A stretch of DNA of 35,426 bases from Candidatus Anderseniibacteriota bacterium. GTDB taxonomy: Bacteria; Patescibacteriota; Andersenbacteria; UBA10190. The position numbers and the translations under genes were made by a program. Below are positions 1-35,426 of this stretch, piece after piece. A model generated the notes under the pieces. The model worked only from the letters and a program-made list of their open reading frames with translations, was not told the origin of the DNA and ran no database searches. The stretch spans positions 540,544-575,969 of the forward strand of contig JACPWO010000001.1 of the NCBI GenBank assembly GCA_016197005.1. The letters are read 5' to 3'. How positions within the stretch are numbered: position 1 is the stretch's first letter; every line of letters begins with the position of its first letter.

Positions 1-51
1 CTGGGTATACATTAAAGGACCTTTCAATCATTCCGTCGTATTATTAAGACT

Positions 52-762
52 ATGGGTGCGCTTATTATTGATATTGAAACGGTGGGCGAAACGTTTGCCG
101 ACTTCGATGACCGGACAAAGGCAGAATTTCTTAAATATGTTAAGGCAAAACCTGGCACGCCTGAGTATGAAGCTGAAGTAGCCGAAGCGGAACGTAACCT
201 TGTTTTTTCGCCTCTCACGGGCCAGATCGTGGCCATCGGCGTACTTGATGCCGATAAAAATAAGGCAGTGGTGTATTTTCAGGCGCCGGGGGCAGACCTT
301 ACGGAAACCAAAGAAGACAATGTAACGTACAAACCACTAACGGAAGAACAAATGCTAGAGAGTTTTTGGGGTGGGGCGACTCGGTACTCAGAATTTGTTA
401 CATGGAACGGACGCACATTTGATATCCCGTACATCAATATTCGTTCCGCTATTCACCACATTCCTATTGGCAAAGATCTTATGTCGAATCGGTACTTAGG
501 AAGTCAGCGATACGAGGCGAAGCATATTGATCTATTCGATCAGGTTAGCTACTACGGTGCGGTGAGACGTCCCGGCGGTCTTCATATGTGGTGTCGGGCG
601 TTTGGTATTGAAACTCCCAAAGACGGCAACGTAGCTGCAAGTGAAGTAGGAAAAGCATTTGCCGACGGGAAATATCTTGATATTGCTCGCTACAATGCAC
701 GCGACTTGTTTGCGACGAGGGAACTCTATACCTACTGGCGACAGTATCTCCGTACCGGTTAG
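52..762 (+). CDS. RNase H-fold 3'-5' exonuclease (PolB-exonuclease-like, DEDDy type)
   Basis: 236 aa ORF. It has an ExoI-like 'IIDIETVG', an ExoII-like 'WNGRTFDIPY' and an ExoIII-like 'YNARD'. Confidence 0.6.
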   Translation: MGALIIDIETVGETFADFDDRTKAEFLKYVKAKPGTPEYEAEVAEAERNLVFSPLTGQIVAIGVLDADKNKAVVYFQAPGADLTETKEDNVTYKPLTEEQMLESFWGGATRYSEFVTWNGRTFDIPYINIRSAIHHIPIGKDLMSNRYLGSQRYEAKHIDLFDQVSYYGAVRRPGGLHMWCRAFGIETPKDGNVAASEVGKAFADGKYLDIARYNARDLFATRELYTYWRQYLRTG

Positions 763-765
763 AGA

Positions 766-3594
766 TTATTCAATTACGATTGTGTGCGGGGGAGTCTCGG
801 TAAAGTTCCCCGTTTTGTCGTAGACGATAGCAAATACTTCAAAGTCACCAGTGCCCGGAGAATCAACCCACGGTACTTCGTAACGATTAGGCGCAGTTGG
901 TGCTACCGTTTTTGTCTGTCCGACTCTACGGGTGTTTGACTCACCAACTTTACGGTAGAGAACATCGACGAGTTCTATACCGCTGCCGTCAGTGGCAGTA
1001 ATCTTAATAGTCTGAGGAAATTGGTTAGCTTTTAACTTTTGACCGTTGAGGGGTGTATGGAGGGTGACGGACGGTGGCGCATCATCAGGGTTAAGAATGA
1101 ATGTACGATGAGCGCGACCAATATAATTATTTTCTGTTATGGCCATAACCAGTAGAGTGCGACGGCCACTAATGTTCTCGTCGAATGAAAGGGATACAGC
1201 TGGGTCTTCACCTGGACCCACGCGAGCGATTTCTTCTCCGTCGAGAAGGAAACGTATCTCTCGTATTGGATGCGGTGAGTCTACTTCTACCCGTACGGTG
1301 ACGGGAGAGTCTTGCAGGATAGTGGTATTTGGTTCAACGATGCGTACCTTTGGCAAGTCTTCCTCGCTGCCAATATCACAGGAAGGAGTAGGAAGGGAGC
1401 CGACATAGATTGGTTCTTCGGGCTTATCTTTGTTGGCTTCGCGGTGGCGGTCACGCCAAGAGGCAACCGCGGCTTCCCATTTTACAAATTGAGGATCAGC
1501 TTCAGCTTGCGCCGGTGGGGGACCGAGCGGATTTGTGCGGCGAATCGAAAAGAGAATACTGTGGACTTCTTTAAAAGTGCGCATCTGTCCCTCCGCCACC
1601 GGACACTCTGGCGTATACAAAGTTTTTGTTGCCTCAACCCATTTCCCTTTTACTTCAGGCAGCTCTCCACGGAGAACAGCGTGGGGAATGTTTTGCAGTG
1701 GTTCAGGACGTGTAAATTGTTCAATTGGTGTGCCCTCTAAGGCTCGACGCATAAACGCATTCCAAACGGGAGCAGCAGTAAGTCCGCTATCTGATCGTTG
1801 GTTCATGGGGGAGTTATCGTTATTACCGACCCACACACCAGCCGCCAGGGACGGAGTATATCCACTCGTCCAGCCATCACGGAATTCTTGCGTAGTACCA
1901 GTCTTTGCAGCTACGGGACGGCTACCTAGCGTAAGAGGGGTGTTCGTACCGAAGACGAGGGCGCGGGCACTGTTATCTGAAAGGACGCTTGTAATTTGGC
2001 GGGCGACTTGTCCTTCCAGGACTTGCTCTCCTTTTGGTGCATCTTTGGTGTCATCAAATAAGGTCTCCTCTCTATTTTCTACTTTTAAAATAGAGCGCTG
2101 GGGATACTTTGCTCCCTCGGCAGCAAAGACGCCGTAGCCGGATACTAAATCAACGAGGCGCACCTCACCACCACCAAGCACGAGAGACAGCCCATATCGT
2201 TCGGGGTCGTTGAGAGACTCCATACCCATCTTTTGGGCAAGATTTGTTGCTTCTTTTACCCCGACTAAATACAACGTTTGCACGGCCGGGATGTTAAGTG
2301 AATTGGCGAGAGCAACCCGCATCGATACTGGTCCATTTTCCTTTAAGTTATAGTTCTTGGGTTTATAGTTCTGACCAAAGTCAGTTTCGGCATCGACTAG
2401 AATGGTTTCTGGAGTAAAGCCTTTGGCAAAAGCAGCCGCGTACACAAAAGGCTTAAAGGACGATCCCGGAGAGCGATGACGAATCGCCACGTTCACATTG
2501 CCGTCAATTTCTTCATTGAAATAATCCAACGATCCAGCCATCGCCAAGATGTCACCATTCTTTGGGTTTACAGCCACGATCGCTGCATTACTTGCCCCTA
2601 GTCCATTAAGACGAGCTGCTTGTTCTTTTAGTACTTCTTCAGCAATTGCTTGTAGACGAGCGTCCAGCGTGGTTGTTACTTTAAGTCCGCCCTGATCAAC
2701 AACTCCCTCACCATATTCAGCGTCGAGTTGTTCTTTAACATAAAAGACAAAGTGAGGGGCAGTAATGTTGTCACTGGGGGGTTGAAAAGCAAGCTCTTCT
2801 TTTTTAGCCGTCTCAGCTTCTTCTTTAGTTACCATCTCCAGACTCGCCATGCGGTCAAGAATATATTCTTGACGACCCTTGAGATCTTCAAAGTGAGAGC
2901 CGTTAGGAGAATAGTAGGACGGGGCTTGGGGAAGTGCGGCCAAGAGGGCAGCCTGAGCTAAAGAAAGATTTTTGGCCGAGCCACCAAAAAATGTTTGAGC
3001 GGCTGCCTCAATACCATACGAGCGGTTACCGTATGGAATGGCATTTAAGTACATTGTTAAAATTTCGTCCTTGGTAAAGCGTTGTTCGAGTTCAATTGCC
3101 AGCACCATTTCTTTTGCTTTACGACGCAGGCTACGCTCGGCCGTAAGGATAGAATTTTTTATAAGCTGCTGAGTAATAGTGGAACCCCCCTGTGCTCGTT
3201 GCCCGGAAAGTGGTTTCAAAATAACGCCGCGAATGATACCGGTGAAGTCTAAACCGTGATGTTTGTAAAATTCAGCATCTTCGGCTGCGAGCGTGGCGTT
3301 TACTAGGAAAGGCGACATATTAGGGAGTTCTACCCAAGTACGACGTGTCTCTCCTATCTCGTAAAGGAGGTGGGTGCCAGTAGAATCGTAGATCTTTGTG
3401 GACTCCGAAAGGTTACTTTCTCTAATATTTTGTGGGTCAGGAAGGTCCCTGCTCCACCACAAAACGGTGCCGGCAGCCCACAAAAACAAAATTCCCACGA
3501 GTGCTAAAGCCCGCCACCGGGCAGCCGGGGAGGCCAGTAGGCCCTTAAGAAAGCGCTGCCAGGCGCCTGAACGCTTAAACCGTCGAGTAGGCAT
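766..3594 (-). CDS. Class A penicillin-binding protein (PBP1A-type transglycosylase/transpeptidase) with a ~240 aa C-terminal Ig-like extension
   Basis: 942 aa with an N-terminal TM helix. GT51 motifs are 'EDAEFYKHHG', 'GGSTITQQLIKN' and 'RKAKE'. Transpeptidase motifs are 'SPGSSFKP' (SxxK), 'SLN' (SxN) and 'KTGTT'. Confidence 0.9.
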   Translation of the reverse strand: MPTRRFKRSGAWQRFLKGLLASPAARWRALALVGILFLWAAGTVLWWSRDLPDPQNIRESNLSESTKIYDSTGTHLLYEIGETRRTWVELPNMSPFLVNATLAAEDAEFYKHHGLDFTGIIRGVILKPLSGQRAQGGSTITQQLIKNSILTAERSLRRKAKEMVLAIELEQRFTKDEILTMYLNAIPYGNRSYGIEAAAQTFFGGSAKNLSLAQAALLAALPQAPSYYSPNGSHFEDLKGRQEYILDRMASLEMVTKEEAETAKKEELAFQPPSDNITAPHFVFYVKEQLDAEYGEGVVDQGGLKVTTTLDARLQAIAEEVLKEQAARLNGLGASNAAIVAVNPKNGDILAMAGSLDYFNEEIDGNVNVAIRHRSPGSSFKPFVYAAAFAKGFTPETILVDAETDFGQNYKPKNYNLKENGPVSMRVALANSLNIPAVQTLYLVGVKEATNLAQKMGMESLNDPERYGLSLVLGGGEVRLVDLVSGYGVFAAEGAKYPQRSILKVENREETLFDDTKDAPKGEQVLEGQVARQITSVLSDNSARALVFGTNTPLTLGSRPVAAKTGTTQEFRDGWTSGYTPSLAAGVWVGNNDNSPMNQRSDSGLTAAPVWNAFMRRALEGTPIEQFTRPEPLQNIPHAVLRGELPEVKGKWVEATKTLYTPECPVAEGQMRTFKEVHSILFSIRRTNPLGPPPAQAEADPQFVKWEAAVASWRDRHREANKDKPEEPIYVGSLPTPSCDIGSEEDLPKVRIVEPNTTILQDSPVTVRVEVDSPHPIREIRFLLDGEEIARVGPGEDPAVSLSFDENISGRRTLLVMAITENNYIGRAHRTFILNPDDAPPSVTLHTPLNGQKLKANQFPQTIKITATDGSGIELVDVLYRKVGESNTRRVGQTKTVAPTAPNRYEVPWVDSPGTGDFEVFAIVYDKTGNFTETPPHTIVIE

Positions 3595-3658
3595 ATAATA
3601 AGAGGGTTGTTACTGTCAGTACCGTACTCAAATGAGGCGGTACCCCGCAAGCCCGAAT

Positions 3659-4972
3659 TTATGGATAGGTATTTTCATTTTTTGACCGTTTAGCGGGGTC
3701 AACTAAGAAGCCGCGCAAGTCGCGACGTCCCAAAATCATGTCGTAGGTGAGATTTTTGCGATCCGCAATGAAAGCCTCGGTTGTAATTTTCTGCCCGCGT
3801 ACCTTCATGGTGAGTTTTATGACCGGACGTACCTGCTCGCCTAAGGCAGATTGCACATGGCGGTGTTCAAGGACCTCAGAAGAAAGTCCGAGTTTTTCCG
3901 CCAGCTTCTGATCAATCGCAGTACGCCAGGCGCCAGTATCTACTTTGGCTGCAACTTTAATTGTTTCGCCGTGACTGTCGATTATCTCGACCGTTTCTTC
4001 TACGCCAAGCACCATTCTTCCTGACAGCTCTTCAATCTCATGCTCTAGCTCGGCGCCGAATAGCTCTTTTGCCAGACGTATCTTTTTCTCCACGCTTGAA
4101 GGGGGTAGTCCTTCAACTCGGCGCAGACGCAGACGAAGCGGAGCGAGATTTGCCACTTGAATTTCAAGTCCGGGGCGCGCGTTTATTTCCAGTACCATCG
4201 GTCCATCATCACGATCAATAGCAATATCGACACCTGCATATGATAAACCAATTGCTTGAGCTGCCCGTACCGATAAATGCAATATGTCATTCCAATACGG
4301 AATACGGACGCCAGCAATGGGTTGGCGTTTACCGGGGAGCGTGTCGATAAGTTTCCCGTGGTGAATAGCGGTCGTGGTGATACCGAGTGATAGATCAATT
4401 CCCACACCAATGCCACCAGCATGTAAATTTGCGCGGCCACCCGACTCTTCTGTGGCGAGGCGAAGCATCGCCATAACCGGCACACCGTTGTAAATAAGGA
4501 GGCGAATATCGGGAATACCCTTAATGGAAAGAGGCTTTAATACCTGATCAATTTTTACGCGCTGCTCGAATAGCGCGGTGTCCGGCACGTTGCCGGAAGA
4601 AAAATCTCCGTCCAGAATATCCATGACGTGGCGGCGTAGTTCAGGTATGAAGACAGCTGTTTTGTCTGCTTTTACCCACTCTCCTTTTTTATTACGACCG
4701 AATATAACCACAACACCACCACCACCGTACGAAGAGCTGGGTTTAAGGACAAACGAAGCAGGAAGCTTTGTCCAACGAAAACGTCGCAGTTCTTGACGAC
4801 TCGAAAGTGTGGCATATAAACGAGGAGTAGAAAGTCCCAGACGATGAAGCGCTTTCTTAGTGGCGAGCTTGTTGTTCGCTAAACGAATTGCTTCAGGAGA
4901 GTTGGATTTGTTGATGTACTCGACTACCCGGGCGTTCATTCCCAGTACACCCTTCCATTCTTTGAGGAACAT
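3659..4972 (-). CDS. ATP-grasp ligase (alpha-L-glutamate ligase-related / RimK-related) fused to a C-terminal retropepsin-like domain (PF05618-type, the so-called 'ATP-dependent Zn protease')
   Basis: 437 aa. The N-terminus 'GVLGMNARVVEYINKSNS...NNKLATKKAL' resembles the RimK-related ligase family. ATP-grasp core elements are 'VLKPSSSYGGGGV' and 'VLEINARPG'. The C-terminal ~110 aa carry 'AKVDTGAWRTAID' (D-T-G-A aspartic-protease signature) and 'DMILGRRDL'. Confidence 0.65.
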   Translation of the reverse strand: MFLKEWKGVLGMNARVVEYINKSNSPEAIRLANNKLATKKALHRLGLSTPRLYATLSSRQELRRFRWTKLPASFVLKPSSSYGGGGVVVIFGRNKKGEWVKADKTAVFIPELRRHVMDILDGDFSSGNVPDTALFEQRVKIDQVLKPLSIKGIPDIRLLIYNGVPVMAMLRLATEESGGRANLHAGGIGVGIDLSLGITTTAIHHGKLIDTLPGKRQPIAGVRIPYWNDILHLSVRAAQAIGLSYAGVDIAIDRDDGPMVLEINARPGLEIQVANLAPLRLRLRRVEGLPPSSVEKKIRLAKELFGAELEHEIEELSGRMVLGVEETVEIIDSHGETIKVAAKVDTGAWRTAIDQKLAEKLGLSSEVLEHRHVQSALGEQVRPVIKLTMKVRGQKITTEAFIADRKNLTYDMILGRRDLRGFLVDPAKRSKNENTYP

Positions 4973-4989
4973 AGGGAGAGGTAAAGGGT

Positions 4990-6546
4990 TTAGGCGTATC
5001 GGAAGAGTTTGCGAAAACGAATGTATTCGGTCAAACGAAGTCCGGTCCAGCGACCCAACAGAATATTTAATGGAATAGCCAGTAGAACTACTTCAGGATA
5101 CGAGACAATAATGGTGCGCATAAGTTGCCAGCTGACAATGTAATAGCAAGCAACTGAGAGAGCGAGAGTCCAGGCGGTAATAGTGAAAGCTTGGCGAGCA
5201 CCTGACTTAAATTGCACCGCAATAAATTCTTCAGCTAGCAGCGTAAGAATAAGGATAGGAAAAATAGAGAAAGAGAGGAGAGTTGTTTGCTCGGTTACAA
5301 TACCGATTCCAAAGAGTGCCAATATAGCCAAGCTGACAGTCGTTAAAACAAGGGCCATGCGTGGTAGATATAAGAGTTGCAATCGTTTCATTAGGAGGCG
5401 AGTAAGAGTGCCCGCAGCCAATATAACCGAGAACACAATAAGTCCATATTCCAAACCAAGAACCAAAAAGCTAAGCGTAGTCATTGCTGGTGTAATGAGT
5501 CCAAAGGCTTTAATGCCAATGACCTGCCGGGCAAAGGATAAGATAGTGGCAATAACGGGGAGCATTAAGATAAGCGTAATGTTGTTAATAGGCACGCCTC
5601 GGTTTACTAAGAAATCCACGGAGAATGACATGAAGTTGGTAATACCAAGATCTCGAACAGTGCGAGCGCTGAATGTTCCCAGGAGGCGGTGAGCAATTTG
5701 TGAGCTAACAATTGCTTGGTGAGCTTCTTCGGCCACCATCGGCTCCAGGAGGAGATCCAGAGTTTGCGGTCGGGTAATAATAACGTAGCTGGGACGGAGG
5801 CGGTCAAACACGGATTGAGCAGCTGGGGCTAAGACGCCAAAGGGAGTATCGGATAAAAGAATAATACCCTTGTCGGATACGCCGAGGTCGCCACTAGATA
5901 ACTCTTGAGACTGTTCAATCCGCTGGCTAAATTTAGAAAAGGCACTCGCTCCCACACTACCAGCGGTCCAACTAAATAAGAGATCGGCACGGCTAATAGC
6001 ATCACGGGCATCGAGCAGTTGATTGGTAAGTTCCTCTTCAATAATTGCTTCCGGGCCGCTACTCTGAGCGCGTAGTTCTACTAAAAGTATTCCGTTTTCG
6101 GCCGCTTGTTGTTGTTTGACTCGCACGGTATCGGGGGAGGCGCTGTCGTCCGTAGTTAAGATAACAACGTGCTCGAATACGACAATTTCAGTGGTGTCTT
6201 CAAGGGATCCTCGGTTGGTTGTGAGGCGAACGTTTACTTTGTATGATCCGGGTTTTTGGTAGGCGTGAGAGACTTTTTCTCCTGTTGTTCGAATGCCATC
6301 ACCAAAGTCCCATAGCACCTCAGTAATTTCTAAGTTTTCAGGAATAGAAGAGCCTGATAGATCAAATGTGAGACGTCGTCCCGTAAAGGTGTGACGGCTG
6401 CTTCCAGTAGTAATACCAATGACCGGCTCTTCAGATTGCTGTTCATCCTTATTTTCCGAAGAAGTATCTTCTTGAGCGTGGGCAAAGCCTGGCAGCACTA
6501 CTGCGGCGATTAAGAGTGCAAAAAGGGATTTTCTTATGCGATACAT
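4990..6546 (-). CDS. Signal peptide + PKD domain + unknown ectodomain + C-terminal 7-TM module (7TM_transglut-like) membrane protein
   Basis: 518 aa with signal peptide 'LLIAAVVLPGFAHAQE'. The PKD signature is 'VLWDFGDGIRTTGEKVSHAYQKPGSYKVNVRLT'. Seven hydrophobic helices occupy the last ~210 aa, ending in 'LLGRWTGLRLTEYIRFR'. The stop lies 17 nt upstream of the ATP-grasp gene start. Confidence 0.6.
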   Translation of the reverse strand: MYRIRKSLFALLIAAVVLPGFAHAQEDTSSENKDEQQSEEPVIGITTGSSRHTFTGRRLTFDLSGSSIPENLEITEVLWDFGDGIRTTGEKVSHAYQKPGSYKVNVRLTTNRGSLEDTTEIVVFEHVVILTTDDSASPDTVRVKQQQAAENGILLVELRAQSSGPEAIIEEELTNQLLDARDAISRADLLFSWTAGSVGASAFSKFSQRIEQSQELSSGDLGVSDKGIILLSDTPFGVLAPAAQSVFDRLRPSYVIITRPQTLDLLLEPMVAEEAHQAIVSSQIAHRLLGTFSARTVRDLGITNFMSFSVDFLVNRGVPINNITLILMLPVIATILSFARQVIGIKAFGLITPAMTTLSFLVLGLEYGLIVFSVILAAGTLTRLLMKRLQLLYLPRMALVLTTVSLAILALFGIGIVTEQTTLLSFSIFPILILTLLAEEFIAVQFKSGARQAFTITAWTLALSVACYYIVSWQLMRTIIVSYPEVVLLAIPLNILLGRWTGLRLTEYIRFRKLFRYA

Positions 6547-6989
6547 AGAGCGGCGGCTAAAGCATCAGCGGCATCATCGGGTTGAGGGGTAATATCGAGA
6601 TGAAGTTGTTGGCGAACAACGCTTTGAACTTGGGATTTAGGAGCGGCACCGTAGCCAGTTAAACGAGATTTTATTTGCAGAGGAGTCAGGGATTCCACCG
6701 GAATATTATTTTGTCTGAGAATATATAACAGAACACCTCGCGCTTGTGCGGTGAGCATAGCCGTCGAGTGATTTTTACCAAAGAAAATTTGTTCCACCGC
6801 TGCCACGTCTGGATGGCTCGTGGCTATGAGCTGAGATAAATCTTCTCCCAACATATTAAGTCGATCAGATACATCGAGGTTCTGAGGAGTAGTGAGACAG
6901 CCGCAACGTACATACGGATTAGCTTTGGACGTATCGATAACGCCAAAGCCGGTTCGGCCGATGCCGGGATCGAGACCAAGAATGATCAT
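6534..6989 (-). CDS. ruvC: Holliday junction resolvase RuvC
   Basis: 151 aa with 'MIILGLDPGIGRTGFGVID', 'AVEQIFFGKN' and the C-terminal 'PDDAADALAAAL'. Confidence 0.85.
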   Translation of the reverse strand: MIILGLDPGIGRTGFGVIDTSKANPYVRCGCLTTPQNLDVSDRLNMLGEDLSQLIATSHPDVAAVEQIFFGKNHSTAMLTAQARGVLLYILRQNNIPVESLTPLQIKSRLTGYGAAPKSQVQSVVRQQLHLDITPQPDDAADALAAALCIA

Positions 6990-7033
6990 AAGCTAAAGTT
7001 TAAAGCTTTTAGTGCGTACCTGGTAGGGGTTTG

Positions 7034-7555
7034 TCAAATTGAGGTAGCGTCAGATGTGACACTGGTAACATCATCTTCAGCCTCCAGTGCCGTCATAAGC
7101 GTCTGTAAAGCCTGATTGTCTGAGTCGGAAAGCTCGAGAGGATACTGTGGTTTACCCCCGTCATTAAATTTCCAATGCACGCTGTTGGGTCCGCCTAACG
7201 ATCCGTTATTATCCCGGAGAATGGTGCGAACTTGTCCGACTGTGCGATTAGGATTATCGGTCGTAGCTTCAATTAAAAGGGCGCTGCCACCCGGACCAAA
7301 AGCTTCATATACAATTGTTTGGAGATTACTTGAATCTTTGTCTTGAAGCAGTCGACTAATATTAGCCTGGGGCATATTAACTTTTTTAGCTCTAGCTATA
7401 ACGTCTCGCAGCAGGGCATTCGCGGCCGGGTCGGCCCCGCCTTGTTTTACAGCACTAATAATTTCTTTGGCTAGTTTAGTAAAAGCCTTTCCTTTTTTAG
7501 CGTCAGTTGCCTCCTTCCGTATTTTAATATTGTGCCATTTGGAATGTCCGCTCAT
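7034..7555 (-). CDS. yebC: YebC/PmpR-family transcriptional regulator, shortened form
   Basis: 173 aa with 'MSGHSKWHNIKIRKEATDAKKGKAFTKLAKEI' and 'YEAFGPGGSALLIEATTDNPNRTV'. About 70 aa of the usual middle/C-terminal domain are missing relative to ~245 aa homologues. Confidence 0.85.
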   Translation of the reverse strand: MSGHSKWHNIKIRKEATDAKKGKAFTKLAKEIISAVKQGGADPAANALLRDVIARAKKVNMPQANISRLLQDKDSSNLQTIVYEAFGPGGSALLIEATTDNPNRTVGQVRTILRDNNGSLGGPNSVHWKFNDGGKPQYPLELSDSDNQALQTLMTALEAEDDVTSVTSDATSI

Positions 7556-8256
7556 GGTGCTGAAACTGAAAATTCTTGTACTTTTTCATTCTTGGCGTTG
7601 ATCGTAGTAGCGATAACAACGGGTGTAAATCCAATACCAATGACTCCATTAGTAACATGCTCAATAAGGCTATTTTGAATACGGCAATTCACACTTTCGG
7701 TATAAATCCCGAGGTTACCCAGTGTAATTGTGGCATGATTAAGAGCCACAACACTTTCCTTTCCACAGGTAATTGTGGGTGAAGCATGATGAAATGTTGC
7801 GTCGGTGATAGTTCCTTTACTTTGCGGCGCGAACACAATCCCTGCCCATGTCTGGTTGGCAACGTGTGTTTCATTAGTGGTGAAGTGAAGTGGATTCGTT
7901 TCTGTTCCCACGGCAATGAGTTCTCCTTCAACAAGGAGTTGCCCATATTCATGCACAAAGACGGTAGTGCCTTCTTCAATACGTAACGTGATTCCCTTCG
8001 GTACTCTGACGACGCCAGGGATAATAACAGGCATAGCTTTGGTGAGGGTCATGTTTTCTAAAATAACAGGAGGTAGAAAAATACCGTCCGTAACGAGCGG
8101 CTGGTGTCGCGGGCCCTCAGATAAGCCATCAGGAGAAAGAAGGCGCTCCACCCAAACCTTTGGTTCGACCTTCTCCAGCCATATAAGAAGAGGAACAATA
8201 ATGAGAGTAAAGAGAGCCAACAGTATTGTCGGGCTTTTAGGTGCAGTAGCTGACAT
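7552..8256 (-). CDS. Hypothetical N-terminally membrane-anchored protein, possibly beta-helix-like
   Basis: 234 aa with one N-terminal TM helix ('ILLALFTLIIVPLLIWL'). The remainder is beta-rich with repetitive turns. Its stop is ATGA-coupled to the yebC start. No family recognised. Confidence 0.45.
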   Translation of the reverse strand: MSATAPKSPTILLALFTLIIVPLLIWLEKVEPKVWVERLLSPDGLSEGPRHQPLVTDGIFLPPVILENMTLTKAMPVIIPGVVRVPKGITLRIEEGTTVFVHEYGQLLVEGELIAVGTETNPLHFTTNETHVANQTWAGIVFAPQSKGTITDATFHHASPTITCGKESVVALNHATITLGNLGIYTESVNCRIQNSLIEHVTNGVIGIGFTPVVIATTINAKNEKVQEFSVSAP

Positions 8257-8598
8257 AGGTAGTAAGTACCCTTATCGTACGGAACGGGTCTGAACATTCA
8301 AATCCAACTCATGACGACTGACAACTTCGCCGGTATTATTTTGTATAAAAAAACTCTTCAATCAGCTGTAGACATGCAGAAGATGAGTGTCGAGGAGCAA
8401 CGCAGCCGAGCCTTTGAACAAGCAAAGGAGCCGCAAGAAGTCCGAACTGGGCACAAACCCCCGAACGCAGATGCCTACAGGTGACTAAAGAGAACTTCTC
8501 AATGTACCGCGAGTATTTTTCGTGGTCAAGGGCATTTGAGGTAGTGGGAGTAAAACTACTCATATAAGAAGGACAGGCCGCCGCCGCCGCTGTATACT

Positions 8599-9609
8599 TT
8601 GTGTATGCCCATCCAAGAGTCCACTGCTTCAGTGATTGTTCCTTCGCCGACGGAAGAAGATACTTCTTTAGACGCGACGCTGCGCCCTCATAAACTCGCC
8701 GATTTTATTGGACAAGGTCAGCTCAAAAAAAGCCTGATCGTTTTTCTTAAGGCCGCTACTGGTCGTCGGGAAGCGCTTGAGCACGTGTTATTGGCTGGTC
8801 CTCCGGGACTAGGGAAGACTAGTTTAGCTCATATTATTGCCCGAGAACTTTCTGCCGGTATCAGGGTGACTGCTGGTCCTGTTTTAACAAAAGTAGCTGA
8901 CCTGGCTGCTATTTTGACGAGTCTGCAAGAGGGGGATGTTCTCTTTATTGATGAGATTCACCGTCTACCGAAGGCAGTAGAAGAAGTGCTTTACCCAGCA
9001 ATGGAGAGTTTTCGTTTAGATATTGTAGTTGGTCAGGGACCAGGGGCTAAGATACTAAAAATAGATTTACCTCCTTTTACCTTAGTCGGGGCAACGACGC
9101 GGGTAGGGATGCTAGGAGGACCGTTGCGCGACCGGTTTGGCATGACGTATAGGCTTACGTTTTACTCGCAGGAGGAGATGGAAAAAATTATCGCTCGATC
9201 GGCTCAATTACTTAATCTTTCTATTGATAACGACTCACTCATAGAAATTGCCCGACGTTGTCGGCGCACGCCGCGGATCGGAAACCGTCTTTTGAAGCGG
9301 GTACGGGATTTTGCTCAGGTACATGATCACGGAGAAGTGAATACCGATGTTGTTCAGAAAACGCTCGATTTATTAGATATTGATGAGCTTGGTCTTGATA
9401 GTGCTGACCGTAAAATACTAGAACTGATGGCGGAACAATTTGAAGGTGGACCAGTAGGCCTACAAACGCTCGCAGCCGTAAGCGCAGAAGAAGAGAGGAC
9501 GTTGGAAGAAGTTATTGAGCCTTACTTGCTCCAGTGTGGCCTTATTACCCGCACCCCTCGTGGTCGTGAGTTAACCCAGGCTGGATTTGATCATCTAGCT
9601 CGAGACTGA
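8599..9609 (+). CDS. ruvB: Holliday junction branch migration helicase RuvB
   Basis: Walker A 'GPPGLGKTSLAHIIA', Walker B 'VLFIDEIHRL', 'GATTR' and 'PRIGNRLLKRVRD'. The ORF opens at a TTG (8599). An in-frame ATG at 8605 is an equally likely start. Confidence 0.9.
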   Translation: MCMPIQESTASVIVPSPTEEDTSLDATLRPHKLADFIGQGQLKKSLIVFLKAATGRREALEHVLLAGPPGLGKTSLAHIIARELSAGIRVTAGPVLTKVADLAAILTSLQEGDVLFIDEIHRLPKAVEEVLYPAMESFRLDIVVGQGPGAKILKIDLPPFTLVGATTRVGMLGGPLRDRFGMTYRLTFYSQEEMEKIIARSAQLLNLSIDNDSLIEIARRCRRTPRIGNRLLKRVRDFAQVHDHGEVNTDVVQKTLDLLDIDELGLDSADRKILELMAEQFEGGPVGLQTLAAVSAEEERTLEEVIEPYLLQCGLITRTPRGRELTQAGFDHLARD

Positions 9610-10190
9610 CGGCGCCATATCGCGTACATCCCTGCTAGTACGAGCATTCCCATAGGAATAGCCGACGCGCCCATAATGAGTCCAGCTGTTTTGCCGCTGA
9701 GGGCGTAGTCGAGCGTGAGAAAGAAGTAGACAAAGAAGCGAGGACGGACGGTAAACGTATAAGGAAATCCACGGGCATCTCGGATGAGAGATACAAATAC
9801 AAGAGAGGCGTAGGTAGCAAAGAAAATGAGAATGAGAGAATACGGCTCATGGGCGAAAAGGAAAGCGTACAGACAGGCGCTCGCAATCCCCACCATATCA
9901 GCAGCCGTATCAACGAGGACGCCAGTGGGGCCAGTCTTTTGCCAGCGCGCTAGGGCGCCATCAATACCATCAAGTAAGACGTGCACCCATAAACCAATAA
10001 GGAAGATGGTTGGCTCGTGAAGTAGAAGGGCACCAAGAAGACCACTGGCGGCTACGAGACCAGAGAGGAAACTAATGTGGTTAGCCGTTATCTTCCAGGC
10101 CGCAAGGGTGCGAACTAGTGGCAAGAAGAACCTATCTTTATATCGTTGGAAGCTTTTCATCGCTCCCCGTTCAGCTACAGCGTAAAGCAT
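9591..10190 (-). CDS. CDP-alcohol phosphatidyltransferase family protein
   Basis: 199 aa polytopic membrane protein with the family motif 'LDGIDGALARWQKTGPTGVLVDTAADMV' (D-G-x2-A-R...G-x3-D-x3-D). An alternative ATG start lies at 10160. The 3' end overlaps ruvB convergently by 19 nt. Confidence 0.75.
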   Translation of the reverse strand: MLYAVAERGAMKSFQRYKDRFFLPLVRTLAAWKITANHISFLSGLVAASGLLGALLLHEPTIFLIGLWVHVLLDGIDGALARWQKTGPTGVLVDTAADMVGIASACLYAFLFAHEPYSLILIFFATYASLVFVSLIRDARGFPYTFTVRPRFFVYFFLTLDYALSGKTAGLIMGASAIPMGMLVLAGMYAIWRRQSRAR

Positions 10191-10196
10191 AAAAAA

Positions 10197-11924
10197 ATGA
10201 TACCATTACTTGTAATGAGGAAGCTGCAAGCAAGTGCTTTCTTGGCTCTACTGGGGAGTGGTATTACTGTCGCTTATGCTGCAGAAAATGGTGTTCGAAT
10301 CAGCGAAGTAATGTGGGATGGCACGGAATATGTTGAGTTGTACAACGGAGGAGACGAGGAAGTTAGGCTGGAAGGTTGGAAACTTAGTCGACAGAAAGCG
10401 GGGACAGACGAACAAACTATTATTACCTTTACTGATGATCACCGAATTGATGCCGGTGATTACTTTCTTATTGAAAAAAACCAAGATGCCACTTCGATTG
10501 AAGCTGATGCTATAGCTAGCAGTCTTACCCTTGTAAATACTGGTGAGGCAGTGCGCCTGTATGATGATAAAAACAACACTCGGGATAGCGCTGGTGGAGA
10601 AGGCGCTTGGCTAGCTGGCAAGAATACGGATACAGGTGTTTCCATGGAGCGGACAGCTGACGGGTGGCAAAGTTCAAGTGGAGCAGGCGGTGGACGGAGC
10701 GGGACGCCGCGAGCAGCTAATAGTTCAGGGCAGGCAGAGAGCTCAACTACTCCAGTGCCACAATCGTACGACACACCGCTTCTCATTAATGAGTTTCTAC
10801 CGAATCCTAGTGGGGAAGACGCTGCTAGTGAGTTTATCGAACTGTATAATCCGAGTGATGGATCAGTTGATTTGTCGGGCTGGCAAATTGACGACGCATC
10901 CGGCGGTAGTACACCTTATCGTATCCCCGACAATACATCAGTGGCTTCTCATTCCTACATTGTATTTAAAAGTACTGACACGAAGATTGCTCTTAATAAT
11001 ACTAATGACAGTGTGCGCTTACTGGATCCTACAGGAGGCGTGCAAGAGGAGACGAGTTATACAGGGGGTCCAGAAAATCAGTCATATAATCGCGATACAG
11101 CGGGCTCATACAAACTCAGTACTACCATAACGAGTGGCAATACTAATGTTATTACCCAGCCCGCTCCTTCTCCCGCGGCTACACCAAAGGCTACTTCCAC
11201 CCCAACGGTTAAGCCTTCACCTATCAAGACAGCCAGTCCTACCTCTTCTGTTACGGGAATAGCGAACGCTACTATTGTCATCTGGCGTCTCCTGCCGGAT
11301 CCGGTAGAAAAAGATGAGGAGGGGGAATATATCGAGGTAAAAAACAAGGAGAGTAAAAGTGTAACGCTCACTGGTTGGAAGCTCGATGATGAAGAGGGTG
11401 GCAGTACCCCTTATGAAATTCCCGAAGAAACAACTATTGCTGCCGGACAGATAATTTCCTTTCCCCGCGAGGAAACAAATATTGCCTTAAACAACACAGG
11501 AGATACGGTTCGACTTTTAAATCCAGCTGGTGTCGTCGTTGATCAGATAACGTACGGAAAAGTGGGCGCTGGTGAGATTGTCAGTGTGGAGAGTGGTAGT
11601 GTAGCTGGCGCCACAACAACCGCATCGACAACATCTGCACCGGTGTCGTCAGACTCACCTACTGTAAGTACAATAGCAAAGGAAGGAGAATCATCAGAAG
11701 GCGTGGAAGTTGTCGAAGGAATTCCACAAACACAAGTAGCTTTAGCTGGAGCTTCACATTTAGGACAAACAGCATTAGTTGAGGAGACGTCCTCTAATAA
11801 AAAAAGCCAGCGTGACGGTATTGTAGCTGGTGTCCTCTTAATCGGCGGAGCAGGAGCAGCTGCTGTTGCCTATGCTAAACCAGGCACATTGGCGAAGTTA
11901 AAATCTTTTGTTAGTAACGCGTAA
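10197..11924 (+). CDS. Surface protein with three lamin-tail-domain (LTD) repeats, P/T/S-rich linkers and a C-terminal TM anchor
   Basis: Three copies occur of the pattern 'I(N/S)E..(P/W)......E(Y/F)IEL(Y/K)N......L.GW.L.D..' followed by 'N..D.VRLL(D/N)P.G'. The signal peptide is 'MIPLLVMRKLQASAFLALLGSGITVAYA'. I prefer the ATG at 10197 to the track start at 10146. The C-terminal hydrophobic helix is 'GIVAGVLLIGGAGAAAVAYA'. Confidence 0.7.
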   Translation: MIPLLVMRKLQASAFLALLGSGITVAYAAENGVRISEVMWDGTEYVELYNGGDEEVRLEGWKLSRQKAGTDEQTIITFTDDHRIDAGDYFLIEKNQDATSIEADAIASSLTLVNTGEAVRLYDDKNNTRDSAGGEGAWLAGKNTDTGVSMERTADGWQSSSGAGGGRSGTPRAANSSGQAESSTTPVPQSYDTPLLINEFLPNPSGEDAASEFIELYNPSDGSVDLSGWQIDDASGGSTPYRIPDNTSVASHSYIVFKSTDTKIALNNTNDSVRLLDPTGGVQEETSYTGGPENQSYNRDTAGSYKLSTTITSGNTNVITQPAPSPAATPKATSTPTVKPSPIKTASPTSSVTGIANATIVIWRLLPDPVEKDEEGEYIEVKNKESKSVTLTGWKLDDEEGGSTPYEIPEETTIAAGQIISFPREETNIALNNTGDTVRLLNPAGVVVDQITYGKVGAGEIVSVESGSVAGATTTASTTSAPVSSDSPTVSTIAKEGESSEGVEVVEGIPQTQVALAGASHLGQTALVEETSSNKKSQRDGIVAGVLLIGGAGAAAVAYAKPGTLAKLKSFVSNA

Positions 11925-11962
11925 CTTGCTGGCAAGTAAGGCCGTAAGGTACCGTAGCAACT

Positions 11963-12997
11963 ATGGCAATTCCTGGTAAAGAAGTAAGGGGTGTACGGGT
12001 AGTAGTACTTGGCGGTGGCAATGGCACGTCCCGCGTACTTAAAGCACTGCTGCCGCTTCTTCACGAAGAAAAAATTGCTTCACTTCATGCCCTGGTCCAT
12101 ATGGCTGATGATGGTGGGTCATCAGGTCGCTTACGCGCGCAGTACGCAGTGGGATCGATGGGAGATCTTACGCGCTGTTTGTTGGCACTTTCCCGCCTGC
12201 GCGGAGATATCCGTGGAGAACGTTTTATCCGAGCACTGGAATATCGGTTCGCGAGCGGAGATTTTCGTGGGCACACTCTACGCAACGCTCTTCTAGCTGC
12301 CTTGGAACTTACCAGCGACCTTGATGCAGCGGTTGCTACGTTTGCTCGGATACTGCAGATTCCAAAATATGCTGGTGCTTTTCCTACTACCTTAACTCCG
12401 CTAACTCAGCAGGTTGAGCTAGCAGGTGAAATCCTTGGATCGGGGCAACATCACATCTCTTGGAATGTTGATTTACAAGCGAAGGATACTACAAAACCGG
12501 GAGACGTAGTTGTGACATTTGCCGAAGGAAAGGTTCAGCTCAATCCGCGGGCGGTAGATGTCCTTAAAGTTGCTACGCACATTATTGTGGCACCTGGGCA
12601 TACCTATGGGACAATTTTGCCCACGCTTGCCTCTCTGCAGCCGCATCGCAATTTGGAAAAACTTTTGGCTGATAAGAAACTTGTGGTTTTAATGACCCTT
12701 CTTACGACTCCGAAACAAACGAGTCAGTGGAGTGGTGAAGATTTTGTACGAGTGTATGAGTCGTATTTGGGGCGGTCAGTAGATATCGTTATTGGTAATA
12801 CCGGTATGGCGAAGGTGGATTTAGTGAGCGGACAAGATTGGGTGCAGTTTACGGAAAAAGACCATCCCTACCAGTTACTTCAGGAAAATATTGTCAGTAC
12901 AGAAGAGCAGGCAGCTCAGACCGGAGACACAGTCCCGCGTGCCGTAGTTGTTCACGACGAAGACAAGATACGTCAGATTTTCACGTCCCATCTGTAG
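11963..12997 (+). CDS. YvcK / CofD-like (UPF0052, gluconeogenesis-factor family) protein
   Basis: 344 aa with 'VVVLGGGNGTSRVLKAL' and 'VHMADDGGSSGRLR...GDLTRCLLAL'. Confidence 0.7.
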   Translation: MAIPGKEVRGVRVVVLGGGNGTSRVLKALLPLLHEEKIASLHALVHMADDGGSSGRLRAQYAVGSMGDLTRCLLALSRLRGDIRGERFIRALEYRFASGDFRGHTLRNALLAALELTSDLDAAVATFARILQIPKYAGAFPTTLTPLTQQVELAGEILGSGQHHISWNVDLQAKDTTKPGDVVVTFAEGKVQLNPRAVDVLKVATHIIVAPGHTYGTILPTLASLQPHRNLEKLLADKKLVVLMTLLTTPKQTSQWSGEDFVRVYESYLGRSVDIVIGNTGMAKVDLVSGQDWVQFTEKDHPYQLLQENIVSTEEQAAQTGDTVPRAVVVHDEDKIRQIFTSHL

Positions 12998-13098
12998 AGA
13001 AAACAGACAGTATTTCACTCACGCTTGATAGAGTGGCTACGAGGTAAAGAAACAGGTAAACCTATTACTCTCTCCATGTTACGAGTTACAATGGATTG

Positions 13099-14799
13099 AT
13101 GGTGTCTCTTGATCCTGTTTTAAGTGAAGCTGAACGCAAGAAAGAGCTTGCGAGCAAACTCAAACTCATGTCTTCCGATCAGGAAGAACATATTGCAGAA
13201 GTACGTGCCCAAGAAGCTGGGTTGCCCTACATTAGTTTGGTCACATTTCCGATTGATTCGGATGTTTTAGAATTGGTTTCTAAGACACGAGCGCGCGAAA
13301 CTGACGCAGTACTATTTTATCATCAGGGTAAAGATGTTCGAGTAGGGGCAGTGGAGCCACGTTCAGAAAAAGTACAGGAATTAATGAAGGATCTTATTAA
13401 GAAATTTGGGGCTGCTCCGGTCCTGTACCTTATTTCTCGCCGTAGTTTAGCAGCCTGTTTAGCACGGTATCGTCGTGAAGCTCCTCAAGAGGCAGTGCTC
13501 GAAGGTGAACTTTCGGTAAACGCTAACGAAGTGACCTTGGCCGGAGAGGCAGTTAAAAATTTAGAAGAGTTAGGTGCTCGTATCACCAGTCTACCGCCGT
13601 CGCAAATTCTACAAGCGGTTGTGGTGAACGCTACGATTATGGGGGCATCAGATATTCATATTGAGCCGAAAGAAAAAAATGCTCGTCTCCGTTTTCGCGT
13701 TGACGGTGTATTGCAAGACATTACCAATTTTGCCCGTGACGGGTGGTCACTTTTGCTATCCCGCATCAAAGTACTTTCTCGTCTTAAGCTAAATGTTCAC
13801 GAAACTCCTCAAGATGGCAGTTTTGTCCTTAGATTGCCGCTGGGAACTGCCGGGGAGGAAAATATATATGATATTCGTGTCTCTATTTTGCCGGGTGGGT
13901 GGGGTGAGACAATTGTTATGCGTCTTTTAAGTCGAAAGATGGAAGCGGTTTCTATTACCGATCTGGGAATGAAAGAACGTGATTTTCAGTTAGTCCAAGC
14001 AGAACTCAAGCGAGCTAATGGCATGATCTTAGTTACCGGACCGACGGGTTCTGGAAAGACGACTACGCTGGCTTCATTTATTAAAGCGGTAAATACTCCG
14101 GAACTTAAGATTATTACCCTGGAAGATCCAATTGAGTATCGTCTGCCGGGGGTTCAACAAACGCAAATTGATCATGCGGCTGGGTATACGTTTGCGAAAG
14201 GTCTACGCTCCATTCTTCGTCAAGATCCGGACATGATCCTGCTGGGTGAGATGCGGGATGAAGAAACAGCTGAGACGGCTGTTCATGCCGCCCTAACTGG
14301 TCACTTGGTATTTTCTACCTTACATACAAACAATGCAGCTGGTGCGATCCCACGTCTGGTAAATATGGGAGCAAAGCCATATGTTTTAGCTCCGGCTCTT
14401 AATCTTATTATTGCTCAGCGCCTTGTTCGCAAAGTATGTCCAAAATGTGCTGAGGAATACAAACCGGATGCGGCTATTAAAGAGCGCATAGCGGAAGTCA
14501 TGGCGGGTGTACGTACCGATGTCTTTGACCCAAGTCGTCTGAAAAATAAAAAACTGACAATCCTAAAAGCAGTTGGTTGCAAAGCCTGTGTAAATGGATA
14601 TAAGGGACGAGTAGGTGCCTTCGAAATTTTTGCTGTCGACAACAACATAAAAGAATTAATGATTGAAGGTGCTAATGAATTTCGGGTACAAGAAGCAGCT
14701 CTCAAGCAAGGCATGACAACTATTACCCAAGACGGATTTATTAAAGTGTTGGATCACGTTACGTCACTTGAGGAGATCGAGCGTATCGCCGAAGAGTAG
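13099..14799 (+). CDS. Type IV pilus / type II secretion assembly ATPase (PilB/GspE family)
   Basis: Walker A 'VTGPTGSGKTTTL', 'ITLEDPIEY', Walker B 'ILLGEMRDEETA', His box 'GHLVFSTLHTNNA' and a tetracysteine 'CPKCAEEY...CKACVNGYKGR'. The ATG at 13099 is one codon inside the TTG-opened ORF. Confidence 0.85.
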   Translation: MVSLDPVLSEAERKKELASKLKLMSSDQEEHIAEVRAQEAGLPYISLVTFPIDSDVLELVSKTRARETDAVLFYHQGKDVRVGAVEPRSEKVQELMKDLIKKFGAAPVLYLISRRSLAACLARYRREAPQEAVLEGELSVNANEVTLAGEAVKNLEELGARITSLPPSQILQAVVVNATIMGASDIHIEPKEKNARLRFRVDGVLQDITNFARDGWSLLLSRIKVLSRLKLNVHETPQDGSFVLRLPLGTAGEENIYDIRVSILPGGWGETIVMRLLSRKMEAVSITDLGMKERDFQLVQAELKRANGMILVTGPTGSGKTTTLASFIKAVNTPELKIITLEDPIEYRLPGVQQTQIDHAAGYTFAKGLRSILRQDPDMILLGEMRDEETAETAVHAALTGHLVFSTLHTNNAAGAIPRLVNMGAKPYVLAPALNLIIAQRLVRKVCPKCAEEYKPDAAIKERIAEVMAGVRTDVFDPSRLKNKKLTILKAVGCKACVNGYKGRVGAFEIFAVDNNIKELMIEGANEFRVQEAALKQGMTTITQDGFIKVLDHVTSLEEIERIAEE

Positions 14800-14811
14800 T
14801 ATATTATCTCC

Positions 14812-16212
14812 ATGTCATTCTTCCGTAAGCTTGTAAAGAAGAATCGCACCCAACTCATTGTTATTGGCCTCGGCATCATTGCCTTTGTCGCTCTAGCCGT
14901 CGCTTCTTCTGAATATTCAGCTCTTACAAGAACGAGTGTCTTAACCGAACCAAGAGATAGTGTCAGTTGTACCTGTTTTTGTTCGGCGGAGGGTGAAGTA
15001 CACCTTCCAATGTGCCGAAACGATCAAGTAGTATGTACTGCTGATCTCCAAAAATATACGCTCACCTTAAATGGACCTTTCAAAAACTACATCGCTGCTG
15101 CTGATGCTTGCGCCGCGCTTAATTACAACCGAGGATGTGATGGATTCCGTCGTGATCCGAAGAATCCGAGCGCAAGAATTCATGACAACGGTGTATTGAA
15201 TCTATGTACGACCACAAATATTCCAACCGTGACTCCTGCTCCGACCCCTACTTCTACTCCGAAACCAACCCCAACACCGACGGTTACGCCAACCCCATCT
15301 CCGGAGCCTCCTTGCGTGGTAGAAGCCGGTGGTATTTGTGTTAAATCTACGATCTCCTCCGGGGCAGGGAAAGGGTGCTACGTGGCTGGAGGTAGCCTTA
15401 CCATCTCCCTGACAGCTGAATTAACAGAAGCGAAAAGTGAAAAGGAATTTGGCTCGGCTCGGCTCTACCCTATTAATTTTTACGATGAAGAAGGTGCTTA
15501 CATTCCCTATCTCATACGTCCAAACTTTGATCCATTCGCTTTCTTCTACGGGTTGAGCGGGCGTATTTGGATACCACAAGTCTTTGGGAGTAAGACGTAC
15601 ACCCTCACGGGTACGGTGAACGAGGATATACCAAGAGCGACGGTGCTGCGATGGAGCTTTGATGTGAAAACTGGCTTTCATAACGAAAACGCTGCGAGTT
15701 ACGTACTTGAAGTACCGGGATGTACTCAAGAGAAAGCAGTAAAAACTCCGACGTGTGAAATACGACATATCACAATGACCGGTGAGCGAGCAGAGGAGGG
15801 GATAGAATCTTCTGAAAGAAATCAATGGAATGGGAATACACCAAAAACCCTAGACGCGGAAGCAATGAAGCAGCGGCTAACGCAAAAATCACGAGAGTTT
15901 TGTTTTGCTATATCGCTGGAAGAACAGAAGAAAATTTGCAATATAAACGATCGCAGTGATTATTGGCCCTACGTTCCCATACGAGATGATCGAGGCGAGT
16001 CGTTAACAGCAAAATTGCTTGATGGTCCGATTGCACCGAAATCATTGTACATACCATTCCGTATTCGTCCTGGTGAGACGACAGTAGCGAGAAGCGATGG
16101 ACCTCTTGCACTCAGCTTGGGTTACTCAGTGTTTGCGCGTACCCCTTGTGTTGTGACCTGTGTGCCGGAGCAGTTTTCAGGCAACGCGAGTATTGCGTGC
16201 CAGGAGGAGTAG
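14812..16212 (+). CDS. Hypothetical Cys-rich, N-terminally membrane-anchored protein with a P/T linker
   Basis: 466 aa with TM helix 'LIVIGLGIIAFVALAVA'. It has clustered Cys ('SCTCFCSAEG...PMC') and the linker 'TVTPAPTPTSTPKPTPTPTVTPTPSPEPP'. No prepilin (G-F-T-L-I-E) motif. The start lies 12 nt after the PilB-like gene. Confidence 0.5.
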   Translation: MSFFRKLVKKNRTQLIVIGLGIIAFVALAVASSEYSALTRTSVLTEPRDSVSCTCFCSAEGEVHLPMCRNDQVVCTADLQKYTLTLNGPFKNYIAAADACAALNYNRGCDGFRRDPKNPSARIHDNGVLNLCTTTNIPTVTPAPTPTSTPKPTPTPTVTPTPSPEPPCVVEAGGICVKSTISSGAGKGCYVAGGSLTISLTAELTEAKSEKEFGSARLYPINFYDEEGAYIPYLIRPNFDPFAFFYGLSGRIWIPQVFGSKTYTLTGTVNEDIPRATVLRWSFDVKTGFHNENAASYVLEVPGCTQEKAVKTPTCEIRHITMTGERAEEGIESSERNQWNGNTPKTLDAEAMKQRLTQKSREFCFAISLEEQKKICNINDRSDYWPYVPIRDDRGESLTAKLLDGPIAPKSLYIPFRIRPGETTVARSDGPLALSLGYSVFARTPCVVTCVPEQFSGNASIACQEE

Positions 16213-16270
16213 GTAACAAGAATTCTAACCCTCATCGCCCGCAGCGAACGTACTGCCCTAAAGCAAAGAT

Positions 16271-16305
16271 AAAAAATACCGGAACAAGCTAGTGCTCGTT
16301 CCGGT
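16271..16305 (-). terminator. Rho-independent terminator candidate for the 89 aa ORF
   Basis: On the minus strand, stem ACCGGAAC/GTTCCGGT (16298-16305 / 16278-16285) is followed by AUUUUUUAU. Confidence 0.55.
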
Positions 16306-16313
16306 AAGAGGCC

Positions 16314-16583
16314 CTACTCATGAGTGTCTTTTTGAGACTGATAGTGGCTATTTGTCCGGCTCATCCGTCGGAACAAAATCGCCGAGTCGTTAAGGTATGG
16401 CTTTTCCAGACTCAAGAATGCCGTCGGGGGAAGGTGAAGGGTTATACCTGCTTCCAAGGTCTCTTGGCCGGGTAGCTGTTCTGATGATGCCATATCGCCA
16501 TTGTCATTAAGTACTTGTTCTTTTTGACAAGCATGGACATCTCCGTCATCACTCTGTTTCTGGTTTGCGCGCTCGTCCTTCAT
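16314..16583 (-). CDS. Small acidic hypothetical protein (89 aa)
   Basis: A strong SD, 'AAGGAGGTGTCCATG', lies immediately upstream of the internal ATG at 16583. The longer track ORF (to 16673) would overlap the upstream gene. A terminator follows. No family recognised. Confidence 0.5.
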   Translation of the reverse strand: MKDERANQKQSDDGDVHACQKEQVLNDNGDMASSEQLPGQETLEAGITLHLPPTAFLSLEKPYLNDSAILFRRMSRTNSHYQSQKDTHE

Positions 16584-16650
16584 GGACACCTCCTTGGGTG
16601 TGCAAGGGAAAAAGAATGTACAGATTTTTAAATTTAATATATCGCGTGTT

Positions 16651-17793
16651 TTACGGCAATACGCTTCGCGCAAATTGTAGTGCTTGTTTTTCCGCTTCTT
16701 CTAAATTAGGCGCAATAATAGCTACTGTCATAAGGCCGTTAATACGTTTAGCCGCCAGTTGTTGCAGTATTTCGTCGCGTCGGCCGCGTAATCCTTTTCC
16801 CAGTGATATATATGCTACGTAACGCTCCCCTGGCGTTTCTTCGTGAAGCACTAACGCTAAGTTATATCCAGCAATATTTTTTTCTAATTCGGCTAACGCG
16901 GTTGGTATATCTTCGGAGGTTGCTCCACTATCGGAAAAATCTACTGCTTTTAAGAGACTCCAAAAAATACCACCATACTCGTCGTGCTTTAGGCGCGCAT
17001 ATAGTCGTCCAGAAAGTTTTAGGAGGTGTAGTGGTTTTGTTTTAACTAAGTGTTGAATAACGCTTTCTTTATCCGCTTCTTGGTTCATCAGTTGTGCTGC
17101 TAATTCAAACGCTCGAGGGCGGGTGGTGGGGCTTTGAAAAGAATCGGTTGCCGCCACAATACCAGCGTAGAGACACGTGGCAATGTTAGGCGGAAGTTTG
17201 TCGCCGACTAATTCACGAATAAGTTCGTGTGTGACTTCGGCTACGGACGAAGCGGTAATATCCACTAGATTTACAGTGCCAAAATGTTCATTTCGTGCCC
17301 GGTAGTCGATATTAATGATTGGGGTGCCGTAAAAGAAGTCAGCGTGTTTTGTAAATAAATCTCCCAGTTCCTCCAGGTCGGCAGCACCGAAGACGAGTAC
17401 GGCATCATACGGAAGGGCGCGGACGTGAGTTTCAATATTATCTTTCTCTACCGAAGCTCCTTCACTTAAAACCACATGAACGCGTACGCCGCCGCGTAGG
17501 CTTTCATAACGTACATCCTCTACTTTTTGCGGGCCAGCGATATCAAGAACGACGTCTGGCTGGTAGGCAGGCTGCATTTTGACTTGAGAAGAGCCGGATA
17601 AGAACTGTAGTTGCTGGGGGACGTGACTGGGGCTTACGGCGTCTACATTCCCCTTGTAGTGCTCTAGGAGTGTTAGGTAGGTTGCGACCATAGAAGCAAA
17701 CGCGTCAGCTGATGGTTTTTCTGGCACTACCAGCAGCACGCCCGATGAGCGGTGAATGATGGAAAGTGTTTGTTGAGATTCAGGTAGTGACAT
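16651..17793 (-). CDS. NrnA-like DHH/DHHA1-fold protein with substituted catalytic motifs
   Basis: 380 aa. 'INIDYRARNEHFGTVNLVDITASSVAEV' parallels NrnA 'IDHHPNE...VDTSASSVSE'. 'LYAGIVAATDSFQSPTT' parallels 'IYAGIVGDTGRFLFPNT'. DHH is replaced by DYR, and the motif I 'PDPDA.GS' is replaced by 'PSADAFAS'. Confidence 0.55.
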   Translation of the reverse strand: MSLPESQQTLSIIHRSSGVLLVVPEKPSADAFASMVATYLTLLEHYKGNVDAVSPSHVPQQLQFLSGSSQVKMQPAYQPDVVLDIAGPQKVEDVRYESLRGGVRVHVVLSEGASVEKDNIETHVRALPYDAVLVFGAADLEELGDLFTKHADFFYGTPIINIDYRARNEHFGTVNLVDITASSVAEVTHELIRELVGDKLPPNIATCLYAGIVAATDSFQSPTTRPRAFELAAQLMNQEADKESVIQHLVKTKPLHLLKLSGRLYARLKHDEYGGIFWSLLKAVDFSDSGATSEDIPTALAELEKNIAGYNLALVLHEETPGERYVAYISLGKGLRGRRDEILQQLAAKRINGLMTVAIIAPNLEEAEKQALQFARSVLP

Positions 17794-17860
17794 GTGAGAA
17801 ATCTTTTTATACTACCGGTGATTCTTGATAGAAGGAAGTGTGAATATGTGGAAAGAATAC

Positions 17861-17889
17861 AAAAAATCCCGGTTGAGACGGGATTTTTG
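17861..17889 (-). terminator. Rho-independent (potentially bidirectional) terminator
   Basis: AAAAAATCCCG-gttgaga-CGGGATTTTT. The stem is flanked by an A-run and a T-run. It lies directly downstream of the 17907..18458 minus-strand gene. Confidence 0.6.
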
Positions 17890-17906
17890 CATACAGGTTG
17901 CGTACG

Positions 17907-18458
17907 TTACGAGGCAGGGGTCGGAGTTGGGGTGGATGAAGGAGTAGTGGATGGGGAAGCCGCAGGGGAAGGGGAAGCGCCGGGAGTTGTTGGAGTTGGG
18001 CTTTGGCGATTAATTTGTACGGGAACGACGTCAATAACAATATCTCGGTCTGGGTCGTAAAGGATAGCGCGGTTTTCCGTGATTACAAGGTTATCGCCAT
18101 TATCTGCTTTGTCGTAAAATGGGCTAGATTCTCGGAGACGGTTGACGTCGACAATAGTGGCGACGGTTGGTGCTGGCTCCGTTGGGATATCCATATGTCG
18201 GCGAACCTGTTCGAGTACTTGTTGGGCGCGTTCTTGGCCGCTTTGCTGAGTTGATTGTTGAATTTCCTCTAGGCGTTGCTCAGTTTCTTGTAATTGTCCG
18301 ACCGCCTCACGGCGCTGCTGCTCTGCCCAGACGAAAAGGGCAACAACTGCGATAAAGAGCAGGAACAACAAAAGAGTTATCCCTCGACCGCGGCGTCGTT
18401 TGCCTGGTCGTTTTAGTTCTTTCCCTGGAGCTACTTGTGGTGGTTGTTCCATAATCAT
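17907..18458 (-). CDS. Hypothetical membrane-anchored protein with a coiled coil and a C-terminal P/T/S-rich tail
   Basis: 183 aa with a basic N-terminus and TM helix 'ITLLLFLLFIAVVALFVW'. It also has a Q/E-rich helix and the tail 'SPTPTTPGASPSPAASPSTTPSSTPTPTPAS'. Confidence 0.5.
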   Translation of the reverse strand: MIMEQPPQVAPGKELKRPGKRRRGRGITLLLFLLFIAVVALFVWAEQQRREAVGQLQETEQRLEEIQQSTQQSGQERAQQVLEQVRRHMDIPTEPAPTVATIVDVNRLRESSPFYDKADNGDNLVITENRAILYDPDRDIVIDVVPVQINRQSPTPTTPGASPSPAASPSTTPSSTPTPTPAS

Positions 18459-18516
18459 TTCATGGTAGCCCCCTCAGAGCCTCTGACAAGTTCTCTTCTC
18501 CACACCCTTGTCAGAT

Positions 18517-19131
18517 ATGCCTGCCATCAGCACTCTTAAATCAATGCTTTATCTTAAACCGTGGCAAACACTCCTTCTTCTTGTCATTCTCTTTGCTGGG
18601 GCTTGGTATCTTTCATATACCAGTGGTCAGGAAGAAGGGGTAGGCGAACAGATGGTAAGTGATACGCCACCACCGGAAAAGGTTCGTGTTGTAACCGTAG
18701 AAGATGCAGTGACTTTTGTGGCAGATAGTGGCCAGCGCATTCGTTATTTGGGAGTTAGAACTCCGCTAGGGGGAGATGCCGAGCAATGTTTTGGCCAAGA
18801 GGCGCTGGCTGCTCAGCAGGCAATTATTGGTAAAGAAGTGCGCCTAGAAGAAGATCCGGTACTCAAGCGATCTCAAGATGGCGCGTGGATGCGATATGTC
18901 TTCATGTCAGATGACAAAGCTCAAACAACTGAAGAAGCAACCCCTGAACTCTTTATCAGTGAACGGATTCTTGATGGTGGCTTCGGATTCTTACTGGCCT
19001 CGCAAGATATGAAGTATGGTCAACGACTGCAGTTGGCTGCTCGTTATGCGGCTTCAACGGGCAAAGGACTATGGCGTGTTTGCAAGCCATACCAAGATGA
19101 TACGAGAATGTGGCAAACTGAAACTCTATGA
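18517..19131 (+). CDS. Staphylococcal-nuclease-like (SNase/thermonuclease fold) secreted or membrane-anchored nuclease
   Basis: It has an N-terminal TM/signal helix. SNase-like blocks are 'VTFVADSGQRIRYLGVRTP', 'FGQEALAA', 'DGAWMRYVF', 'ILDGGFGF' and 'AARYAASTGKGLW'. The ORF opens at TTG 18508 and the first ATG is 18517. Confidence 0.6.
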   Translation: MPAISTLKSMLYLKPWQTLLLLVILFAGAWYLSYTSGQEEGVGEQMVSDTPPPEKVRVVTVEDAVTFVADSGQRIRYLGVRTPLGGDAEQCFGQEALAAQQAIIGKEVRLEEDPVLKRSQDGAWMRYVFMSDDKAQTTEEATPELFISERILDGGFGFLLASQDMKYGQRLQLAARYAASTGKGLWRVCKPYQDDTRMWQTETL

Positions 19132-19766
19132 AGGCTGATCGATTTACTCTTCCTACACCGATTGCGCTCGTCGTGGGACTCCTGGTTATCGGTGGGGCGA
19201 TTTGGTACGCCATTGATCAGTCAGGGACACCACGGAGGCATAAGGGCCCAGCCCTATCTCAAGATCGGCAAGAATATCTAGAGGAGTTAGTGGCGGCGGT
19301 AGAAGACAGCAACATAGATACGAGTCGGTGGCTCACAATAAAGCGTCAGGAGCTAGGGTTTTCCTTTCCGTACCCGGAGGGCTGGGAATACGAGGAGCTG
19401 ACAACTGAAGAAGGTACGCGGCTGGTGCTGCAACCAGTAGGTAAAAGATATTTTCGGGAACCGCAGCGCCTCTATCCATTGGTCGTAGAAGTTGTTCAGG
19501 ACGGAGAACAGGCAGTAGCCGCAAAGTATCCGCCGGAAGAGACACTGGCAGCTAGCAAAGCAAGTCTATATGGAGATACGGCGTCTGTTTCCTTGCTACC
19601 GAATAATGGGGCAGCATATGTATTTCAAAATCCATACCAAAAAAATATCCACGTCATTATGATAGATTCCGTGGATACTATTACTGGTATTGATGAAGGC
19701 GAGCGAGCAGAGCTGCGGGAGATAACGGATGCCATTATTGCTCGCGTCGACTTTTTTCAGCAATAA
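19128..19766 (+). CDS. Hypothetical N-terminally membrane-anchored protein
   Basis: 212 aa with TM helix 'IALVVGLLVIGGAIWYAI'. The start is ATGA-coupled to the nuclease stop. No family recognised. Confidence 0.5.
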   Translation: MKADRFTLPTPIALVVGLLVIGGAIWYAIDQSGTPRRHKGPALSQDRQEYLEELVAAVEDSNIDTSRWLTIKRQELGFSFPYPEGWEYEELTTEEGTRLVLQPVGKRYFREPQRLYPLVVEVVQDGEQAVAAKYPPEETLAASKASLYGDTASVSLLPNNGAAYVFQNPYQKNIHVIMIDSVDTITGIDEGERAELREITDAIIARVDFFQQ

Positions 19767-19770
19767 AAAA

Positions 19771-20260
19771 TCAGCAGAACGCCGGCAGCATATCTGGAAG
19801 ATGATATAAACCTAAGTGGATCGCACAATCTCTTAGGTTCAATTTCCAAATATACCGACAGCGTCCTGCTGACTATTCTCTCTTAAAACCACCTAGGATG
19901 ATTTTGAGAGAGAGGCCGAGGTGGATATAAAAATCCACCTCGACTCAGCGACATCGCAAGTCACCTGTGTGACTTTCGTGTCGCACCTAGTGCCCGTTTG
20001 AGCGGCGGGCTATAGTACTGCTGCTCCCGTTTCCGGGGCGTAGGGGCCGGCGCCTTCGATGATGACAGTACCGTCATCATCGAAAAAACCTTCTGGGCTC
20101 GTTCTGAACACATGACTTTCCTCCATTTTTTGAGCTCGCTAGGCTACCCGTTCCGTACGGATATTTCCTTCCTATTGAGCTCTCCCGCCACTGTGTCTTA
20201 ACTATCCGGTCTATCTAATAAAGATTGTTTACCTTAGTAAGGCACATGGGCGGAAGAGTT
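19771..20260 (-). ncRNA. Candidate structured RNA; RNase P RNA-like CR-I motif present but identity unverified
   Basis: The region has no ORF of 60 aa or more. The minus strand reads 'GAGCUC...GAGCUCAAAAAAUGGAGGAAAGUCAUG' (a hairpin followed by GGAGGAAAGUC). Perfect stems lie at 20055-20084 (12 bp) and 19917-19942 (10 bp), and a 15 bp imperfect stem at 19948-19984. 'CCCG-GAAA-CGGG' is a GNRA tetraloop on the minus strand. The boundaries are guesses. Confidence 0.3.
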
Positions 20261-20351
20261 ATCTCTCCGTTTCAAACCACCTCACACGAGATGATGTGAA
20301 AGAAGAGGAGACCAAGGTAAGTACCAAGGTCTCCGGTAATGTGCGGGTGCT

Positions 20352-20651
20352 CTAGGTGCCATTGATACGTTTGAACAACCTCCTTCCAGTATTTTCGAGG
20401 CGGGGAATTAGGAATTCCACTGTAAAAACTACGAGCACAAACGTAGCAGCACCGGCGACCACCATGGTCGGCAGTAAATTGGTCTTGCCAGAGAGCGTGA
20501 GGCTGAGCCCCACGATGAATGGCAAACAGAACGACACGGACATCGCCACCAAAGCAGCGAAGCTCAGCGTTAATGTAGCCATCGTTTTTGCCAAGATTTT
20601 GATAGCGAACATTGTTTTCTCCAGTTGTGATTTCGCTCTACGAAAGAGCAA
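20352..20651 (-). CDS. Small hypothetical membrane protein (2 predicted TM helices)
   Basis: The 99 aa ORF has two long hydrophobic segments ('LTLSFAALVAMSVSFCLPFIVGLSLTL' and 'MVVAGAATFVLVVFTVEFLI') and basic termini. The fully overlapping plus-strand ORF looks like its shadow. The start is uncertain (M1, M14 or M24). Confidence 0.4.
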   Translation of the reverse strand: MLFRRAKSQLEKTMFAIKILAKTMATLTLSFAALVAMSVSFCLPFIVGLSLTLSGKTNLLPTMVVAGAATFVLVVFTVEFLIPRLENTGRRLFKRINGT

Positions 20652-20955
20652 TGGTTAACTAGGAAGACACACACCAAGTGTTCCTCCGTCTATGGCAGCT
20701 AGGATCAGATGACACTAACCGCCATAGACGGAAGGCCCATACATATGAGCAATCCGTACAACGCAGCCAAAACATATATGCACTCCGGTCTTTAATCCCC
20801 GAGTGTGGCATATATGCCTTCTGCGGCTATTCAGTTGTGGGTGTGCGATCCAAACTAGAACCTGGCATCATATACCTAACGGACGTATTTGTCAAGTTCT
20901 AGATCGCAGCAAAGAATATTAATAGCTACATATAGCCAAAATATTGTTGGAACGT

Positions 20956-21402
20956 TTAGGGTTCTGTTACGGTAATTATTCGTTGATTCTTGTCTTTCCC
21001 AGGAGAGAACTGCATTTTCCAGGCTTTCTTTGGCAGTATGTTGGGTAGTCGCTCTGGCCACTCAATGGCCACAATTCGTTTGTTTTCCTTGGCGGTGGTA
21101 ATAACCTCCTTTAGGTATTCGCTATCCACATTTTCTTCTTCTCCGGGCACTCGATAGAGATCAATATGTACTAGCCACTTCAAGGTCGAGTGTTCAGGGA
21201 TTTCGTATTCTCCGACAATCGTAAATGTAGGCGACGTAACATCTTCTGTTACTCCAAGCGCACGGGCTAACTGTTGAACGAAAGTTGTTTTGCCGGACCC
21301 TAAATCTCCGGATAGGAGTATAACTTCACCAGCGGAAAGTTTTGCCGCAATCTCCCTTGCGAGCGTTTGCAATTCCTCTAAAGAAGTAATCGTATGTAAC
21401 AT
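20956..21402 (-). CDS. tsaE: tRNA t6A37 biosynthesis protein TsaE (P-loop ATPase)
   Basis: 148 aa with 'ILLSGDLGSGKTTFVQQLARALG', 'SPTFTIV' and 'HIDLYR'. Confidence 0.8.
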   Translation of the reverse strand: MLHTITSLEELQTLAREIAAKLSAGEVILLSGDLGSGKTTFVQQLARALGVTEDVTSPTFTIVGEYEIPEHSTLKWLVHIDLYRVPGEEENVDSEYLKEVITTAKENKRIVAIEWPERLPNILPKKAWKMQFSPGKDKNQRIITVTEP

Positions 21403-21404
21403 AC

Positions 21405-22190
21405 CTAGAACAGGAGGATGAGAGCGCTCGCTAAAACGAAAAGATAAATAGCAAACGGCACAAAAGAGATTTTCTCAACCATACGGACAAGGAAGTGAAT
21501 AGCAGCTAGACCGGCTACGAATGAAGTTATGAGGCCGGCAGTTAATATCTCAGGAGAAAGAAGGTGGGCAGTAAGCAAGTGTCCCATTGTCCATATACTC
21601 GCCCCGGCAATGATAGGCACGGACATAAGGAAGGAAAAATGTACGGCTTGGCTGCGAGATAAGCCTCGCGCTCGCCCGGCAGCAATTGTTGTACCGGAGC
21701 GCGATACACCTGGCAGCAACGCCGCTACTTGTGCCAGACCAATGAGGAAAGCATCTAATGTAGTGGCGCGGGGACGCTCCTGACGACGAATGAGAAAATC
21801 ACTGGCGAGGAGAATAGCCGCCGTTACCACAAGACCGGCAGCGGTTACTTGCACACTGCGTAGGTCATTAGCAACTAAGTCTTCTGCGAGATATCCAATA
21901 ATAGCAGCGGGAATGCTAGCGATCAGAAGTTTTCCGAGAAGCTGGCGCTTATCGTTCCCTTCACTGTCATGAACGAATAGGCCGCGACCAATACCAACCC
22001 ATACGCGCCGGTAGTAAACCAGAGCGGCAAGCAAGGTTCCAAGGTGAAGAAAACCGTCAACGGCTAAGCCATTGGTATCAGGAATATTGAAAAAAAGTCT
22101 GGCTGCGATAAGGTGTCCGTCAGAGGATACTGGTAGGAATTCGGTAATTCCTTGTACGAGACCGAGTACAATGATATGAATGAGTTCCAC
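21405..22190 (-). CDS. uppP: Undecaprenyl-diphosphate phosphatase (BacA/UppP)
   Basis: 261 aa polytopic protein with 'GLVQGITEFLPVSSDGHL' and 'PGVSRSGTTIAAG'. Confidence 0.9.
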   Translation of the reverse strand: MELIHIIVLGLVQGITEFLPVSSDGHLIAARLFFNIPDTNGLAVDGFLHLGTLLAALVYYRRVWVGIGRGLFVHDSEGNDKRQLLGKLLIASIPAAIIGYLAEDLVANDLRSVQVTAAGLVVTAAILLASDFLIRRQERPRATTLDAFLIGLAQVAALLPGVSRSGTTIAAGRARGLSRSQAVHFSFLMSVPIIAGASIWTMGHLLTAHLLSPEILTAGLITSFVAGLAAIHFLVRMVEKISFVPFAIYLFVLASALILLF

Positions 22191-22236
22191 GTCTTAAAAC
22201 TACTCGTTAATAGCTATAAGCTACAAGTTAAATACT

Positions 22237-24069
22237 ATGTGTGGAATTGTAGGATACGTCGGCAGTAAAGAAGCACGATCGATTCTCCTGGAAGGTTTAC
22301 AGACCCTTGAGTATCGTGGCTACGATAGTGCTGGGGTAGCGGTGATTCAGGCGGGGGGTATCGAAGTAAAGAAACGGGCGGGGCGGGTAGCAGATTTAGC
22401 CAAAGAACTGGAAGGCTCTACGTTAAGCGGAACTTGTGGTATTAGCCACACCCGTTGGGCGACGCATGGCGGTGTTACTAATGCCAATGCTCACCCGCAT
22501 ACGGATGAGGCCAGGGAAGTAGCCGTAGTTCATAACGGAGTCATTGAAAACCATGCAGCCTTACGCACTACGTTAGAGAAAGAAGGAGTAGAGTTTGCGA
22601 GCGAAACGGATACGGAAGTAATTGCAATGCTAGCCGCACGAGCCTTGAGAAAAGTTAGAACTGCCAAAGAGGCAACGGTCGCGATTAGTAAAATGGTAAG
22701 CAAACTTACCGGAACATATGGCCTTTTAATACTTAGCAAAAAGTTTCCCGATACTATTTTTGCGGCTCGTTTAGGTAGCCCACTTCTTTTAGGGATTGCC
22801 AAGCATGGCTATCTTGTAGCTAGTGATGCAACGGCCGTCAGCGCACATACTGACCAAGTTATATATATCGAAGATGGTGATGTTCTCGCAGTGAATCCCA
22901 AGGGGTATCAGTTTTTGAAAACAGAAAGGAATCACTCGGTTGAACAAATAGAAAAAGTTGAGATGAGTGAAGGCTTAGGAAAGTTTACACACTACATGCA
23001 GAAGGAGATGTACGAGCAGCCCGCTTCCATTACTTCAGCTCTGCGCGGTCACATCCTAAAAAATGAGGCGATTCCTCGGCTTTCTGGCATGAACATCACA
23101 GATGAACAGGCCGGGCAGATAGATCGCATTATTTTTACTGCATGTGGCACAAGTTATCATGCCGCCCTCGTTGCCGAATACTGGCTAGAAGAAATAGCTG
23201 GTCTCCCCGTGGAAGTTGAATATGCTAGTGAGCTTAGGTATCGGAAGTCTCCTGTCGGCGACAATACGTTAGTAGTGGCTATTAGTCAGTCGGGAGAAAC
23301 AGCTGATACACTCGCTGCACTGCGTGAGCTAAAGCGGCAAGGAAAGCTGGTGCGAGCGCTTGTAAACGTCGTTGGCAGCTCCATTGCCCGAGAAGCTGGT
23401 GGTGGACTTTATCTGCATGCGGGTCCAGAAATTGGCGTCGCTTCAACGAAAGCATTTACCTCGCAGCTCGCCGTTTTATTTTTACTTACTACCTACTTCG
23501 CTCGCATCCGCGGTGTCTCAAAGGCAAAAGGAAAAGAATTGCTTAAAGAGCTACAGAATATACCAGTGCATGTTAAAAAAGCACTAACATACGAACACGA
23601 AATTGAAACGATTGCCGAGCGTTACCAAGATGTCCATACCATGCTGTATTTAGGGCGTGGGACTAATTATCCGGTGGCGCTTGAAGGCGCTCTGAAGTTA
23701 AAAGAGGTTAGCTACATTCATGCTGAAGGGTATCCGGCGGCGGAAATGAAGCATGGTCCAATCGCTTTAGTAGATAAAGAAACTCCGAGCGTTATCATTA
23801 ATCCCCGCTCTGCTTTGTATGACAAAGTCATGAGCAATCTAGAAGAAATAAAAGCTCGAAATGGTCCCGTCATAGCGATAGCGACAGAAGGCGATAGGGC
23901 TATCGCCAAGAAAGCCGACCAAGTTATTTATGTTCCAGATGTCCCAGATATTTTTCAACCATTTGTTACAGTTATTCCACTGCAACTTCTTAGTTACCAC
24001 GCCGCACTCGCGCGTGGATGTGATGTCGACAAGCCACGGAATCTAGCAAAATCTGTCACCGTCGAGTAG
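22237..24069 (+). CDS. glmS: Glutamine--fructose-6-phosphate aminotransferase (isomerizing)
   Basis: 610 aa with the N-terminal 'MCGIVGYVG', 'HTRWATHG', two SIS domains ('ISQSGETADT') and the C-terminal 'NLAKSVTVE'. Confidence 0.95.
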   Translation: MCGIVGYVGSKEARSILLEGLQTLEYRGYDSAGVAVIQAGGIEVKKRAGRVADLAKELEGSTLSGTCGISHTRWATHGGVTNANAHPHTDEAREVAVVHNGVIENHAALRTTLEKEGVEFASETDTEVIAMLAARALRKVRTAKEATVAISKMVSKLTGTYGLLILSKKFPDTIFAARLGSPLLLGIAKHGYLVASDATAVSAHTDQVIYIEDGDVLAVNPKGYQFLKTERNHSVEQIEKVEMSEGLGKFTHYMQKEMYEQPASITSALRGHILKNEAIPRLSGMNITDEQAGQIDRIIFTACGTSYHAALVAEYWLEEIAGLPVEVEYASELRYRKSPVGDNTLVVAISQSGETADTLAALRELKRQGKLVRALVNVVGSSIAREAGGGLYLHAGPEIGVASTKAFTSQLAVLFLLTTYFARIRGVSKAKGKELLKELQNIPVHVKKALTYEHEIETIAERYQDVHTMLYLGRGTNYPVALEGALKLKEVSYIHAEGYPAAEMKHGPIALVDKETPSVIINPRSALYDKVMSNLEEIKARNGPVIAIATEGDRAIAKKADQVIYVPDVPDIFQPFVTVIPLQLLSYHAALARGCDVDKPRNLAKSVTVE

Positions 24070-24080
24070 GATCAGGAAGT

Positions 24081-25154
24081 ATGAATTTAGTTGAATTCGA
24101 AGGAAAAGAATTATTCAAAAAGTATGGCATCCCAGTGCCGAAAGGAATTGTTGTAAAATCTTCGGTTGAAAAAGTCTCGTTTCCCTCTCCGGCAGTAGTA
24201 AAAAGTCAGGTTCCTGTAGGGGATAGGGGTCGTAAAGGCGGTATTCTAATTGCTAAAAACACGAAGGAAATTTCATCAGCAGTCACTAAAATTTGGCAAA
24301 CTTCCATCGGTGGGTACGTGCCTGAGAGTCTCTTAATAGAGGAACTTGTAAGTAGTATCGCTGAGCGATACGTAAGTATCTCCTACGATAGTGGTATGCG
24401 CCAACCGGTACTGGCCATTAACAAGCAAGGTGGCTCGGGAACCGCGCGGGCTTCCCTCACCTACATTGATCCCCTGGAAGGCCTACAGTCATATCTTCTT
24501 CGGCAAGCACTTTTTGCCTCTGGGCTTAAGCCATCTCGAGCGCTGGCAGATATTATTAAATCTTTGTGGAATCTATTTCAGTCTGAGCACGCAATTTTAG
24601 CTGAGATGAATCCACTGTTTGAGTTAGCAGATGGTAGTTTTGTTGCTGGGGACGCCAAAGTTATTTTAGACGACAACGCGGTACGACCTGAGTACCGACC
24701 ATACGTTCAGATGAGCGGAGATATTGCGGTGCTTGCCTCGGGTGGAGGTGCTTCCATGATCAATTTAGATGCACTTATGCGAGCAGGTGGACGACCGGCT
24801 AATTACGTTGAGTACTCCGGTAACCCAAAATCGGAAGTAGTACGGACGCTTACGAAAAAAGTTCTATCACAAAGAGGGCTAAAAGGTTGTTGGGTTGTTG
24901 GGGGCACTGCCAACTTTACTGATATTTATGAAACCTTACTTGGGTTTACCGAAGGCCTTTTGTCGGTAAAACCCAAGCCAAAGTACCCGATTGTTATTCG
25001 TCGTGATGGACCCCGACAAAAAGAGGCGTTTGTGATGCTGAAGCAATTTAGTGAGCAGCACGATTTTGATATTCATCTCTTTGGTCCAGAAATTCCGATG
25101 TCAGAATCCGCTAAAGTCATGGTGAAGTTGGCTTATAAGAGAAAGAAGAAATAA
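24081..25154 (+). CDS. SucC-like ATP-grasp subunit (succinyl-CoA synthetase beta / citryl-CoA synthetase / ACL-beta family)
   Basis: 357 aa. 'MNLVEFEGKELFKKYGIPVP' parallels SucC 'MNLHEYQAKQLF..YG.P.P'. Other blocks are 'VVKSQVPVGDRGRKGGI', 'AEMNPL' and 'ANYVEYSGNP'. Confidence 0.75.
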   Translation: MNLVEFEGKELFKKYGIPVPKGIVVKSSVEKVSFPSPAVVKSQVPVGDRGRKGGILIAKNTKEISSAVTKIWQTSIGGYVPESLLIEELVSSIAERYVSISYDSGMRQPVLAINKQGGSGTARASLTYIDPLEGLQSYLLRQALFASGLKPSRALADIIKSLWNLFQSEHAILAEMNPLFELADGSFVAGDAKVILDDNAVRPEYRPYVQMSGDIAVLASGGGASMINLDALMRAGGRPANYVEYSGNPKSEVVRTLTKKVLSQRGLKGCWVVGGTANFTDIYETLLGFTEGLLSVKPKPKYPIVIRRDGPRQKEAFVMLKQFSEQHDFDIHLFGPEIPMSESAKVMVKLAYKRKKK

Positions 25155-25155
25155 T

Positions 25156-26055
25156 ATGGCAATTTTAGTAGACCATAAGACCAACGTTCTTGTTCAGGGG
25201 ATTACCGGCACAGAAGGCTCTCGGGCGGTTAAAGAAATGCTGTTGTATGGCACCACCGTAGTGGCTGGAGTGACCCCGGGTAAGGGCGGACAGAAAGTAG
25301 AAAAAGTACCAGTTTATAACTCGATCAAAGAAGCTCTCAAAAAACATCCAGAAATTAATACAACGCTTGTTGCCGTGCCGCCAATGTTTGTAAAGGATGC
25401 CATTCTCGAAGCAGTTGCCAGTCGCATTCCGCTCATAAACGTACTGACCGAGAAGGTACCGGTAGCCGATATTGCTTACTGTTTCGCTGCGGCACAACGT
25501 ATGGGCGTCCGAATCGTTGGGCCGAGCTCCGTTGGTATTATTTCTCCTGGGAAAGCGAAGGTTGGAGCTATCGGTGCTGCTGAATTGGTAGATCGCGTGT
25601 TTAAAGCAGGTGTGGTTGGAGTTATCTCGAAAAGCGGTGGTATGACTGCTGAAATTTCTCGTATTTTAACGGAAGCAGGCTTAGGACAAAGTACCGCTGT
25701 TGGTATCGGGGGCGAGGTATTGCTCGGTTCAGATTTTGTTGATTTGGCTCGTCTTTTTGAAGCAGATAGACAGACGAAGGTAATTGTTATCTTTGGCGAA
25801 GTAGGTGGACCATATGAGGAACTTTTGGCGGAGGCTATGACTGCTGGTGAAATTACAAAGCCGGTTGTTGCTCTTATTGCTGGTGGGTTCTCAACAAAGC
25901 TCCCTTCTGGCACTGTTTTGGGGCATGCGGGTGCCATTGTTAGTGCGGGGAAGGGGTCGGCTGAGTCTAAGATACGGGCACTTACAAAGGCCGGCGCGCG
26001 CATCGCCAAATCTCCAGAAGATATCCCGAAATTGGTCAAGAAAATGTTAGGATAA
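25156..26055 (+). CDS. SucD-like CoA-binding subunit with phosphohistidine loop
   Basis: 299 aa with 'VLVQGITGTEGS', 'VAGVTPGKGGQ', 'VGPSSVGIISPG', 'SKSGGMT' and 'VLGHAGAIVSAGKGSAESK'. Confidence 0.85.
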   Translation: MAILVDHKTNVLVQGITGTEGSRAVKEMLLYGTTVVAGVTPGKGGQKVEKVPVYNSIKEALKKHPEINTTLVAVPPMFVKDAILEAVASRIPLINVLTEKVPVADIAYCFAAAQRMGVRIVGPSSVGIISPGKAKVGAIGAAELVDRVFKAGVVGVISKSGGMTAEISRILTEAGLGQSTAVGIGGEVLLGSDFVDLARLFEADRQTKVIVIFGEVGGPYEELLAEAMTAGEITKPVVALIAGGFSTKLPSGTVLGHAGAIVSAGKGSAESKIRALTKAGARIAKSPEDIPKLVKKMLG

Positions 26056-26059
26056 GAAC

Positions 26060-26755
26060 ATGTTAGACATTGAGACTGCAATCAGCGAGAACAAAGACGG
26101 CCATCATTACATTCATGGTCACGACGTACTGGAGCTCATCGAAAAGAAGTCATTCACCGATATGTTGTTTTTGCTGTGGCGAGGAAATGAGGCTAATGCA
26201 AAAGAAAAAGAATTATTAGAGGCGATGCTCGTAGCATGCGTCGAACATGGAGTGGAAGCTCCCTCTTTATTTGTACCCAGAGTAGTTGCTTCAACAGGTA
26301 ATGACATGAATGCTTCTTTGGCAGCCAGTGCACTTACGGTCAACAAAAAACACGGGGGAGCAATTGAAGCAGCAGCTAGTATGCTGGCTGAAGATAAGAT
26401 AGCGGAAGATAGTGTAAAAGAACGACTTGAATCCAAGAAGATTATTCCTGGTCTTGGTCATAAGATATATAAAGATGAAGATCCGCGGGCCACTGTTCTG
26501 GGAAAGAAAGCAGAGGGATTGGGTTTCCAGGGCGGCTACTTTAAAAAGATGTATGCCATTGAAGCGGCCTTTGAATCTATGAAAGGGAAGCGTTTGCCTG
26601 TGAACATAGATGGTGCTCTGGCTGCTGGTATGCTTGAGCTCAAACTAAATCCTGTGTATGGCATGGCGCTGTTTATTATCCCTCGCCTGGTCGGAGCTGC
26701 AGCACACATTGTTGAAGAGCAAAAATCTGGTGGAAGTTACCGAAGGTTAAAGTGA
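26060..26755 (+). CDS. Short citrate-synthase-fold protein, citryl-CoA lyase-like (equivalent to the ACL C-terminal module)
   Basis: 231 aa with 'ACVEHGVEAPSLFVPRVVASTGNDMNASLAASALTVNKKHGGA', 'IIPGLGHKIYKDEDPRA' and 'PVNIDGAL'. These correspond to the citrate synthase His/His/Asp catalytic motif contexts. It lacks the large N-terminal part of true citrate synthases. Confidence 0.65.
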   Translation: MLDIETAISENKDGHHYIHGHDVLELIEKKSFTDMLFLLWRGNEANAKEKELLEAMLVACVEHGVEAPSLFVPRVVASTGNDMNASLAASALTVNKKHGGAIEAAASMLAEDKIAEDSVKERLESKKIIPGLGHKIYKDEDPRATVLGKKAEGLGFQGGYFKKMYAIEAAFESMKGKRLPVNIDGALAAGMLELKLNPVYGMALFIIPRLVGAAAHIVEEQKSGGSYRRLK

Positions 26756-26756
26756 T

Positions 26757-27521
26757 ATGCCAGAGAATTTTGAAACGCGACCAGCTCCTCCGCCCCCTCC
26801 CAGAAAGAGTCCTGAGATACAAGCTTTAGAGGCAGATTTGGTTCGGAAAAAAAGAGAACAAATTATTTCACGACGCGAAAAGATAGTCGCTCAGATTGGA
26901 AGTTATTTTGAAAACAAAAGAAAGGACGATGTTAACCCGGCCGCAATTGAAGTCGATGATGGTAGGGGGTTACATATAGAAAAGATGTATCTATATCATG
27001 GCTCCGCTACCCCGGCTATAGACGTTCTAAGGAAGGCCGATGATACGACGATTGGAAACGGGCTGTATCTGACAGATGCATCCTCCGCCGCCCGATACGC
27101 TGATGTACGTGCCACTGATTATAAAGTAGAACCGCGGGTGGTATATGAAGTAAAGGTAACAGACGCAAAGTTTTTTGATATAAGGAAAAAGGAAAATATG
27201 GATTGGCTGCTCCCAAAACTAAAAGGAGCACTTTCGGTAGAACTTAAAGAAACGGAGGCCTTTACTGTAATAGGTGCTTTAAGAGAGGCGATGATCACCA
27301 TTACAACGGGGAATGTAGATCCGGGCAGCTTTAAGATGATTGCCCGTCAAGTGGGGCATGTCGTTAAAGATGTTTTACAAGCAGAAGGGTATGATGGGCT
27401 TATAGGTACTGAGGGTGGGGAATCAGGAGGATCGGGAAGTGCAGGATTTAACCACGATTCGTACGTTTATTTTTCTCCGGAAGAATTGACTATTACGGAA
27501 GAAAAGAGAGCCGAGGTATAG
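26757..27521 (+). CDS. Hypothetical protein with a PARP-like H-Y-[D/E] ADP-ribosyltransferase motif pattern
   Basis: 254 aa. 'MYLYHGS' compares with PARP 'LWHGSR'. 'GNGLYLTDASSAARYA' compares with PARP 'GKGIYFADMVSKSANY'. 'FNHDSYVYF' compares with PARP 'YNEYIVY'. The N-terminus has a Pro-rich stretch and a helix. The start lies 1 nt after the preceding stop. Confidence 0.45.
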   Translation: MPENFETRPAPPPPPRKSPEIQALEADLVRKKREQIISRREKIVAQIGSYFENKRKDDVNPAAIEVDDGRGLHIEKMYLYHGSATPAIDVLRKADDTTIGNGLYLTDASSAARYADVRATDYKVEPRVVYEVKVTDAKFFDIRKKENMDWLLPKLKGALSVELKETEAFTVIGALREAMITITTGNVDPGSFKMIARQVGHVVKDVLQAEGYDGLIGTEGGESGGSGSAGFNHDSYVYFSPEELTITEEKRAEV

Positions 27522-27528
27522 TAAAGAT

Positions 27529-27975
27529 ATGCCGGATATCGTCATGGTTGCTAAGCCGTCCGAGTATGTGTCTAAAGAGAGCACGTATAAAACTTTATGG
27601 CTTACAGCTGCAGATTTTTGGCAAAATGAGGCGCTCGTCCGCACTCATGACGAGGTGTTGTGGCAGGCCTTTCGTACTCACGGTAAATACCAGCACGCAG
27701 TCCAGAAAGCGGATTGGTTTGCAGTGGCGGTAGACGAAGCTGGGCAATATGTATCTTCGGCCTTTGTTATTACGGTCAGCGATGTTTGGATCATTGAATA
27801 CGTTATGACCAACCCTACCTTTGAAGGTAAAGGTGCTGGCTCAGCAGTTATGGGTCGGATTATGACGGAGGCAAAAAAAGCAGGCTCTACGTGGGCAGTA
27901 CTGAATTGTGATCCAGAATTTCGTGAAGGTCAGCTACCTAAGTTCTATAGTAAGTTCGGCTTTAAACAATCGTAA
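27529..27975 (+). CDS. GNAT-family N-acetyltransferase
   Basis: 148 aa with the acetyl-CoA binding motif context 'VMTNPTFEGKGAGSAVMGRIMTEAKKAG' and the C-terminal 'FYSKFGF'. Confidence 0.75.
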   Translation: MPDIVMVAKPSEYVSKESTYKTLWLTAADFWQNEALVRTHDEVLWQAFRTHGKYQHAVQKADWFAVAVDEAGQYVSSAFVITVSDVWIIEYVMTNPTFEGKGAGSAVMGRIMTEAKKAGSTWAVLNCDPEFREGQLPKFYSKFGFKQS

Positions 27976-28274
27976 TGCTAGCTGTTCGTGTGTTAAGTCC
28001 GCAGAATGTCTCCTGGAAAGGAGAAGCTCAGGCGGTGACTGCTATAAATAAGCTCGGGCCGTTTAGTATTCTTCTGGATCACGCTAACTTTATAACCACT
28101 ATCAAAGATACGGTTACGATTATACCGGCCTCTGGAGCTAGCTATTCTTTTGAGGTCGGTCTCGGTGTCTTATTTTGTCGTAATAACCAAGTAGAAATCT
28201 TTATTCAGTTGCCAATTGACGCTCAGGAACAGCGGGCTTGGTGGCAGAGTTTGCGATCTTCGAAGGAGAACTAG
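27975..28274 (+). CDS. atpC: F-type ATPase epsilon subunit, N-terminal beta-sandwich only
   Basis: 99 aa. 'LAVRVLSPQNVSWKGEAQAVTAINKLGPFSILLDHANFITTIKDTVTII...VGLGVLFCRNNQVEIFI' follows the epsilon pattern (L.V.I.TP....G....V.....G.FGIL..H.P..T.L..G.V......V.GG...V..N.V.I.). The start overlaps the GNAT stop (TAATG). Confidence 0.6.
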   Translation: MLAVRVLSPQNVSWKGEAQAVTAINKLGPFSILLDHANFITTIKDTVTIIPASGASYSFEVGLGVLFCRNNQVEIFIQLPIDAQEQRAWWQSLRSSKEN

Positions 28275-29679
28275 GCTTTTTCGCGCTATCGATAATCTTG
28301 GTGGTGGTAGCATCGTCGATATACCGGAGGCGCTCAGGATCAACTGAATCGAGTTTACCGCCTACAATGTCATTAATGATCTCAACTGTTCGTTTGCGTG
28401 GCACTGATACATCAGGATGTCCGGTTTCTGCTGCCGAGAGGTACATATCTTGAGTCATGTAGTTCGTAATGAGCTTGGCGCGTCGAAATATCTTTTGGTT
28501 ATCTGAAGCCAGTTCATTTTCTCCTACTAATGAAGCAATACGTTCGAGTTCGGCAGACAATTCGAGGATTTGCTTCGCTTGGATATACGCCAAGTAATGT
28601 TTATTACCCACAATACTTGGCGTAAGGGCCGCTGAATTGGAAGCTAGAAGGTCAATTGCGGGGTAGCGACCGGACTGAAATATGTCGCGAGACAAAATAA
28701 TAGTGGTGTCGAGGAAGGGGAAAGCGGCTCGTACCCCTGCATCGGTAAAGTCGTCACCGGGGACAAACAGAGCCATAAAGGAAGACACGGATGCGTGCTT
28801 GGTGGAGTGTAGCCGCTCGTTCAAAGAAGCCATTTCACTGGTGAGTGTTGCTTGATAGCCGTCTTCAGAGGGGATGGTATTGGTAATAGTGGCGAGCTCG
28901 TGTCCGGCCTGGGCAAAACGGTACAGGTTGTCCATGTAATACAACACGTCTGTTTTCTCTTCATCGCGGAAGTACTCGGCAATAACCGCCCCGGCATAAG
29001 CCGTACGAAACCGGACAGCGGGATTTTCTCCCATCTGTCCTAAAATGAGGGTTGTTTTAGGTAGAACGCCACTTTCTTTTAGATCATTGTATAGTTCCTG
29101 TGCTTCACGTGAGCGTTCACCTACGGCGCTAAAGACGGCCACGCCAGCTCGTTGTTTCTTATCTTGCGGGCGTATTACCAACCGCTGGGCCAGCTGCGTT
29201 AAGACAACCGTTTTACCTACTCCCGCTCCTCCGATTAAGGCTGCCTTACCGCCATGGAGAAGCGGTGTAAAGAAATCGATCGCTTTAATACCGGTCTCCA
29301 TAATATCCTTTGGAGCAACAATAGTATTGAGGTTGCGATGAGGGGTGGTGTGCAGTGGTCGGCGGGGCTCGGCCGGTAGTGGTCCGGCGCCATCGTGAGG
29401 GGTGGAGAAGATATCGAAGGCTCGACCTAAGACGGCTGATCCGACTGGGACCATGAGGGGCTGCCCGGTTAGCTGCACTACTTGCCCTCGTGACAGACGC
29501 TTGCCAGACTTAAGAACAAGACAGTAGACACTGCGGGGGGTAGCAGAAGCTATTACTTCCATCTGAGCGGGATATTCTCCGCCAGTTGTTAAGACGTCAC
29601 CACGCTTGGGAGCGCCCGTAGAAAAACTAACTTCCGCAATACTGCCAGTGATGGCTAAAATGTGTCCTTCGGCATTCAT
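28201..29679 (-). CDS. atpD: F1 ATPase beta subunit (divergent, with a C-terminal tail)
   Basis: 'GGAGVGKTVVLTQL', 'VFSAVGERSREAQELY', 'LGQMGENPAVR', 'MDNLYRFAQAGHE', 'EDGYQATL', 'VPGDDFTD' and 'GRYPAIDLLAS'. I prefer the ATG at 29679, which is ATGA-coupled to the atpG stop, over the TTG at 29691. Confidence 0.85.
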   Translation of the reverse strand: MNAEGHILAITGSIAEVSFSTGAPKRGDVLTTGGEYPAQMEVIASATPRSVYCLVLKSGKRLSRGQVVQLTGQPLMVPVGSAVLGRAFDIFSTPHDGAGPLPAEPRRPLHTTPHRNLNTIVAPKDIMETGIKAIDFFTPLLHGGKAALIGGAGVGKTVVLTQLAQRLVIRPQDKKQRAGVAVFSAVGERSREAQELYNDLKESGVLPKTTLILGQMGENPAVRFRTAYAGAVIAEYFRDEEKTDVLYYMDNLYRFAQAGHELATITNTIPSEDGYQATLTSEMASLNERLHSTKHASVSSFMALFVPGDDFTDAGVRAAFPFLDTTIILSRDIFQSGRYPAIDLLASNSAALTPSIVGNKHYLAYIQAKQILELSAELERIASLVGENELASDNQKIFRRAKLITNYMTQDMYLSAAETGHPDVSVPRKRTVEIINDIVGGKLDSVDPERLRYIDDATTTKIIDSAKKPSSPSKIANSATKPAVPERQLATE

Positions 29680-30509
29680 CGCTTTGACCAAAGCCTAAGA
29701 CCCGAGAGACGTTCTCGTTGTTGTTTGTTACGCATTTGGCGAGTGCTTTCCCGAGAAATACGTTTTAACTTGTACTGGCGGGAACGAATGGCATTATCTG
29801 CTAGTTCCATAGCCGTTATTTGTGATCCTAATTCAGCCAGGGTGTTTTCGTCCGCTGCTTGCTTAAAGAGAAGCGCAACTAAGTTACGATCAAACAATGA
29901 CACAATTGTTTCCAGAGAAGGTTCAAAGACAAATTGCTCGCTTGAGGCGGTGGATTTTTTCTTTGCTAGCACATCGCCAATCGTAACATGTGTTGGACGC
30001 TGACTTACAAGGTTGGCGTACTGACCAAATACAAAAGTAATGCTTTTATACCGAAGGAGCGTTTGAACAAGAGGAGCGAGTGCTTGCTCGTCCTTCTGCC
30101 AGCCTTTAGGTAATTCAATGTAGTTAAAGTCCGCACCTGGTAATTCAGAGATAAAGCGCTGCTTTCCTACCGAACCAATCACAATGGGATCACTGGGATG
30201 AAGTTCCAGGTACTCGATAAAGTAGCGAAAGGTAGCAGAGGTAATAGGGCCGGTAAGATACTGTTCAGCTGAGAAGAGGACGACTGCGTTGCCACGACGA
30301 GATTTCTCCAGCGTTGTTACCTCGCCCTGATACGCATCTCGGACTTGTCCGAAAACAGAAGAGAGGCGTTCAAAGAATTGGCGGGAAGCGAGCACATTTT
30401 TTTGTGGTTCTTGAATACGGGACACCGCAATCTCTTGTTTCGCCGTGACCATCGGAGCCAACTCTTCCAGGAGTTTAAGCTCTACCTGGATACTGTCGCT
30501 GTTTGGCAT
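29676..30509 (-). CDS. atpG: F1 ATPase gamma subunit (divergent)
   Basis: 277 aa located between alpha and beta. The C-terminal block 'FVFEPSLETIVSLFDRNLVALLFKQAADENTLAELGSQITAMELADNAI' matches the gamma pattern FEP....+....L.......+..A..ES.ASE..AR..AM..A..NA. Confidence 0.75.
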   Translation of the reverse strand: MPNSDSIQVELKLLEELAPMVTAKQEIAVSRIQEPQKNVLASRQFFERLSSVFGQVRDAYQGEVTTLEKSRRGNAVVLFSAEQYLTGPITSATFRYFIEYLELHPSDPIVIGSVGKQRFISELPGADFNYIELPKGWQKDEQALAPLVQTLLRYKSITFVFGQYANLVSQRPTHVTIGDVLAKKKSTASSEQFVFEPSLETIVSLFDRNLVALLFKQAADENTLAELGSQITAMELADNAIRSRQYKLKRISRESTRQMRNKQQRERLSGLRLWSKR

Positions 30510-31966
30510 AGTTCTTCAATGTGAGGACGATTTTCTCCAATTTGTTGTACGAGATGCTCAAGTTTCGATAGTTTTACCATGTCGTCAAAAAGACGTTTTG
30601 CTTCTGGGTCGCTGCTGTATTGCTGGACGAGGTGATCTCGCCAGTGCGCGGGGGTATCCTCTGGCTGTTCATTAAGCCAACCACGCCAAATCATAGTAGT
30701 TAGGACGAGTTGAACAGGAAGAGGCACCGTCAGGAAGGCTGGTTGGGAAAAGAATTGCATGAGACGTTTGCCAGTGGCGAGAATAGTTTTTACTTCCTCG
30801 GTCATTTCACTACCGAACTTCGTAAATTGCTGAGCATCTCGGTATTTTGCCAGGAAAGCCATTAGTTCAATGTTTAGTTGTTTCGCTGCTGGAAGCTGGA
30901 CTTTTAGCCCCACGCGCGTAACCGACGCAGCTACGTCTACGGCCGGCCGCTGGCCGGCAGCAAATCGCACCGAGTCAAAGTGAAGATGGCCGTCAGTGAT
31001 ACTAATAAGATTAGACACAATGTATCCCGAGACGCTGTTTTGAACGGTCTCACCTACGACGAGACAAGTAATAGAAGCCTCTTTCTTTTCGGGATGTATA
31101 AAGTTACCACCTCGTTCGAGAAGACGAGCATGGGCGTGAAATATATCTCCAGGGTAGGACTCACGACCGGGGAAGCGTCCAGAGAGAAGGGCGACTTCAC
31201 GATAGTAGCGAGCATGGGTTGAGAGGTCGTGGAGAATGAGTAGGACATCTTCCCCAGCGTCACGCCAATATTCTGCCACCGTCATAGCTGCGTATGGAGT
31301 AAGGATAATGAGACTAGGAATATCCTCGGCGCTGCTGGCAACAACAATAACGTTTTTCGTATTCGTTTCTTCGTTCACAAAGTCAGCAATACGTCGTATC
31401 TCACTGAGTGGCCGACCAATGGCGGCAAACACGACAATTCCTCGATTAGCATGCGCTTTGGCAGCAGCTAAAACGAATGAGGTCTTCCCGGTTTTTAGGT
31501 CACCAATGACGGCTTCACGTTGGCCGGCTGCCAGTGGAACAAGGAGGTCAACGACCGAAGTACCCGTGACAAACTGACGCTTAATGGGTTTACGTTTTTC
31601 AATTGGTAATGGATGAATATCAATGAGGCGCTGCTCGGTCTCGCCCTGAATTTTTATACCGGGCAGTAGCGGCTCGCCGAGCGGATTAAGTATTTGTCCT
31701 CGCTGTCCTTTACCGACTGGAATGTGAAGACGCTGACCAGTTCGAGTGAGACGAGTGCCGGGTTGAATGGGTTCACCACTTAAGAGAGCAATATGGACTA
31801 CGTCTGGTTGCAAGTCCGAAACGTACCCAATCTGTCCATCCTCAAATATAACGATCTCGTCAGTCGTAGCCTCAGGCAGACCACTCGCAAAAATAAGAGG
31901 GAAGCGAACTTGCTCTACAGTCCCGTACTCTTTTGTTTTTTCTAAATATTCTTTAAACCTGTTCAT
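30482..31966 (-). CDS. atpA: F1 ATPase alpha subunit (divergent)
   Basis: 'GQREAVIGDLKTGKTSF', 'VFAAIGRPLSEI', 'AEYWRDAGEDVLLILHDLSTHARYYREVALLSGRFPGRESYPGDIFHAHARLLERG', 'ISITDGHLHFDS' and 'GQRPAVDVAASVTRVG'. Confidence 0.85.
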   Translation of the reverse strand: MNRFKEYLEKTKEYGTVEQVRFPLIFASGLPEATTDEIVIFEDGQIGYVSDLQPDVVHIALLSGEPIQPGTRLTRTGQRLHIPVGKGQRGQILNPLGEPLLPGIKIQGETEQRLIDIHPLPIEKRKPIKRQFVTGTSVVDLLVPLAAGQREAVIGDLKTGKTSFVLAAAKAHANRGIVVFAAIGRPLSEIRRIADFVNEETNTKNVIVVASSAEDIPSLIILTPYAAMTVAEYWRDAGEDVLLILHDLSTHARYYREVALLSGRFPGRESYPGDIFHAHARLLERGGNFIHPEKKEASITCLVVGETVQNSVSGYIVSNLISITDGHLHFDSVRFAAGQRPAVDVAASVTRVGLKVQLPAAKQLNIELMAFLAKYRDAQQFTKFGSEMTEEVKTILATGKRLMQFFSQPAFLTVPLPVQLVLTTMIWRGWLNEQPEDTPAHWRDHLVQQYSSDPEAKRLFDDMVKLSKLEHLVQQIGENRPHIEELCQTATVSR

Positions 31967-32387
31967 ATCTTTGTAGAGCCTTTACTAGAGAAAAATCATA
32001 TATTCTTCCTCCTACACTTATTACTACGCCTCCGACGATACTCGGATTGGTAGCAATGGTAAGTTCAGCTGGTTTCGGTATGAGTTCAGCCAACCACGTT
32101 TGCAGGTGATTAGTGAGATTTGGCGATGGTCGAATCGCTATGGTTATTTCTACTTCCTGACGCCCTTCTAAATCTTGTCTTAGGGCAGTGATTGCCTTTG
32201 TCGGATCGAGGTCTTTGAAGGAAGGGGGGAGAGAAGTATGGACAAAGGTGGGAAGAAGTTCGGAAAAGTTGATAGAAGAACTGCGCAGGTGGTGCAGTCG
32301 CTGATTGATACTATCGAGATGACTGCGAAGTTCATCAGCTTCTTCGCGCAAGATAACGGGCGGTAAAAGTGGCTCGTCTTTTTTCAT
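31953..32387 (-). CDS. atpH: F-type ATPase delta/OSCP subunit, short form (only the C-terminal domain is recognisable)
   Basis: 144 aa. 'EVEITIAIRPSPNLTNHLQTWLAELIPKPAELTIATNPSIVGGVVISVGGRIYDFSLVKALQRY' parallels the E. coli delta C-terminal domain. The N-terminal ~75 aa do not resemble the usual helical bundle. Confidence 0.7.
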   Translation of the reverse strand: MKKDEPLLPPVILREEADELRSHLDSINQRLHHLRSSSINFSELLPTFVHTSLPPSFKDLDPTKAITALRQDLEGRQEVEITIAIRPSPNLTNHLQTWLAELIPKPAELTIATNPSIVGGVVISVGGRIYDFSLVKALQRYEQV

Positions 32388-32388
32388 A

Positions 32389-32976
32389 TTAGTTCCATTG
32401 AATATCGGAAGTTGCTTTTTTGAGGGCCTCCTGGATAATTTTTTCTTGATCAGGTACTGAAATAGCCTTTCCTACTACCTCGTTCAAAATCTCCGGGAGT
32501 CTTTCAGAGAGACGTTGGCGAATTTTTTCTTGCTCTTCGTGAGCTACTTGGCGCAAGGATTTTTTCATTTCTTCTCCATACGCAAGTGCTTGTTGGGAAA
32601 GTTCAGCGCGAGTCTGGGTGAGGAGACTAGCCGTGTGAGCGGAGAGTTGTTTAAAATGTTCCTCTGAGTGAGCTTTAAGAGAGACAGAGAGACTCTCTAA
32701 GATCTCCTTTTGGTGTTCAATAATGGTATCCAGTACGTGTCGAGATTCTGTGCCGACAGATTCAGCTGCGCTCAGAAGACGACCGCGAATTGCGGCTTGG
32801 GTCTCTTTTGAGAATATTTCTGTCTGCTCAAGAATTTGTTCTGCCTGTCGGCCAGCCAGTTCTAATACTTTTTGGCTTTCACGCATTATTTCGCTTAATT
32901 CAGCAGCAGAAGCATCTAGCTTTCGCTGTAATTTATGGTTATTTAATGTGCCGATTTTTTCATCAAATAAAGCCAT
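32389..32976 (-). CDS. Coiled-coil protein at the b-subunit (peripheral stalk) position, without a TM helix
   Basis: 195 aa, almost entirely charged or helical (E/Q/K/R/L/A rich). It lies immediately upstream of atpH. The C-terminal 'EILNEVVGKAISVPDQEKIIQEAL' is reminiscent of the b C-terminus. The N-terminus 'MALFDEKIGTLNNHKLQ' is not hydrophobic. Confidence 0.45.
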   Translation of the reverse strand: MALFDEKIGTLNNHKLQRKLDASAAELSEIMRESQKVLELAGRQAEQILEQTEIFSKETQAAIRGRLLSAAESVGTESRHVLDTIIEHQKEILESLSVSLKAHSEEHFKQLSAHTASLLTQTRAELSQQALAYGEEMKKSLRQVAHEEQEKIRQRLSERLPEILNEVVGKAISVPDQEKIIQEALKKATSDIQWN

Positions 32977-32982
32977 AGCGTA

Positions 32983-33756
32983 TTAGAAAACAAGAATGAG
33001 ATAGCCGAGTACCAAACCGACAATAACGAGCGCAATAGTAATGGCGGTATGAAAACCAACGAGCACATAAATTGAACGCTTAGCTAAAGGATTTCTGCCA
33101 AGAGCTGCGACTGTAGAAGAGCTCGTTCGGCTATACATCCAGTACCCCGCGATGAGGGAAGCGAGAATAATGAGGGTCGAAACGATGTATCGAAGGGGGC
33201 GCGGTAGGGCTGTTAACGTTTCGCCGGGATTAGCCAGGATAGATCCGAGAGCAAACCCTGATCCTTCTGGCCAGACAAACCCTGGATTAATGGCTGCTGG
33301 AACCAAGGCAGTTTCATTTGCGGAAACATGGGAGGGCCCTAGAGCCCGCCCAATTACGAATCCAGGGTCGGCGGCTGCTTGCCCTACTCCTGCAGTTTGT
33401 GAACTCGTGATATACATACCAGCCTCAATTGGTCCTTGGACTAAAACTTCCGCGCTGCCTGATCCAACCAGTGGAATGGTACCTGCTGAACCTACATAAC
33501 TTATGGCAACACTCGGATTAATAGATGCGATTCCTGCTAAATTTTCGTCGTAGGGAATAGTAGCGAGTCGATATTGACCAGCGATGAAACTAATAAGTTG
33601 TCCCTGTTTAATATCGTTAGCGTTTTCTATAGGAACATACTCAGCAATGCCGCGAGACAACTCTTGAGCAAAAGCCACGGACGGCAATATAAGACTACCT
33701 ATTACAAGGAAAGAAACCCTCCAGTTCATGAGACTCATTATATAGAGTATTTTCAC
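32983..33756 (-). CDS. Secreted/membrane protein at the c-subunit position: signal peptide + ~180 aa ectodomain + C-terminal c-subunit-like TM hairpin lacking the carboxylate
   Basis: The signal peptide is 'NWRVSFLVIGSLILPSVAFA/QE'. The C-terminal 'RYIVSTLIILASLIAGYWMYSRTSSSTVAALGRNPLAKRSIYVLVGFHTAITIALVIVGLVLGYLILVF' has two TM helices joined by a basic 'GRNP' loop. The start is uncertain (GTG 33756, ATG 33738 or ATG 33729). Confidence 0.35.
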   Translation of the reverse strand: MKILYIMSLMNWRVSFLVIGSLILPSVAFAQELSRGIAEYVPIENANDIKQGQLISFIAGQYRLATIPYDENLAGIASINPSVAISYVGSAGTIPLVGSGSAEVLVQGPIEAGMYITSSQTAGVGQAAADPGFVIGRALGPSHVSANETALVPAAINPGFVWPEGSGFALGSILANPGETLTALPRPLRYIVSTLIILASLIAGYWMYSRTSSSTVAALGRNPLAKRSIYVLVGFHTAITIALVIVGLVLGYLILVF

Positions 33757-34308
33757 CTTTGCGTATCAAGGAAAGGTAGAAGAGATAAGATCCGGCGTAG
33801 AGGCAATATAACGCCTTGTTTATATTCAGTATACATACAATTAAGTTACTAATAATTAATATTTTGATAAATTATAATGCCCATATAACTACCATTTGCA
33901 CACCTTTTAACAACTCCTGCCTAATTTTCTGATACTCTTCCTGTGTCTGGTGAAATTAAATTTTCCTACTATTTTTTAGTCGATTTCACTGAAATAGGTG
34001 AGGTTGTCTGCTCTTTGAGGTCCATTATTGATCCTACAAAAGTTTTAAAAGATCTTCAGATGATCGGTCGTATGACTTTTTATCTCCAAGCAGTGAGGCA
34101 CAAGTGAGCTAGAAACCCAGGGTGAGCCTCTAACAGCTCAGTTACTAGTAAAGTGAGTAAACGGGGGGGCTTCTCTCATATTTATATTGAGGTGCCGAAA
34201 TTTAATAAGGTAATTTTTATCTAAAAGGTGGACGTATAGGCATTTTTATTGCTAGATCTATCCTCTCAAAGATCTTGCCTAAACTGTGCAAAAGTTTCCT
34301 GATATTGT

Positions 34309-34317
34309 TGCTATAAT
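34309..34317 (+). promoter_or_regulatory. Extended -10 promoter element (TGcTATAAT) candidate
   Basis: 'TGCTATAAT' lies about 70 nt upstream of the HTH gene's candidate GTG start. No good -35 hexamer was seen, which is compatible with extended -10 promoters. Confidence 0.35.
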
Positions 34318-34328
34318 AACCGGGTATT

Positions 34329-34358
34329 ACCTAGGCATTGCCTAACCATTGCCTAGGT
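34329..34358 (+). promoter_or_regulatory. Operator-like inverted repeat ACCTAGGCA-N12-TGCCTAGGT, also containing the direct repeat CATTGCCTA x2
   Basis: Perfect 9 bp inverted arms lie at 34329-34337 and 34350-34358. The site sits between the -10 candidate and the start of the tandem-HTH gene. Confidence 0.45.
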
Positions 34359-34388
34359 TTATCCTTCAATCAACATAACAGACCCACT

Positions 34389-35426
34389 GTGGTCCAAAAC
34401 AAAAGAGGGGCAACTGAACTCGTTCCAATTGCTGAGGCTGCAGCAATTCTTGGTGTGTCTGTGGATACGGTCCGTCGTTGGGAGCGGGGCGGAAAATTAA
34501 AAGCTCATCGTTCTCCTGGCGGTCATCGCCTCTTTTCTAAAACTGATTTAAACGCGTTTAAACAAGATCAAGGATTTTCTATATCAGAAGCGGCGGCTCG
34601 TCTTGAAGTTTCTACTAGTACTCTACGTCGCTGGGAACGAGAAGGAAAAGTTACGGCTGAAAGAAATGAGAAGGGCGAGCGAGTATTTACCCAACAGCAG
34701 CTTAATCTATTAGAAGATGGAGAAGCGGCGAGCTTTCCTTCATCATATCCTGTTCTTTCCTATGATAAGACAAATAATGATATATTAGTTCCTAAAGTCC
34801 AGTCACTTTCTAATCACAGTTCCGTAACCTTAGCACCCTCTCCTTCTAAGATTCGTGAAGATTTAGGTCTACCTAAAGAGAAGATCAGGTTTAAAGGTTT
34901 GGCATTTGGTTTAACTGTACTACTTCTGCTCTTGAGTGGGGTGACAACAGCGGGGGTGAAATACTTTGGAGTAAAAAATGGAGGAGGTAGAGAGGCTCGA
35001 AGTAATTCCAATACCCTTGCAGTCTTACCGGGTATTGGGGAAACCGAGCGAGCCCGTGGTCGAGTTCTGGCTTTAGTAACAGAAGACGAAGATAGATTCT
35101 TTCAGGTAAATATTCCTGCATTTTTTGAAAGCGGTCTGAACACGACAGAAATTTTTACGGAACGGCTGCGAGCAATTCCGGGACTGACAGTTATTGATGC
35201 TCAAGGGACGAGTATCGATTTTGGTACTGGTACCATCGAAGCATCAAATTTAGTCTATAGTCTCCAAGGTCAACGCGGTGACGTAACCCTCACAGCCGGA
35301 GAAGGCATTGTGATAGACGGCACCACAATTAGCGCTACTGATTCGGACGTATCTCTTACTAATGCCGGAGACATAACGATCACTGAAACAAGCGATGGGA
35401 TATTTACACTGGCGCTCGAATCCACC
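34389..35426 (+). CDS. Membrane-anchored protein with two tandem MerR/excisionase-type HTH domains, one TM helix and an extracytoplasmic region (partial; runs off the window)
   Basis: This frame is open from 34335 to the window end and is not in the ORF track because it has no stop. HTH 1 is 'IAEAAAILGVSVDTVRRWERGGKLKAHRSPGGHRLFSKTDL'. HTH 2 is 'ISEAAARLEVSTSTLRRWEREGKVTAERNEKGERVF'. The TM helix is 'GLAFGLTVLLLLLSGVTTAGV'. There is no in-frame ATG near the start; the candidates are GTG 34389 and TTG 34338. Confidence 0.6.
   Translation, partial: MVQNKRGATELVPIAEAAAILGVSVDTVRRWERGGKLKAHRSPGGHRLFSKTDLNAFKQDQGFSISEAAARLEVSTSTLRRWEREGKVTAERNEKGERVFTQQQLNLLEDGEAASFPSSYPVLSYDKTNNDILVPKVQSLSNHSSVTLAPSPSKIREDLGLPKEKIRFKGLAFGLTVLLLLLSGVTTAGVKYFGVKNGGGREARSNSNTLAVLPGIGETERARGRVLALVTEDEDRFFQVNIPAFFESGLNTTEIFTERLRAIPGLTVIDAQGTSIDFGTGTIEASNLVYSLQGQRGDVTLTAGEGIVIDGTTISATDSDVSLTNAGDITITETSDGIFTLALEST

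Follow-up and report, generated by a model that had tools for sequence, protein, structure and literature searches.

The F1-type ATPase cluster described here belongs to a strongly diverged branch of F-type ATPases that extends across the Microgenomatia and WWE3/Katanobacteria of the Candidate Phyla Radiation (CPR), and is no local oddity. At the place of subunit c its operons encode a fusion protein, here called cX, which consists of a signal peptide, an exported beta-domain and a subunit-c-like helical hairpin. As the ion-carrying residue has been lost and an outward-facing, phage-like domain gained, the function of the complex is probably something other than moving ions. On balance we lean towards a diverged F-type machine that hydrolyzes ATP, has given up ion translocation and delivers its output at the outer face of the membrane.

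A conserved operon in Microgenomatia and WWE3

The window analyzed is a 35,426-nucleotide stretch of a Candidatus Anderseniibacteriota contig. An initial annotation of it had described a cluster in the canonical order c-b-delta-alpha-gamma-beta, and all seven ORFs of the cluster (27975–33756, Table 1) lie where it had placed them, with alpha, beta, gamma and delta recognized by Pfam. The comparison with related genomes that it had proposed gave the same gene order in about 70 loci from 80 species genomes, the order in the family being cX-b-delta-alpha-gamma-beta-epsilon. The ORFs are intact in nearly all of these loci (beta is split in two and alpha in one), and about 23 carry a gene for iPGM inside the operon. 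cX itself was found in at least 166 species genomes of Microgenomatia/WWE3, and its protein clusters number 936 at E ≤ 1e-30 and 13,723 at E ≤ 1e-10. The closed WWE3 genome RAAC2 is reported to have an ATPase operon in which the a, b and c positions are without homology to known subunits (PMC3812714), and Kantor et al. (2013) gave these odd subunits one sentence.

Table 1. Features of the ATPase cluster and its upstream flank (positions in the window).
Feature	Position	Strand	Size and basis
cX, c-position protein	32983..33756	-	257-aa ORF; ORF call and family alignment
b-like peripheral-stalk protein	32389..32976	-	195 aa; sits between cX and delta
delta/OSCP-like subunit	31953..32387	-	144 aa; Pfam OSCP 1.2e-11
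F1 alpha-like subunit	30482..31966	-	494 aa; Pfam ATP-synt_ab 6.5e-56
F1 gamma-like central-stalk subunit	29676..30509	-	277 aa; Pfam ATP-synt 3.4e-18
F1 beta-like catalytic subunit	28201..29691	-	496 aa; Pfam ATP-synt_ab 1.3e-60
epsilon subunit	27975..28274	+	99 aa; Pfam ATP-synt_DE_N 9.8e-11
Divergent intergenic region, cX to MerR-HTH giant gene	33757..34388	.	AT-rich, 36% GC
MerR-HTH giant gene, 5' part	34389..35426	+	sequence and full-length gene call

An F1 with its catalytic residues kept

The motifs named in the initial annotation (GDLKTGKT, GGAGVGKTV and VGERSRE) are all present in the translations. Alpha has the P-loop GDLKTGKT and the Arg finger SVTRVG, and beta has GGAGVGKT, GERSRE, an acidic DELSEED-type loop (GENELASDN) and a low-complexity C-terminal tail. 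The catalytic residues of canonical F1Fo are likewise kept in the relatives, a motif census finding the beta P-loop and GER.RE in 70 of 70 and the alpha Arg finger in 72 of 75. With its catalytic motifs and acidic loop kept and epsilon without its C-terminal domain, the F1 part looks active.

Gamma, delta and epsilon are present by Pfam gathering scores (gamma, ATP-synt, 66.8 bits against a cut-off of 39.9; delta, OSCP, 45.4 against 22.3), and the best PDB matches of beta are F1 beta subunits. All five F1/stalk subunits nevertheless score under the NCBIfam equivalog cut-offs: alpha reaches 328.8 bits against 484.45 (atpA, TIGR00962), beta 382.4 against 462.85 (atpD, TIGR01039), gamma 57 against 194 and delta 28 against 57.5, with epsilon also below its own, whereas alpha and beta of a canonical CPR operon (L087) pass easily at 725 and 777. 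The beta subunit is 37% identical to that of Bacillus PS3 and 40% identical to a canonical CPR beta, with a range of 37–43% over canonical betas, which are 68% identical among themselves. A type III secretion or flagellar ATPase (FliI/SctN) was considered and rejected, the FliI/YscN score being 174 against 379.5.

A subunit c hairpin without its carboxylate

The initial annotation had described the c-position protein as a 257-residue ectodomain fusion without the essential Glu/Asp, and each part of that description held. The signal peptide comprises residues 1–31 (cleavage after AFA, before QE), the Sec-exported beta-domain of about 130 residues spans approximately residues 37–161, and the hairpin occupies residues 186–256, its two helices joined by the loop ALGRNPLAK. 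The database gene call is 248 residues long, starting at Met10 (position 33729).

The hairpin is a genuine subunit-c hairpin in which the carboxylate has been swapped for an aliphatic residue. Its family profile, searched against the PDB, returned c subunits as all of the top 12 matches (best E 1e-4), the three printed alignments being ungapped, and hhalign against canonical c gave E 1.9e-5. The AF2 model of cX (pLDDT 89.5) matches c subunits in Foldseek with TM 0.75–0.90 and rmsd 1.1–1.6 Å. Weak matches to the Pfam subunit c model (PF00137) were obtained for only 3 of 36 homologues, and cX does not pass that model, while some NCBI and JGI pipeline annotations name it subunit c. The two helices and the R-N/Q-P loop of c subunits are both found in cX. 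The GRNPLA loop, the cytoplasmic docking site for gamma and epsilon, does not vary in the family alignment, and the loop of a canonical CPR c (EAIGRNP) is identical to it. The helix-2 mid-membrane Glu/Asp of canonical c is what cX lacks: twenty residues past the loop Arg, where the ion-binding Glu is expected, the window has Ile and the relatives have I, V, L, A, F, M, G or S (81 of 81), and a mid-membrane Asp or Glu occurs in the hairpin of none of 81 relatives and 36 database homologues (0/117).

In structure comparisons the exported domain strongly matches the phage cement/autochaperone fold, that of phage cement/decoration proteins (DUF2190) and of the C-terminal autochaperone of phi29 gp12 (Peptidase_G2 IMC). 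Foldseek matched it to phage cement and preneck-appendage domains with E down to 2.6e-11 (BFVD, rmsd about 2.2 Å across about 128 residues), and the PDB matches include 8pkh, 8hdt, 3suc and 3gqh. Pfam matches to the cement and Peptidase_G2 IMC families are weak (best E about 1e-3, in 4–8 of 36 members). Invariant Gly, Thr and Ser positions run through the domain in the family alignment. Unlike the phage cement domains, that of cX is joined to a membrane rotor subunit and is encoded in a cellular genome.

Divergent stalk subunits

The stalk subunits were found to be altered to different degrees, and some of the alterations belong to the immediate clade of the window (the window, L084 and L085) rather than to the family. 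The b-position protein is entirely helical or coiled coil and has no hydrophobic segment or TM helix in the window, as the initial annotation had it, but alignment with TM-bearing relatives and E. coli b confines the loss of the anchor to this clade; about 60 of 70 relatives keep one N-terminal TM helix. The window protein itself has no match in Pfam or NCBIfam, whereas the b family profile matches Chloroflexus b (4e-8) and other ATP synthase b chains (5e-7 to 4e-5), beside generic coiled coils.

Delta had been said to keep only its C-terminal domain. The OSCP-like part is indeed C-terminal (residues 65–142), and the family profile matches PDB delta/OSCP at 2e-8, but about 64 N-terminal residues are kept, shortened and divergent, which are conserved in the family and not recognizably OSCP-like. 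In six loci neither b nor delta was found within 10 kb. Epsilon consists of the beta-sandwich N-domain (ATP-synt_DE_N, residues 3–76) without the inhibitory C-terminal helices, and the family, with a median length of 95 residues, shares this state. Its position on the opposite strand, also correctly annotated, is particular to the same clade: in the window, L084 and L085 epsilon is convergent with beta and overlaps its 3' end (by 74 nt in the window, where it is the last gene of a plus-strand run that starts with ATP-citrate-lyase-like genes), and in nearly all other loci it follows beta in line.

No subunit a near the operon

Subunit a carries an essential Arg, and its gene normally lies just upstream of that for c. 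In this family the gene directly upstream of cX is mostly on the opposite strand. In the window, the upstream side is an AT-rich spacer without an a gene, as had been annotated; it measures 632 bp and, instead of being free of ORFs, holds two short, unsupported ones. Pfam found no ATP-synt_A or ATP-synt_C match in the remaining window ORFs of at least 90 residues, and on that side the end of the parent contig (45.5 kb, GCA_016178385.1) contributes nothing but genes for giant surface proteins, with no subunit a. Neither a (PF00119) nor a second c was found within 10 kb at 86 related loci. Searches with phmmer at 87 loci, using E. coli a, c and b against the ORF set and CPR a, c and b against six-frame translations, yielded no canonical a or c, and ATP-synt_A was absent from the multi-TM ORFs of the related loci in Pfam searches; the same pipeline recovers a, c and b in the canonical CPR operon. 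Nor does any conserved polytopic membrane protein accompany the operon.

The initial annotation had left the choice between a split atp locus and a repurposed F1-like ATPase. We favor repurposing, and extend it, because an entire class of CPR bacteria shares the c fusion without its carboxylate, because cX fills the c position of the operon with its F1-docking loop invariant, because the five F1/stalk subunits miss equivalog cut-offs that the canonical CPR operon clears, and because some sub-lineages have also dispensed with the membrane anchor of b, or with both b and delta. A split locus, to which we give a minor but real share of belief, would have a canonical a, and perhaps a normal c, encoded elsewhere, so that the enzyme would still be an ion-translocating F1Fo and cX either an additional or minor component of the ring or a factor in assembly or anchoring, like the carboxylate-poor c1 of Acetobacterium woodii. 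It gains from the range of the searches for a, which covered the window, the contig end and up to 10 kb at related loci, from the presence of c1 among the PDB matches of the hairpin profile, from the subunit c label sometimes given to cX and from the TM helix that b keeps in most relatives, the part of b that clamps subunit a in canonical enzymes. Furthermore, COG0356 (a) is recorded as positive in some other Microgenomatia, namely Roizmanbacteria 37_13b, Curtissbacteria 41_16 and Pacebacteria UBA6180 (PMC10656485, Suppl. Data 4). Against it stand the lack of an a or second c within 10 kb of the related operons, the fact that cX occupies precisely the place of c, a divergence of the F1 subunits that by far exceeds that of any canonical enzyme, the losses of the b anchor or of b and delta, and the report on the closed WWE3 genome, in which a, b and c were not recognizable (PMC3812714). 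In A. woodii, moreover, all c genes are located in the operon. A canonical operon found at another site of the genome would itself be ambiguous: it might just as well be a sign of two independent systems, as mycoplasmas have.

Much less probable is that the complex is a normal ATP synthase or ion pump whose ion site is unusual, made up of helix-2 Asn/His (R+15) and Thr (R+19), and whose a is unrecognizably diverged. These residues do recur along one helix face in the hairpin alignments, and CPR bacteria are assumed to require a membrane potential (PMC11665869), but Glu or Asp is present in every known F/V/A rotor ring (PMC11738941), Asn is not protonatable, His is the minority residue at R+15 and the operon has no conserved polytopic companion. 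A decaying relic, that is, an ATP synthase operon being lost by genome streamlining with its odd subunits turning into pseudogenes, would fit the many CPR and DPANN lineages with no ATP synthase or minimal sets (PMC10656485) and the stepwise loss of a, the b anchor and b/delta, but is the least credible of all given the ORFs kept intact in nearly all loci, the invariant catalytic motifs, cX loop and ectodomain positions, the very large family and the gain of a new domain in addition to losses.

A membrane-anchored MerR-HTH neighbor

Past the spacer a divergent gene starts with GTG at 34389. Its 1646-residue product has two cytoplasmic MerR/HTH_17 domains (Pfam MerR, 2.6e-23), one TM helix and a very large extracellular region, and membrane-anchored MerR-HTH proteins with a homologous N-terminus, often giant, adjoin the operon in 59 of 87 loci. 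Giant neighbors at 12 distinct loci contain the cX ectodomain too (best E 1e-25). The intergenic region contains a TATAAT box at 34316 followed by the palindrome ACCTAGGCATTG-n6-CATTGCCTAGGT (34329–34358); a partly conserved AATGCCTAGGT...TATTATAGCA is also present in L084, and Rfam found no family in the region. The MerR-HTH protein might act as a regulator tethered to the membrane or as a physical partner, and could also be a plain regulator.

Relation to known systems

With canonical F1Fo (atpBEFHAGDC) the family shares the gene order from c to epsilon, the catalytic P-loop, Glu and Arg finger, the c-type hairpin with its R-N/Q-P loop and a b-like stalk. It differs in that the operon has no a, c carries another residue in place of its carboxylate and is fused to the exported domain, epsilon is without its C-terminal domain, and the F1/stalk subunits fall below the cut-offs, beta being about 38% identical.

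Carboxylate-less c hairpins have precedents in A. woodii c1, which the cX hairpin profile matches, and in V-type proteolipids. In those cases the carboxylate-free hairpins share ring and operon with active ones, to which they are fused or with which they are mixed, whereas every cX copy is without the carboxylate. The N-ATPases (alternate F1Fo, atpDCQRBEFAG) are likewise a second, divergent, laterally spread F-type branch (PMC2881411), but they retain a and a carboxylate-bearing c and pump ions. Assignment to them was rejected, since the alt_F1F0 models score 302 against 750 and 370 against 752 and the AtpR/AtpQ genes are absent.

Parallels are also found in mycoplasmas. The G1-ATPase of the Mycoplasma mobile gliding motor (type 2, MMOB1660/1670) likewise consists of an alpha/beta/gamma engine derived from F1, has no ion-translocating Fo, and is thought to drive giant surface proteins; this type coexists with a canonical F1Fo and has no c-like ring. 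The type 3 cluster (MSC_0618/0619, MIB-MIP), reportedly described by Beven and colleagues in 2012 as a divergent F1-like ATPase cluster, similarly lacks Fo a and c and is repurposed for a surface-directed function, but its accessory genes are not the same. Neither mycoplasma family includes the present one, as scores were 310 against a cut-off of 850 for beta (MMOB1670) and 310 against 600 for alpha (MMOB1660) in type 2, and 336 against 570 (MSC_0618) and 216 against 520 (MSC_0619) in type 3. A further likeness is a link to a glycolytic enzyme: the G1-ATPase is associated with PGK (10.1101/2024.06.11.597861), and the operons of the cX family in part include iPGM.

Proposed function

In the machine that we favor, alpha3beta3-gamma-epsilon would assemble on a ring of cX and hydrolyze ATP, turning or at least straining the ring. 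With no ion path, the complex would neither make ATP from an ion gradient nor pump ions. A rotary output needs a stator that is fixed to something, which counts against this explanation, and the loci that lack b and delta fit poorly with the transmission of torque. The MerR-HTH protein would be either a regulator of the operon or part of the stator, and in the clade of the window the lost b anchor and inverted epsilon would represent further steps away from a canonical Fo.

The output of this divergent F-type machine would appear at the outer face of the membrane, where one beta-domain would be displayed per ring subunit. Synteny and domain sharing suggest that the F1 machine may be linked to surface proteins, and a possible target is the set of giant surface proteins whose genes adjoin the operon, the same domain being present in some of them.

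Results

The minus-strand F1-type operon of the window consists of six tightly packed or overlapping ORFs that encode, in order, cX (the protein at the subunit c position, in which a signal peptide and a beta-domain precede a subunit-c-like hairpin), a 195-aa helical protein, delta, alpha, gamma and beta. Pfam recognised alpha, beta, gamma, the C-terminal two-thirds of delta and a short epsilon, and the alpha and beta motifs listed in the initial annotation were found in the ORF translations. Epsilon is indeed encoded on the opposite strand and without C-terminal helices, as had been described, and in the window clade its overlap with beta lies within the low-complexity C-terminal tail of beta. 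Upstream of cX is a spacer of 632 bp (36% GC), followed by a divergent gene starting at a GTG; no Rfam family was detected in the spacer or elsewhere in the window, nor were any tRNAs. An exact database look-up of the 257-aa cX ORF gave no match; the database gene call begins at Met10.

Among the remaining window ORFs of at least 90 aa, Pfam identified ordinary CPR housekeeping genes, with no ATP-synt_A or ATP-synt_C. The parent NCBI contig JACOTL010000001.1 (GCA_016178385.1; 45.5 kb) includes the window and extends a further 10 kb past the spacer side, where it carries very large surface-protein genes only and no subunit a. The cluster without an a subunit nearby, as first noticed, is therefore real. 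Elsewhere in the window are an ATP-citrate-lyase-like three-gene set, unusual in a CPR genome, followed 3' on the same strand by the genes of an unknown protein (254 aa), a GNAT acetyltransferase and epsilon; a membrane protein (7TM_transglut + PKD) adjoining an ATP-grasp (ATPgrasp_ST/RimK-like)–Zn-protease/aspartyl-protease-like fusion, the known '7TM-inactive transglutaminase / ATP-grasp' gene pair; and a protein of 592 aa that bears three Lamin Tail Domains (LTD, 1e-56), whose gene overlaps by about 45 nt the 5' end of an opposite-strand CDP-alcohol phosphatidyltransferase-like gene.

One genome per GTDB species was scanned, with a 17-sequence subset of a 36-sequence cX alignment as the seed, and the exact EAIGRNPLA motif occurred in 166 genomes. 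The 80 loci returned belong to the Microgenomatia type throughout (Woese-, Levy-, Roizman-, Davies-, Ames- and Pacebacteria), and five of them come from complete chromosomes; many of the third-party MAGs represented carry the wrong label Gammaproteobacteria. An exhaustive search of 1.84 billion representative proteins with the cX profile yielded 936 clusters at E<=1e-30 and 13,723 at E<=1e-10. The comparison of synteny in relatives that the initial annotation had proposed gave a near-invariant order, cX-b-delta-alpha-gamma-beta-epsilon, and the ATPase operon of WWE3 has the same gene order as the Microgenomatia cX operons. An assembly artefact is ruled out by the identical architecture in independent assemblies.

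Subunit a was sought at the related loci with E. coli a, b and c against predicted ORFs, and with canonical CPR a, c and b against six-frame translations of 87 loci (~1.4 Mb). The a queries gave zero matches in either set, and the sole match of the c queries was cX, while a, c and b were all recognised in the canonical operon of the CPR-like contig L087, used as a positive control. Of the non-cX ORFs, 23 had four or more hydrophobic segments; these proved to be competence proteins, VKOR and the like rather than ATP-synt_A. The gene directly upstream of cX lies on the opposite strand in most loci, which leaves no space for atpB in the operon. The c hairpin of Chloroflexus, used as a query for a canonical c of Microgenomatia, gave 190 candidates, of which those with a named source were all from Chloroflexi; one 75-aa match (P0283) led to the control operon of L087.

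Canonical enzymes do occur in part of the class, as COG0356 (a) is scored in a few Microgenomatia, namely Roizmanbacteria 37_13b, Curtissbacteria 41_16 and Pacebacteria UBA6180, in tables that give counts without protein identifiers (Mahendrarajah et al., 2023; PMC10656485, Supplementary Data 4). The a-positive Roizmanbacteria genome was absent from the best 120 matches to a Roizmanbacteria cX. The same tables list, for the Saccharibacteria MAG GCA_001790445, alpha, beta, gamma and epsilon in duplicate and a, b, c and delta as single copies, counts that would fit a canonical F1Fo and a second, Fo-less F1-like cluster in the same genome.

The 36 database homologues of cX, all from CPR bacteria (Levybacteria, WWE3, Patescibacteria), align over their full length and share an N-terminal signal peptide with an A-x-A-Q end, a beta-rich domain of ~130 aa in which some Gly, Thr and Ser positions never vary, and a pair of long hydrophobic helices connected by the loop G-R-N-P-L-A, which is likewise invariant. 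In an AlphaFold2 model of the window cX (mean pLDDT 89.5), Foldseek matched the hairpin to F-type c subunits (TM-score 0.75-0.90, rmsd 1.1-1.6 A; 30% identity to Chloroflexus c), and the beta-domain to phage capsid cement/decoration proteins and the phi29 gp12 C-terminal autochaperone (BFVD E to 2.6e-11). A profile of the 36 hairpins retrieved c subunits as its first 12 PDB matches (best E 1e-4), the three printed alignments being free of gaps, and hhalign against seven canonical c subunits gave E 1.9e-5. That cX is an unrelated neighbouring gene is countered by its operon position, its hairpin homology and the conservation of its loop.

In the canonical c of L087 (...EAIGRNPEAQGKITPLMFVGIAFTEALAIF) the loop is identical to that of cX and the ion-binding Glu stands 20 residues past the Arg. 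The corresponding residue is Ile in the window cX, in keeping with the first description of an ectodomain fusion whose hairpin lacks Glu/Asp, and I, V, L, A, F, M, G or S in the 81 distinct hairpins of related genomes; the membrane core is free of Asp and Glu in all 81, as it is in the 36 database homologues. The predicted topology of cX places the ectodomain outside, the loop inside and the C-terminus outside. Subunit c is oriented in the same way, and each subunit of a ring would therefore show one beta-domain on the outer face.

The protein encoded between cX and delta is homologous to b: its family profile matches ATP synthase b chains (Chloroflexus b, 4e-8), and generic coiled-coil proteins too. 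A single N-terminal TM helix is present in b of about 60 relatives. The window b has none, as initially noted, but this trait is confined to the window and its two closest relatives, L084 and L085, which also share the inverted, overlapping epsilon. Delta is 138-195 aa long in most loci (as ORFs up to 220 aa), with a clearly OSCP-like C-terminal domain; since its diverged N-terminal part is present and conserved within the family, the statement that delta keeps only a C-terminal domain went too far. In a sub-lineage of six loci (L017, L029, L041, L042, L066 and L077) cX is followed directly by alpha-gamma-beta-epsilon and homologues of b and delta are absent within 10 kb, so the operon there encodes no peripheral stalk.

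The catalytic motifs GGAGVGKT and GER.RE were found in all 70 betas, with three variants of the former, each a single change at a position other than Gly, Lys or Thr, and the Arg finger SV[TS]RVG in 72 of 75 alphas; a second "alpha" match in one locus (L052) is Rho rather than another ATPase. The DELSEED-equivalent loop stays acidic (GESELSxED). Epsilon, with a median length of 95 aa, is without the C-terminal helices through which hydrolysis is inhibited in bacterial enzymes. The window beta shares 37% identity with Bacillus PS3 beta and 40% with a canonical CPR beta, whereas the latter two share 68%, and cX-type betas reach a median of only 45-52% among themselves. Every window subunit scored fell below the cut-off of its own NCBI curated equivalog model (score/cut-off: beta 382/463, alpha 329/484, gamma 57/194, delta 28/57.5, epsilon 38/67); canonical CPR beta and alpha scored 777 and 725 on the identical models.

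The system thus departs from a canonical F1Fo in its defining traits: subunit a, the c carboxylate and the equivalog scores. The window likewise fell below the cut-offs of the N-ATPase, Mycoplasma MSC_0618/0619 and M. mobile gliding ATPase models. The best PDB matches of the window beta were canonical F1 betas (345 bits), compared with 254 bits for the M. mobile G1-ATPase beta. Together with the diverged head, these failed models indicate that the cX-type ATPase, as judged by sequence, is a separate, deep F-type branch outside every described F1-like group.

A MerR-HTH gene flanks the operon in 59 of 87 loci, mostly divergent from cX, as in the window, and downstream of epsilon in Daviesbacteria-like loci. 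Its product starts with one or two MerR/HTH_17 domains, which in the window copy, the one inspected, are followed by a single TM helix, and its extracellular part ranges from ~230 to >3200 aa; the protein may act as a membrane-tethered regulator or as a physical partner. A TATAAT box and a palindrome in the spacer, partly conserved in that 'AATGCCTAGGT...TATTATAGCA' is repeated in the L084 spacer, form a candidate operator that would fit autoregulation or operon control and is only a lead; a promoter scan of the spacer gave matches at chance level.

Giant neighbour proteins at 12 distinct loci contain a homologue of the cX ectodomain (E down to 1e-25, spanning profile positions ~24-165), while the window's own neighbours have none. 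At about 23 loci a gene for 2,3-bisphosphoglycerate-independent phosphoglycerate mutase (iPGM_N + Metalloenzyme) lies between cX and b, recalling the PGK associated with the F1-like motor of M. mobile. Small '23S_rRNA_IVP' four-helix-bundle genes adjoin or sit within ATPase operons of both cX and canonical types on CPR-like contigs.

Features of the window and of related loci (L numbers; L087 is the canonical control)
Feature	Location	Strand	Remarks
Operon, cX to beta	window 28201-33756	−	six ORFs
cX	window 32983-33756	−	257 aa
Epsilon	window 27975-28274	+	99 aa; converges on beta, 74-nt overlap
Beta/epsilon overlaps	window 28201-28274; L084 8389-8450; L085 7053-7138		62-86 nt
MerR-HTH gene	window 34389-35426	+	in full 1646 aa, L001 4401-9341 (−)
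TATAAT box, then 12+12 palindrome	window 34316-34358		ACCTAGGCATTG-n6-CATTGCCTAGGT; palindrome 34329-34358; ~30 nt upstream of MerR-HTH start
Giant proteins with cX-ectodomain homologue	L002 8186-9535; L011 1751-9328
Giant proteins with cX-ectodomain homologue	L005, L007, L008, L009, L012, L049, L053, L057, L058, L063, L071
iPGM inside ATPase operon, examples	L034 1059-2768; L011 10712-12451
ATP-citrate-lyase-like set	window 24081-26755	+	ATP-grasp_2 + Citrate_bind; CoA_binding + Ligase_CoA; citrate synthase C-terminal domain
7TM_transglut + PKD protein and ATP-grasp–protease fusion	window 3659-6546	−
LTD protein	window 10146-11924	+	592 aa
23S_rRNA_IVP genes	L002 9578-9955; L087 9649-10005

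Discussion

The cX-type system retains an intact-looking F1 catalytic core and a central stalk of gamma and epsilon, with no a in the operon and with a c-type hairpin that keeps the stalk-docking loop, lacks the ion site and carries an exported domain. We suggest that the complex would assemble like F1-c(n) and, working like an F1-type ATPase, hydrolyse ATP, a direction deduced from the missing inhibitory domain of epsilon and from the lack, in these CPR fermenters, of a respiratory chain to drive synthesis. We infer that hydrolysis cannot be coupled to ion movement in this complex. The most economical purpose of a ring with an external collar would then be to pass movement or strain to the cell surface, and the case for such an output is circumstantial: it is suggested by synteny and shared domains with giant surface proteins and, by analogy, by the engine of Mycoplasma mobile, in which an F1-like ATPase associated with the glycolytic enzyme PGK drives giant legs (10.1101/2024.06.11.597861).

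A more specific reading, which we regard as unlikely though far from negligible, is that the F1 engine and its non-conducting c-ring form a novel rotary or mechanical surface actuator that moves or tensions adhesin-like 'legs'. The engine would spend fermentation-derived ATP to turn the ring, whose extracellular beta-domains would grip their homologues in the giant surface proteins of neighbouring genes, so that cytoplasmic hydrolysis would move or tension such legs on the surface of an episymbiotic CPR cell. It would be a convergent counterpart of the M. mobile gliding motor, but one built on a retained c-ring. Against an output at the cell surface, in this or the more general form, stand the failure to find a fixed stator, the clade without b and delta, the unanchored b of the window clade, and the possibility that the MerR-HTH protein is just a membrane-tethered regulator.

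Our literature search for the cX-type system found a single sentence, in the closed WWE3 genome paper of Kantor et al. (2013), which flagged the oddity, an ATPase operon whose a, b and c had no counterparts among known subunits, and noted that the putative c is similar to a membrane protein in OP11/WWE3 ATPase operons (PMC3812714). It found no paper on a c subunit fused to an exported domain, on class-wide carboxylate loss, on the divergence of the cX-type F1 or on a link to surface proteins. NCBI and JGI pipelines at times label cX as subunit c. ProAD explains incomplete Patescibacteria sets by the incompleteness of MAGs, and it provides an "nc" flag for c subunits that lack the carboxylate; surveys otherwise score such genomes as enzyme-bearing (PMC11738941).

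With a rotor that has no ion-binding site and no accompanying a in the operon and loci searched, the enzyme could not work as assumed for one whole class, even though its ATPase head is conserved and under selection. Metabolic models of Microgenomatia would change, as there would be no ATP-driven proton-motive force from the cX-type enzyme. This would be the second natural case, after the mycoplasmas, of an F1 engine given another job, and the first in which the c-type ring is kept and decorated on the outside, yielding testable hypotheses for structural and single-molecule work on rotary motors.

Follow-up and report, generated by a model that had tools for sequence, protein, structure and literature searches.

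What becomes of an F-type ATPase when the gene in the position of its rotor c subunit encodes a protein without the ion-binding carboxylate? This question is raised by an operon on contig JACPWO010000001.1 of a Candidatus Anderseniibacteriota bacterium (assembly GCA_016197005.1), of which a stretch of 35,426 nucleotides (hereafter the window) was analyzed. The initial annotation of the window had described a gene in the c-subunit position whose product joins an ectodomain to a c-like helical hairpin with isoleucine in place of the carboxylate. It had also stated that this interpretation would fail if the hairpin gave no significant profile match to ATP-synt_C, or if homologues commonly occurred away from atp genes. 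We confirmed the observation, and both tests came out in favor of the interpretation. The features of the locus are listed in the table.

Table. Features of the atp-like operon and its flank in the window (coordinates are those of the window)
Feature	Position	Strand	Length or residues	Remarks
c-like gene (c')	32983..33756	-	257 aa	GTG start; public gene call starts at Met10 (ATG at 33729), 248 aa
Signal peptide of c'	33667-33756		aa 1-30	
Ectodomain of c'	33202-33666		aa 31-185	
c-type hairpin of c'	32986-33201		aa 186-257	
GRNPLA loop of c'	33082-33099		aa 220-225	
Carboxylate position of c'	33034-33036		Ile241	
b-like coiled-coil peripheral-stalk protein	32389..32976	-	195 aa	No N-terminal TM helix in this genome
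delta/OSCP-like subunit	31953..32387	-	144 aa	Only the C-terminal part matches PF00213
alpha subunit	30482..31966	-	494 aa	GDLKTGKT P-loop, SVTRVG arginine finger
gamma subunit	29676..30509	-	277 aa	Divergent
beta subunit	28201..29691	-	496 aa	Walker A GGAGVGKT, GERSRE motif, C-terminal extension
epsilon subunit	27975..28274	+	99 aa	Beta-sandwich domain; inverted relative to the operon, overlaps the 3' end of beta by 74 nt
Inverted repeat just upstream of the giant gene	34329-34358			
Giant surface protein, 5' part	34389..35426	+	1646 aa in the full contig	Divergently transcribed; two MerR/HTH_17 domains, one TM helix near residue 200, then a large extracellular region

The c' reading frame is intact and is followed, at 6-nt and overlapping spacings, by five further genes. 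Apart from the inverted epsilon gene, this is the canonical bacterial order c-b-delta-alpha-gamma-beta-epsilon, with c' in the c slot and no gene in the a slot. The F1 subunits are recognizable and alpha and beta retain their catalytic motifs, but all score below the NCBIfam equivalog cut-offs: 378 bits for alpha against the 554 cut-off of its best model, 382 against 463 for beta, 57 against 194 for gamma, 28 against 57.5 for delta (TIGR01145) and 38 against 67 for epsilon. An Rfam scan of the window found nothing.

The residue numbering of the initial annotation proved to be exact. Counted from Arg221 in the G-R-N-P loop, His236, Thr237 and Thr240 are found at +15, +16 and +19, and Ile241 at +20 is followed by A-L-V-I-V-G-L-V-L-G at +21 to +30. 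Helix 1 has no GxGxGxG motif. An AlphaFold2 model built with a 36-sequence alignment (pLDDT 89.5) shows an N-terminal signal helix (3-23), an all-beta ectodomain (37-161), short helices (170-183) and a long helical hairpin (186-221 and 223-256, pLDDT about 95). The signal peptide (...SVAFA/QE) and the basic loop predict an N-out, loop-in, C-out topology, as in subunit c. In one respect the initial annotation has to be corrected, as it gave the extracellular domain about 180 aa; the mature ectodomain is about 155 aa, with a folded core of about 125 aa.

To determine whether the hairpin is related to c subunits or resembles them merely by composition, we compared it with known families at the level of sequence, profile and predicted structure. 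The single sequence gave only hints. Pfam and NCBIfam scans of c' alone yielded sub-threshold hits, with no PF00137 hit at E<=1, the NCBIfam c-subunit model NF005521 at E=0.025, and the PDB c-subunit chain 9itj_H at E=0.1, its Glu aligned to Ile241. A profile of the last ~75 residues of 35 relatives, searched against all PDB sequences, returned 17 hits, of which 15 were c subunits, the best having E=7.2e-5 and covering both helices. PF00137 was the most frequent Pfam hit among the relatives (9 of 35, best E=1.3e-4). Using hhalign against nine canonical c subunits, we obtained a probability of 91.5% and a score of 37.0 over 71 columns. As controls, the reversed alignment scored 12.5 and 40 column shuffles scored at most 12.2, all at a probability of 0.5% or less, and composition therefore does not explain the match. 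The predicted hairpin superposes on c subunits in Foldseek with TM-scores of 0.8-0.9 (normalized to the c subunit) and an rmsd of 1.1-1.6 A, with 30% identity to the Chloroflexus c subunit over 67 residues. The R-N-P loop is in exact register with the R-(Q/N)-P loop of c subunits, and in every alignment the column of the ion-binding Asp/Glu is occupied by the isoleucine.

The missing carboxylate is not peculiar to this genome. A homology search gave 36 relatives, annotated, where named, as Levybacteria, WWE3 or Patescibacteria, and an exhaustive profile search of 1.84 billion representatives found 936 representatives of 50%-identity clusters at E<=1e-30, which argues for strong purifying selection. 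The 150 best listed are full-length matches of about 230-325 aa. The family is large and confined to CPR bacteria. In 181 of 181 members examined, the R+20 position is I, L, V, A, F, G, T, S, M or C, and never D or E; the only acidic residues lie outside the membrane core, mostly at the cytoplasmic start of helix 2. GxGxGxG is found in 0 of 181. By contrast, R, N, P, L and A of the loop are invariant in the 36-sequence alignment, and the 181 members carry [GSA]RNP[LMF][AS], mostly GRNPLA. A polar pair is conserved in mid-membrane, with N in 152, H in 16, S in 7 and Q in 5 of 181 at +15, and T in 116 of 181 at +19. Public records call these proteins hypothetical, although one JGI record carries the automatic COG0636 c-subunit label.

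The genomic context was surveyed in eight individually fetched loci and in 80 species-representative loci obtained by scanning GTDB genomes with a 10-sequence sub-alignment. The genome loci are titled Woese-, Ames-, Levy- and Roizmanbacteria and Microgenomates; a few records carry evidently generic titles. Of 69 Microgenomatia/WWE3 loci with at least 7 kb downstream, 65-66 (about 95%) have alpha, gamma, beta and epsilon within 9 kb (alpha, gamma and beta always on the same strand; epsilon in 62 of 66). One more has them overlapping the gene call and one has them divergent. All ten individually inspected contexts agree with this linkage. The b-like protein has an N-terminal TM helix in 57 of 62 loci, but not in the window or in its closest relative (locus L007); the C-terminus of the window's b-like protein is nevertheless homologous to the TM-anchored b-like proteins of other loci.

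The same sequences were searched for subunit a, the second element needed for ion coupling. In 0 of 89 loci, including the whole window, did an ORF match E. coli or chloroplast subunit a as phmmer queries. None carries the a-type RLxxNxxAG motif, clustering of multi-TM ORFs revealed no conserved multi-TM family nearby, and the precomputed annotations of the inspected loci contain no PF00119 or PF00137. These searches were limited to neighborhoods of about 20 kb rather than whole genomes, and "missing" a subunits in other lineages have later proved to be merely divergent. However, in a WWE3 genome from a study reporting complete or essentially complete genomes, the ATP synthase operon described is of this odd type (Kantor et al. 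2013, PMC3812714). Within the neighborhoods examined, the enzyme of the Woese-, Ames-, Levy- and Roizmanbacteria and of WWE3 thus lacks both elements.

The ectodomain has no Pfam match. Its predicted fold resembles phage head decoration/cement proteins in PDB (E=3e-4) and, more strongly, predicted C-terminal domains of phage tail-fibre/preneck-appendage proteins (phi29 gp12-type) and DUF2190 proteins in BFVD (E=2.6e-11, rmsd about 2-2.7 A over 125-138 residues), although sequence identity is only 17-24%. An HMM of the ectodomain also hits a domain of about 110-130 residues in neighboring surface proteins in about 17 loci, mostly toward the C-terminus of giant ones (E 1e-12 to 1e-28). It does not hit the giant proteins of the window's own genome. 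Upstream and divergent from c', 49 of 62 loci encode a giant protein of up to more than 3,200 aa within the fetched flank, which begins with MerR/HTH_17 domains followed by a TM helix. The absence of subunit a, the extent of the family, the fold shared with adjacent giant surface proteins and the unanchored b-like protein of this genome were not seen in the initial annotation.

The c' protein is thus a diverged homologue of the F-type c subunit that has gained a secreted beta domain and lacks the membrane-embedded Asp/Glu that every characterized F-type c subunit uses to carry H+/Na+. What the complex does can only be inferred. We consider it most likely, with a probability of roughly 55%, that c' oligomerizes in the membrane, that its essentially invariant loop binds the gamma/epsilon foot as in a normal c-ring, and that the N-out topology places a crown of ectodomains on the cell surface. 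Without an ion site or an a-subunit channel, the enzyme probably cannot make ATP or pump ions in the usual way, and would work only as an ATP-hydrolyzing motor. The torque or conformational change of gamma/epsilon-c' relative to the stator (alpha3beta3-delta-b) would then be delivered across the membrane to the ectodomain crown. The likely targets are cell-surface partners, most plausibly the co-encoded giant surface proteins, several of which carry the same fibre-type domain. Only a monomer could be modeled, and two points make a canonical ring less certain: helix 1 lacks the Gly zipper that packs normal c-rings, and the ectodomain is attached to helix 1, which forms the inner ring in c-rings, so that it must splay out of the ring center. 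The initial annotation had likewise found an extracellular domain on each protomer hard to reconcile with a normal c-ring. In addition, the N-terminal MerR domains could mean that the giant proteins simply regulate the operon.

These same points are the basis of the strongest alternative, in which c' no longer forms a rotating ring but merely tethers an F1-type ATPase to the membrane or cell wall. The ATPase would then act by non-rotary conformational signaling or direct its output elsewhere in the cytoplasm, and the giant MerR-domain neighbor would be only a membrane-tethered regulator of the operon. In line with this, b and delta are absent from at least one operon (locus L008), b lacks a TM helix in the window lineage, MerR-type regulators are typically divergently transcribed from their targets, and an inverted repeat lies just upstream of the giant gene. 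We nevertheless regard a static anchor as unlikely, as the invariant RNP loop, the retained gamma and epsilon, and the peripheral stalk retained in most loci are hard to explain without rotor-stator mechanics, and the giant proteins comprise thousands of residues of extracellular sequence, far more than a regulator needs. More doubtful still is an enzyme that continues to translocate ions by means of the polar residues at +15 and +19 and a highly divergent or distantly encoded a-like subunit. The conservation of the polar pair is compatible with it, whole genomes were not scanned for subunit a, and reviews assume that CPR ATP synthases are functional or run in reverse (PMC11665869). However, no rotary ATPase appears to work without the c carboxylate, Asn cannot be protonated, none of the 89 neighborhoods holds an a-like gene or any conserved multi-TM partner, and Kantor et al. 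found no recognizable a subunit in the WWE3 genome they described.

Two further possibilities seem very unlikely. TM segments can match by composition alone, and the window protein has no Pfam hit above threshold, but a chance resemblance of an ordinary anchored surface protein is already largely refuted by the specificity of the profile hits for c subunits, an hhalign score three times that of any composition-matched control, the exact register of the loop and the carboxylate column, and the linkage to F1 genes. The losses of subunit a and of the carboxylate, together with the low scores of the F1 subunits, might also suggest a decaying relic in reduced genomes. Against this, all reading frames of the window operon are intact, the same gene order recurs in species-representative genomes of several lineages, the catalytic motifs checked are present, the loop is essentially invariant, and a domain has been gained, not only lost.

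In logic, the inferred motor resembles the Mycoplasma Type 2 (gliding G1) and Type 3 (MIB-MIP-associated) F1-like X0 ATPases (PMC3369863, PMC12994834, PMC11864180). The CPR and Mycoplasma systems both pair an F1-type alpha/beta/gamma/epsilon module with a non-canonical membrane sector and lack recognizable ion-translocating subunits. The Mycoplasma systems include a subunit with a signal peptide, a large N-terminal domain and two C-terminal TM helices (MSC_0620/MMCAP2_0577/MMOB1650), and their ATP hydrolysis is used, or proposed to be used, to power cell-surface machinery, including giant surface proteins in M. mobile. However, their seven-gene clusters contain a 12-TM protein and a small cytoplasmic protein and have no b, delta or c homologues, and they coexist with a canonical F1Fo. 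The CPR operon has no 12-TM gene and keeps the ancestral gene order, b, delta and a recognizable c hairpin. The NCBIfam MSC_0618/0619 and MMOB1660/1670 models score below their cut-offs and below the generic atpA/atpD models, and no sequence similarity of c' to the Mycoplasma proteins was detected. The operon also does not belong to the N-ATPases: the alt_F1F0 models reach 302 against a cut-off of 750 and 370 against 752, the gene order differs from atpDCQRBEFAG, and the a subunit included there was not found.

The operon itself has been noticed before. Kantor et al. remarked that the a, b and c genes of the WWE3 ATP synthase operon are unrecognizable and that a putative c subunit is shared with OP11, but left the function open. 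A WWE3 locus in our survey (L090) has the identical layout and shows that these genes are c', b-like and delta-like, with no a subunit. Three CPR genomics/metabolism papers do not mention ATP synthase at all, and we found no paper describing the hairpin homology, the missing carboxylate, the ectodomain or the giant-protein pairing. Such an operon could be a transitional form showing how Fo can be repurposed for mechanical output, and could make the origin of F1-like X0 motors testable. The conserved pairing with giant surface proteins suggests a candidate host-interaction machine in organisms for which little is known about how they interact with hosts.

A more far-reaching reading remains speculative. 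Microgenomatia/WWE3 bacteria may have converted their ancestral ATP synthase (not shown to be their only one) into a trans-membrane mechanical actuator, in which an ATP-driven F1 turns, or strains, a carboxylate-less c-derived ring. The extracellular crown of fibre-type domains would engage the co-encoded giant surface proteins, for example by docking to the homologous domain near their C-termini, and would power attachment, retraction or movement on host cells. This would be a CPR counterpart of the Mycoplasma gliding and MIB-MIP motors, evolved independently and directly from Fo, and would mean that these organisms have no F-type route to ATP synthesis or to a proton motive force. In the surveyed operons, a cofactor-independent phosphoglycerate mutase gene lies between c' and alpha in 35 loci.

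Divergently transcribed from the ATPase operon, we found a gene for a giant surface protein with two N-terminal MerR/HTH_17 domains and one TM helix, which continues beyond the window to a total length of 1646 aa in L089, the locus taken from the full contig. The same pairing occurs in 49 of 62 related loci, with ORFs of up to more than 3,200 aa within the fetched flank. The protein could be a membrane-tethered regulator, a mechanical partner of the ATPase, or both. In the 630-bp divergent intergenic region, an inverted repeat of the form ACCTAGGCATTG-N6-CATTGCCTAGGT lies about 30 nt upstream of the start codon of this gene, with a further TTGCCTAA copy nearby, and is a candidate operator. In related loci, the module of the c' ectodomain type recurs in other proteins beside the operon (E down to 1e-28), usually near the C-terminus of giant ORFs, a placement that resembles that of the C-terminal domains of phage tail fibres.

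Coordinates of additional features in the window and in related loci (L numbers designate individual loci)
Locus	Position	Strand	Feature
Window	34389-35426	+	Giant MerR/HTH_17 surface protein, continuing in L089 4401-9341
Window	34329-34358 (also 34275-34297)		Inverted repeat
Window	32389-32976	-	b-like stalk protein
Window	27975-28274	+	epsilon
Window	28201-29691	-	beta
Window	24081-26755	+	Three adjacent genes resembling a split ATP-citrate lyase or citryl-CoA synthetase/lyase
Window	3659-6546	-	ATP-grasp (ATPgrasp_ST) plus Zn-protease-like protein, next to a PKD + 7TM_transglut membrane protein
Window	10146-11924 and 13096-14799	+	Protein with three lamin-tail domains (PF00932) and PilB-type T2SSE ATPase
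L003	10775-12472		Cofactor-independent phosphoglycerate mutase
L005	11330-13003		Cofactor-independent phosphoglycerate mutase
L006	16306-17628	-	Protein with c' ectodomain-type module
L001	8186-9535	+	Protein with c' ectodomain-type module
L022	1745-9322 (module at residues 1971-2081)	-	Protein with c' ectodomain-type module
L008	6719-11437		Operon c'-alpha-gamma-beta

Elsewhere in the window, the three adjacent genes that together resemble a split ATP-citrate lyase or citryl-CoA synthetase/lyase carry ATP-grasp_2 + Citrate_bind, CoA_binding + Ligase_CoA, and the citrate-synthase C-terminal domain, which is unusual for a CPR genome. The ATP-grasp protein and the membrane protein next to it look like a peptide-modification/ATP-grasp gene pair. 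The lamin-tail protein and the T2SSE ATPase lie upstream in the window.

The b-like stalk protein of this genome, and of its relative L007, has no N-terminal TM helix, whereas 57 of 62 loci have one. The epsilon gene is inverted relative to the operon and overlaps the 3' end of beta, which carries a C-terminal extension, by 74 nt; in 62 of 66 related loci epsilon is co-directional with the operon. In 35 related operons, among them those of L003 and L005, though not in the window, the cofactor-independent phosphoglycerate mutase gene is embedded between c' and alpha, i.e. a glycolytic enzyme is encoded inside an F1-type motor operon. In one relative (L008) neither b nor delta lies between the genes of the operon, and the peripheral stalk genes are thus not always co-located.
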